This document shows positions 1 to 64,000 of a stretch of 64,000 bases of DNA, piece after piece. This DNA is from Macrostomum lignano. Its lineage: Eukaryota. The notes under the pieces are model-generated. The model searched no databases. It was not told the origin of the DNA and saw only the letters and a list, made by a program, of their open reading frames with translations. The stretch's first letter is position 1. Every line of letters begins with the position of its first letter. A program made the translations under genes and the position numbers. Location of the stretch: NCBI GenBank assembly GCA_002269645.1, contig NIVC01000551.1, forward strand, positions 434,001 to 498,000, given 5' to 3'.

Positions 1-15
1 TCCGTTTCATTGCAG

Positions 16-40
16 AGCTGTTGGCATCGACGCCAGCTCC
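16..40 (+). pseudogene. Truncated fragment of a type-B FN3 exon
   Basis: TTTCATTGCAG acceptor followed by AGCTGTTGGCATCGACGCCAGCTC, which matches the start of the 270-bp FN3 exons (AGCTGTTCGGCATTGACGCCAGCTC) with a 1-bp loss. The match then breaks off into Copia-like sequence. Confidence 0.7.
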
Positions 41-94
41 AATCGATGTGGTTTCCTTTATTTGCACCACTGTGAATCAGAGACAACAGTTCGT

Positions 95-400
95 TGCACA
101 TTGAACTCTCACCTTTCCCAAATGGTTTTTTGTGCATTTTGCCTTCCACGCATGCCTTACAAAATGAGATGCCGTCAGCCTGCATGCTGCTTTTATCCAT
201 TGCGATTCCTTCCACTATGCTTCCTCGAAACAGTGATTTCAGAGCTTGCTGCTCCATTAGCTACGGTGAATTCTTCGAGTTAGTAAAGCCTTCCAATTTT
301 CATGACGTCTCCAGCAACGTTTCCACTTTTGTCTACAATTTTATACAGTTTTGAAAACTGCACATTAAAGCTTTTTTCTTGTAACCGCTAATACTGAGAA
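95..400 (-). mobile_element. Ty1/Copia remnant, paralogous to 50468-51000
   Basis: Sequence such as CATTTTGCCTTCCACGCATGCCTTACAAAATGA is shared with 50.47-51.0 kb. That region encodes the Copia pre-integrase motif CKACVEGKM on the minus strand. Confidence 0.7.
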
Positions 401-638
401 CAAGTGTTGGTTTAACTAGCTAACATTATATCACACCACAGACCACACGACATGAAATAAATTATTGATTCGAAATGCTCACTGATTTTGAGAAACACTT
501 ATATTTCTACTTGCTAAAAAACAAACATTTGCTGTCATTAGATATTTATCAGGCAGGCATGCCCCGGTGTAAAATGATAATAAGACAAAAATTGGGACTT
601 TAAAGTTAGGAGCTGCCCACCCCCCCTCGCTACCGCAG

Positions 639-3180
639 AGCTCTTCCCGATTGACGCCAGCTTAGTGAGTTTCACCATCACAGAGACTTCCATCTCCCTG
701 ACTTGGGCTGCGTCCATCACTGAAGGAGTTCTGTACCGGGTGACCTGCAGGCGAGTCAGCACAGGGACGTCAACATCTCTGCCTCCATCAAAGTATCTGA
801 GTGCCAGCATCAGCAGTCTGCAGTCAGGAGAGGCCTACAACCTGAGTGTGGCTGTGACTAAGCAGGGCGGCTTCGATGAAGTTGTCACCTGGCTGCCAAT
901 CCAGCTGACCAGTGAGTTGGAGCTCAGCAAATGATTGCAGCTGCTCTCATGAGGCTCAGCTCGCTTCTATTGGGTCCGTTTCATTGCAGAGCTGTTCGGC
1001 ATTGACGCCAGCTCAGCTCAGTACAGCTCCAATGAGACCGCCATCTCTGTGACTTGGCAGCCATCCAGCACTTCTGGCGTCTCGTACCAGCTCACCTGCA
1101 AGCGAGTCGGCTCAGGTGAGGTCTCGACTGCGTCTTCATCCACTCCGTCTGGCACCTGCGGCTCCCTGCAGTCTGGACAGGAATATGAGCTGCGGGTGGC
1201 TGTGCAGAAGGCGGGCGGCTTTGATGACGTTATCACGGCTCTCTCCAACCAGCTGACCAGTGAGTGCTCGGCTGCTGCGGTGCCACAGTTTTTCCTGCAT
1301 GCATCTTATTAAACAATATTTACCTGAGCATAATCATTGATGCAGATGAATACTCGAAGGGCAGAGCAGCTGTGGCAAACGTTTTTGACTTCCACAATGT
1401 CGAAATTTTTAACTTGTCGGAATTATATCACTTATCAGTGACTGACTGACTGAGTTTCCTTGACTTCTTACTCTTCTTCTTACTTCTGACTCAGTAAATT
1501 GATTGCAGGCCTTCTTAAAAGCGACTGATATTTGCAGTCATTAGAAATTTATCAGGCAGTAGGAGGTCTCTGTATCGGATGATAATTTTGGCAAAAATTT
1601 GGGGCTATAAGTCAGGGGCTGCCCTACCCACAGATGGAAACAGAGGTTCATGTGCGACAGCAGACTGGCTGCAATTCAATGGCTTCTGCTACCTCCTGGT
1701 CAAGGGATCCAACGGACGAAACCTCACAGCGGCAGTTTCTGACTGTCAGAGACGAGACCCGTCTGCTCACCTGCTGTGGATCACATCTCAGTCGGAGATG
1801 AACTGGGTGATGGACTACTCAGCAAGGAACTGGAGACTCAGAGAAGACTACAGAGCTCAGTGCCAAGACTGCAGGTTTCAAGGAGACGCGGCCTGGACCG
1901 GACTGTACAGATACGAGGCAGACGGAGGGAAGTTCAAGTGGCTCAGAGACAACTCCAGCGTCAACGTCAGCATGTAAGCTCTTGTTGCAGGTGGCCTGGG
2001 ACACTCTGGGAAGCTACTGGAACATACCAGTTGCACGTGTTAGAGAATATTCAGTTATTCCCTACGAGTAGCTGCAGTTGAGACATTTGATTTGTTTCGC
2101 GTTTTTGAAAGCTACGAAAGCTGAACTTTATTCATCAAGGCATGGATAGGTTTGGGAAGTCAGGTATTCGTAGCAGGGGGCATAGCCAGGACTGCTTAAT
2201 AGTTGGCTTCCTCATCTAAGGAGCGCCAGCACCAGGGGCGCCAGCACCAGGGGCGCCAGCACCAGGGGCGCCAGCACCAGGGGCGCCAGCACCAGGGGCG
2301 CCAGCACCAGGGGCGCCAGCACCAGGGGCGCCAGCACCAGGGGCGCCAGCACCAGGGGCGCCAGCACCAGGGGCGCCAGCACCAGGGGCGCCAGCACCAG
2401 GGGCGCCAGCACCAGGGGCGCCAGCACCAGGGGCGCCAGCACCAGGGGCGCCAGCACCAGGGGCGCCAGCACCAGGGGCGCCAGCACCAGGGGCGCCAGC
2501 ACCAGAGGCGCCAGCACCAGGGGCGCCAGCACCAGAGGCGCCAGCACCAGGGGCGCCAGCACCAGGGGCGCCAGCACCAGGGGCGCCAGCACCATAGGCC
2601 CCATTTCCCTGAAGTGGGATTGGGAGGCAGCCCCATCCCTTCCAGCCGAAACCAAACCCCGTGTGACCAGGCATTCAAACAATAGCGATCAGTTGACAGT
2701 CATGGGTATCATGACTGGCACATGTCTCTCCTGTCATAGTTGGGTCATACGCCTTACATGTTGAATGCATTACGATCGGCTAAAGCATGCTTTCCATTCC
2801 GGCCGCCACTGCAGAAGCTGGCTAGTCGGTCCCAGCCGCCCGCCCATGAACTTCGGCTTGCTGTTCGACGCCCAGACCCGTCTGATGTGGCGCACCTACC
2901 AGCCTGAGGCGCGCCATTTTCACTTTTGCAAGGCGCCAGTGCGAGTCCAGCAGCCGGAGACAGCTGGGACTGATGCAGCTGATGCTGCTCAAGAGAAAAC
3001 CGTCAGGACCAGATGTCCATCAGCCGCCTGGTCCCCGATTTCTGGACGTCCCGGTGCCAGCCTACAGATGTGCTACATGAAACTCTATCCAGGAAGTTTT
3101 CCTCAAGCTCGAGAGGAGTGCCGCAGATGGGCGCCCAATGCTGACATCCTTCCGGCCAGAAGTCTGCACGGACTGTCTCG
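639..3180 (+). CDS. Partial FN3 + C-type lectin domain gene (gene 0). Exons 639-911, 990-1259, 1634-1973, 2815-3180; 5' and 3' ends not found
   Basis: Two FN3 exons (phase 1-1) splice in frame to 1634-1973 (phase 1-2), which reads WLQFNGFCYLLV...AVSDCQRRDPSAHLLWITSQSEMNWV...AWTGLY...KWLRDNS. That exon splices in frame to 2815-3180 (phase 2-2), which reads SWLVGPS...LMWRTYQPEARHFHFCK and then begins a second CTLD, CPSAAWSP...CYMKL...QAREECRRWAPNADIL. All junctions are GT-AG. Confidence 0.75.
2222..2594. repeat. 15-bp minisatellite (GGCGCCAGCACCAGG)n, about 25 copies, inside the CTLD intron
   Basis: Near-perfect tandem array with no unique spacers. Confidence 0.97.
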
Positions 3181-4513
3181 GTGAGCGAGCTGTAGGAATG
3201 CTCTTAGTTTCTGTGTACTTCTTGACTGTGACACGCTAAAATGTCTGTCGTCAGTCAGCCACAGCCACACACCGTTCTCTCCCGCCAAGCTTAGTGTCCG
3301 CAGGATGTTCTTTAATGGCTTTGTGAGGAATTTTACAACTCAAATCTTTATTTGTCTACTTTTCTCAGTAGTCTGAATTGAATCTTAAATGAAAATCGAC
3401 AGGTCAGTTTTAGGACGGTGATAAAGTCAAGTCCTCTTTACACCCTCTGTGATTGCATGCCTGCGTACTGGGGCAGGTGAATGGGTGCCTTCTGTGGTCT
3501 TCTGTGGTCCACAGAAGGATTGTTCTGAACCACTACTGAACCCATAATGAACCACTGCGTGCCTTCTGTGGTCTTTGATTTTGGGGAATTGCTCAAAGCC
3601 CTTCTTCATAGTAACAATTGCTACTTGCAATATAATCATACCTACAATAAATATAATTATTTTGGAGTGTATGCCGTTGAAATAAAAATAATATATAATT
3701 TTACCGTCTATCATATCAGTAGGAGGTCGCTTACACTACTAAAGATAAAACCATAAAGTAGTATACATCGAGCTTCCTCGATAATGCTATTCAAATGTTT
3801 CAACAGTATGACACAGATTTAAAGTTACTGCATACCCCAAGTTCGAATCTCTTGTTCAAGAACGCTTCAATGCTTCAACTTCACATTCAGAAGCTCGTAA
3901 TCATCACCCTTGAGAAGATTTGATCCAAGGGTCACTGAGAAGTTACCCTTGCACCGTTGGACTTTAGTAGTCCTTGAGCTTAACCCAAGAGTAAAAAAAC
4001 AAGTGAATTTATTTTTAAATGCGATGATGCCTAGTTATGAGTATGGTCAATGAAAAGCCATTCAATTGCCTTATATGCAGAGATATTTCGCGTCAATTTC
4101 GTAAATTAAAAAGTTTTTAAATCTCCCGCGTTTTAACTTTTCAGATTTGATCGAAGAATTCTGTTTTTGCACGTCTGCTACATCGCCAATAAGACAGGCA
4201 AGAGTGACAGTTGAGGAGCACAACTGCAAGACTTCAAAAATATTGTCTATTCGACTTCGTTGGTTAATTTTAAAAATGAATCAGACTTAAAACTGCTTCT
4301 TGTCATTGATTCCAAATTTTACACTATTCAATAACAAGTTGATTAAATCGTCTTCAATTTGTATGATTATTATGTCTAATATGGAAAGGTCTGATATATT
4401 TCGTGTCAGTCACCACTTCAAGCCACATCATTTGAGGTTTGCGTTCTCAAAAAAGTGGCCAGGATTCTGTAGTGCAAGTAATACCCATGAGGGCCAATCC
4501 CAAGGGACTCGGA

Positions 4514-4560
4514 CAAGGACCACTAGAAGGTACGGTGACGGTAACTTCTAGTGGTCCTTG
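4514..4560. other. Perfect 16-bp inverted repeat with a 15-nt loop
   Basis: CAAGGACCACTAGAAG (4514-4529) pairs with CTTCTAGTGGTCCTTG (4545-4560). Confidence 0.8.
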
Positions 4561-4817
4561 AACAACGGAGTATACATGCTAGGGTTCTGTACACATGTAA
4601 TACCCCCAGTTTTGTATTAATTGGGACTCTTAGTATTGCTACAAAAGATGTCTATCAATTTTCAAATTTGAGCAATCTGTAGACATGGGAGTTGGCAGAT
4701 GTCTGCCGCTTCTGTGGGTCAGAGAGGCTCAATTACAGTGTAAAGGGTAAGGTAGAGATGTTGGTGTTTTATTAGATTTTGAACTTTTTCGACTGATGCC
4801 TGCTGGCATCCTGGTTT

Positions 4818-5267
4818 TCAATTTAGCAGCCGGATTCTGGACTCAGAATGCAAAAAACCCAGTGTACAAGCCTGAGATGATGAGGATGTCATGTACACCC
4901 TGTGAGAGAGTGTGTTTGAGGTTTGTGCCTGCGAACAGTATATGCAATATAATGGGCAATCGCCTTCACCGCTAGCGTTTCGCCATCGCCAAGGACCATC
5001 TGGGACTCCTGCGAATATTTTGTGTTTATGTCTTACAATACGAGCGTACACTCGAAACTTGGCATCCAAGGCATTGCGCTCACCTTTGTGTTTAGTTATC
5101 GAGGGAGATCGATAGGTACCTGAAACTTCACATGGATACCTGGTCACAAGTTCAGGGACATAAAAAGCCGGAACTTCATTAGCAGCAAATGTATTGCTGT
5201 TTAGCACTACCATCACAATGGCTAATAAATAGTAGATATTCGCAGAAGACACGGCCCTTGTGCGCAC
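4818..5267 (-). CDS. Possible secreted or glycoprotein-like ORF (149 aa), unknown family, possibly a degenerate element gene
   Basis: N-terminal hydrophobic stretch IYYLLAIVMVVLNSNTFA resembles a signal peptide. The ORF has several Cys and non-repetitive composition. No family was recognised. Confidence 0.3.
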   Translation of the reverse strand: MRTRAVSSANIYYLLAIVMVVLNSNTFAANEVPAFYVPELVTRYPCEVSGTYRSPSITKHKGERNALDAKFRVYARIVRHKHKIFAGVPDGPWRWRNASGEGDCPLYCIYCSQAQTSNTLSHRVYMTSSSSQACTLGFLHSESRIRLLN

Positions 5268-7559
5268 ACGAGAGGGAGATGTGCCAACGGACTGTGGGGG
5301 TAAAGTTTGACAGCTTTCAGGTTAGCATGAAAAGCTTTGAACAAAAGCAAAAGTTCACCCTTGGCAAGGGAGTCAGCGCCAGCGGGTTCTGATCACCGCG
5401 CTCGTGGCTCCTCAGGCAGTTGCCCAGGAAAATCTGGCGTCTCTGGAGCAGGGTGACGCTAAGGGCCGGTACTCGAGCCCGCGAACCGCAGCAGAGACCT
5501 GTACAGTGCGTCCATCAACTGCTCTCGTGCTAGTCACGGGCACGGCTTCCCGTACACGAGAATCGAAGACGGAAAAGGCGCGCCTTCGGTCAGGTCAAGG
5601 GGAACCTGTCTTCCCAGTAAAAGATATGGGGACATGCCAATGCTTTGTCCCTACAGTCTACCACCACACCTTGTGACCCGTTATGGAAATAATGATGTAA
5701 CCACGCTCTGGTCGCGGGATATGGCAGGGGAAATTTTTCAAAAGTACCTCCGATCTCGGTGCACCCCCTGAGCAGAGCTGTCGAGACTGGGCCAGGTCTT
5801 TGACCAGGCCTGCTGACTCCCGCTCTGCTGCGCCTCCTGCTGCCTCGGCTCCGCCTCCCACCCCACCACACCAGCCTTTCCGGAGCCCCTATCCCCCTCT
5901 GCTCCCTCACCCGCTACTCTATTTCCTATGCGCTCTAGCCTATCTATTATGTACTTTTCCCCCCTTTCCCTCTTTTTCTTTCCTTTTGGACTGTTTTTCC
6001 TGCGCTGTCCCCCCTTCTTCCCGTGCCTACTCACAGTACTTTGTGCGCTCACCGCCTCCCCACCCCTTAGTAAACTCCCAAACGGTGACGCAAGCCTTGT
6101 GACCCCTCTTTCCCCTCGATGACTCATCGATGACTCACCACCCCTCTTGCGCAACCTTTCTTATGCTATTGTTCTCCTCCCCAAATTTCTCATGCGACAC
6201 CAACCCCACCTCCGCTTCTATTGTTCTCGTTTTTGGTTCTTTTGTTCTCCTTTTCGCACCCAATTATCACATTTCCCGGATTTTCTCTCGCTTTTGTTCT
6301 CGTTTTCGCACCCAATTGGCACCTTTTCTCCAATGTTTACTTTTCGATTGTTCTCGATTTTCCCAAATTATCCCAGTGTACAGATCTCCAAATAAGATAC
6401 AGAGTAAACTACTATAAGTAGTAACGTAAAAATGCGAAAATGCGAATCTAAAAATTCCGAGTTGTCATACACTATTTTAGAAGACCACGAAAACAACGAG
6501 TAATCATCTTATGTAACATCTAAAAATAGAATTCTAAATATGGTATTGATGCGCAAACCTGTTGTATTCTATTCAATTATCGAGAGGTCAAAATTCCAAA
6601 AAGCAAATGAGTCACCTTCCCAAAATAACCTGTTTACCCCAAAATTTTACTATAAATACAAGCTAAAATCCGAGCTAAAAATCTCAGACTCGGAGCAGCC
6701 TCTAAAGATCTTGGAGCTTGCTGGAACAGCTAAGCGAGGCTATATCTCTGAGAGAGAGATAAACCAATTGGTGAGCCGTTGCTCGAGCCTTTGTTATTGA
6801 TTTTGAGAGCGATTTATTGCCGGCCGCTACTGTCCAGTCGATTTGACTGAGTTCATTGAATTTGAGGCCTCCTATTTTCCTAAGGGATTGGATAGGATCT
6901 GCGGACCGATTCCGATACCCTTAGAGGATTATCGATTGATTGATTTTGGTTATCCTAGATTAACCGATAGGAGCACACGACTCCGATTCCGTTAGATCTA
7001 GAAGAAGACGCCCTTCTTGGAGGACCTCGTTGTTATTACAGAAAGTTGATTTTGTTATAAGGGCGCATCGTTGATATTCATTACTGAGTTTAAGGCCTAT
7101 ATTGATTTGCGTTCGAGAAATACTGCGACGTCGATTTAATTGTTACGCTCTCACCTTCGGCCGACTCTAGACTTCAAGAAGACCACCCCGGGAGGAACCG
7201 CTCTACGGAGACGAGTTCTACAGACGCGCACGACAAAGAAGAGGAGCCCGCAACAGTAAGTGATCACTGATTTTGTTCCCAGGCTTAGGGTCTGGAAGTG
7301 GGAGTTTTCGGGTGACTGATCACCTCCCGAATCAACTCTTCACCCGATTTCCATTTCCTTTGTTCCCGATCCCAGCCCTATTGTTCTCAATTTTGCTTGC
7401 GCAACACTTTCTCGACCTCCCGCTGTGCCAATTATCCCCACTACTAAGGGCCGGCAGATCCGGGCGTTTTGGAGGTGGGGTGGGTGTCAACCCTCCTCGC
7501 CTCTCATTGGCTGGCGCCCCGAGGTGATCGATACGCGTATCGATATCGGCGCTCGGCGC

Positions 7560-7930
7560 GCGCGCGCCGCAGGCGCGTGGCGCCAAGCGCCATCCAGCCG
7601 CAGGCGACCCTCCCCAGCCGCAGGCGACCCTACCGACATGTACCGATATGTATGCTCACCCTACCGACATGTACACCCTCCCGATATGTACCCCGATATG
7701 TATGCAGCAGGCGCCCAAACCGCAGGCACCCCGAGTGTACACTCTCCCAAGCCGCAGGCACCCGGGTGTACACTCTTCCATGCCGCAGGCACCCCGAGTG
7801 TACACTCTCCTCAGTACACTCTCCCAAGTACACTCTCCCCAGTACACTCTCCCTAGTACACTCTCCCGATATGTGTGTACACCGATATGTAGTCAACGAT
7901 ACGTACCCCGCAGGCACCCTATACCTCACG
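7560..7930. repeat. Dispersed repeat family with internal subrepeats, copy 1
   Basis: Subrepeats CGCAGGCGACCCT, CCGAYATGTA and GTACACTCTCCC. The same motifs occur in the same order at 10225-10560. Confidence 0.75.
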
Positions 7931-8030
7931 CCCTGCCCCACCTAGCCTCTTCCCCTCTCTCACCCACATCTCAACTAGCGAAATCGAACCCAGGTCGCGC
8001 CCATACTAGGCCACTACACGGTTTGGGGGT

Positions 8031-8229
8031 ATAGGGAGCGAGAAGTTTTAACCCTGATGTTGACGCAGCCCTGTACAGTGAGCGTGTACGGGCAGAGAGG
8101 GGTGGGGCGGACAGAGAACCAGCCACTAGGTTGTTATACTGTTGAAGCATAGGGAGCGAGAAGTTTTAACCCCGATGCTGACGCAGCCCTGTACAGTGAG
8201 CGTGTACGGGCAGAGAGGGGTGGGGCGGA
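8031..8229. repeat. Direct duplication of about 80 bp (offset 118 bp)
   Basis: ATAGGGAGCGAGAAGTTTTAACCC...GGGGTGGGGCGGA occurs at 8031-8111 and 8149-8229. Confidence 0.9.
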
Positions 8230-10224
8230 AAGAGATGTGAATAACACAGCCTGCTGCAGGAGCCGGATAGAGAGGCGCATGCTAGGACAGAGAGACAGTG
8301 TGAGTCACACACACCCCACAGAGAGAGCCGTACAGAGGATAGAGAGCTCCCTCCCCAGTTGCAGGGGACAGAGAGGCAGGCAGGGTATGCAGGGGCACGC
8401 GAACAGTCAAGGACCACGCGAGGATAGAGTGGAGGAGCAGAGATGTGTATGGACAGAGAGCTGGCCACTGGTGCGTAGTGTGAGGGAACAGAAACATATG
8501 GAGCAGGAGGGAGATAGGGAGCAAACGCGCTGGGTAAGGGAGCCACACAGGGCGGTACAGTGAGACACGGGCAGGGGTGGAGCCGTGCGTGGACAGAGCT
8601 GAACGGCATGGTCAGCTGCAGGAATAGGATGATAGAGAGGCGCGGAGAGGAGGGGACAGAGAGCAGTGTGCAGGGGTAGGCAGCCACGCAGGCAGGGGAA
8701 CAGAGAGGCGCGTGTCAGCCAGTTGCAGCCCGGGACAGAGAAGCGTGAAGGGGGGCCTGGGACAGAGTTCCGAGCAAGGCACAGAGAGGTAGGGTCCGGT
8801 AGCTATGTATAGACAAGGACCCACGCGAGGGCAGGACAGGGGAGTTGCATGCAAGGCCAGAGATGTGTGCGCGGAGGGAGACAGAGAGCAGTGTGTAGGG
8901 GTAGGTAACAGCAAACAATAGTAGATGGCGTGTGGGGACGGAGAAACCAGTCTGAGCGTACAGAGACGTTACAGAGAGGTACACAAACAGAGAACAAAGC
9001 GAGCAGAGCACATGTGTAGGGGCAGAGACGTGAGGGAGAATCGACCAAAACACGCTATGTATTATCAAAAGTTGGTTTTAGTGCAGCATATTTAATAGTG
9101 GTTAGTATAATAGTATGTACATAGTAGGTATAATAGTAGTAATAATAGTAAGTATATTAGCCCAAAAGGTAGGCTAAAACAGGCTAAACTGTGTGTACGC
9201 ATCCTCATCACCCCACAAGCCCCCTCTCCTGCCAGACTCACTCTTCCAAACCCTCCTGTATTGCTGTATGAAGGAAAATATAGTGTAAAAATACAGATCT
9301 TAACCGTCAGACCGCTGAAATCAGGGCACACTAGAGGGGGTTTCGGGGTCTGCATGCTCTATGTAAGCTGCTTGAGGAGGTTCCAAGGGCGTTGTGAGGG
9401 TTTCCATTATGTTTTGAAAAAAAACTAGGGGCTTAAATACAACGTTTTATTCAAAAGTAGGTTATTTTAATGAAATAGCTGCAGACACAATCATTGTCGA
9501 GAGTAGAAATTTTTATAAGAAACCATGCATTTTAGCAAAAATAAACCTTCAAACCACATAAAATTGAATAAAAAGCAGACATTTTCAATTATAAACCGCA
9601 AGTATTTTAATAGAAAAGTAAGCAAACAAAGCACAAAACCAGCAAATTTTACCTTTTTCATTTTAATGTTACTGATAAGGTAGAGAGTAGAAACTTGTGA
9701 GCTGTACGGAGTTAGAAAGTATTAGCCAATATGTATCGTATGAATTATTAGTTCAGCACCAGCCATTGGTCAAGCGAGCATTTATGAAGTTATTACGAGT
9801 GATGAAGGGATAGAGAGCTATATACAGGAAGACAGTATCCTTCTAAACCACCACGAACAGATTGCTAATAGAGATAAGCTTTGTCGGTAGGCAGTATGAG
9901 TAAGCGAAGGCGGGGTAAATACTTTTCCACATGCCAGACAGAACAGTATTGTGCTAGGATTTCTCTCGAAATCGCGGTACGTTATTAGTTTTTATCACAC
10001 CATCCAGATGCGTCAACGGGTCAACAGTAGTCATTTATATGTTATTAGACCTTACAAACCCAGGTCAGGTAAATATTACAAAGAGTATATTGTGTACACA
10101 CGCCAACTCCGAATACCAAGCCATACTAGTCTACTTGCAGTGCTCCTGGAGGGAAGGGATGGTCAAGAGTTACACACCAAGAATGCATTCACACAAAGAG
10201 TACACCACTCGAGACCTGTCCATG

Positions 10225-10560
10225 CGCCCCGATATGTATGACGCAGGCAACCCTCCCGACATGTATGCCGCAGGCGACCCTCCCGACATGTACCCAACAT
10301 GTATGTCGCAGGCGACCCCACCGACATGTACCCCGACATGTACACCCTACCTTATGGCACTCGAGCCACAGGTGCCAAGCGGCCCCCCGAAATGTACGCC
10401 GCGGGCGCCCCCTCCCGAGCCGAAGGTACACTCTTCCAATATGAGTGTACACTCTCCCAATACAAGTGTACACTCTCCCAATATGAGTGTACACTCTCCC
10501 AATATGAGTGTACACTCTCCCGATATGAGTGTACATCGATTTGTAGTCAACAATACCTAT
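10225..10560. repeat. Dispersed repeat family copy 2, with 20-bp GTGTACACTCTCCCAATATGA-like tandem units
   Basis: Homologous to 7560-7930, including the terminal TGTAGTCAAC(G/A)ATAC motif. Confidence 0.75.
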
Positions 10561-11840
10561 TAACACAAAATTAGGCTAGTGAAAACTACTTATAGTAGGT
10601 GAAATTGCGTATATTTACGTAAAAAGTAAGCAAAACACATATTAATCACATCAGTAGGTGTAAATATCAGGGCATAATACATATTACGAAACATATAGGC
10701 GTACGGACATATAGAATTAAGCATATGGGCAGCAAAAAACACACAATGTAGGTGCATTTTATCGATATTTTGGCAGAAAAGTAGGTGAAATAGACAAAAT
10801 AGTAGGTATAATACACAGAACCTACTCATTAGTGTAGTAGGCGCTTGTAGATGCTAGTATATTGTAAAACATAGGTTGAAATACACATACGCACAGTAGA
10901 TACAAGTATAATGCAGGTGCATATGCACACACTGTAGATTCGAATTATGTAGATGCATAGGCTAAAATACACACATCGTAGAGACAGAAGCAGGCATAAT
11001 GCAGGAAAATTATGATACATATTAGTGCGTAAAGTATCATATTATGACACGCTGTAGCACATATTGACATAATGCAGGGGAAAATATTGACAGAAATAGT
11101 ACACAATTGTAGAGGTAACAACCCGCCAACTAGTAAGGGCATCCAGCACTTGTTCAGGTTTTTATTATTTCGAGACGAGTGTCATGCCCCCGCAAGAGAT
11201 CTTATCAGAAATTTGTTGAACTCCACTGCAACTCTCCCCAGAGCCTCCAAATGCGAGTTTTTAACCCAGGGTCGAGTACAAAGGACCCGCCCACTCTTAA
11301 CCCCAAGGGGTGATCCTAGCGGAGACCAAGTACAGTGCGGACGGAGAGGGATAACAGAAAGCGCTGCACTGCACCAGACCGTGGGGCTGCATTCCTCCCC
11401 TGAGGTAGGCGCGTCAGCTCCCACTCCTCATTTAACCATCAAGTAAACTAAAGAAGTCAAGCAGAAAGCCTTACTATCACCCGCAGCCAGCACAAGTAAG
11501 AGTACTTTCCACTAGAGAGCTATAGTGCAAGATTCGCGAGCCAAGTTGAAGCACACCAAATTACACTAAAGACATATGTATTAAAAAGCATACCGGCACC
11601 TCTACAAAAACACAGTATGTACCGATTAAAGTTGCTTTTGGTGCAGTGTATTTAATAAAAAGCAGGTACCTAACACAAAAGTAGGCATCAATGCAGTGCA
11701 CGGACTAAACTGTATTTACAAACGCAGGGCAACGAACTACACACAATGTAGCGCATAGACATAATTGTACGCATAAATGTACGCAATTTCCGGTATATAG
11801 GACCACATGTACGCAAATGTACACAATGTACACAAACAAA

Positions 11841-11843
<3 letters not shown>

Positions 11844-11879
<36 letters not shown>
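11844..11879. repeat. (CA)n microsatellite
   Basis: Seen directly in the sequence. Confidence 0.97.
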
Positions 11880-11881
<2 letters not shown>

Positions 11882-12238
11882 AGGCGTATTCAGCAAGAGC
11901 TTCCTGCCGATGGCGCCATCGCCTGCGGAGAGAGAGAGAGAGAGAGAGTCATGGAAACGACCTTGGAGCGGCGGCTGGGAAGGCTATTTAAGGAATCGGT
12001 TTTCGGCAATGAGAATCCTCAGAAGCGTTACTACGCGTCCCTTCTCGTCCTACTGTGGACTCGCTGTCAGACACCGATCTGACCCATTCGTCTATAGGAC
12101 GAACCCCTGCCGGCCCGCGGTCTGTTACCGCCAAGCATCTTCAGCATCGCCTAAACTACATCAGCGCCTCGTCGCTTTAGCGCATCGCCACTTTACAGCC
12201 TGCCTGTCTACAGCCAACAGCCGCCCACGGTCACTCCG

Positions 12239-12273
<35 letters not shown>

Positions 12274-12919
12274 AGCTGCCGGTAAGTTCCTGTTACTAAT
12301 TTGTGCTCTAATTGCCTTTGCTTATTCGGGGTTTGCTTATTTCCCATTGCTTGATTAGAGAGCTGAGCCAATTGTGATACCGTATTACTTGCTGTATTTA
12401 TTCAATAGTGAAGCCGCCTAATTGTCTGATTACTTTGCCTAAGGGCCTAATCGTTAACTATTACTAAACTCCTCATTATTCACACTTTCACCATCATTTC
12501 ACTCATGGCTTGCTGAAGCCTTTCTCCCTGGGTGGCGAAGCATAAGGAAGTTTGGGCAAGCTAATGGCCTCTCCCCGTGCAAAGCCCGCCTGTGAGTGCG
12601 TGCTGCGGGTCCGAGTGTGCGTGCGGTAGAGGGGATTAGCGAGTCTTGGCACAGAATGGCAGTAGGAAGGTTGCAACCCCATGCTGACGCGTCCCTTCGC
12701 CCTGAGCAATCTAAACTGTAGACAGTACATGTTCGCCTCACACTACTCTTAGTAATCAAAGCCGCAAGTCAGCCTCGCTCACAGCCACAAAGGATCCCCT
12801 GCTGAGAAATCCTCTAGATTGAGCCCAGAGTTCCCGAGCATGCCCCAAGCAGAGTCCCTGTACTCGGCTGCATGTGTCTCCCTGTTAGCCTAAATCCCCT
12901 GGTAACCAATCCATGCGGG

Positions 12920-13272
12920 GCTCTAAAATGAGTGCCCCTGGCGCTAAAATGAGTGCCTGCGGCGCTAAAATGAGTGCCTGTAGCGCTAAAAGGAGTGCCT
13001 TTAGCGCTAAAATGAGTGCCTGTAGCGCTAAAATGTGTGCCTGCGGCGCTAAAATGAGTGCCTGTGGCGCTAAAATGAGTGCCTGTAGCGCTAAAATGTG
13101 TGCCTGCGGCGCTAAAATGAGTGCCTGTAGCGCTAAAATGAGTGCCTGTAGCGCTAAAATGAGTGCCTGTAGCGCTAAAATGAGTGCCTGCGGCGCTAAA
13201 ATGAGTGCCTGTAGCGCTAAAATGAGTGCCTGCAGCGCTAAAAAGAGTGCCTGTGGCACTAAAATGAGTGCT
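12920..13272. repeat. 21-bp minisatellite (GGCGCTAAAATGAGTGCCTGY)n, about 17 copies
   Basis: Tandem array that explains the spurious 7-aa-period ORFs here. Confidence 0.95.
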
Positions 13273-13743
13273 GACAACACTGATTCTGAAAATAATTTTC
13301 TTGGCTACGCCCCCACCATAAAATCCATGGTGACGCTTCTGGGTTAGGTCACCCCTCGCTACGGAGTTAAGGATGATGCTGAGCTGGTGCGCTGATCGCC
13401 AGGTCAGGGACCTCCTGTCGGAGACAATGGAGTCAAGATTCAGCACCATGGAAGTCGAGCTACCTGAAGTCCTCGCACTGAGAGAATCCGTGTTCGTTCG
13501 GCAGGGTCACTGTAGGGCGCTGTCAAAAAATATAATAATAATTATTGATACTGGGCTTAATTTGTTTAGGTAACTTGTGATTCAAACTTATGCAGTGATC
13601 TCAGAATTCAGATCTCAGAAGACTGTTAGGTTTACTGAGTAGAGTCTCCTTGTGTTTTAAATTGCTCCTTGACCAGCCATATTTGCATGCAAATTGTCAG
13701 AAGCACTGCAGCAAGCCTCCAGATCCATGACTTGATAGCGGCT

Positions 13744-13826
13744 TTCCAGGTAGCTCTGCACTGCGGCAGATAAGAGCAGGTGCGCACAAGCTCTACTTAT
13801 CATGGCAGACGCAAAACAGGCGATAG
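13744..13826 (+). promoter_or_regulatory. Conserved upstream module of gene 1 (GATA and E-box motifs)
   Basis: TTCCAGGTAGCTCTGCACTGCGGCAGATAAGAGCAGGTGCGCACAAGCTCTACTTATCA...AAACAGGCGATAG recurs upstream of all four genes. It contains AGATAA, CAGGTG and a reverse TTATCA. Confidence 0.5.
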
Positions 13827-13964
13827 TGACTTTTCGAGAAAAAAATTGCTTTTTTACTTTAAGTCCTGTGGTCGGCTCAGCGTGCGTGAGTTTTACCTTT
13901 TCTCAAAAGCGAAAGTCCGCGTTAATTTTGACTGGATTTAATCAGATTGGCACAAACTCGCAAA

Positions 13965-16900
13965 ATGCACTGCGTGTCTGCTGGAGCCCGACGTCTCTTC
14001 CGCTGCAGTTGCTGCTGCTGGCTGCTTCTGGTTGCTGCTGCAGCTGCTCTGCTGCTGTGCGATGAGGCGGCTGCTCAAGGCACGTCGTGTGGAAAACTGG
14101 TGCCGGGTCAGGTGGATCCTGTGACAGTGGCTGCTGTTCGCTCTTCTGCAACTTCATCAATAACAGTTAATTGGCTGGCACCAGACCGTGGCATCACAGG
14201 GTACTTTTACATAGTTAACTGCCCCAGCTGTCCCAGTCGGCAGCACAACACTACAGATGAGACATTCACATTTCGAGGTCTCACAGCGGCTACTGAGTAC
14301 AGCTTCTCAATTCAGGCTGGACTTCGGAATTGCAGACTCAGCCCTGCATTCCATCTTTCTGGAAGGACAGGTGAGAATGAAAACTGTGCGGGTCCTCGAA
14401 AGCGCCGTTGGCTGCTTCACCTGGCCACCTGAATTTCTAAGAAAAATACATGCAATGTCTTACTTTATGTCTAATCCGAGTTGGATTATTAAATGAATTC
14501 TGTTCCAACTTGTATTAATTACTGATTCAAATGCTGTTCAAATACCAAACCATCTGGTGGAAGTTTAGCAATTCCCAACACAATTGCAGCACTCAGCAGT
14601 ATCCCAGGACCAGTGCACATCTCGGATGTGACGGAGACGAGCTTCAGAGCCCGGTGGGCGGCCTCTCCCGATGTCGGAGTCGAGTATGAAGTCAGCTGCG
14701 CTGGCAGAGTGCCAGACGCAACCGCTGTGTGCAGAGGCCAGCCATCCGGAGCCTCTGTCACTGTCAGAGTGAGACCCGTCAAGACTGGGTTTGAGCCTGC
14801 GTTTTACATTTACGGCACAGCTTTGACCAGTGAGTTTCATTACCATATTGGAGATATTTTAGCTGCACTGCAATACAGACAGGCCCAAAACTATAAAGTA
14901 TTATTGATGTATTTTGCAAACTCTGTTAATTTGAACTGTGAGCTGAGATTTGATCAAACTGCAGTTTCAAATCGTGTTGTAATGATATTAACTCTAAATC
15001 AATTCAGCATCAATCAAAGAAACTTCCGTAGCAATCAAACTCGTCAGAGATGCTCCTCAATTGCAGAGCTGTTCGGCATTGACGCCAGCTCAGCTCAGTA
15101 CAGCTCCAATGAGACCGCCATCTCTGTGACTTGGCAGCCATCCAGCACTTCTGGCGTCTCGTACCAGCTCACCTGCAAGCGGGTCGGCTCAGGTGAAGTC
15201 TCGACTGCGTCTTCAGCCACTCCGTCTGCTACCTGCGGCTCCCTGCAGTCTGGACAGGCCTATGAGCTGCAGGTGGCTGTGCAGAAGGCGGGCGGCTTTG
15301 ATGACGTCATCACGTCTCTATCTGGACAGCTGACCAGTGAGTTCCCTCTGGTGCTTTGCTTTGGAAATAAAAAGCGGTGGCAAAAGTCAAGGCTCGCGTT
15401 CGCATCGCCGTCAGTTGAGCCAGCCGTGTGCATTGATTTGACAGTAGGAATCGATGGCTTTGGCTTGAGCAGTCAAGATTTTGCATCTCCATATTCTGCA
15501 TTATGCATGCTCATTAGTATTCAACTTGAGATTTATGAGCAACTGAACTGCTTAGATTTTTTGCTGAGCTGAGACTGTAGACAAAGCGTGTTAATTGTTT
15601 TATACGCTTGGTCTTAGTATTTATTGAAATTAATACTTGAGTATAAAATATTTAAAAAGTATTTCTCACTCAAAACATACCTACACGTGATTTCCATCGG
15701 GGTACCAGAGAGTATGTGATGTGTTCCTTACTACCAAGACTTTCTCAGTAATCAAGGAACAATCACTTCTAGCTACTGCTAGGCAACCCAGTAATCAAAT
15801 GAAGGTATCTCCTACCTTGATTCCTGTCTTGGAGAGCTCCTCCTTGTGTTGCAGTTCTCTGTCTTCTTTACTCGTTAGACGTCTATATTTCGTAGACCAG
15901 GTTCGCGTTCCTTTTACTTCCACTGAAGTCGTTTCCGGCCGGTATCTGTCGTTCGGACCAATCAGAAGCTTCGTATTATAAATGGGGATCCCTGCGCCTT
16001 AATGCGGTTTCAAATAAGCCTTCTCCTTCTTGAAGTGCCTTAATGCACTCTAGGTATAGCTCCGGTAGTCGCTGATAGTCCTCTAAGATCTATCAGGGTA
16101 GTCCTTCTGGAGACTACAACCAATGGAGCCTCAATAGACTCAAGAGTCTCAACAGACTCTAACTCAACAACAACAGTGAGTCGACTCAAACAACAGGCGC
16201 AAATGAGTTAGGCTTACCGCAATAACTCAGCCGAGTCTCGATTGACTTGGTCTACAGGAAGTCCTGCTGAGGCTTCCTCTTCGGAGCTTTTCCTTCTGTA
16301 GGTTCGGTTGTTGGCTCCAGGTCCGCTTCGGACCACTTGTGTTTATAGAGAAACAGACCCCTCGTGAGGTCGTTCATCACCTTTTTCGTAAATGTCAAAG
16401 GGTCACGCTTTGGTTGCTGTCAAGCATGACAGGGTAGAAAGTTAAGCCACTAGTCTAGTGTAACCGCGCATGACTGGTTATCGTGGTTGGGTTATTTTGG
16501 GCTTTCTTTGATCGGTTCATCCGGTGCAGGCCGAATGATGAATCGCAGATGGGTCTACACTTGACAATTGTAGGTCACGCATGATTGGTCGGTTGCTATA
16601 AATAGCATGTTCGACTTTACTCTCTCTTGTGATTGGTTAATTAAAATATATATGTGATTCAGTACTTCATTTTATACATGCTACTTGGTATACTACTGAA
16701 TAAAATGTGAGTAGTACATTAACACTTTTTAATGTCTTTTTATGGGAAGTAGAACACTCTACATATGGTATAAGTAGCGTCGTTGCGGTAAAGGCAAATG
16801 TTCTACTGGTAAACACAAAATAAAAGCAATAGGCCTCAGTTTAAAAAATGCAGACAGTTTTCGCAGCTACTTTAAATAGTTGGACTGTTGAACTGAACGC

Positions 16901-19900
16901 AAAAATGAAAAACTATGGCGTCATCGCAGAATTTTTAAGGTAAATTTGCCGAATTCACATCGCTTAAACAAATTCGTGCATTGAAACTTTGCAGAGCTCT
17001 CTGGCATTGACGCCAGCTCAGCTCAGTACAGCTCCAATGAGACCGCTATCTCTGTGACTTGGCAGCCACCCAGCACTTCTGGCGTCTCGTACCAGCTCAC
17101 CTGCAAGCGAGTCGGCTCAGGTGAAGTCTCGACTGCGTCTTCATCCACTCCGTCTGCCACCTGCGGGTCCCTGACGTCTGGACAGGAATATGAGCTGCGG
17201 GTGGCTGTGCAGAAGGCGGGCGGTTTTGATGAAGTCATCACACGTCTGTCCAACCAGCTGACCAGTGAGTGCTCAGCTGCTGTGGTGCCTCTTTTACCTG
17301 CATGTATCTTGTTCAATAATATTTTCATACCTAGTCATAATAGTTGGTGCAGTTGAATACGCGAGGGGCAGAACAGCTCTGTGGTAAATGCTTCTGACTT
17401 TCACACCAAAAGGTTCACATCGTAAAAATTTCAATTTTCTAAAATTTCATCACCTCAAAAAGCGTGACTGAGTTCACCGTGACTGCTCAGATGCTGATCG
17501 AGTGCTCACTGCCCGTTGTTGCTTATCCGTGGTTTTGGTTTTTCCCACAAACTACCCCGGAATGTAAAGGCTTAGTACTACGTTGAGTATTTGCAATCAT
17601 GAGATACTTAGGAAAGAGGTAATAATCTGCGTATGGCAGTACAAAATTGTCTCTTGAGTTCGACATAGACAAATAAAGCTTTACTGTAAGACAGACAGCC
17701 ACAATGCGTCACATATTCAGCCATAACTTTTGAGGTAAGTAGCCAAGAAAGACGAATTATGACGCTTTAAGGTGAAACCAAAGATGCAGCTTTCAGCCTT
17801 CACGGAATGGGCCATAGGGCCAAAACTGCCACCTCTTTCTGAACACCCATTGAAGAAGCGAGAATACTCACTTACTTGCGCTGTACAAGTATATGGATTG
17901 CTGTGTGCTCAAAAGAAACTGATATTTGCAGTCAGTAGAGATTTATCAATCAGTTAGTGAAGGGGAGACAAACACTAAACAGGCACTGGGTTGCACCCCA
18001 TGGCCGAACTAACAAAAAGCGAATGAATGAGAGAATTTACAGAAAAAGGGTAAGGCAAGGGATAAGAGCAGAAATATAAACCCTGAAATCACATGTAAAA
18101 GCCCATCAAAGGCAATTCTCTTTAAAAGCATTAAATCTGCGGCAGCCACAGCATCACTTCGCCAGTCACCGACGCATTTCACCTCTTGAGCAGACAGCAC
18201 AAGAATAATGGGCCCAGGTAGCGCCTCCTCTGCACAGGCTGTGCGCTGAGAACGAGCGAGCGAGCGTCCTGCCCATCAGTTGCTAGGCAGCAGAGGATCC
18301 GCTCGCCAACTGATAGCAGAACAAGGGTTGCCAAGCTTTCTGATGCGAATGTGGCTCTCTAACGCAGACACCGGGCAAAGCGGGTGTCCTTCTTTTAGCC
18401 TTGGAAGCAACGCTCGGAGCAGCCTCGCGAAGGACTGGTTCTTCTTGCCATTAACTGACGGAGAGCACGACAACCTCCGGGTGGCGTTGAAAGGCTGAGA
18501 CGGAGATTGGCGAAGCGGACTGCTGACTGGGAAGGAGACTTGGAGCGCAGAAGCATCCCCCAAGAAGCAACCTGCGTCACAAGCCAGCAGACTCTATCAA
18601 GGGAACTGCTCGAATTAAGTCACTTCCTCGCAGACAACAACATCGCAGGCGAGATCGGCATCTTCCGTCTTGGTCGCTGGCACATCCTCCGTTTGGCGCC
18701 GTGAACGAGCAGTGAGACTAGGGGGTGTTTTGATAGATCCTCAGCACCAAAGGCTTTTAACCAGCTGGACAGTGCACTGATGTGAGTACGCAGACTGGTA
18801 AACGATCTCAGGTGGCATTTGACCAGATGAGTCGGGTGTCTCCGATTGAGTAGGGTTGGTCGCATTGAGACGGGTTGGTCGGATTGAGTCGGGTTGGTCG
18901 GATTGAGTCGGGTTGGTCGGATTGAGTCGGGTTGGTCGGATTGAGTCGAGTTGGTCGGATTGAGTCGGGTTGGTCGGATTGAGACGGGTTGGTCGGATTG
19001 AGTCGGGTTGGTCGGATTGAGTCGGGTTGGTCGGATTGAGTCGGGTTGGTCGGATTGAGTCGGGTTGGTCGGATTGAGTCGGGTTAGTCCTGCTCTTGTT
19101 GAGTAGCTACGCCAGGACCGGACGGCCGATGAGATCGCCCTACGTGACTGCGGAGCGTCTGTTCCAGCGAGGCCGGAGGCGGCGTTGCAGGGAGGCGCTT
19201 TGTGAAAAAAAATACGGGAGCCAAAAAGAGAAAACGCTTGATCCGAAACCTCCGGAAACAAGGCAATTTGCTGGCAGACGTGAAGCACAAATTCCGTTCT
19301 GACTCAAAAAATTCATTGACTGAGGCGCCAGGTGGCAGGCTGCAGTCGTGAATAAGGCGGATGGAAGACGAGTCTGCCTTAGCGACCGCACTAAGTGCAC
19401 TTCCGAAGAGCGGCCGATTGCCTGCTTGGCAGCGCCATTAGCGGTGCTGCTCAAGCTCCTGGCGCACCTGGGCCTCAATAGCTTGCTGGTGAAAAGTAAC
19501 AGATCTGTACAAAAGTAACGTTGTTAGAAATACAGAAGTCGTTCTTCAAACCATCGAGCACGAACCTGACTTGCTCCTCCGGCATCTCGGACCAGCCAAA
19601 CTGCAAAGACAAGACTGCTTGACAACTCTGTTGAACTCGGTCACTTGGGGTCGGGGGCGGTTCCACTGTCGTGGGGCACAGGAGGGTAACCCGACGATAG
19701 ACTCTGAGTTCTGTTCCTCAAATCACACGCTAGATTTTTGAAAGTTGACCCGAGTCTCCATCAGCGTGGTCTCGGGCTTCGGAGTGCGGCTGTGTGCATC
19801 TGCTTCACTGATGAGCTGTTGAAGTCGAAACAGACCCGTGGCTGCGTTCGCTTTTTAGACGCTGTTGCATTTATCATTTTTGTTGGTGCCATCAAATGTG

Positions 19901-22900
19901 TTGCCACCAGACCCAGGACTGTGCTGACAGCATTCCACCGCGTTCCGTCAAGCTGGAGAAGCCGAAACTCGTCATCATATGACATGACTTTTGTGCGATC
20001 GAAGACTAAATCTAGCAGGTCGGAGATGATCGATCAACTCGGAAGAATCGATTCTACCATCAACAACATGCAGCATTTGAACCTGTAATTTATGGCTCCT
20101 GGAGATAAAGTCGCCAAACAACAGGGACTCAGGCTTTACCACTGCAACAACAGACTGGATTCCTTGTCTCTGGTGACGCTCACTGATAAAATCAACCACT
20201 CTGTAAACCACCGGCGCATGAGCATGCGAAGCTTCAGCTCCTGTCTGCCCGAAAATACATTCGTTATACAAATCATGCCACTCACCGGGAGTCTGATCTC
20301 GTCAGACTCATTCTTTCGCGGCCGTCGCGCCACATTGGTGCGCTTCAGCGAGTTCTGCCTCGAGATCGAGATCCAGCAGCCGAATGCGCAGTTCAGTCTT
20401 CTGCAGCTGTTCCTCGACTCTGCCTCCCGTCGCCGCTCAACATTCAGCCGAAGCGCCCCCCGCCGGTTGCATCTCGCCCTCAGGTGAAGCCAGACTAATT
20501 AAATTTTGTGTGCCAGCATTCATTGGTGATATCTTGTCCTCTTGAGTACGACGGGATGAGCTTCTGTCCTGCTCCAACGTCTGCCACTCGAGCTCCTTGG
20601 CAATGCTACGTTTAAGGCGACTTGTCAGCTCTTTCTTATTGCCATTTGTAGGCAAGCCGCGCTCTCTAAGGGCTTCTCGAAGCGCTTTGTTTTTTGCGGG
20701 CAGTTCGAATACAAAGGTGTCTGCCATGATTCAGTAGTCAAAAAAATTAAAAATTAAACCTGAGCAAACGCTAGTAGCCACAAAGGTGGCGGTCTAAATA
20801 GACACACGGCGTGGACGACGCACTCACCACCCCACCACACAGCAAAAACCCAAACAGCCCCTGGCACTAAAGGCGGTTAGCAGTCTCTGTATCAGATTAT
20901 AACTCGAAAAAATCGGGACCTTTAAGTCAGGAGCTGCTCACCCACCTCGCAACCGCAGAGCTCTTCCCAATTGACGCCAGCTCAGTGAGTTTCACCATCA
21001 CAGAGACTTCCATCTCCCTGACTTGGGCGGCGTCCATCACTGAAGGAGTTCTGTACCGGGTGACCTACAGTCGAGTCAGCACAGGGAGTTCTTCATCTCT
21101 GCCTCCATCAAAGTATCTGAGTGCCACCGTCAGCGGTCTGCAGTCAGGAGAGGCCTATAACCTGAGTGTGGCTGTGAGTAAGCAGGGCGGCTTCCATGAA
21201 GTTGTCACCTGGCTGCCAATCCAGCTGACCAGTGAGTTGGAGCTCAGCAAATGATTGCAGCTGCTCTCATTAGGCACAACTCGCTTCTATTGGGTCCGTT
21301 TCATTGCAGAGCTGTTCGGCATTGACGCCAGCTCAGCTCAGTACAGCTCCAATGAGACCGCCATCTCTGTGACTTGGCAGCCATCCAGCACTTCTGGCGT
21401 CTCGTACCAGCTCACCTGCAAGCGAGTCGGCTCAGGTGAAGTCTCGACTGCGTCTTCATCGACTCCGTCTGGCACCTGCGGCTCCCTGCAGTCTGGACAG
21501 GCCTATGAACTGCGGGTGGCTGTGCAGAAGTCGGGCGGCTTTGATGACGTCATCACGCCTCTGTCTAACCAGCTGACCAGTGAGTTGGAGCTCAGTAAAT
21601 CATTGCAGCTGCTCTGATGAGGCACAGCTCGCTTCTATTGGGTCCGTTTCATTGCAGAGCTGTTCGGCATTGACGCCAGCTCAGCTCAGTACAGCTCCAA
21701 TGAGACCGCCATCTCTGTGACTTGGCAGCCATCCAGAACTTCTGGCGTCTCGTACCAGCTCACCTGCAAGCGAGTCGGCTCAGGAGAAGTCTCGACTGCG
21801 TTTTCATTTACTACGTCAGCCACATGCGGCTCCCTGCAGTCTGGACAGGAATATGAGCTGCAGGTGGCTGTGCAGAAGACGGACGGCTTTGGTGACGTCA
21901 TCACGGCTCTGTCCAATCAGCTGACCAGTGAGACTTGCATTTGTACTGACTTTAGTTACAGCCTGTTTTCAAATCAACTCTGAATGTGCTGGTACTTTCA
22001 CGGAATTCAGAGGACAGCGTTGCACCTGCGGTGTCCGGCCTGACGATTCTGCTAATCCCTGGCGGTCCCGTCCGCCTCAGCTGGAAGCCGCTCAGCCCCG
22101 AGCTCGGCCGGGGCGTCGTGTTCGAGTTCGAGCTGCGACTCGACGGTCCGGGCGGCTGCGCGGCGGCCCGGCGGCTGAACTGCTCCGACTGCGGCCGCCA
22201 CCGCCTCCAGCTGCAGTCGGAGGAGGCCCGGCAGCGGCTCGAGGCCCTGACGGCCGACTGCTCAGCGCCGGTGCTCGTGCGGACTTTCGAGTTCGGCGAC
22301 GCCTCGCTGTCCGCGGAGGTCGCCGTCAGCTCCGAGGGCGCCTCCCCGCGCTCGCTGCTGCCCTGGACCGAGTACGGCGCCTCGCTGTGGCCGGTGAACC
22401 TCGCGGGGCCCGGCGCCGCCGCCTCCGCCTCCTTCCGCAGCCCGGAGACTCGCAGCGGCGCCGTCGGCGGCCTGCAGGCGACGCCCTCGGAGGCGGAGGC
22501 GCTGGTGGAGTTCGAGGAGCCGCGGCTGCCAAACGGCCTGCTGCAGGCGTTCGCTGTGCATGTGAGAATCACGAGTACTTTGATTGAGGCTACTGAATGG
22601 TTCATTTCGCACGAGGCATTTCATGACATTCCGCAGGTGTTCAATGTGGCTTCTAATGTCTGCTCGCAGCTGCTGGTGCTGAACTCCACCAACGCCGGCT
22701 GCCAGTTGCCCTCCTGCACAACGGGAGGCTTTCTGGACCTGCTGTCCAGGACGTGCGCCAGCACCCAGTACGTCAACAACAGCGCGAACGGCTCAGATGC
22801 GTACGCCGTCAGAGTGCGGCAGCTGCAGCCGGGCACCGAGTACTCGGTGAGGGTGACGCCGGTCAGCCAGACTTTAGCTGGAGACTCAGCTGAGCTCAAA

Positions 22901-23502
22901 TTCGTCACTGCTGTCGGAGACGGCGGCGGTGGCGCAGCGACCATCGTGGTGGCAGTCGCGGTGTCGCTGGTGGTCATTCTCGTTATCGCTGCGGCTTCGC
23001 TGATCTTCCTTCGGATTCGTCGGCAAAACAGGTGCGACTCAAATTTTGTGCTCAAAGCAGCTGAGCTGGGAAGGTGCAGAGAAACTGAGAGTCCCGGTTT
23101 CGATTCCGTTAATTTGTGTGCACGTACCTGATGGTGAGGTGGTCAGGACCGATGTGCACTCTGTGTGAGCCTGTGTTATGCTACAAAGGTTCATTGGCTG
23201 AATGATGTCCCTAAAGTACAAACTGAGCACCTGGTCTGGGAGCCATTGGTTGGTGCTGGTAACTCGAACTCACCCGAATTTTACAGAGTGCTCACCAACT
23301 TACAATGTTTAGGAGCCATAATTAAGTGCCGTAATTTCAACTGAACCCTTCCAGATCTCCACAGAAAGCTGTTAAGCCAGCTTCTGACAGCACTGCAGGC
23401 AGTCAAGTCAGCGGTGCACAAAACGATTACGCCATGGTCGTTGAAGGCTCCGCTCAGTCAGCTGAATATGTGGAGATCCCTGCTGTGAATGGCCGACGCT
23501 AG
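13965..23502 (+). CDS. Gene 1: single-pass FN3-repeat receptor (about 9 FN3) with a tandem-Tyr tail. Exons 13965-14370, 14590-14829, 15067-15336, 16995-17264, 20959-21231, 21310-21579, 21658-21927, 22011-22561, 22637-23031, 23355-23502
   Basis: Signal peptide MHCVSAGARRLFRCSCCCWLLLVAAAAALLLCDEAAA. FN3 W/Y hallmarks such as ITVNW...GLTAATEYSFSI, ISVTW...LQSGQAYELQV and LQPGTEYSVRV. TM helix IVVAVAVSLVVILVIAAASLIFL followed by RIRR. Tail NDYAMVVEGSAQSAEYVEIPAVNGRR*. All splice phases are compatible. A small extra cytoplasmic exon cannot be excluded. Confidence 0.85.
15710..16790. mobile_element. About 1-kb intronic insertion, possibly an LTR-element fragment; boundaries approximate
   Basis: The intron is 1658 bp in gene 1 and 1651 bp in gene 3, but only 650 bp in the equivalent gene 4 intron, whose flanks still align. 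The insert has a weak minus-strand KVGDT motif plus ATTGG and TATAAATA motifs. Confidence 0.45.
17958..20880 (-). mobile_element. Degenerate tyrosine-recombinase element (DIRS/Ngaro-like), copy 1, 2923 bp
   Basis: Minus-strand remnants include a SAP-like KALREALRERGLPTNGNKKELTSRL and FVLDGLKNDF. YR motifs include SLRTHISALSSWLKAFG..KHPLVSLLVHGAKR..RKMPISPAMLL, LPRLKEGHPLCPVSAL, FSAHSLCRGGATWA and GDWRSDAV. Ends are defined against the empty site at about 1550-1570. Frameshifted, and no intact RT was seen. Confidence 0.8.
18826..19085. repeat. 19-bp minisatellite (TGAGTCGGGTTGGTCGGAT)n inside the recombinase ORF
   Basis: Tandem array. Similar length at about 39535-39795 and shorter at about 28810-28915. 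Confidence 0.93.
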
Positions 23503-23844
23503 GGACTTGAGGTTACATTGCTCAGTGAAACTGAGTGAAACTGAATAAACCTCAATATTCGAGTCTGTTTGCACAAACTATATTATGTGTTACACCCACA
23601 TTGCAGACTAATCATTGCATTGATTGACTATTCTAACGAAAATTGAATTTCCAAATCTCTGCTCTGCTGTGATGTCACAATACTACTAATGAGTAGCAAT
23701 CGATAGTCTGTTATGTCAGGTTGATTTCTCTCTGATTGTCAAACCCTGCATTGATGACTGCTTTTTCAGAATTATACGAAATATATTTTTAAATTTATCA
23801 TGTACGATACACACTTATTGGTACATTCAAACTACATAAAAAAG

Positions 23845-24055
23845 ACATTCAGATTTTGCATAGGGAATGACATTCAGATTGCATAGGGATTGACATTCAG
23901 ACTGCACAGGGATTGACATTCAGACTGCATAGGGAATGACATTCAGATTGCAGAGAATGACATTCAGATTGCAGAGAATGACATTCAGATTGCAGAGAAT
24001 GACATTCAGATTGCAGAGAATGACATTCAGATTGCAGAGAATGGCATTCAGACTG
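23845..24055. repeat. Intergenic minisatellite with 23-bp and 21-bp variants of TGACATTCAGATTGCATAGGGAA
   Basis: Tandem array downstream of gene 1. Confidence 0.92.
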
Positions 24056-24531
24056 TTAAAATGGATATCAAAATTAAAATTGTATTTTGAAGAATGCCAT
24101 GAGCAAACTGACAACAGCTAAACACCTGTGATTCCGTGATGCAAAACCAGAGAGCTCAACACTGCAAAAGGACATTCCAACTGACAGCCAGAAATGCATG
24201 CCGCTTCTCTGCCCTACATGTACTCTGAGCTGCTCAATATCAGCTGTTGAAACTGCAGATAAGAACAGCTGCGCCTCTTCTGCGCATGGCTGAACGAAGC
24301 CACAGATAAAACAAGTCTTCAGCAAAAAATATGCATGACTGTCCGCAACATGGCGACTCAGCTGATGGCCCTGTTTTTATACATTAGCTGAGCTCAGGCT
24401 GACTTGGCGAGCGTTGTCAGACTCGAAAAATGTCACCTGAAGCTGAGTCGGTTGCTCAAAGGTGACATTGTGTGGAAAAATTTGACTGACCATTTTTGAG
24501 TACTTAATTATCGGGTCCATAAGTCAATATT

Positions 24532-24607
24532 TTCCAGGTAGCTCCGGACTGCAGCAGATAAGAGCAGGTGCGCACAAGCTCCATTTATTATGACAAACAG
24601 GCGATAG
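24532..24607 (+). promoter_or_regulatory. Conserved upstream module of gene 2 (diverged; second GATA lost)
   Basis: GCAGATAAGAGCAGGTGCGCACAAGCTC is retained. Confidence 0.45.
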
Positions 24608-24711
24608 CAAATTATCGCAATAATTTTACATATTTCAGTTTAAGGTCTGCGCTCGGCTCAGCATGCGAATTTTGTTTTAAAATTCAAATTTTTATTTTTC
24701 AAACTCGCAAA

Positions 24712-27700
24712 ATGCACTGCGTGTCTGCTGGAGCTCGACGTCTCTTCCGCTGCAGTTGCTGCTGCTGGCTGCTTCTGGTTGCTGCTGCAGCTGCTCTGCT
24801 GCTGTGCGATGAGGCGGCTGCTCAAAGCACGTTGTGTGGAAAACTGGTGCCGGGTCAGGTGGATCCTGTGACAGTGGCTGCTGTTCGCTCTTCTACAAAT
24901 TCATCAATAACAGTTGATTGGCTGCCACCAGACCGTGGCATCACAGGGTACTTTTACATAGTAAACTGCCCCAGATGTCCCAGTCGGCAGCACAACACTT
25001 CAGATAAGACATTCACATTTCGAGGTCTCACAGCGGCTACTGAGTACAACTTCTCCATTCAGGCTGGACTTTGGAACTGCAGACTCAGCCCTGCATTCCA
25101 TCTTTCTGGAAAGACAGGTGATAATGAAGCTGAAACTTCAGTACAGAATGCACTTTAGGTGCCACACTGGCTGCTACACTTTGGCCACCTGAATTTTCCT
25201 GGATTTTTACGAGTGTAAATACGCTCGTGAGATCATAGCATTTCTCACTCTAACAAATCAATTCGATTATTCTAAGCTTTGTCAGTATTCCAACTATTGT
25301 TTGATACTAATTTATTGCTGCTAAAAATACCAAACCAGCTCGCGAAACTTCACAACATCAGTTAAGCAAAATTCCCAACACAATTGTAGTACTCAACAAT
25401 ATCCCAGGACGAGTGCACATCTCGGATGTGACGGAGACGAGCTTCAGAGCCCGGTGGGCGGCCTCTCCCGATGTTGGAGTCGAGTATGAAGTCAGCTGCG
25501 CTGGCAGAGTGCCAGACACAACCGCTGTGTGCACAGGCCAGCCATCCGGAGCCTCTGTCACTGTCACTGTGAGACCCGTCAAGACTGGGTTCCCGCCTGC
25601 GACTTTCATTTACGGCAGAACTTTGACCAGTGAGCTCCATTGTCATATTGGAGATATTTTAGCTGTACTGCAATGCAGAGACTAGAGACCATAAAGTATT
25701 GTAGAGCTATTTTTTCCAATTCTGATTATTTGAACTGTGAACTGAGATTTTACCAAACTGTTTTTTCATACCGTGTTGTAGCTAATGATAGCAGTAACAG
25801 CACTCAGCTATACTGATTTGCATTGATTGCCGACCTCCACAGTAAAAAATTGGGTTTAAAAACTCATAAGAAATTGATACCAGGCCCTGATTCTGTTGCA
25901 TGACGGTATGCGCAATCGGATGTAGTTGTGGATCATTTATGCACTTTAATAACTGCATTCATCTGCGTCTTGTATAAATTCTTAGGTGGGCCATGCAGAC
26001 CTGGAAATATAAAGACAGATTTGCTTAGTGAACAGACAAAGACAGTTCTTGCAGTTCTCGCATTTCTTGCAGATGCTTCTCAACTGTGTGAGTGGCAAAA
26101 TGAGGTGTGCTCTCAATACCTGCAAGTTTGCTTTTTAATAGATAATTAATTGTAAATCAATTCAGTTCTATCACGTTCCTCAAAAACCTAACTTGTCAGA
26201 GATGTTCACTAATTGCAGAGCTGTTCGGCATTGACGCCAGCTCAGCTCAGTACAGCTCCAATGAGACCGCCATCTCTGTGACTTGGCAGCCATCCAGCAC
26301 TTCTGGCGTCTCGTACCAGCTCACCTGCAGGCGAGTCGGCTCAGGTGAAGTCTCGACTGCGTCTTCAACCACTCCGTCTGCCACCTGCGGCTCCCTGCAG
26401 TCTGGACAGGAATATGAGCTGCGGGTGGCTGTGTGGAAAGCGGGCGGCTTTGCTGACGTCATCACGCGTCTGTCCAACCAGCTGACCAGTGAGTCTTGCT
26501 CAGCTGCTGCGGTGCCACAATTTCTTGTTAAACAATATTTACCTAAGCATAATCATTGATGCAGATGAATACTTGAGAGGTAGAACGGCTCTGTGGCAAA
26601 TGCTTCTGACTTTCACATCAAAAGGTGCACAGCGTCAAAATTTCAAGTTGCTAGAATTTCATCCGCTTACGGACATTTCCCCTCCGGCGTTTCCCCTCCG
26701 GACATTTCCCCTCTGGCGTTTCCCCTCCGGACATTTCCCCTCCGGACATTTCCCCTTCAATAGTATTATAATATAAAAATAAAAATGTACAAACTAATAT
26801 AATAATATAATAGTAATAATATATAAAACATTTTTTATATATTAATAGTAAAGATAATAATAATATATTATATTATGATTTTATTATAATGAAACCTATA
26901 ATAAAACATAATAAAACCACCTACTCTCACTTTTTACTTACATAATTTTTTAAATAAAAGCGATCTAACAGCATAACTACATGGATGTGACGTACATGCG
27001 TGCAAAACTTTTTTTGGCATGTTCTAAAGCTCTGTTATTTCGTTATAGCTGGATGGGAAATGTCCGGAGGGGAAATGTCCGGAGGGGAAACGCCGCCGAG
27101 GGGAAATGTCCGGAGGGGAAATGTCCGGAGGGGAATCGCCGCCGAGGGGAAATGTCCGGAGGGGAATCGCGGGAGGGGAAACGCCGGAGGGGAAATGTCC
27201 GGTAGCCAATTTCATCAGATATCAGAAAGTGTGACTGAGTTTACAGTGACTGTTTAGATGTTGATTGAGTCCTCACTGCCCGCCACTGCTGCTTATCCCT
27301 GGTTGTGGTTTTACCCACAAACTACCCCGGAATGTAAAGGGCTTAGTGCTACGTTGAGTATTTGCAATCATGAGATACTTAGGAAAGAGGTAATAATCTG
27401 CGTATGGCAGTACAAAATTGTCTCTTAAGCTTGACATAGACAAAAAAAGCTTAACTGCAAGACAAACACCCACAATGGATAAATAATCAGCGGTCCCAGT
27501 GCATGACAACGATTGTCTGGCGAGCGCCGGTAGGCGCAAGCCATAGACAAATCGTTGTCACGTGCTGCGACCGCTGATTCTTTTCATTGTTTTTCTGTTT
27601 GACGATCCTACAGACAATTCATTGTTTGTAGTAATGGATTGTTCTGCATTAAAAATGTGAATAATGATCGTCAAATTGCTAAGCAATGGGTCACATATTC

Positions 27701-30700
27701 AGCAATAACTTTTGAGGTAAGTTTTAAAGAAAGATTAAATATTGCGCTTTAAGGTAAATCAAAGATGCAGCTTTCAGCATTCACGGAATGAGCCCTAGGG
27801 CCAAAACTGCCGCCACTTTCTGAACACCGCTTGAAGAAGCGAGAATATCCACTTATTTTGCGCTGTATTTAAATTGCTGCGTGCTCAAAAGAAACTGATA
27901 TTTTTGCATTCAGTAGAGATTCATCAATCAGTTAGTGAAGGGGAGACAAAGACAAAACAGGCATTGGGATGCGCCCCAAGGCCAAACTAACAAAAAACGA
28001 ACGAATCAGATAATTTACAGAAAAAGGGTAAGGCAAGGGATAAGAGCAGAAATATGAACCCTGAAATCACATGTAAAAGCCCATCAAGGCAATTCTCTTT
28101 AAAAGCATTAAATCTGCGGCAGCCACAGCATCACTTCGCCAATCTCCGACGCATTTCACCTCTTGAGCAGACAGCACAAGAATAATGGGCCCAGGCAGCG
28201 CCTCCTCTGCACAGGCTGTGCGCTGAGAACGAGCGAGCGAGCGTCGTGCCCATCAGTTGCTAGGCAGCAGAGGATCCGCTCGCCAACTGATAAGAGAACA
28301 CGGGTTGCCAAGCTTTCTGATGCGAATGTGGCTCTCTAACGCAGACACCGGGCAAAGCGGGTGTCCTTCTTTTAGCCTTGGAAGCAACACTCGGAGCAGC
28401 TTCGCGAAGAATTGGTTCGTCTTGCCATAACTGACGGAGAGCACGACAACCTCCGGGTGGCGTTGAAAGGCTGAGACGGAGATTGGCGAAGCGGACTGCT
28501 GACTGGGCAGGAGACTGGAACGCCGAATCATCCCCCAACCAGCAATCAGCGTCACAGGCCAGCAGACTCTATCAAGGGAACTGCTCGAATTACGACGTAA
28601 GTCACTTCCTCGCAGACAACAACATCGCAGGCGAGATCGGCAGCTTCCGTCTTGGCCGCTGGCTCATCCTCCGTTTGGCGCCGTGAACGAGCAGTGGGAC
28701 CAGGTGGTATTTTGATAGGTCCTCAGTACCAAAGGCTTTTAACCAGCTGGACAGTGCACTGATGTGAGTACGCAGACTGTTAAAAGATCTCAGGTGGCAT
28801 TTGACCAGGTGAGTCGGGTGTGTCGAATTGAGTCGGGTTAGTCGGATCGAGCCGGGTTGGTCCGACTGAGTCGGGTTGGTCGGATCGAGCCGGGTTGGTC
28901 GGATTGAGTCGGGTTAGTCTTGCTCTTGTTGAGTAGCTACGCCAGGACTGGACGGCTGATGAGATCGCCCTACGGTACTGCGAAGCATCTGCTCCGGCGA
29001 GGAGGCGAGGCGGCGTTGCAGGGAGGCGCTTTGTGAAAATAAAATACGGGAGCCGAAAACAAGGCAAAGGTGCTGGCAGATGTGAAGCACAAATTCCGTT
29101 CTGACTCGAAAAATTCATTGACTGAGGCGCCAGGTGGCAGGCTGCAGTCATGAATGAGGCAGATGGAAGACGAGTCTGCCTTAGCGATCGCACCAAGTGC
29201 ACTTCCGAAAAGCGGTCGATTGCCTGCTTGGCAGCGCCATTAGCGGTGCTGCTCAAGCTCCTGGCGCACCTGGGCCTCAATAGCTTGCTGGTGAAAGTAA
29301 CTGATCTGTACAAAAGTAACTTTGTTAGAAATACAGAAGTCGTTCTTCAAACCATCGAGCACGAACCTGACTCGGTCCTCCGGCATCTCGGACCCAGCCA
29401 AACTGCAAAGACAAGACTGCTTGACAACTCTGTTGAACTCGGTCACTTGGGGGTGGGGGCGGTTCCACCGTCGTGGGGGCAATGGAGGGTAACCCGACGA
29501 TAGACTCTGAGTTCTGTTCCTCAAATCACACGCTAGATTTTTGAAAGTTGACCCGAGTCTCCATCAGCGTGGTCTCGGGCTTCGGAGTGCGGCTGTGTGC
29601 ATCTGCTTCACTGATGAGCTGTTGAAGTCGAAACAGACCCGTGGCTGCGTTCGCTTTTTAGACGCTGTTGCATTTATTATTTTTGTTGGTGCCATCAAAT
29701 GTGTTGCCACCAGACCCAGGACTGTGCTGACAGCATTCCACCGCGTTCCGTCAAGCTGGAGAAGCCGAAACTCGTCATCATATGACATGACTTTTGTGCG
29801 ATCGAAGAGTAAATCTAGCAGGTCGGAGATGATCAATCAACTCGGAAGAATCGATTCTACCATCAACAACACGCAGCATTTGAACCTGTAATTTATGGCT
29901 GCTGGAGATAAAGTTGCCAAACAACAGGGACTCAGGCTTTACCACTCCAACAGCAGACTGGATTCCTTGTCTCTGGTGACGCTCACTGATAAAATCAACC
30001 ACTCTGTACACCACCGGCGCATGAGCATGCAAAGCTTCAGCCCCTGTCTGCCCGAAAATACATTCGTTATACAAATCATGCCACTCACCGGGAGTCTGAT
30101 CTCGTCAGACTCATTCTTTCGCGGCCGTCGCGCTACATTGACGCGCTTTAGCGAGTTCTGCCCCGAGATCGAGATCCAGCAGCCGAATACGCAGTTCAGT
30201 CTTCTGCAGCTGTTCCTCGACTCTGCCTCCCGTCGCCGCTCAACATTCGGCCGAGGCGCCCGCTACCAGTTGCATCTCGCCCTCAGGTGGAGCCAGACTA
30301 ATTAAATCGGGTGTGCCAGCATTCGTTGGTGGTGTCTTGTCCACTTGAGTACGACGGGATGAGCTTCTGTCCTGCTCGAGCTCCTTGGCAATGCGACTCA
30401 GGCGACTTGTCAGCTCTTTCTTATTGCCATTAGTAGGCAGGCCGCGCTCTCTAAGGGCTTCTCGAAGCGCTTTGTTTGATGGAGGCAGTATGAGTACGAA
30501 GGTGTTTGACATGATTTAGAAGTAAAAAAAATTAAACCTGAGCAAACGCAATTAGCCACAAAGGTGGCGGTCTAAATAGACACAGCGTTGACGACACACT
30601 CACCACCCCACAACACAACAAAAACACAACAGCCCCTGGCACTAAAGGCGGTTAGAAGTCTCTGTATCAGATTATAACTCGAAAAAATTGGGACTTTTAA

Positions 30701-32915
30701 GTCAGGAGCTGCTTAACCACCTCACAACCGCAGAGCTCTTCCCGATTGACGCCAGCTTAGTGAGTTTCACCATCACAGAGACTTCCATCTCCCTGACTTG
30801 GGTGGCGTCCATCACTGAAGGAGTTCTGTACCGGATGACCTGCAGGCGAGTCAGCACAGGGAATTCAACATCTCTGCCTCCATCAAAGTATCTGAGTGCC
30901 ACCTTCAGCAATCTGCAGTCAGGAGAGGCCTACAACCTGAGTGTGGCTGTCACTAAGCAGGGCGGCTTCGATGAAGTTGTCACCTGGCTGCCAATCCAGC
31001 TGACCAGTAAGTTGGAGCTCAGCAAATGATTGCAGCTGCTCTGATGAGGCACAGCTCGCTTCTATTGTGTCCGTTTCATTGCAGAGCTGTTCAGCATTGA
31101 CGCCAGCTCAGCTCAGTACAGCTCCAATGAGACCGCCATCTCTGTGACTTGGCAGCCATCCAGCACTTCTGGCGTCTCGTACCAGCTCACCTGCAAGCGA
31201 GTCGGCTCAGGAGAAGTCTCGATTACGTCTTCATTGACTCCGTCTGCCACCTGCGGCTCCCTGCAGTCTGGACAGGAATATGAGCTGCGGGTGGCTGTGC
31301 AGAAGGCGGGCGGCTTTGATGACGTCATCACAGCTCTGTCCAACCAGCTGACCAGTGAGAATTGCGTTTGTACTGACTTTTGTTACAGCCTGTTTTCAAA
31401 TCAACTCTGAATGTGCTGGTACTTTCACGGAATTCAGAGGACAGCGTTGCACCTGCGGTGTCCGGCCTGACGATTCTGCTAATCCCTGGCGGTCCCGTCC
31501 GCCTCAGCTGGAAGCCGCTCAGCCCCGAGCTCGGCCGGGGCGTCGTGTTCGAGTTCGAGCTGCGACTGGACGGTCCGGGCGGCTGCGCGGCGGCCCGGCG
31601 GCTGAACTGCTCCGACTGCGGCCGCCACCGCCTCCAGCTGCAGTCTGAGGAGGCCCGGCAGCGGCTCGAGGCCCTGACGGCCGACTGCTCAGCGCCGGTG
31701 CTCGTGCGAGCCTTCGAGTTCGGCGACGCCTCGCTGTCCGCGGAGGTCGCCGTCAGCTCCGAGGGCGCCTCCCCGCGCTCGCTGCTGCCCTGGACCGAGT
31801 ACGGCGCCTCGCTGTGGCCGGTGAACCTCGCGGGGCCCGGCGCCGTCGCCTCCGCCTCCTTCCGCAGCCCGGAGACTCGCAGCGGCGCCGTCGGCGGCCT
31901 GCGGGCGACGCCCTCGGAGGCGGAGGCGCTGGTGGAGTTCGAGGAGCCTCGGCTGCCAAACGGCCTGCTGCAGGCGTTCGCTGTGCATGTGAGAATCACG
32001 AGTACTTTGATTGAGGCTACTGAATGGTTCATTTCGCACGAGGCATTTCATGACATTCCGCAGGTGTTCAATGTGGCTTCTAATGTCTGCTCGCAGCTGC
32101 TGGTGCTGAACTCCACCAACGCCGGCTGCCAGTTGCCCTCCTGCACAACGGGAGGCTTTCTGGACCTGCTGTCCAGGACGTGCGCCAGCACCCAGTACGT
32201 CAACAACAGCGGTAACGGCTCAGACGCGTACGCCGTCAGAGTGCGGCAGCTGCAGCCGGGCACCGAGTACTCGGTGAGGGTGACGCCGGTCAGCCAGACT
32301 TTAGCTGGGGACTCAGCTGAGCTCAACTTTGTCACTGCTGGTGGAGACGGTGGCGGTGGCGCAGCGACCATCGTGGTGGCAGTCGCGGTGCCGCTGGTGG
32401 TCATTCTGGCTATCGTTGCGGCTTCGCTGATCTTCCTTCGGATTCGTCGGCAAAACAGGTGCGACTCAAATTTTGTGCTCAAAGCAGCTGAGCTGGGAAG
32501 GTGCAGAGAAACTGAGAGTCCCGGTTTCGATTCCGTTAATTTGTGTGCACGTACCTGATGGTGAGGTGGTCAGGACCGATGTGCACTCTGTGTGAGCCTG
32601 TGTTATGCTGCAAAGTTTCATTGGCTGAATGATGTCCCCAAACTACAAACTGAGCACCTGGTCTGAGAGCCATTGGTTAGTGCTGGTGGCTCGAACTCAA
32701 ACCGAATTTTACAGAGTGCTCAACTTAATTTAACAGCAGGTGCTGTCATTTCATTGAACCCTTCCAGATCTCCACAGAAAGCTGCCAAGCCAGCTTCTGA
32801 CAGCCCTGCAGGCAGCGGAGTCAGCGGTGCACCAAACGATTACGCCACTGTGGTTGGAGGCTCCGCTCAGTCAGCTGAATATGTGGAGATCCCTGCTGTG
32901 AATGGCCGGCGTTAG
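24712..32915 (+). CDS. Gene 2: FN3-repeat receptor (about 7 FN3). Exons 24712-25117, 25390-25629, 26219-26488, 30734-31006, 31085-31354, 31438-31988, 32064-32458, 32768-32915
   Basis: Same signal peptide, exon sizes and phases as gene 1. TM helix IVVAVAVPLVVILAIVAASLIFL. Tail NDYATVVGGSAQSAEYVEIPAVNGRR*. Confidence 0.85.
26664..27207. mobile_element. Non-autonomous foldback/MULE-like element, 544 bp, with a 9-bp TSD
   Basis: Modular TIRs built from GGACATTTCCCCTCC at the left end and GGAGGGGAAATGTCC at the right end, with an AT-rich core. AATTTCATC is duplicated at 26655-26663 and 27208-27216. Only one copy of this motif is present at the paralogous empty site near 17440. Confidence 0.85.
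27936..30655 (-). mobile_element. Degenerate tyrosine-recombinase element, copy 2, 2720 bp
   Basis: Same termini (GTTAG|TGAAGGGGAG...GGCGGTTAG) and ORF remnants as copy 1, in the equivalent intron, but more diverged. Confidence 0.8.
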
Positions 32916-33249
32916 AGACTTGAGGTTACATTGCTCAGTGAAACTGAGTGAACCTCAATATTTGAGTCTGTTTGCACAAAATATAATAATATGTGTTACA
33001 CCCACATTGCAGACTAATCATTGCATTGATTGACTATTCTAACGAAAACTGAATTTCCAAATCTCTGCTCTGCTGTGATGTCACAATACTACTAATGGGT
33101 AGCAATCGATAGCCTGTTATGTCAGGTTGATTTCTCTCTGATTGTCAAACCCTGCATTGATGACTGCTTTTTCAGAATTATATGAAATATATTTTAAATC
33201 TATCATGTACGATACACACTTATTGGTACATTCAGACTAAATAAAAAAG

Positions 33250-33885
33250 AACATTCAGATGGCATAATGAGTGACATTCAGATTGCATAGGGAATGACAT
33301 TCAGATTACATAAGGAATGACATTCAGATTGCATAGGGAATGACATTCAGATTGCATAGGGAATGACATTCAGATTGCATAGGGAATGACATTCAGATTG
33401 TATAGGGAATGACATTCAGATTGCATAGGGAATGACATTCAGATAGCATAATGAGTGACATTTAGATTGCATAGGGAATGACATTCAGATTGCATAGGGA
33501 ATTACATTCAAATTGTATAGGGAATGACATTCAGATTGTATAGGGAATGACATTCAGATTGCATAGGGAATGACATTCAGATTGCATAGGGAATGACATT
33601 CAGATTGCATAGGGAATGACATTCAGATTGCATAGGGAATGACATTCAGATTGCATAGGGAATGACATTCAGATTGCATAGGGAATGACATTCAGATTGC
33701 ATAGGGAATGACATTCAGATTGCATAGGGAATGACATTCGGATTGCATAGGGAATGACATTCAGATTGCATAGGGAATGACATTCAGATTGCATAGGGAA
33801 TGACATTTAGATTGCATAGGGAATGACATTCGGATTGCGTAGGGAATGACATTCAGATTGCATAGGAAATGACATTCAGACTGTT
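33250..33885. repeat. 23-bp minisatellite (TGACATTCAGATTGCATAGGGAA)n
   Basis: Tandem array downstream of gene 2. Confidence 0.95.
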
Positions 33886-34390
33886 GATATTGATATCAAA
33901 ATGAAAACTGTATTTTGAAGAGAGTCTTGAGCAATATGACTCACTGATAGCACAGAAAACCTGTGGATAAGCCAGGTGTTTCCGTGATGCAAAACCGGAG
34001 GGCTACTGCTCAAAACTGCAAAAGGACACTCCAACTGACAGTCAGCCATGCATGTGGCTTCTCTGCACTACTTTGAGCTGCTCAATATCAGCTGGTGAAA
34101 CTGCAGATAAGAACAGATGCGTCTGTACTGCGCATGGCTGGGCGAAGCCACTGATAAACAAGTCTTTCTGAAGAAAAAAATATTCGTGACTGTCCGCAAC
34201 ATGGAGACTCAGCTAATGGCTCTGTTTATAGCTGAGCTCAGGCTGACTTGGCGAGCGTTGTCAGACTCAAAATGTCAGCTGCAGCTGAGGCCGTTGACCG
34301 TTGAGGCGGTTGCTCAAAGTGACCTCGTGAGGAAAATCCTGACTAACCATGCTTTTGAGTACTTTATTGACGGATCCATAAGTTGATATT

Positions 34391-34473
34391 TTCCAGGTAG
34401 CTCTGCACTGCGGCAGATAAGAGCAGGTGCGCACAAGCTCTACTTATCATGGCAGACGCAAAACAGGCGATAG
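34391..34473 (+). promoter_or_regulatory. Conserved upstream module of gene 3
   Basis: Matches 13744-13826. Confidence 0.5.
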
Positions 34474-34647
34474 CAACTTTTTGCAATAACTTTGCTTTTT
34501 TCAGTTTAAGGCCTGAGCTTGGCTCAGTGTGCGAGTTTTTTTAGAGCGAAAGTCCGCAATAAATTTGACTGCAAAAGCCACCTCTGGGACTTTTATCGGA
34601 TCAGCACAAACACAATTTTCGTCACACAGGTTTCTCAAACTCGCAAA

Positions 34648-37600
34648 ATGCACTGCGTGTCTGCTGGAGCCCGACGTCTCTTCCGCTGCAGTTGCTGCTG
34701 CTGGCTGCTTCTGGTTGCTGCTGCAGCTGCTCTGCTGCTGTGCGATGAGGCGGCTGCTCAAGGCACGTCGTGTGGAAAACTGGTGCCGGGTCAGGTGGAT
34801 CCTGTGACAGTGGCTGCTGTTCGCTCTTCCACAAATTCATCAATAACAGTTGATTGGCTGGCACCAGACCGTGGCATCACAGGGTACTTTTACATAGTAA
34901 ACTGCCCCAGCTGTCCCAGTCGGCAGCAAAACACTACACATGAGACATTCACGTTTCGAGGTCTCACAGCGGTTACTGAGTACAACTTCTCCATTCAGGC
35001 TGGACTTCAGAACTGCAGACTCAGCCCTGCATTCCATCTTTCTGGAAGGACAGGTGAGAATGAAACTGTGCGGGTCATTCAGTACAAAATGCACGCAGCC
35101 TCGGGTTCGCCGTTGGCTGCCACACCTGGCCACCTGGGTTGCTAAATAATTTCATAGCATTTCTCACTCTCTAACTGATCTGAATTTGATTATTCGATGA
35201 GTCCTGTTAGTGTTCCAATTTTATTATTTACTAATATGATGCTGTTTGAATACCAAACCAGCTTGTAAAACTTCATAAATCACTGAAGCAAATCCCAACA
35301 CAATTGCAGGACCCAACAGTATCCCAGGACCAGTGCACATCTCGGATGTGACGGAGACGAGCTTCAGAGCCCGGTGGGCGGCCTCTCCCGATGTCGGAGT
35401 CGAGTATGAAGTCAGCTGCGCTGGCAGAGTGCCAGACGCAACCGCTGTGTGCAGAGGCCAGCCGTCCGGAGCCTCTGTCACTGTCAGAGTGAGACCCGTC
35501 AAGACTGGGTTCGTTCCTGGCTCTTATATTTGCGGCACAGCTTTGACTAGTGAGTTTCATTACCATATTGGAGATATTTTAGCTGCACTGCAATACAGAC
35601 AGGCCCAAAACTATAAAGTTTTATTGATGTATTTTGCAAACTCTGTTAATTTGAACTGTGAGCTGAGATTTGATCAAACTGCAGTTTCAAATCGTGTTGT
35701 AATGATATTAACTCTAAATCAATTCAGCATCAAAGAAACTTCCGTAGCAATTAAACTCGTCAGAGATGCTCATCAATTGCAGAGCTGTTCGGCATTGACG
35801 CCAGCTCAGCTCAGTACAGCTCCAATGAGACCGCCATCTCTGTGACTTGGCAGCCATCCAGCACTTCTGGCGTCTCGTACCAGCTCACCTGCAAGCGAGT
35901 CGGCTCAGGTGAAGTCTCGACTGCGTCTTCAGCCACTCCGTCTGCTACCTGCGGCTCCCTGCAGTCTGGACAGGCCTTTGAGCTGCAGGTGGCTGTGCAG
36001 AAGGCGGGCGGCTTTGATGACGTCATCACGTCTCTACCTGGACAGCTGACCAGTGAGTTCCCTCTGGTGCTTTGCTTTGGAAATAAAAAGCGGTGGCAAA
36101 AGTCAAGGCTCGCGTTCGCATCGCCGTCAGTTGAGCCAGCCTTGTGCATTGATTTGACAGTAGGAATCGATGGCTTTGGCTTGAGCAGTCAAGATTTTGC
36201 ATCTCCATATTCTGCATTATGCATGCTCATTAGTATTCAACTTGAGATTTATGAGCAACTGAACTGCTTAGATCTTTTGCTGTGCTGAGACTGTCGACAA
36301 AGCGTATTAATTGTTTTATACGCTTCACTTGGTCTTAGTATTTATTGAAATGAATACTTGAGCATAAAATATTCAAAAATTATTTCTCACTCAAAACATA
36401 CCTACACGTGATTTCCATCGGGGGTACCAGAGAGTATGTGATGTGTTCCTTACTACCAAGACTTTCTCAGTAATCAAGGAACAATCACTTCTAGCTACTG
36501 CTAGGCAACCCAGTAATCAAATGAAGGTATCTCCTACCTTGATTCCTGTCTTGGAGAGCTCCTCCTTGTGTTGCAGTTCTCTGTCTTCTTTACTCGTTAG
36601 ACGTCTATATTTCGTAGACCAGGTTCGCGTTCCTTTTACTTCCACTGAAGTCGTTTCCGGCCGGTATCTGTCGTTCGGACCAATCAGAAGCTTCGTATTA
36701 TAAATGGGGATCCCTGCGCCTTAATGCGGTTTCAAATAAGCCTTCTCCTTCTAGAAGTGCCTTAATGCACTCTAGGTATAGCTCCGGTAGTCGCTGATAG
36801 TCCTCTAAGATCTATCAGGGTAGTCCTTCTGGAGACTACAACCAATGGAGCCTCAATAGACTCAAGAGTCTCAACAGACTCTAACTCAACAACAACAGTG
36901 AGTCGACTTAAACAACAGGCGCAAATGAGTTAGGCTTACCGCAAGAACTCAGCCGAGTCTCGATTGACTTGGTCTGCAGGAAGTCCTGCTGAGGCTTCCT
37001 CTTCGGAGCTTCTCCTTCTGTAGGTTCGGTTGTTGGCTCCAGGTCCGCTTCGGACCACTTGTGTTTATAGAGAAACAGACCCCTCGTGAGGTCGTTCATC
37101 ACCTTTTTCGTAAATGTCAAAGGGTCACGCTTTGGTTGCTGTCAAGCATGACAGGGTAGAAAGTTAAGCCACTAGTCTAGTGTAAGCGCGCATGACTGGT
37201 TATCGTGGTTGGGTTATTTTGGTCTTTCTTTGATCGGTTCATCCGGTGCAGGCCGAATGATGAATCGCAGATGGGTCTACACTTGACAATTGTAGGTCAC
37301 GCATGATTGGTCGGTTGCTATAAATAGCATGTTCGACTTTACTCTCTTGTGATTGGTTAATTAAAATATATATGTGATTCAGTACTTCATTTTATACATG
37401 CTACTTGGTATACTACTGAATAAAATGTGAGTAGTACATTAACACTTTTTAATGTCTTTTTATGGGAAGTAGAACAGAATAAGTAGCGTCGTTGCGGTAA
37501 AGGCAAATGTTCTACTGGTAAACACAAAATAAAAGCAATAGGCCTCAGTTTAAAAAATGCAGACAGTTTTCGCAGCTACTTTAAATAGTTGGTCTGTTGA

Positions 37601-40600
37601 ACTGAACGCAAAAATGAAAAACTATGGCGTCATCGCAGAATTTTTAAGGTAAATTTGACGAATTCACATCGCTTAAACAAATTCGTGCATTAAAACTTTG
37701 CAGAGCTCTCTGGCATTGACGCCAGCTCAGCTCAGTACAGCTCCAATGAGACCGCCATCTCCGTGACTTGGCAGCCACCCAGCACTTCTGGCGTCTCGTA
37801 CCAGCTCACCTGCAAGCGAGTCGGCTCAGGTGAAGTCTCGACTGCGTCTTCATCCAGTGCGTCTGGCACCTGCGGCTCCCTGCAGTCTGGACAGGAATAT
37901 GAGCTGCGGGTGGCTGTGCAGAAGTCGGGCGGCTTTGATGACGTCATCACACGTCTGTCCAACCAGCTGACCAGTGAGTGCTCAGCTGCTGTGGTGCCTC
38001 TTTTACCTGCATGTATCTTGTTCAATAATATTTTCATACCTAGTCATAATAGTTGGTGCAGTTGAATACGCGAGGGGCAGAACAGCTCTGTGGCAAATGC
38101 TTCTGACTTTCACACCAAAAGGTTCACATCGTAAAAATTTCAATTTTCTAAAATTTCATCAACTCAAAAAGCGTGACTGAGTTCACCGTGACTGCTCAGA
38201 TGCTGATCGAGTGCTCACTGCCCGTTGTTGCTTATCCGTGGTTTTGGTTTTTCCCACAAACTACCCCGGAATGTAAAGGCTTAGTACTACGTTGAGTATT
38301 TGCCATCATATGATACTTAGGAAAGAGGTAATAAGCAGCGTATGGCAGTACAAAATTGTCTCTTGAGTTCGACATAGACAAATAAAGCTTTACTGTAAGA
38401 CAGACAGCCACAATGCGTCACATATTCAGCCATAACTTTTGAGGTAAGTAGCCAAGAAAGACGAATTATGACGCTTTAAGGTGAAACCAAAGATGCAGCT
38501 TTCAGCCTTCACGGAATGGGCCATAGGGCCAAAACTGCCACCACTTTCTGTACACCCCTTGAAGAAGCGAGAATACTCACTTACTTGCGCTGTACAAGTA
38601 TATGGATTGCTGTGTGCTCAAAAGAAACTGATATTTGCAGTCAGTAGAGATTTATCAATCAGTTAGTGAAGGGGAGACAAACACTAAACAGGCACTGGGT
38701 TGCACCCCATGGCCGAACTAACAAAAAGCGAATGAATGAGAGAATTTACAGAAAAAGGGTAAGGCAAGGGATAAGAGCAGAAATATAAACCCTGAAATCA
38801 CATGTAAAAGCCCATCAAAGGCAATTCTCTTTAAAAGCATTAAATCTGCGGCAGCCACAGCATCACTTCGCCAGTCACCGACGCATTTCACCTCTTGAGC
38901 AGACAGCACAAGAATAATGGGCCCAGGTAGCGCCTCCTCTGCACAGGCTGTGCGCTGAGAACGAGCGAGCGAGCGTCCTGCCCATCAGTTGCTAGGCAGC
39001 AGAGAATCCGCTCGCCAACTGATAGCAGAACAAGGGTTGCCAAGCTTTCTGATGCGAATGTGGCTCTCTAACGCAGCCAGCGGGCAAAGCGGGTGTCCTT
39101 CTTCTAGCCTTGGAAGCAACGCTCGGAGCAGCCTCGCGAAGGACTGGTTCTTCTTGCCATTAACTGACGGAGAGCACGACAACCTCCGGGTGGCGTTGAA
39201 AGGCTGAGACGGAGATTGGCGAAGCGGACTGCTGACTGGGAAGGAGACTTGGAGCGCAGAAGCATCCCCCAAGAAGCAACCTGCGTCACAAGCCAGCAGA
39301 CTCTATCAAGGGAACTGCTCGAATTAAGTCACTTCCTCGCAGACAACAACATCGCAGGCGAGATCGGCATCTTCCGTCTTGGTCGCTGGCACATCCTCCG
39401 TTTGGCGCCGTGAACGAGCAGTGAGACTAGGGGGTGTTTTGATAGATCCTCAGCACCAAAGGCTTTTAACCAGCTGGACAGTGCACTGATGTGAGTACGC
39501 AGACTGGTAAACGATCTCAGGTGGCATTTGACCAGGTGAGTCGGGTGTCTCCGATTGAGTAGGGTTGGTCGCATTGAGACGGGTTGGTCGGATTGAGTCG
39601 GGTTGGTCGGATTGAGTCGGGTTGGTCGGATTGAGTCGGGTTGGTCGGATTGAGTCGAGTTGGTCGGATTGAGTCGGGTTGGTCGGATTGAGACGGGTTG
39701 GTCGGATTGAGTCGGGTTGGTCGGATTGAGTCGGGTTGGTCTGATTGAGTCGGGTTGGTCGGATTGAGTCGGGTTGGTCGGATTGAGTCGGGTTAGTCCT
39801 GCTCTTGTTGAGTAGCTACGCCAGGACCGGACGGCCGATGAGATCGCCCTACGTGACTGCGGAGCGTCTGTTCCAGCGAGGCCGGAGGCGGCGTTGCAGG
39901 GAGGTGCTTTGTGAAAAAAAATACGGGAGCCAAAAAGAGAAAACGCTTGATCCGAAACCTCCGGAAACAAGGCAATTTGCTGGCAGACGTGAAGCACAAA
40001 TTCCGTTCTGACTCAAAAAATTCATTGACTGAGGCGCCAGGTGGCAGGCTGCAGTCGTGAATAAGGCGGATGGAAGACGAGTCTGCCTTAGCGACCGCAC
40101 TAAGTGCACTTCCGAAGAGCGGCCGATTGCCTGCTTGGCAGCGCCATTAGCGGTGCTGCTCAAGCTCCTGGCGCACCTGGGCCTCAATAGCTTGCTGGTG
40201 AAAAGTAACAGATCTGTACAAAAGTAACTTTGTTAGAAATACAGAAGTCGTTCTTCAAACCATCGAGCACGAACCTGACTTGCTCCTCCGGCATCTCGGA
40301 CCAGCCAAACTGCAAAGACAAGACTGCTTGACAACTCTGTTGAACTCGGTCACTTGGGGTCGGGGGCGGTTCCACTGTCGTGGGGGCACAGGAGGGTAAC
40401 CCGACGATAGACTCTGAGTTCTGTTCCTCAAATCACACGCTAGATTTTTGAAAGTTGACCCGAGTCTCCATCAGCGTGGTCTCGGGCTTCGGAGTGCGGC
40501 TGTGTGCATCTGCTTCACTGATGAGCTGTTGAAGTCGAAACAGACCCGTGGCTGCGTTCGCTTTTTAGACGCTGTTGCATTTATCATTTTTGTTGGTGCC

Positions 40601-43600
40601 ATCAAATGTGTTGCCACCAGACCCAGGACTGTGCTGACAGCATTCCACCGCGTTCCGTCAAGCTGGAGAAGCCGAAACTCGTCATCATATGACATGACTT
40701 TTGTGCGATCGAAGAGTAAATCTAGCAGGTCGGAGATGATCGATCAACTCGGAAGAATCGATTCTACCATCAACAACATGCAGCATTTGAACCTGTAATT
40801 TATGGCTCCTGGAGACAAAGTCGCCAAACAACAGGGACTCAGGCTTTACCACTCCAACAACAGACTGGATTCCTTGTCTCTGGTGACGCTCACTGATAAA
40901 ATCAACCACTCTGTAAACCACCGGCGCATGAGCATGCGAAGCTTCAGCTCCTGTCTGCCCGAAAATACATTCGTTATACAAATCATGCCACTCACCGGGA
41001 GTCTGATCTCGTCAGACTCATTCTTTCGCGGCCGTCGCGCCACATTGGTGCGCTTCAGCGAGTTCTGCCTCGAGATCGAGATCCAGCAGCCGAATGCGCA
41101 GTTCAGTCTTCTGCAGCTGTTCCTCGACTCTGCCTCCCGTCGCCGCTCAACATTCAGCCGAAGCGCCCCCCGCCGGTTGCATCTCGCCCTCAGGTGAAGC
41201 CAGACTAATTAAATTTTGTGTGCCAGCATTCATTGGTGATATCTTGTCCTCTTGAGTACGACGGGATGAGCTTCTGTCCTGCTCCAACGTCTGCCACTCG
41301 AGCTCCTTGGCAATGCTACGTTTAAGGCGACTTGTCAGCTCTTTCTTATTGCCATTTGTAGGCCAGCCGCGCTCTCTAAGGGCTTCTCGAAGCGCTTTGT
41401 TTTTTGCGGGCAGTTCGAATACAAAGGTGTCTGCCATGATTCAGTAGTCAAAAAAATTAAAAATTAAACCTGAGCAAACGCTAGTAGCCACAAAGGTGGC
41501 GGTCTAAATAGACACACGGCGTGGACGACACACTCACCACCCCACAACACAACAAAAACACAACAGCCCCTGGCACTAAAGGCGGTTAGAAGTCTTCGTA
41601 TCAGATTATAACTCGAAAAAATTGGGACTTTTAAGTCAGGAGCTGCTTAACCACCTCACAACCGCAGAGCTCTTCCCGATTGACGCCAGCTTAGTGAGTT
41701 TCACCATCACAGAGACTTCCATCTCCCTGACTTGGGTGGCGTCCATCACTGAAGGAGTTCTGTACCGGATGACCTGCAGGCGAGTCAGCACAGGGAATTC
41801 AACATCTCTGCCTCCATCAAAGTATCTGAGTGCCACCGTCAGCGGTCTGCAGTCAGGAGAGGCCTATAACCTGAGTGTGGCTGTGAGTAAGCAGGGCGGC
41901 TTCCATGAAGTTGTCACCTGGCTGCCAATCCAGCTGACCAGTGAGTTGGAGCTCAGTAAATGATTGCAGCTGCTCTCATTAGGCACAACTCGCTTCTATT
42001 GGGTCCGTTTCATTGCAGAGCTGTTCGGCATTGACGCCAGCTCAGCTCAATACAGCTCCAATGAGACCGCCATCTCTGTGACTTGGCAGCCATCCAGAAC
42101 TTCTGGCGTCTCGTACCAGCTCACCTGCAAGCGAGTCGGCTCAGGAGAAGTCTCGATTACGTCTTCATCGACTCCGTCTGGCACCTGCAGCTCCCTGCAG
42201 TCTGGACAGGCCTATGAACTGCGGGTGGCTGTGCAGAAGTCGGGCGGCTTTGATGACGTCATCACGCCTCTGTCTAACCAGCTGACCAGTGAGTTGGAGC
42301 TCAGTAAATCATTGCAGCTGCTCTGATGAGGCACAGCTCGCTTCTATTGGGTCCGTTTCATTGCAGAGCTGTTCGGCATTGACGCCAGCTCAGCTCAATA
42401 CAGCTCCAATGAGACCGCCATCTCTGTGACTTGGCAGCCATCCAGCACTTCTGGCGTCTCGTACCAGCTCACCTGCAAGCGAGTCGGCTCAGGAGAAGTC
42501 TCGATTACGTCTTCATTGACTCCGTCTGCCACCTGCGGCTCCCTGCAGTCTGGACAGGAATATGAGCTGCGGGTGGCTGTGCAGAAGGCGGGCGGCTTTG
42601 ATGACGTCATCACAGCTCTGTCCAACCAGCTGACCAGTGAGAATTGCGTTTGTACTGACTTTTGTTACAGCCTGTTTTCAAATCAACTCTGAATGTGCTG
42701 GTACTTTCACGGAATTCAGAGGACAGCGTTGCACCTGCGGTGTCCGGCCTGACGATTCTGCTAATCCCTGGCGGTCCCGTCCGCCTCAGCTGGAAGCCGC
42801 TCAGCCCCGAGCTCGGCCGGGGCGTCGTGTTCGAGTTCGAGCTGCGACTGGACGGTCCGGGCGGCTGCGCGGCGGCCCGGCGGCTGAACTGCTCCGACTG
42901 CGGCCGCCACCGCCTCCAGCTGCAGTCTGAGGAGGCCCGGCAGCGGCTCGAGGCCCTGACGGCCGACTGCTCAGCGCCGGTGCTCGTGCGAGCCTTCGAG
43001 TTCGGCGACGCCTCGCTGTCCGCGGAGGTCGCCGTCAGCTCCGAGGGCGCCTCCCCGCGCTCGCTGCTGCCCTGGACCGAGTACGGCGCCTCGCTGTGGC
43101 CGGTGAACCTCGCGGGGCCCGGCGCCGTCGCCTCCGCCTCCTTCCGCAGCCCGGAGACTCGCAGCGGCGCCGTCGGCGGCCTGCGGGCGACGCCCTCGGA
43201 GGCGGAGGCGCTGGTGGAGTTCGAGGAGCCTCGGCTGCCAAACGGCCTGCTGCAGGCGTTCGCTGTGCATGTGAGAATCACGAGTACTTTGATTGAGGCT
43301 ACTGAATGGTTCATTTCGCACGAGGCATTTCATGACATTCCGCAGGTGTTCAATGTGGCTTCTAATGTCTGCTCGCAGCTGCTGGTGCTGAACTCCACCA
43401 ACGCCGGCTGCCAGTTGCCCTCCTGCACAACGGGAGGCTTTCTGGACCTGCTGTCCAGGACGTGCGCCAGCACCCAGTACGTCAACAACAGCGGTAACGG
43501 CTCAGACGCGTACGCCGTCAGAGTGCGGCAGCTGCAGCCGGGCACCGAGTACTCGGTGAGGGTGACGCCGGTCAGCCAGACTTTAGCTGGGGACTCAGCT

Positions 43601-44197
43601 GAGCTCAACTTTGTCACTGCTGGTGGAGACGGTGGCGGTGGCGCAGCGACCATCGTGGTGGCAGTCGCGGTGCCGCTGGTGGTCATTCTGGCTATCGTTG
43701 CGGCTTCGCTGATCTTCCTTCGGATTCGTCGGCAAAACAGGTGCGACTCAAATTTTGTGCTCAAAGCAGCTGAGCTGGGAAGGTGCAGAGAAACTGAGAG
43801 TCCCGGTTTCGATTCCGTTAATTTGTGTGCACGTACCTGATGGTGAGGTGGTCAGGACCGATGTGCACTCTGTGTGAGCCTGTGTTATGCTGCAAAGTTT
43901 CATTGGCTGAATGATGTCCCCAAACTACAAACTGAGCACCTGGTCTGAGAGCCATTGGTTAGTGCTGGTGGCTCGAACTCAAACCGAATTTTACAGAGTG
44001 CTCAACTTAATTTAACAGCAGGTGCTGTCATTTCATTGAACCCTTCCAGATCTCCACAGAAAGCTGCCAAGCCAGCTTCTGACAGCCCTGCAGGCAGCGG
44101 AGTCAGCGGTGCACCAAACGATTACGCCACTGTGGTTGGAGGCTCCGCTCAGTCAGCTGAATATGTGGAGATCCCTGCTGTGAATGGCCGGCGTTAG
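34648..44197 (+). CDS. Gene 3: FN3-repeat receptor (about 9 FN3), mosaic of genes 1 and 2. Exons 34648-35053, 35310-35549, 35783-36052, 37704-37973, 41668-41940, 42019-42288, 42367-42636, 42720-43270, 43346-43740, 44050-44197
   Basis: Same architecture, and all exons are open and phase-compatible. The 3' exons appear identical to gene 2 at offset 11282. Confidence 0.85.
36425..37500. mobile_element. Second copy of the about 1-kb intronic insertion; boundaries approximate
   Basis: Near-identical to 15710-16790. Confidence 0.45.
38667..41589 (-). mobile_element. Degenerate tyrosine-recombinase element, copy 3, 2923 bp
   Basis: Near-identical to copy 1 and the same length, but the last tens of bp match copy 2. 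Confidence 0.8.
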
Positions 44198-44531
44198 AGA
44201 CTTGAGGTTACATTGCTCAGTGAAACTGAGTGAACCTCAATATTTGAGTCTGTTTGCACAAAATATAATAATATGTGTTACACCCACATTGCAGACTAAT
44301 CATTGCATTGATTGACTATTCTAACGAAAACTGAATTTCCAAATCTCTGCTCTGCTGTGATGTCACAATACTACTAATGGGTAGCAATCGATAGCCTGTT
44401 ATGTCAGGTTGATTTCTCTCTGATTGTCAAACCCTGCATTGATGACTGCTTTTTCAGAATTATATGAAATATATTTTAAATCTATCATGTACGATACACA
44501 CTTATTGGTACATTCAGACTAAATAAAAAAG

Positions 44532-45165
44532 AACATTCAGATGGCATAATGAGTGACATTCAGATTGCATAGGGAATGACATTCAGATTACATAAGGAAT
44601 GACATTCAGATTGCATAGGGAATGACATTCAGATTGCATAGGGAATGACATTCAGATTGCATAGGGAATGACATTCAGATTGTATAGGGAATGACATTCA
44701 GATTGCATAGGGAATGACATTCAGATAGCATAATGAGTGACATTTAGATTGCATAGGGAATGACATTCAGATTGCATAGGGAATTACATTCAAATTGTAT
44801 AGGGAATGACATTCAGATTGTATAGGGAATGACATTCAGATTGCATAGGGAATGACATTCAGATTGCATAGGGAATGACATTCAGATTGCATAGGGAATG
44901 ACATTCAGATTGCATAGGGAATGACATTCAGATTGCATAGGGAATGACATTCAGATTGCATAGGGAATGACATTCAGATTGCATAGGGAATGACATTCAG
45001 ATTGCATAGGGAATGACATTCGGATTGCATAGGGAATGACATTCAGATTGCATAGGGAATGACATTCAGATTGCATAGGGAATGACATTTAGATTGCATA
45101 GGGAATGACATTCGGATTGCGTAGGGAATGACATTCAGATTGCATAGGAAATGACATTCAGACTG
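44532..45165. repeat. 23-bp minisatellite, apparent duplicate of 33250-33885
   Basis: The same variant units occur in the same order. Confidence 0.95.
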
Positions 45166-45672
45166 TTGATATTGATATCAAAATGAAAACTGTATTTTGA
45201 AGAGAGTCTTGAGCAATATGACTCACTGATAGCACAGAAAACCTGTGGATAAGCCAGGTGTTTCCGTGATGCAAAACCGGAGGGCTACTGCTCAAAACTG
45301 CAAAAGGACACTCCAACTGACAGTCAGCCATGCATGTGGCTTCTCTGCACTACTTTGAGCTGCTCAATATCAGCTGGTGAAACTGCAGATAAGAACAGAT
45401 GCGTCTGTACTGCGCATGGCTGGGCGAAGCCACTGATAAACAAGTCTTTCTGAAGAAAAAAATATTCGTGACTGTCCGCAACATGGAGACTCAGCTAATG
45501 GCTCTGTTTATAGCTGAGCTCAGGCTGACTTGGCGAGCGTTGTCAGACTCAAAATGTCAGCTGCAGCTGAGGCCGTTGACCGTTGAGGCGGTTGCTCAAA
45601 GTGACCTCGTGAGGAAAATCCTGACTAACCATGCTTTTGAGTACTTTATTGACGGATCCATAAGTTGATATT

Positions 45673-45755
45673 TTCCAGGTAGCTCTGCACTGCGGCAGAT
45701 AAGAGCAGGTGCGCACAAGCTCTACTTATCATGGCAGACGCAAAACAGGCGATAG
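45673..45755 (+). promoter_or_regulatory. Conserved upstream module of gene 4
   Basis: Matches 34391-34473 at offset 11282. Confidence 0.5.
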
Positions 45756-45929
45756 CAACTTTTTGCAATAACTTTGCTTTTTTCAGTTTAAGGCCTGAGC
45801 TTGGCTCAGTGTGCGAGTTTTTTTAGAGCGAAAGTCCGCAATAAATTTGACTGCAAAAGCCACCTCTGGGACTTTTATCGGATCAGCACAAACACAATTT
45901 TCGTCACACAGGTTTCTCAAACTCGCAAA

Positions 45930-48900
45930 ATGCACTGCGTGTCTGCTGGAGCCCGACGTCTCTTCCGCTGCAGTTGCTGCTGCTGGCTGCTTCTGGTTGC
46001 TGCTGCAGCTGCTCTGCTGCTGTGCGATGAGGCGGCTGCTCAAGGCACGTCGTGTGGAAAACTGGTGCCGGGTCAGGTGGATCCTGTGACAGTGGCTGCT
46101 GTTCGCTCTTCCACAAATTCATCAATAACAGTTGATTGGCTGGCACCAGACCGTGGCATCACAGGGTACTTTTACATAGTAAACTGCCCCAGCTGTCCCA
46201 GTCGGCAGCAAAACACTACACATGAGACATTCACGTTTCGAGGTCTCACAGCGGCTATTGAGTACAACTTCTCCATTCAGGCAGGACTTCACAACTGCAG
46301 CCTCAGCCCTGCGTTCCATCTTTCTGGAAAGACAGGTGAGAATGAAGCTGAAAATTCAGTACAGAATGCACCTCAGGTGCGACGCTGGCTGCCACACTTT
46401 GGCCATCTGAGTTTCTCCTGGATTTTTACGACTGTAAATATACGCTCGTGAGATCATAGCATTTCTCACTCTAACAAATCAATTTGATTATTCTGGGTTT
46501 TGTCAGCATTCCAATTTTTATTTAATACTAATTTAATGCTGCCAAAAATACAGAACCAGATCGCGAAACTTCTCAACAGCAGTTAAGCAAAATTCCCAAC
46601 ACAATTGCAGCACTCAGCGGAATCGCAGGACCAGTGCACATCTCGGATGTGACGGAGACGAGCTTCAGAGCCCGGTGGGCGGCCTCTCCCGATGTTGGAG
46701 TCGAGTATGAAGTCAGCTGCGCTGGCAGAGTGCCAGACACAACCGCTGTGTGCACAGGCCAGCCATCCGGAGCCTCTGTCACAGTCACTGTGAGACCCGT
46801 CAAAACTGGGTTTCCGACTGGGTTTTACATTTACGGCACAGCTTTGACCAGTGAGCTGCATTATCAAACTGAAAATATTTTGAATGTACTTCGATAAAGA
46901 GATTGTCAAATAGATCGAAGTACATTAATTGCTGATTCCAAACAATAACAAGGCGGATCAAACTAATTTATAAAAAGCCGATATCAAGATTCTGTCGCAT
47001 TACTGTTTGTGCCATAAACTTTACTCGTAGTTGTGAATACTTATGCACTATATAACAGCTGCATGTATCTATTGAAATTGAAATCGCTGTTCTGGATATT
47101 GCTCGGATAAGCCATTCACACCAAAAAATAAAATAAAGACAGACTTGCTCAGTGAACAGGCAGACAGGTACGGTAATAGTCACGAGCTGTCCTGAAAATT
47201 TCCAATAAATTGCTGCTCAATAAATGTAAAATCTTGAAGCTGCTGCTGTGTAAGTCTGTAAGTGGCAGGATTAAGCGTACTCCTAATACCTGTATGACTG
47301 CTTTTAGATGGAAAATTATTTATGAATAAATTAAGTTTAGCCGCCATCCGTAGGAACCAAAATCATCAGAGATGCTCATCAATTGCAGAGCTGTTCGGCA
47401 TTGACGCCAGCTCAGCTCAGTACAGCTCCAATGAGACCGCCATCTCTGTGACTTGGCAGCCATCCAGCACTTCTGGCGTCTCGTACCAGCTCACCTGCAA
47501 GCGAGTCGGCTCAGGTGAAGTCTCGACCGCGTCTTCATCCACTCCGTCAGCCACCTGCGGCTCCCTGCAGTCTGGACAGGCCTATGAGCTGCGGGTGGCT
47601 GTGCAGAAGTCGGGCGGCTTTGATGACGTCATCACGCGTCTGTCCAACCAGCTGACCAGTGAGTTCCTTCAGATGCTTTGCTTTGGAAATCTTTGCAAGC
47701 AAAGTAGCGGTGGCAACAGTGGGTCGCGTTTGCATTGCCATCAAATTACATCACAAAGCACAATAAAAGTCACATGGATAGATTTAGCAATAGTGATTGA
47801 GTTCTTTGGCTTCTGCAATGAGGATTTTACATCTATATTTCTATACGTGCGTATGCACGATTATTTGTATTGAATTTGAGGTTTTTGAGCTGCTAAACTT
47901 CCTCTGATATTTTGCTTTGCTGAGGCTGTAGAGAAACATTACTTAATAAGTTGTTATATAGCTTTGCTTGGTGTTATTATTTATTGAAATGAATGACTGG
48001 GTATACAAGTTAAATACGCATCAGGTAATTCACGCTTTAAACATTGCCTATACTTCCATCGGAAACAGGATTATCGGCCAATATGCTATAATTAGAGACA
48101 GTTCTGTAATGACCGCTGTTTTACTGGTAAACACAGAATAACAACAGTAGGTCTCTCAGTAAAACAGTTTTCGAAACTACTTTCAGTAGTTAAACTCTTT
48201 AGTAAACTGAACTTAAGAAGAAAAAACTATTGCATCACCTCTCAAGCTTTTTAGGTACATTCGTCTATTTCACAGCGTTTAAACAAACTCGTGCATTGAA
48301 ATTTGCAGAGCTGTTCGGCATTGACGCCAGCTCAGCTCAGTACAGCTCCAATGAGACCGCCATCTCTGTGACTTGGCAGCCATCCAGCACTTCTGGCGTC
48401 TCGTACCAGCTCACCTGCAAGCGAGTCGGCTCAGGTGAAGTCTCGACTGCGTCTTCAGCCACTCCGTCTGCCACCTGCGGCTCCCTGCAGTCTGGACAGG
48501 AATATGAGCTGCGGGTGGCTGTGCAGAAGGCGAGTTTTGATGACGTCATCACGCGTCTGTCTGACCAGCTGACCAGTGAGTGCTCAGCTGCTTCGGTGCC
48601 AGTATTTTACTTTATTTTAGTTGGTTTACGTCACACAGATTGGCCATCTACTTGTTTGACAAAAAGACCGTGCTCACCGGAACTGTTCGAAAGGATCGTG
48701 GAATCCCGAAAGAATTGCAAGAAAAATTAGTGGCTGCTCCGGGTCAGGGCTTCGATCGTGAGGTGCGATCAGACCTTTAACATTTGAGAGTGAAAATATA
48801 TAACGGAAATGCATACTGGACTTCTTTAAATCAATCATGACCTGCACAGCAGGCCATACTGGGCACTTGCTTTAGTGATTGGGAGATGGTTTTTGATGCC

Positions 48901-51900
48901 ATAGACATTTTTCAATCTCTGGGTTTTTGGACCGTTTCGGTATGGCCTGCGGTGCAGGACTTTGGTTTCCAAATGTTTAAGGTCCAGACCAGCGTTGTGG
49001 CAAACGCTGGAATGTCATCATATATAGAAATGTGTTACTGAGTTTCCTTCTTCATATTTTATACAGTCCATCAGCATTAACCTTTACAACAGCCCCCTTT
49101 CTAACCTTCATAATCGCGCCATTCGTTTTAATCCCCAAGTACATCCATTCAGAACATACAGTGTTGCTTCTTGCTGCTCCAACTAACGGGGACACTTGGA
49201 TAATTTGAAAATATGTTCACTCATGAGCGTCTGACATTCTGACCAAAGGCCAATTAGGTAGATTAATTTTGTTCAGTGACTTAAAAAAGAAAACGAATCC
49301 AAACTAAAATGTTCGTTCCAATGTTGTTCAATCGGGTCAGAGCTGTAACGCGACAGAACTTCCATTGCTGCTGACACAATTCTTGTCGGGTGGCGTGGCT
49401 TGTGGTGCGTTATTTAGACTTCCTACTGCTGCCTGATGCATGGTTTTATCTACTCTAATATCGCAGTCTTGAGAAGTGTGAAGCTTTGGTTTGCAGTTCT
49501 CCGTGTTGAATTTTGCAAGAGCAGAGTTCAAGTATCTTAGCTCAATGAGCAATTTATGCCATCCATCCAGGTTGCTTGTACTCCAGAGGAAGTAATACAC
49601 AGTTCTGAATTCGCTTGCATTAGACCAAGGGTGAGAAGCTGTTCACGAAGAGCTCATAATCTACTCCGTACTCTTGAGAGCACCCCTTCACTACTAATCT
49701 CACCTTGAATCTGTCAACTGGGCCATCTGACTTGTACTTCACTCGAAACACCCATCTGCAGCCAATAGTTTGTCGTCTTTTTGGTAGCCGAACTAACTTT
49801 CTGACACTTCCTTTAGAGTCTTGGGTTCTTCAATCTGTGTTGCATTAGGTGCTAAGTTTCTGTCGACGGGTTTCTTCTCCCGAGTCGACATCCGGACTTC
49901 CTGGTTGTCACTGGTACGAGCGTACGAGAGCCGCATTTCGATTCAGTCACCATTGGTTCTGTATCCGTCTGTAACCGAGGTGTGTCCTGATGATCTGATT
50001 CTTGCTTCTTAAAACACGACTCTTGAAACGTTACCTCTTGGCTGAGAGCGTTTTGTAGTATAGACATCGATTAGTTTCCGAGTATCCTATAAATCCTACT
50101 TCTCGGACTTTTAAGTCAAATTTGTGACGGTTTTTGACTAGAAAGTGAGCGTAGGCCACGCATCCGAATACTCGCAAATGTTGCACGTTTGGCTTATTGC
50201 CAGCCAGAAGGTACGGAAGGCATAGGTACAGAAGGCTTTGAACTCACCTGATACAGACTCTCCACCAGTATCAGTTCGAATAACTTAAATGAATTTAATT
50301 GATTGCTTTGTGGCTTGTGCTTGTGAATTCTTAAATCTGTCCAAACAAATCTAACTTGCCTTTTTTGCAGAAAGTTAGACTCAGCAGTAGTACGAGCTGT
50401 CATCAATGAATGTTTGCATTGGGCCGCACAAATCGCTGTAAATCTGGGCCAACAGTTTGCTGGACCTTGAACTCTCCCCCTTCTTAATTGGTGTTCTGTC
50501 CATTTTGCCTTCCACGCATGCCTTACAAAATGAAATGCCGTCAGTCTGCACGCTGATATTTTCCAGTGCGATTACTTTGACTATATTTTCTTGAATTAGT
50601 GAGTTTGTTGTTGTTGTTGTTGTTAAACGGGGGTGGGAAGCTGGGCTTACTCGCGGATCAGCCCTAAAGGGGGCTCTGCCGCTAGTGGGGCACTTTCCAA
50701 GGGCACGGGGAATTCCGTGTACCCGAGTTACCCTCCTCGGAAGTCCCAGGACCAATTTAGTTGGGCCCTGACTTAGGCCAGGGGAGGCGAGGGACTTCAA
50801 ACCTACGGTACAAGACAATTAGTGATTTTAGAGCTTGCTCTCCACTAGCAGTTGCTGCTCCATTAGCTACGGTGAATTATTCGATTTTTAAAGTATTCCA
50901 ATTTTCATGACGTCTCCAGCAACATTTCCACTTTTGTCTACAATTTTTATACAGTTTTGAAAACTGCACATTAAAGCCTTTTCTTGTAGCTGCTGATACT
51001 GAGAACAGGTTTTGATTTAACTAGCTAACGTTATATCACACCACACGACATGAAATAATTTATCGATGCAAAATGCTCACTGATTCTGAGAAACACTTAT
51101 CTTTCTACTTGCTAAAAAACAAACATTTGCAGTCATTAGATATTTATCAGGCAGGCATGTCCGGTGTCAAATGATAAGACAAAAATTAGGATTCCCACCC
51201 GCCTCGCAACCGCAGAGCTCTTCCCGATCGACGCCAGCTCAGTAAGTTTCACCATCAGAGAGACTTCCATCTCCCTGACTTGGGCGGCGTCCATCACTGA
51301 AGGAGTTCTGTACCGGGTGACTTGCAAGCAAGTCAGCACAGGGAATTCAATATCTACGCCTCCATCAGAGTATCTGAGTGTCACCTTCGCCCGTCTGCAG
51401 TCAGGAGAGGCCTACAACCTGAGTGTGGCTGTGACTAAGCAGGGCGGCTTCGATGAAGTTGTCACCTGGCTGCCAATCCAGCTGACCAGTGAGTTGGAGC
51501 TCAGCAAATGATTGCAGCTGCTCTGATGAGGCACAGCTCGCTTCTATTGGGTCCGTTTCATTGCAGAGCTGTTCGGCATTGACCCCAGCTCAGCTCAGTA
51601 CAGCTCCAATGAGACCTGTACGTTGTACGTTGAAGCTTAAAGTGCAACTTGATGAGAAATCTTTTATCAGTTCGCTCATCCTATGCTTTACTTCAGCTCA
51701 CCTTATTTCCCAATTTGTTTTGAATTTCTTGGAACCCGGTAGTTAAAGTTTGAAACCCGGATTACGAGCCGCGAGCGGTCGCATTAATTTGGGCATTTTG
51801 GGTGACAAGGGGCACGCCTACATTTTTATGACAAGCACCACTTGAAGTTGCCATTGCAGTGGGACTTAACAGTCGTTTTGCATAGATGATTCAGTATTTG

Positions 51901-54900
51901 AAGGCTGAAACATTTTAAGATCCTGGTGCACGATCGCTTAAGTCTGGTTTGCGCTTGCGTGCAAAGTGGCTTCATTCTTTTTTTTATTTGAACTCAAGAA
52001 AACTGCTTTAAGGAGATTGTCGAAGACAGAAAATCTGATGCAAAAAAACTTTAGTTTCATATACAAATTTTTTTAGGTCTAAGATTGTGGTAAAACCCTA
52101 TTTTGATTCAATGCTTTCTGTGAGATTCCTGATATGCAACGCCAACTTCTAGTTCTAGTGGTCCTTGGCCCTAAGGATGAGAAAGTCAGGGCGGCTCTGC
52201 ACCCTGTGTGAGCGTGTGTCTGGGTACATGTCTCGTCGCCTCCTCGCTCTTGCTTGCTTGCGTCTTCTTGCGACTAAAGGAACTCGCACCTCACCCATTC
52301 CCTCGCACCCGTCAACCGCCGCAGAGCTGTACTCAGTGAACCCCAGCTCGGTCAGCTACTCAGCCAACGAGTCGGCCATCAGCGTGACCTGGGACGCCTC
52401 AGCCACCGGTGCTGGAGTTCACCACCAGCTGCGCTGCCTCAGTGGCTCAAACGGCTCAGTCGTGATCAGAAATGTCACCTCGCCTGAGCAGCGGCTCAGC
52501 GCCACCTGCGACTCCCTGCAGTCGGGCTCGGAGTTCAGCCTGCAGATTTTCGTGCTGAAGGTGGGCGGCTTCAAGCCCGCATTGGCGAAGGTGGGACAGC
52601 TGCTCACCTGTGAGTCTCGGGCGATAATTGAAATAATCGATGTTTTATAGATGCCTGGTATCGTTTAAAGTGCATTAATTAGTGGGATCGCACTTTTTCA
52701 GATTTTCGGCACGAAACTTTAGAATATGTAGTCTAGTACAGCCGCCCCCGGGGTAAGAGGCTTAATTAGGCTTTAAACAGATTATAATTTCACCGTGTAA
52801 AACAAAAATATTCATCTGGCATCTCTGCATTCTAAGCACGTATTTCATGGCATTATTTTCTTCAGATGGTTTTCTCAACGAATTTCGTACTGTCACTCAG
52901 CTCACAGTGTTACTCAGCTCACAGTGTCACTCAGCTCACAGTGTCACTCAGCTCACAGTGTCACTCAGCTCACAGTGTCACTCAGCTCACAGTGTCACTC
53001 AGCTCACAGTGTCACTCAGCTCACAGTGTCACTCAGCTCACAGTGTCACTCAGCTCACAGTGTCACTCAGCTCACAGTGTCACTCAGCTCACAGTGTCAC
53101 TCAGCTCACAGTGTCACTCAGCTCACAGTGTCACTCAGCTCACAGTGTCACTCAGCTCACAGTGTCACTCAGCTCACAGTGTCACTCAGCTCACAGTGTC
53201 ACTCAGCTCACAGTGTCACTCAGCTCACAGTGTCACTCAGCTCACAGTGTCACTCAGCTCACAGTGTCACTCAGCTCACAGTGTCACTCAGCTCACAGTG
53301 TCACTCAGCTCACAGTGTCACTCAGCTCACAGTGTCACTCAGCTCACAGTGTCACTCAGCTCACAGTGTCACTCAGCTCACAGTGTCACTCAGCTCACAG
53401 TGTCACTCAGCTCACAGTGTCACTCAGCTCACAGTGTCACTCAGCTCACAGTGTCACTCAGCTCACAGTGTCACTCAGCTCACAGTGTCACTCAGCTCAC
53501 AGTGTCACTCAGCTCACAGTGTCACTCAGCTCACAGTGTCACTCAGCTCACAGTGTCACTCAGCTCACAGTGTCACTCAGCTCACAGTGTCACTCAGCTC
53601 ACAGTGTCACTCAGCTCACAGTGTCACTCAGCTCACAGTGTCACTCAGCTCACAGTGTCACTCAGCTCACAGTGTCACTCAGCTCACAGTGTCACTCAGC
53701 TCACAGTGTCACTCAGCTCACAGTGTCACTCAGCTCACAGTGTCACTCAGCTCACAGTGTCACTCAGCTCACAGTGTCACTCAGCTCACAGTGTCACTCA
53801 GCTCACAGTGTCACTCAGCTCACAGTGTCACTCAGCTCACAGTGTCACTCAGCTCACAGTGTCACTCAGCTCACAGTGTCACTCAGCTCACAGTGTCACT
53901 CAGCTCACAGTGTCACTCAGCTCACAGTGTCACTCAGCTCACAGTGTCACTCAGCTCACAGTGTCACTCAGCTCACAGTGTCACTCAGCTCACAGTGTCA
54001 CTCAGCTCACAGTGTCACTCAGCTCACAGTGTCACTCCGCTCAATCTCAATCCCCATCTCCCCGCCCTCCCCAGGGCCGCAGCTCAGCGCCGACCCCGCC
54101 AGCCGACCCTCAGCCGCTGCCGCGGAGTCGCAGCCGAGCGAGTCGCAGCCCGCTGAGGCGGTGCTGCTGCTCAACTGGACGTCCAGTGCTGCCGAGGGCG
54201 CCGACCTGCTGCAGTTCCGCGTGAGCAGCGCCTCGAAGCCCGACTTGCTGAGGGAGGCTGCGTTCATCTCGATGAGGCTGCTGCTGAGCCTGGCGGAGGC
54301 GGAGCTGCTCTCGCTGAAGCTGACAGTGGCGGTGACTGCCGTGGCCAACAAATCCGGGCTGAGGCAGGAGAGCTCGGAGATCGTCATTGCTGAGCAGCTG
54401 CAGATGCGTGAGTTCAGCTCAGAGTCTTTGTTGTGAGTGAGTGTTGGTTCTGAGTGAGTGTTGGTTCTGAGTGAGTCTTGGTTCTGAGTGAGTGTTGGTT
54501 CTGAGTGAGTGTTGGTTCTGAGTGAGTGTTGGTTCTGAGTGATTGTTGGTTCTGAGTGAGTGTTGGTTGTGTGAGAGTATTGGTTTCGAGTGAGTCTTGG
54601 TTCTGAGTGAGTCTTGGTTCTGAGTGATTGTTGGTTCTGAGTGAGTTTTGGTTGTGTGAGAGTATTGGCTTCGAGTGAGTCTTGGTTCTGAGTGAGTATT
54701 GGTTTCGAGTGAGTCTTGGTTCTGAGTGAGTCTTGGTTCTGAGTGAGTGTTGGTTCTGAGTGAGTGTTGGTTCTGAGTGAGTCTTTGTTCTGAGTGAGTG
54801 TTGGTTCTGAGTGAGTGTTGGTTCTGAGTGAGTGTTGGTTCTGAGTGAATGTTGGTTCTGAGTGAGTCTTGGTTCTGAGTGAGTCTTGGTTCTGAGTGAA

Positions 54901-57900
54901 TCTTGGTTCTGAGTGAGTCTTTGTTCTGAGTGAGTCTTGGTTCTGAGTGAGTGTTGGTTCTGAGTGAGTCTTGGTTCTGAGTGAGTCTTGGTTCTGAGTG
55001 AGTCTTTGTTCTGAGTGAGTCTTGGTTCTGAGCCCCGTTTCCCCGCTGCCGTCCCGCAGCGCCCGGCCGCCCTTCGGTGTCGCTGCTGCCGGACAGGCGC
55101 GCCGTCGAGGTGTCGCTGACTGCCAGCTCTGGCTCCGAGCTGCTGACAGCGGCCGCCCACGCAGACAGCGGGAGCTTCGCTGCTGCTACCAACAGCTGCC
55201 GCCCGGACTCCGGCAGGTGCACCGTGGCTCTGCAGCCGCTGAGGCCGTTCACCAACTACTCGGTGGAGGCGGTCGCCGAGCTATCGGGCCTGGCCTCGCT
55301 GCCCCAGAGGTCGGAGGTTCAAACGCTGGAGGACGCGCCGTCGCAGCCGCAGTCGGTGAGGCTGGACGATGCGTCATCGCAGTTGCTTTGCATCTGGCGG
55401 GCTCCCAGCGAGCCGAACGGCGTCATCCGCAACTACTCGGTGGCCTGGGGCTCGCTGAGCTTCCCGGACGGCGCTGAGATTCGCGTCGGAGCCGAGGTGA
55501 CAGCGGCCGACACGACCTTCCTGCCGCTCGAGCCGCCGCCGCTGCCGGCCCACGTCGGCTTCTGCCGCGTCAGCGCCTGCACGGGCGGCGGCTGCAGCCG
55601 CGGCAGCGACAGGGCGGAGCGGCGGCTGCCCGACGGCGAGGCGCCCGCGGTGTCCGGCGGCCTACAGCCGCTGGCGGTCCCTGGCGGTCCCGTCCGCCTC
55701 AGCTGGAAGCCGCTCAGCCCCGAGCTCGGCCGGGGCGTCGTGTTCGAGTTCGAGCTGCGACTGGACGGTCCGGGCGGCTGCGCGGCGGCCCGGCGGCTGA
55801 ACTGCTCCGACTGCGGCCGCCACCGCCTCCAGCTGCAGTCGGAGGAGGCCCGGCAGCGGCTCGAGGCCCTCACGGCCGACTGCTCAGCGCCGGTGCTCGT
55901 GCGGACCTTTGAGTTCGGCGACGCCTCGCTGTCCGCGGAGGTCGCCGTTAGCTCCGAGGGCGCCTCGCCGAGCTCGCTGCTGCCCTGGACCGAGTACGGC
56001 GCCTCGCTGTGGCCGGTGAACCTTGCGGGGCCCGGCGCCGCCGCCTCCGCCTCCTTCCGCAGCCCGGAGACTCGCAGCGGCGCCGTCGGCGGCCTGCGGG
56101 CGACGCCCTCGGAGGCGGAGGCGCTGGTGGAGTTCGAGGAGCCGCGGCTGCCAAACGGCCTGCTGCAGGCGTTCGCTGTGCAGGTGAGGCCGCCTGCGAC
56201 TGGGAGCCCCATTGCGAGGCATGAGAGGGACTGAAGGGACACCGGAGGCACTGAAGGGACAGCGGAGGCACTGAAGGGGCAGCGGAGGCACTGAAGGGAC
56301 AGCGGAGGCACTGAAGGGACAGCGGAGGGACTGAAGGGGCAGCGGAGGGACTGAAGGGACAGCGGAGGAACCCATGGACAGGAAGTGACTGATGACTCAA
56401 TGCAGTGACCTAAGTGGCATTGTCAAGCACATTATTCTGATGCTAAAAGCTACCCAGTGGCAAATATTAGCGAATATTTTCATAGACCCTGTGCTCACTC
56501 AGAGTTTCAGTCCTGACTCGCCTTCTGTTGAGATTCTCACACAGTCGGCACGATGCTCTGGGTTGGCCAGATTTTGTTTGTGTGGAGTTGGCGAATCGAT
56601 AAGAAAGCAGCAGTGCGCATGCAGAGCTATCTAAACTGCATGCCAGTATCCGGGTTATTTTTATTCCTTATGCAGCAACCGCTATAATTGAGTGTACATA
56701 TTTAGTGCTATGCTTATGGTTGATAACAGGGTAGATTATGATAGCTTTGGAGGACTTGACTGACTGTGCATTGCCTCTCTCGCTGGGCCTCTCATTATCT
56801 ATTTTTTCCAAAAGCCTGCAGGTGGAAAGTTAATCTGATATAAGTACATGCTGATATATATATTTTCTATACGAACTACTTATAGCCATATCTGATTGAT
56901 TAATATTTTTTATTCGTGATGGGGAGAGTGAAGGGGAGAGTGATAGGGAAAGTGAAGGGGAGAGTGATGGGGAGAGTGAAGGGGAGAGTGAAGGGGAGAG
57001 GGATGGGGAGAGTGATGGGGAGAGTGATAGGGAGGGTGATGGGGAGAGTGATGAATAGAGTGATGGGGAGAGTGATGGGGAGAGTGAAGGGGAGAGTGAA
57101 GGGGAGAGTGATGGGGAGAGTGATAGGGAGGGTGATGGGGAGAGTGATGAATAGAGTGATGGGGAGAGTGGTTGGTAGAGTGATGGGGAGTGTGATGGGG
57201 AGATTGGAGAGTGATGAGCGTGATAGAGAAAGTGATGGGAAGAGTGATGAAGAGAGTGATGGAGAGAGTGATGAGGTGGTAAGTGATGAGGAGACTGATA
57301 GGGAGAGTGATAGAGAGTGTGATGGCGAGAGTGATGGCGAGAGTGATGGCGAGAGTGATGGCGAGAGTGATGGCGAGAGTGATGGGGGAGAGTGTGAGAG
57401 TGATGGAGATACAGAGGAGGGAACTGTTAGAGCTGAGCCGTTTAGTCAAACGCAGTCATGAAAACTCAAACTGCAGCTAAAAGCTCCATAGAGGTGTTCC
57501 AGCAGCCCCAAGTTGCATCCAGCTTGAAACTGCAGCTGCCAATGTCAGTCACTGGACAGCCAAATCTCCCCCAACTCCCCAGGTGCTGAACTCATCCTCA
57601 GGCTGCTCCCAGATGCTGGTGCTGAACTCAAGCTCAGCTCCCGGCTGCCAGCTGCTCAACTGCAGCACCAATGAGCTGCTGAATGAACTCGCTGCTGAGT
57701 GCGGCTCCGCTCCCACGGTTGCTATGCCGACTGGTGACCCTAGCAACGGCTTCACCCGTCACACAGTGAGGCTGGAACACCTGCAGCCAGGCTCAGAGTA
57801 CTCAGTGAAGGTGATTGCCGTGAGCCAGACTCTCACAGGAACTCCAGCTCAGGTCAAATTCACCACAACTGGAGGCGGAGGCGGCGGCTCGATGACCATC

Positions 57901-59144
57901 GTGGTGGCGGTTGCGGTGTCGGTGCTGGTTGCCATGGCGATTGCGGCTGGCCTGTTGGGCTTGTTGTGGTACCGCAGGCGCAGCAGGTTCGGCTTGTCGT
58001 GACTTTTGATTGGATTCCACTGACTGGAAATCCCCTGACCGGGATTCTCCCTGCTGGGATTTCCCTTACTGGGATTCCCCTGACCGGAATTTCCCTGCTG
58101 GGATTTCTACTGTCTGGGATTCCCCTGTCTGGGATTCCCCTGACATGGATTCCCCTGACATGGGTTCCCCTGATAGGGATTTCTCTGACTGGGGCCTTTC
58201 ATAACTGGGATTCCCTGAGGAGGCCAGCAAGCAAGCCCTTCCACCTGATACCACTGTCGTTAGTAGTAAGTTTGAGTGTGCAAAATTTGATGAAACAATT
58301 TTATTTTGTAGTCGATAAAAAATAAAACACCAAGGAATCCCATTGAGGAAGGCCATGTTTAACCTGTTGTGGAAACCAATCCCTGATTTTTGCTAACTGT
58401 GGCTTTCATTTAACCAGTTTAATTGCGAAAAGTTCCATTTTTCAAAAACTTTTCCAGACGTACCGACCAGAATCAACAGTCGACATCCATGGAGCGAATT
58501 TCGAAAGGATTGTCCAACCAAGGACTTCAAAAGGAACGTCGGTCAGGAGACTCGTTGAAAAATGATTCAAACCCTGTGTAAGTTTTGACAGTTTTGTGTT
58601 AGCACCTAATGGACCATTGACCAGTTCTGTATAATCTTTATATTGTAGGTTTCCTGGAAAATATCATAAAGTTTAGAACCCTCCGCACATGTATGTTATC
58701 AGCATCACCCACACCATCACCCACCCCATCAACCACCCCATCACCCACCCTATCTCACCAAATCACCCACCCCATCACTCACCCCATCACCCAACTCATC
58801 ACCCATCCCATCACCCACCCAATCACCCACCCATCACTCACCCCATTACCCACCCCATCACCCACCCCATCACTCACCCCATCACTCACCCCATCACCCA
58901 CCTCATCACTCACCCCATCTCACCAAATCACCCACCCAATCACCCACCCCATCACCCAATCACCCACCCCATCACCCAATCATCATCCATCACTCCATCA
59001 TACTGCAGGTCTCAGCAGTCATCAGGTGACACCAGCAGCACCTCAGCGAGAGCCAGTGTCCATGAATATGCCATTGTGGTGACACCAGCTGTTCCCACAA
59101 GCTCAGAATATGTGGAAGTTGTCGGCACAAAGGATGGTGCTTAA
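45930..59144 (+). CDS. Gene 4: long, divergent FN3-repeat receptor (about 11 FN3). Exons 45930-46335, 46611-46850, 47389-47658, 48309-48575, 51216-51488, (51567-51617 optional), 52325-52609, 54075-54407, 55060-56183, 57583-57986, 58458-58577, 59009-59144
   Basis: Signal peptide as in genes 1-3. Additional FN3 exons, including TLEDAPSQPQSVRL...IWRAPSEPNGVIRNYSVAW. TM helix IVVAVAVSVLVAMAIAAGLLGLLW followed by YRRRS. An open 120-bp phase-2/2 exon, then tail VHEYAIVVTPAVPTSSEYVEVVGTKDGA*. Splice phases are consistent throughout. Confidence 0.8.
48841..48958. other. Small inverted-repeat element (MITE-like), 19-bp arms
   Basis: CCTGCACAGCAGGCCATAC pairs with GTATGGCCTGCGGTGCAGG with one mismatch. 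No TSD was identified. Confidence 0.5.
49090..50990 (-). mobile_element. Degenerate Ty1/Copia LTR retrotransposon pol remnant
   Basis: Minus-strand motifs occur in Copia order. Pre-integrase/integrase: CKACVEGKMDRTP...IYSDLCGPMQ and HLRVFGCVAYAH...FIGYS. [30 protein letters not shown]. RNase H: PVSWSSKKQ. There are many stops and deletions, and LTRs were not identified. Confidence 0.9.
50603..50816 (-). mobile_element. SINE or 5'-truncated LINE (214 bp) nested in the Copia remnant
   Basis: (GTT)n tail at the left end and a 9-bp TSD AATTAGTGA at 50594-50602 and 50817-50825. The insert is absent from the paralog near position 230. Confidence 0.8.
52890..54036. repeat. 17-bp minisatellite (TCACTCAGCTCACAGTG)n, about 67 copies, intronic
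   Basis: Perfect tandem array that ends about 40 bp before the acceptor at 54074. Confidence 0.98.
54432..55032. repeat. 17-bp minisatellite (GGTTCTGAGTGAGTSTT)n, intronic
   Basis: Fills nearly all of intron 54408-55059. Confidence 0.95.
56225..56368. repeat. 20-bp minisatellite (GGGACAGCGGAGGCACTGAA)n
   Basis: About 7 tandem copies. Confidence 0.9.
56916..57410. repeat. Purine-rich 12-bp repeat (GAGAGTGATGGG)n
   Basis: Degenerate tandem array. Confidence 0.9.
58010..58215. repeat. Degenerate 15-bp repeat (GGGATTCCCCTGACT-like)
   Basis: Tandem array just after the TM exon donor. Confidence 0.8.
58703..59000. repeat. 12-bp repeat (CCATCACCCACC)n
   Basis: Tandem array that abuts the last-exon acceptor at 59008. 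Confidence 0.88.
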
Positions 59145-59824
59145 TACTTAGCCACGTGACTGGTTGGCTTTTGCAAATTTGAACTTAAAAAGCGTCTATT
59201 GCTACTGATAAAGTCCGATAGTGTACACTAGAAGTAGTTTGACGTGCTTTTTACTCACAAATTCTTTAAGAGATTAAAGAAAATCAAACTCAATTTTTTT
59301 CGATTTATTTGTTTAAATGATTGTCCTATGTTTCCATGAAAGAACCTAAGCATAACTGAGCCTTTTAATCTCATCACTAATAACCAAAACCATTTTTATG
59401 TAAAATAATTGATAACTGTTGTTTGTTCAAGTCTAACGTTAATAATAAAATTTCATTAGACTGTGCACTCAATTAAAGATTTGTTTTAAGTAGGAAATTC
59501 GCCGGAAGAAACCAAAGAAAAGCAAATATTTTTTCAAAATTCCTGTAAAGGAGTCTAGGATCATATTTAGAAAGTTGCAATGCTGAAAATGTAGCTTCAG
59601 GCAGTGACAGTTCCGCCTTGGTCTAGCAGGTATTGATGATGGTGTATCAAACATGAAACTCTAAGAAAAAAGATTGATTCTGGGGAATATTTTCCTGTTA
59701 ACAGATTTCCTACGTTACGTTTTGTACTATAAGTTGCTGTGGTTACGAGCTGAGCCATGCATTCTCTTCCTAAAATAATGTTTTTGTGTTGTGTTTTCTT
59801 GTGAATTTTGTGACGACGGAGCGT

Positions 59825-60330
59825 GTAGAGTAGATGAAGTAGATAGGGTAGATATGGAAGAGTAGATAAAGTAGATAAAGTAGAGATGGAAGAGTAGCTA
59901 AAGTAAACAGGGTAGAGATGGAAGAGTAGATAAAGTAGATAGGGTAGAGATGGAATAGTAGATTAAGTAGACAGGGTAGAGATGGAAGAGTAGATAAAGT
60001 AGATAGGGTAGATATGGAAGAGTAGATAAAGTAGACAGGGTACAGATGAAAAAGTTGATAAAGTAGACAGGGTAGATATGGAAGAGTAGCTAAAGTAGAC
60101 AGGGTAGAGATGGAAGAGTAGATAAAGTAGATAGGGTAGAGATGGTAGAGTAGATAAAGTTGACACGGTAGAGATGGAAGAGTAGATAAAGTTGACACGG
60201 TAGAGATGGAAGAGTAGATAAAGTTGACACGGTAGAGATGGAAGAGTAGATAAAGTAGACAGGGTAGAGATGGAAGAGTAGATAAAGTAGACAGGGTAGA
60301 GACGTTAGAGTAGATAAAGTAGACAGGTGG
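59825..60330. repeat. 32-bp minisatellite (GTAGAGATGGAAGAGTAGATAAAGTAGACAGG)n
   Basis: Tandem array. Confidence 0.92.
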
Positions 60331-61321
60331 AGATGTAAAAGAAGATAACACATCCATATACTAAAAATGGTCTGTCGGTATCTTAGGCTTCTATAAATAG
60401 ATAAAATATCTGCTCTAAGAAGGTTTCATTTTTTTCAAGAGATGAGTTAAGCCTCGGTGTTAGCAAAATGTCAATAATTTGTTACCCGAAATAAGAAAAA
60501 TGAGCATTTATTAACTATAGAGAACTGCTTGAACTTGTTCGCCAATGAAAGGTGCAATTAATAATTGCTGCGTGCACCAGGCAGAAATGTCTACACATAA
60601 ATAATTTATAATTATATAGCTTCGTGGAACTTCAGTCCAAAGAGAGACTCATTCGAGGTCGCGCGTGATGTTCGCGCGTGTTTTCATCATTGTTTTGCAC
60701 CAGGGCTTATTATAGCCGCACAGGTAAAAAGGTATTGGAATTTGCCTATACATGGACAGTCACCACATGCACTGGGGAAGCGTCTCCCTGCACGCGTTCG
60801 TGTCCGAGTGTCCGCGTTTTCGCCTGTGTCCTACATGTAAGTGCAGCCACGTGTGTAGAGCGCGGCAAAGGCAAAAAAGACAAAAACAAAACGCTGCTGA
60901 AGGCTCTCCTCAACTGATCGAATCCCGGTGCAGATCCCACAGCTACTAAAGACACGTCTGAATCCCAGCAAAGGAATTGGGAATCCGATGCAATGCGCTC
61001 AGATGAAGTCCAGATGCAGGGGGAGGCAGACAGAGAGTGAATCTGCATGCCAATCTGCTTTAATGGAGAATTAATTCCCTGTTCGAGTCCAGCTTATAGC
61101 TAAGACATTGCCGTCATGCGGGTAGCAACTTGAGCAGACGAGGATGAGTAATCTTCAGTTAAGTCTTCTTTAAAGCTCGACAAAGTCGCCTCCCAAAACA
61201 GTTTTTCTGTTGGCTTGATTGAATGGCCTGATTTGCGTCAGCTGTAGGCGAGGGTGCCAAGCAAATCTCTGTAAATGCATTTGAACAGGGAGCCTTCTGA
61301 TGGTCATTAGCGAGCTTAGCG

Positions 61322-62255
61322 AGTTTCATTGTTTACAATCTCTGTTGCATTGTTTACAATCTTCGTTTCCTTGTTTACAATCTCTGTTCCATTGTTTACA
61401 ATCTTCATTTCCTTGTTTACAATCTCTGTTTCATTGTTTACAATCTCTGTTGCATTGTTTACAATCTCTGTTGCATTGTTTACAATCTCTGTTCCATTGT
61501 TTACAATCTTCATTTCCTTGTTTACAATCTCTGTTCCATTGTTTACAATCTTCATTTCATTGTTTAAAATCCATGTTCCATTGTTTACAATCTCTGTTCC
61601 ATTGTTTACAATCTTCATTTCATTGTTTAAAATCTCTGTTCCATTGTTTACAATCTTCATTTCATTATTGTTTAAAATCTCTGTTCCATTGTTTACAATC
61701 TTCATTTCATTGTTTAAAATCTCTGTTCCATTGTTTACAATCTTCATTTCCTTGTTTACAATCTCTGTTCCATTGTTTACAATCTTCATTTCATTGTTTA
61801 AAATCTCTGTTCCATTGTTTACAATCTCTGTTCCATTGTTTACAATCTTCATTTTCTTGTTTACAATCTCTGTTCCATTGTTTACAATCTTCATTTCATT
61901 GTTTACAATCTATGTTCCATTGTTTACAATCTCTGTTCTATTGTTTACAATCTCTGTTCCATTGTTTACAATCTTCATTTCATTGTTTAAAATCTCTGTT
62001 CCATTGTTTACAATCTTCATTTCCTTGTTTACAATCTCTGTTCCATTGTTTACAATCTTCATTTCATTGTTTAAAATCTCTGTTCCATTGTTTACAATCT
62101 CTGTTCCATTGTTTACAATCTTCATTTTCTTGTTTACAATCTCTGTTCCATTGTTTACAATCTTCATTTCATTGTTTACAATCTATGTTCCATTGTTTAC
62201 AATCTCTGTTCTATTGTTTACAATCTCTGTTCCATTGTTTACAACCTCTGTTTCA
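61322..62255. repeat. 21-bp minisatellite (TTCCATTGTTTACAATCTCTG and variants)
   Basis: Tandem array with alternating variant units. Confidence 0.95.
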
Positions 62256-62482
62256 CTTTATACAATCACGGATATATTTTTTACGGATCCTTGTTTATCC
62301 ATAAATTCGCTTTATAAAAATCATAACTGTAATTTTCACAATTCAGAACCAGCATTTAGTAAGCAAAATTAACCAAAAGATTAACCATGCTCAGACCTCA
62401 CCTGCTAATTAAATTATGGGGCTTTGAAAAACTGGCACACTTTGAAAAAAATAAATTTTTCAAAAGTTTTTAAAGCAATTTT

Positions 62483-62484
<2 letters not shown>

Positions 62485-62523
<39 letters not shown>
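62485..62523. repeat. (GA)n microsatellite
   Basis: Seen directly in the sequence. Confidence 0.97.
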
Positions 62524-62525
<2 letters not shown>

Positions 62526-62943
62526 GTTCGCCTACAGCCGCCTGCATCCCCATTTCCCAATGAGGTTCCGCCCCCCATCTCCTATTACTCATCCTCTTCT
62601 GCTCACCTCTTTTTCCCCGCCTTCTTCTTTCCTTCGCCCCCCCCCCCGGCCATTCCAGTTTGTTCCGACGTTCCGGGCACTCCTGACTGGCCTGGCAGGT
62701 CTTCCCCGGCAACCCCCCCCCCCCCTGCGCCTTCCCAGTCGTCGACCACGGGCTGAGCAGGTGGCGGCATGGGTTTATAAATGAGGCAAGCGATGCGGAA
62801 TAACTATCTAGATTACACCCAGGAGCTGCAAAGTCTGACTGACTCTTCCAGCTAACTCTCACTCCCTAGCGCCCTGCCTCATCGAGAGTTACCCAGGGTC
62901 CAAGCCTAGGTTTTAAAGTGCACAGTAAACAGCACGATCCGTC

Positions 62944-63999
62944 ATGCTGCGTTCAAATTATCGCTACAGCCGCGACCATCACCATCAACAGTCTGGTCAG
63001 CATCACAATCACCATCATCACCATCAACAAAGTCATCACCAGCTGCCGTCTTCATCTCCGTCAACCGGCGGGGCCAACTGCAACGCCTGCGGCAGCGGCA
63101 GCTCCCCGGTGTCTGTCTTCTTCGACGAGATGGAGTGGCGCTGGGGCGAGACGCCGCCCGGAGCCGGCGGAGTCGCAGCGGCAGCGGCTGTCGGGCACGC
63201 GGGCAGGCAGGGCAGCCTGAAGCAGCAGCTGGGCCTCTCGGCGCTTGGCCGGCGGGCTCGCGAAGGCTTCCGCCGCTGCCAGACGTCTCGGGACTCCTCG
63301 GCGGAGATGAGCCGCTCATTCGAGGCTTCGGTTGTCCAGCAGCTGGGCGTCGGCGGCAGCGCCAAGCTCGTCAAGCTTCTCGGCGAGGAGGTGAAAGCCG
63401 ACGAGAAGGTGCTGTTCGACCATTTCTACGACCGCGGACGTCGCAACGCCTTCGCCAACATCTTCTGCGGCCTGTCCAGTCGGGGACTTCGTCGACTGTT
63501 CGCCGTCTACGGCATCGACGAGGTGCAGATGAAGCCGCCGGCGCCGGCGTCGCCAACGCAGCTGTCGCCGCCGCTGGCCTCGGCGATGTCGCTGGTGACG
63601 GACGCGCACCATCGGGAGCGTCGACGCAACCGGCCGGAGTTGGCGACGTCTCGCGGTGGCAGCGTTGAAAGTCGCGACAGCTCCGGCGGTCGCAGCGGCG
63701 TCGGCGGGGGCGGCAGCGGCGGCAGCTACCGCCCGAGAGCGGGCAGCGCCAACCAGCAGCTGCGGCAGCGGCGCCGGCGGCAGCAGCAGCCAAGCCAGCA
63801 CCAGCAGCTGGCATCGGCCGCCTTCACGCTGCTTGGCTGCGGCAAATCTTCGTCTGCCGACGACGATCGAGACGACGCAGCAGCCGCCGATGCCGGCGGC
63901 GACTTTCTCGGCGGCAAAGACGAAGGCAGAGCGGCTGCAGGTCGCCGCCGCGACACCGTGGAAGACCTGGGCGTGGTGGCTGCAATCAATAACCAGTAA
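62944..63999 (+). CDS. Probable coding exon(s) of an unrelated gene with a His-rich N-terminus; unknown product, probably continues beyond the window
   Basis: ATG-initiated, GC-rich 351-aa ORF with His, Gly and Gln runs and a more ordered segment KLVKLLGEEVKADEKVLFDHFYDRGRRNAFANIFCGL. No family was recognised. Confidence 0.6.
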   Translation: MLRSNYRYSRDHHHQQSGQHHNHHHHHQQSHHQLPSSSPSTGGANCNACGSGSSPVSVFFDEMEWRWGETPPGAGGVAAAAAVGHAGRQGSLKQQLGLSALGRRAREGFRRCQTSRDSSAEMSRSFEASVVQQLGVGGSAKLVKLLGEEVKADEKVLFDHFYDRGRRNAFANIFCGLSSRGLRRLFAVYGIDEVQMKPPAPASPTQLSPPLASAMSLVTDAHHRERRRNRPELATSRGGSVESRDSSGGRSGVGGGGSGGSYRPRAGSANQQLRQRRRRQQQPSQHQQLASAAFTLLGCGKSSSADDDRDDAAAADAGGDFLGGKDEGRAAAGRRRDTVEDLGVVAAINNQ

Positions 64000-64000
64000 C

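What the first reader, a model, noticed from the sequence alone, without database searches (positions are those of the whole stretch)
1260..3180. Exon shuffling apparently caught in the act: C-type lectin exons occupy an FN3 exon slot
Seen: the intron before the lectin exon (ATTTGCAGTCATTAGAAATTTATCAGGCAG..GTCTCTGTATCGGATGATAA..AAGTCAGGGGCTGCCCTACCCACAG) is homologous to the intron before type-A FN3 exons (GTCTCTGTATCAGATTATAA..AAGTCAGGAGCTGCTCACCCACCTCGCAACCGCAG at about 20881-20958). Homology stops within about 10 nt of the acceptor, and the lectin exon starts in the same phase 1. The result is an in-frame FN3-FN3-CTLD-CTLD(partial) product. Established: CTLDs are common carbohydrate or pattern-recognition modules. 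Inference: the family acquires new ligand-binding modules by recombination at shared intron sequence, which fits a recognition function.
Basis: partly seen in the sequence, partly recalled or inferred. Interest (0 to 1): 0.75.

Follow-up and report, generated by a model that had tools for sequence, protein, structure and literature searches.

The report
Flatworm FN3 receptor–lectin fusion gene
The window holds the 3' half of an already annotated Macrostomum lignano gene in which the front of a tandem-array fibronectin-III receptor gene is spliced in frame onto exons of a divergent C-type-lectin-like gene: a real but older, fixed gene fusion, not shuffling in progress.

Summary
Intron 1260-1633 is homologous along its length to the family's "type B to type A" FN3 introns. 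Homology ends 2-4 nt before the acceptor, and exon 1634-1973 starts in phase 1.

The window is M. lignano scaffold NIVC01000551.1. Splicing 639-911, 990-1259, 1634-1973, 2815-3180 and 4145-4214 onto two upstream exons reproduces GenBank protein PAA81093.1 (BOX15_Mlig011792g1) at 651/651 residues. That annotation was built from RNA-seq. Three assembly copies carry the same junction.

Pfam Lectin_C misses the domain. A family profile hits 82 solved structures, and the 60 listed are all C-type lectin-like domains. The domain lacks the sugar/Ca motifs and one canonical disulfide.

- The lectin exons run phase 1 to 2, then 2 to 2, so they are not a 1-1 module. They replace the gene's whole 3' end; no downstream FN3 or transmembrane exons remain.
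- The shared intron belongs to the recipient only. The closest lectin loci do not carry it.
- The break probably lies inside donor linker-coding sequence (1627-1633) and uses a cryptic AG.
- The event predates a three-fold duplication. The lectin exon shows purifying selection.

This is a new, well-resolved example of a known process.

The parts
15..45 (+). Remnant of a type-B FN3 exon (B'). It keeps the acceptor, has a 1-nt deletion and is truncated after about 30 nt. The annotated transcript skips it.
   Evidence: 1-39 matches all B-exon starts at 92-95% with a gap; sequence comparison; the same remnant is in L001 at 11146-11190.
46..638 (+). Rest of the intron between exon C (left of the window) and exon A. 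Its 3' end, 527-622, is the paralogue of 1530-1629.
639..911 (+). FN3 exon type A, 273 nt, phase 1-1.
   Evidence: (Pfam fn3 7.8e-14 for A+B).
990..1259 (+). FN3 exon type B, 270 nt, phase 1-1. It is the last FN3 exon of the fusion gene.
1260..1633 (+). Intron of FN3-family origin: a compact, colinear homologue of the B-to-A introns of paralogues.
   Evidence: It is 98% identical in L001 and 97% in L004.
1627..1633 (+). Inferred 5' breakpoint. FN3-intron homology runs to about 1631. Lectin linker-coding homology is plausible from CCC at 1627-1629 and is clearest from the G at 1633. The AG at 1632-1633 serves as the acceptor.
   Evidence: Reading through gives P-T-D-G-N-R-G-S-C. L002 in-exon linkers read Q-P-D-G-N-Q-G-S-C and G-P-N-E-N-E-G-S-C. 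This is an inference.
1634..1973 (+). Lectin exon L1: the first two thirds of a divergent C-type lectin-like domain. Phase 1 in, phase 2 out.
1974..2814 (+). Intron L1-L2. It carries a 15-nt minisatellite (AGGGGCGCCAGCACC, 25 copies) at 2219-2594. The counterpart intron is about 86 nt in the P0008 gene and 1.8 kb in L001.
2815..3180 (+). Lectin exon L2: the last third of CTLD1, a linker, and the first 55 or so residues of a second, degenerate CTLD. Phase 2 in, phase 2 out.
4145..4214 (+). Terminal coding exon (RFDRRILFLHVCYIANKTGKSDS, stop at 4212-4214). Origin unknown. It has no transmembrane segment.
20883..20958 (+). Comparator: the 3' end of the B-to-A intron of paralogue gene 2, followed by type-A exon 20959-21231.
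17265..17954 (+). Comparator: the 5' and middle parts of the same gene-2 intron. 17265-17405 and 17888-17954 match 1260-1396 and 1493-1560.

Best explanation
Window 1-4214 is the 3' part of Macrostomum lignano gene BOX15_Mlig011792g1 (PAA81093.1, 651 aa). It is the leftmost member of a tandem array of FN3 type-I receptor genes.

The gene is a fusion. Its 5' half comes from an array-type FN3 gene: a signal-peptide/FN3 exon and exon C (both just left of the window), a dead B' remnant, exon A, exon B, and the complete B-to-A intron. Its 3' half comes from a member of a flatworm family of multi-CTLD genes: L1, L2 and a short terminal exon.

One DNA rearrangement joined the last few nucleotides of the FN3 intron's pyrimidine tract to linker-coding sequence just upstream of a CTLD, possibly through a CCC(A) microhomology. 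Most simply this was a deletion or unequal exchange between an FN3 gene and a same-strand lectin gene. An AG inside the donor's Thr-Asp codons now serves as the acceptor. It happens to split a codon after its first base, so the phase-1 FN3 donor reads straight into the CTLD.

Everything downstream in the parent FN3 architecture was lost: further FN3 exons, E8, the transmembrane exon and the tail. The predicted product is therefore a secreted protein: signal peptide, four FN3 domains, one CTLD, a stub and a short tail.

The fusion predates the three-fold duplication of this region, is transcribed, and has been kept under purifying selection in at least part of its history.

Shown: the gene structure, the identity to the annotated CDS, the intron homology, the CTLD relationship, the three copies, and the selection statistics.
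Inferred: the exact breakpoint, the direction of the event, the single-step mechanism, and secretion.
For: - Identity of the locus. The window equals L003 from position 11144, that is NIVC01000551.1. The spliced exons reproduce P0025 at 651/651 residues.
- Transcript basis. The Mlig_3_7 GenBank annotation derives from StringTie/TACO assemblies of RNA-seq plus a de novo transcriptome, with TransDecoder ORFs (PMC5730564). Two UniProt-only models (P0026, P0027) have the same 'NQLT|NGNRGSC' junction.
- Three copies. Three contigs share the junction 'gctgccc(t/c)(a/c)cccacag|ATGGA'.
- Recipient side. The intron is colinear with the B-to-A introns. Gene 2 gives a clean 10-exon, 1030-aa FN3-transmembrane ORF that shows the parent architecture. 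Its E8, E9 and E10 homologues are present in genes 2-5 but absent after 3180.
- Donor side. L002 carries five L1-type copies at 86-88% nt identity, in a multi-CTLD gene and in the P0008 gene. P0012 has six such domains plus a transmembrane segment.
- Breakpoint. Coding-like similarity continues upstream of the AG.
- CTLD. PDB profile hits.
- Selection. L1 against the consensus of the L002 copies: dS 0.41, dN 0.058, omega 0.14, p 2e-6. After the fusion, L001 against L004 in the lectin part: omega 0.14, p 0.001.
- No independent expression. The first ATG of L1 is out of the CTLD frame and opens a 55-codon ORF. The CTLD also has no signal peptide of its own.
Against: - No RNA reads were examined here. 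Transcript support is second-hand, through the annotation method. The B exons are highly repeated, which can mislead assemblers.
- The window's own copy shows weak constraint: omega is 0.49-0.59 against the other two copies and is not significantly below 1. Exons are no better conserved than introns between copies.
- The breakpoint-in-exon reading rests on 2-3 codons of similarity.
- The direct donor was not found, so the event cannot be dated precisely.
- The second CTLD is truncated and the tail exon has no detectable relatives, which would also fit a decaying fragment.
- P0008-P0011 already have an FN3-CTLD architecture, so an alternative history exists (see the rivals).
Confidence: 0.65

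Rival explanations
1. Classical modular exon shuffling. Donor and recipient share intron sequence, homologous recombination within it dropped a lectin module into an FN3 exon slot, and the family does this repeatedly to gain binding modules.
For: - The intron homology is real and ends at the acceptor.
- The recipient intron and L1 are both phase 1.
- A second FN3-CTLD gene family (P0008-P0011) exists in the same species.
Against: - The closest L1 exons in L002 have either an unrelated upstream intron or no intron at all.
- L1+L2 is a phase 1-to-2 unit, not a symmetric module.
- No FN3 sequence resumes downstream, so nothing was inserted into a slot.
- Only one such junction type is seen in the window among 19 full-length FN3 exons.
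Confidence: 0.08
2. FN3-CTLD is the ancestral architecture, shared with the P0008-type genes. Gene 1 is the old member of the array. Its FN3 exons were homogenised with neighbouring array genes by gene conversion, or the array genes arose from it by replacing the lectin end with FN3/transmembrane exons. On this reading the lectin exons were never captured at this locus.
For: - P0008-P0011 have the same order: signal peptide, FN3, C, FN3, then CTLD.
- Their L1 is 79-81% identical in protein to the window's, but their FN3 part is only about 49% identical to the array type. That asymmetry is expected if the FN3 exons are converted by neighbours.
- Gene 1 lies at the edge of the array. Its pre-L1 intron is the most diverged of the B-to-A introns (76-79%, against 85-89% between the pre-A introns compared).
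Against: - P0008's pre-L1 intron shows no homology, and its L1 exon starts 27 nt further 5'.
- Sequence just upstream of the window's AG looks like lectin linker coding sequence truncated by the junction.
- Gene 1's signal-peptide exon and exon C are also array-type (about 86-90% to gene 2, against visibly low similarity to P0008, by eye). Conversion would have to cover the entire 5' half, non-repeated exons included.
Confidence: 0.15
3. The junction is a rearrangement scar at the edge of a highly unstable tandem array. The chimeric transcript is tolerated noise and the product has no function: an expressed pseudogene or proto-gene.
For: - There is a broken B' exon just upstream.
- The second CTLD is truncated, there is no transmembrane segment, and the tail exon has no relatives.
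- Omega is 0.5-0.6 for the window copy, and exon identity is about equal to intron identity between copies.
- Gene 5 shows a similar mid-exon truncation at 51616, so breakage is common here.
Against: - The 651-codon ORF is intact in all three copies despite 2-7% divergence.
- Omega is 0.14 (p 0.001) between L001 and L004 in the lectin part.
- All splice sites are conserved.
- The gene passed the expression filter of the annotation.
Confidence: 0.1
4. Assembly or annotation artefact: a chimeric contig, or a mis-joined transcript model among near-identical FN3 exons.
For: The region is repeat-rich. The assembly is known to be redundant (PMC5730564).
Against: - Three separate contigs are colinear across the junction and for about 10 kb on either side.
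- Two further UniProt-only models carry the same junction.
- The junction lies in unique sequence, with L1 on one side.
Confidence: 0.02

Closest known systems
Chimeric fusion genes formed by DNA-level joining of two parent genes (textbook examples from memory: Drosophila jingwei, primate TRIM5-CypA)
   Same: The 5' exons of one gene, supplying promoter and signal peptide, are spliced in frame to 3' exons of an unrelated gene. Both parents are still recognisable, and the breakpoint is readable in the intron.
   Different: This case is not a retroposition, because the captured part keeps its own introns. The acceptor appears to be a cryptic AG inside former coding sequence. The parent is a member of a tandem array.
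Phase-1 modular exon shuffling of extracellular domains (Patthy's 1-1 module rule; established knowledge)
   Same: The recipient FN3 exons are perfect 1-1 modules. The new domain enters through a phase-1 intron. FN3 and CTLD are both classic mobile extracellular modules.
   Different: The captured unit is phase 1-to-2, split by an internal phase-2 intron. It ends the protein instead of being intercalated. The donor-side break is probably in an exon, not an intron.
C-type lectin-like domains of the CD302 / DEC-205 / CLEC4 type (solved structures)
   Same: These are the best sequence and profile matches. Shared features are the long-form N-terminal Cys pair, the WxGL core motif, and the C1 and C4 cysteines.
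   Different: Pfam Lectin_C does not reach E<=0.1-1. The C2-C3 disulfide, EPN/QPD and WND are absent. There is an extra conserved CxxC after helix 2 (alignment A2). Close relatives at E<=1e-10 number only nine 50%-identity clusters. Those named by a source are all M. lignano; the origin of the rest was not determined.
R3-type receptor tyrosine phosphatase ectodomains (DEP-1/PTPRJ-like FN3 arrays)
   Same: There are Pfam Fn3_Dep-1_3rd hits. Paralogue P0004, on a contig of identical length to the window's (587,392 bp), has the same signal-peptide/FN3 start and E8 region followed by a Y_phosphatase domain.
   Different: The window's complete genes (2-4) end in a 49-residue tail after the transmembrane segment and have no phosphatase domain. 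The fusion gene has neither a transmembrane segment nor a phosphatase domain.
M. lignano P0008-P0011 proteins (BOX15_Mlig027029g1 and relatives)
   Same: They have the same order: signal peptide, FN3, C-type FN3, FN3, CTLD. Their L1 is 79-81% identical in protein and 86-88% in DNA.
   Different: Their FN3 part is only about 49% identical. They have a different, unrelated intron before L1, and an L1 exon that is 27 nt longer at its 5' end. They carry several CTLDs with mucin-like linkers, and P0008 has a transmembrane segment.

Membership tests
C-type lectin-like domain (CTLD) superfamily | Match to Pfam PF00059 Lectin_C at or above the gathering score | tested here: not met
   No hit at E<=1 for the L1/L2 products or P0001. 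No hit at E<=0.1 for P0012 (six repeats), P0008, P0010 or P0025.
C-type lectin-like domain (CTLD) superfamily | Significant sequence or profile similarity to experimentally solved CTLDs over the domain | tested here: met
   phmmer: DEC-205 at 1.7e-5 and CD302 at 0.017; 13 of 14 hits are CTLDs. Profile A2: 82 chains at E<=0.01, the 60 best listed all CTLDs, CD302 at 3.2e-8, and CEL-I aligned over positions 4-151.
C-type lectin-like domain (CTLD) superfamily | Conserved cysteine framework (C0-C0' long form, C1-C4, C2-C3) and the WIGL motif | tested here: inconclusive
   In alignment A2 C0/C0' (SC...FCY), C1 (DC), C4 (FCK) and WxGL (WTGL) are invariant or present. The C2-C3 pair is absent. An extra invariant CxxC follows helix 2.
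C-type lectin-like domain (CTLD) superfamily | CTLD fold in a 3-D model | tested here: inconclusive
   The AlphaFold2 model of P0005 with a 7-sequence alignment has pLDDT 21-47 across the lectin part, so no fold search was run.
Ca-dependent carbohydrate-binding C-type lectins (true CRDs) | EPN or QPD motif plus WND motif at Ca site 2 | tested here: not met
   The corresponding region reads W-L-V-G-P-S-R-P-P-M-N ... L-M-W-R-T-Y-Q-P. None of the nine aligned domains has either motif.
Fibronectin type III domain | Pfam PF00041 above the gathering score | tested here: met
   Exons A+B: 52.1 bits against a cut-off of 25, E 7.8e-14. P0025: 85.5 bits.
Modular (1-1) exon shuffling | The transferred module is bounded by introns of the same phase as the recipient intron | tested here: not met
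   L1 is phase 1 in and 2 out. L2 is 2 in and 2 out. The terminal exon starts in phase 2.
Modular (1-1) exon shuffling | Both breakpoints lie in introns, and recipient exons continue downstream of the insert | tested here: not met
   No FN3-family homology anywhere in 1634-13721. The 5' break probably lies in donor coding linker sequence.
Chimeric fusion gene | Two identifiable parent gene families joined in one open reading frame with canonical splice sites | tested here: met
Chimeric fusion gene | Transcript that joins the two parts | not testable with these tools
   No read data are available here. Indirect support only: the CDS equals a GenBank model that came from an RNA-seq-based pipeline (PMC5730564).

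The most novel reading that the evidence does not exclude
FN3 receptor arrays in Macrostomum repeatedly and independently capture CTLD exons: once in the P0008 lineage and once in the BOX15_Mlig011792/022912 lineage. This would be a standing mechanism for diversifying a recognition-receptor repertoire. Junctions would be made by microhomology between intron pyrimidine tracts and Thr/Pro-rich linker coding sequence, which readily supplies cryptic AG acceptors. The neighbouring full-length receptors carry a YxxV-x9-YxxI tail that resembles an immunoreceptor tyrosine motif.
Probability: 0.12. Interest if true: 0.6.

Novelty: new member of a known kind. Interest (0 to 1): 0.33.

Why it matters
Cases of domain shuffling in which both parents, the recipient intron and the breakpoint can still be read to within a few nucleotides are uncommon. 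They are useful for teaching and for testing how new multidomain extracellular proteins arise.

This one suggests a route that differs from the textbook intron-intron model: an intron-to-exon junction rescued by a cryptic acceptor. It also converts a membrane receptor into a probably secreted FN3-CTLD protein.

It flags a flatworm-expanded CTLD subfamily that Pfam's Lectin_C model misses, so lectin counts based on that model would omit it.

Beyond that it is an ordinary, already annotated hypothetical gene.

Tried and rejected
- Pfam Lectin_C on the spliced product, the single exons, P0001, P0012, P0008, P0010 and P0025: no hit. I replaced this test with PDB sequence and profile searches.
- The first protein search with the lectin part returned only P0001 and missed P0005, P0008 and others, which suggests the word index is patchy. 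The chimeric models surfaced only through the FN3 query and the exhaustive search.
- P0001 has no contig on record, so its gene structure could not be used.
I did not work around this. I used the contiguous L1 translation and the database protein P0005 instead.
- The AlphaFold model was too poor in the lectin region, so I skipped the fold search.
- I looked for a remnant of the donor's last (transmembrane) exon after 3180, and for similarity of the tail exon to P0008's last exon. Nothing rose above noise. An apparent 'FxRR' resemblance seen by eye was rejected.
- I looked for lectin or FN3 remnants in the 10 kb upstream of the gene in L003 and L001. There were none, which argues against the idea that an FN3 fragment was inserted into a lectin gene.
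- MAFFT's alignment of 'AACAG|AG' (1640-1646) to the A-exon acceptor is a chance 5-mer. That acceptor would be out of frame.
- dN/dS between the window and L001 alone has too few substitutions to decide.
- A literature search for the gene identifier Mlig022912 (the L001 paralogue; the window's own identifier, Mlig011792, was not searched) found nothing. A search for Macrostomum with C-type lectin and exon shuffling returned no title pointing to this gene among the 10 listed.
Full report
**What the window is.** The sequence is eukaryotic. Protein searches with its exons return only Macrostomum lignano proteins. Looking up P0025 returned locus L003, which is NIVC01000551.1 positions 422858-448214 of assembly GCA_002269645.1. 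The window is identical to L003 from position 11144 onward, so it starts at about 434,001 of that scaffold.

**Layout of the window.** The window holds a tandem array of FN3 genes. A complete model of gene 2 (13965-23502) has 10 exons with canonical sites and an open 1030-codon frame. It reads: signal peptide plus FN3, exon 'C', B, B, A, B, B, a GC-rich exon E8, an FN3/transmembrane exon, and a 49-residue tail.
- Genes 3 (24712-32915) and 4 (34648-44197) are variants of gene 2.
- Gene 5 (from 45930) is rearranged.
- All A and B exons are 270-273 nt and phase 1-1.

**The finding itself.** At the left edge, exon A (639-911) and exon B (990-1259) are followed by intron 1260-1633. Then come an exon at 1634-1973 and another at 2815-3180, whose joined translation is open and in frame with A and B.

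The intron is homologous to the B-to-A introns of the paralogues in three colinear blocks:
- 1260-1396 with 17265-17405, 78-79%, E about 1e-28;
- 1493-1560 with 17888-17954, 79%;
- 1530-1631 with 527-622, 20883-20945, 30646-30712, 41580-41646 and 51125-51190, 72-78%, E down to 1e-10.

In the multiple alignment the similarity runs to 'gctgccctacccac', 2 nt before the AG. From 1634 to 13721 nothing resembles the rest of the array.

**It is an annotated, transcript-derived gene.** The FN3 query returned P0005 (BOX15_Mlig022912g1), whose sequence runs signal peptide, FN3, C, A, B, L1, L2 and a 23-residue tail. Its 90% cluster holds two more GenBank proteins and two UniProt-only models.

I joined two exons just left of the window (L003 10001-10397 and 10650-10889) to window exons 639-911, 990-1259, 1634-1973, 2815-3180 and 4145-4214. 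This reproduces P0025 (PAA81093.1, BOX15_Mlig011792g1) at 651 of 651 residues. The 'missing exon after 3180' is thus 4145-4214.

The paper describing this assembly states that the GenBank annotation is a filtered genome-guided transcriptome. It was built with StringTie and TACO from RNA-seq plus a mapped de novo assembly, with ORFs called by TransDecoder (PMC5730564). That is indirect but real evidence that the FN3 and lectin exons are joined in RNA. I could not inspect reads.

**Three copies.** The loci of P0005 (L001, NIVC01001416.1) and P0024 (L004, NIVC01000905.1) are colinear with the window.
- Window positions 248-13983 align to L001 at 92-97%.
- The B-L1 intron is 98% identical in L001 and 97% in L004.
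- The junction sequence is the same in all three, apart from two point differences in L004.

The assembly is known to contain large duplicated blocks. The fusion therefore predates this triplication. It is not 'in the act'.

**Is it a CTLD?** Pfam Lectin_C finds nothing, even in a six-repeat relative. phmmer of the spliced domain against PDB sequences finds DEC-205 (1.7e-5), CD302, CLEC4D and snake-venom C-type lectin-like proteins. A profile of nine domains (alignment A2) finds 82 chains at E<=0.01. The 60 listed are all C-type lectin-like domains, with CD302 best at 3.2e-8.
- Present: the long-form Cys pair, C1, C4 and WxGL.
- Absent: the C2-C3 pair, EPN/QPD and WND.
- Extra: an invariant CxxC.

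The AlphaFold model was too weak to use. My verdict is a divergent CTLD subfamily that is probably not a classical Ca-dependent sugar binder.

**Where the lectin exons came from.** The exhaustive search with L1 found 15 clusters at E<=1e-3. Among them are P0012 (signal peptide, six such domains, a transmembrane segment) and the M. lignano proteins P0008-P0011, which themselves begin with signal peptide, FN3, C and FN3, and continue with CTLDs.

The P0008 locus (L002, NIVC01000479.1) carries five L1-type copies at 86-88% nt identity, spread over a multi-CTLD gene and the P0008 gene. It also has an L2-type match at 81%. Two differences from the window matter:
- P0008's intron before L1 has no similarity to the window's intron.
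- P0008's L1 exon begins 27 nt further 5'. The other copies have no intron there at all; they are preceded by Thr/Pro-rich linker codons.

**The breakpoint.** Reading the window upstream of the AG in the CTLD frame gives ...P-T-D|G-N-R-G-S-C. The in-exon linkers in L002 read Q-P-D-G-N-Q-G-S-C and G-P-N-E-N-E-G-S-C. FN3-intron homology reaches about 1631, and lectin homology plausibly starts at CCC (1627-1629).

I infer a break within 1627-1633, inside former coding sequence, perhaps at a CCC(A) microhomology. The AG of the codons ACA-GAT then serves as a new acceptor. Because that G is the first base of a codon, the site is phase 1 and the fusion is in frame. This rests on few positions and is the least secure step.

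**Why this is fusion rather than a slot insertion.** L1 is phase 1 to 2, L2 is 2 to 2, and the last exon starts in phase 2. The unit could not be followed by a phase-1 FN3 exon. In fact no FN3, E8, transmembrane or tail homology follows it. There are no lectin or FN3 remnants in the 10 kb upstream of the gene either.

The simplest history is one deletion or unequal exchange that joined the 5' half of an array gene to the 3' part of a same-strand lectin gene. The product lacks a transmembrane segment, so it is predicted to be secreted.

L1 could not express the CTLD alone. Its first ATG is in another frame and opens a 55-codon ORF, and there is no signal peptide.

**Selection and age.**
- Window L1 against the consensus of the L002 copies: dS 0.41, dN 0.058, omega 0.14, p 2e-6. 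This is similar to the values among the L002 copies themselves.
- After the fusion, the lectin part gives omega 0.14 (p 0.001) between L001 and L004, but 0.49-0.59 (not significant) for pairs that include the window copy.
- Exon and intron identities between copies are similar.
- All three ORFs are intact.
- The pre-L1 intron is 21-24% diverged from the other B-to-A introns, and the copies are 2-7% apart.

The event lies somewhere between those two bounds.

**Rivals.** The main alternative is that FN3-CTLD is ancestral, as in the P0008 type, and that gene 1's FN3 half has been homogenised by its neighbours. The contrast between 79-81% identity in the CTLD and 49% in the FN3 part fits this. The unrelated P0008 intron, the shorter L1 and the coding-like bases before the AG argue against it. 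I give it 0.15.

**Verdict.** This is a genuine, neatly resolved chimeric gene and an ordinary kind of event. It is already present in GenBank as a hypothetical protein. I found no publication describing it, on a limited search.

Noticed in passing
window 13965-23502, 24712-32915, 34648-44197, 45930 to about 58000: There are four further FN3 type-I receptor genes in tandem. Units 13953-24036 and 34636-44730 are 96.5% identical over 10.1 kb. Gene 2 gives a clean 1030-aa ORF. Its cytoplasmic tail carries 'DYAMV-x9-EYVEI', two YxxV/I motifs spaced like an immunoreceptor tyrosine motif.
   Followed up: partly
window 51566-51616 and 15-45: Two type-B exons are truncated at almost the same internal position (...CTCCAATGAGACC| and ...CTCCAAT|). 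One is in gene 5 and one is at the window's left edge. The sequences after each break differ. This may be a recurrent fragile site or a shared older rearrangement.
   Followed up: partly
window 22011-22561, 31440-31988, 42722-43270, 55632-56183: Exon E8 is GC-rich (read by eye; not computed) and is 94.6-98.4% identical in protein among the genes. That is more conserved than the tail exon (88%) and, in genes 3 and 4, than the transmembrane exon (95%). The same region occurs in P0004, a 1238-aa paralogue with a tyrosine-phosphatase domain. That links the array to R3-type receptor phosphatases. No phosphatase exons were found in the window.
   Followed up: partly
window 20440-20727, minus strand (inside the 3.7-kb B-to-A intron of gene 2): A 95-codon ORF has a significant SAP domain (Pfam PF02037, E 3.2e-8). 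It lies in sequence absent from the compact intron 1260-1633, and is probably part of an inserted element.
   Followed up: partly
window 2219-2594; L002 22030-22713: A 15-nt minisatellite (AGGGGCGCCAGCACC, 25 copies, 98% matches) sits in the L1-L2 intron. The same repeat family occurs at an unrelated locus. Total intron length differs between the gene copies (0.84 kb here, 1.8 kb in L001).
   Followed up: no
window 12923-13271, 18828-19089, 33251-33880, 44533-45162, 52891-54043, 54422-55032, 56916-57394, 59827-60348, 61323-62267: There are many long minisatellite arrays with periods of 12-32 nt. One is a 17-mer of 68 copies at 99% identity. These arrays make up a noticeable share of the window (not quantified here).
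   Followed up: no
window 5400-10600: This is low-complexity sequence with strong strand asymmetry: GC skew -0.20 and then +0.25, AT skew +0.22. It contains no convincing ORFs and is 97% conserved in L001. It fills most of the 9.5 kb between the fusion gene and gene 2.
   Followed up: no
proteins P0001 and P0011 (M. lignano UniProt models): Several older gene models of the lectin family read stretches of the L1 exon in the wrong frame, for example 'SATFWSRDPTEES' and 'LTVRDETRLLT'. This points to indel errors or pseudogenes in the earlier assembly. Such models should not be used for domain counts.
   Followed up: partly
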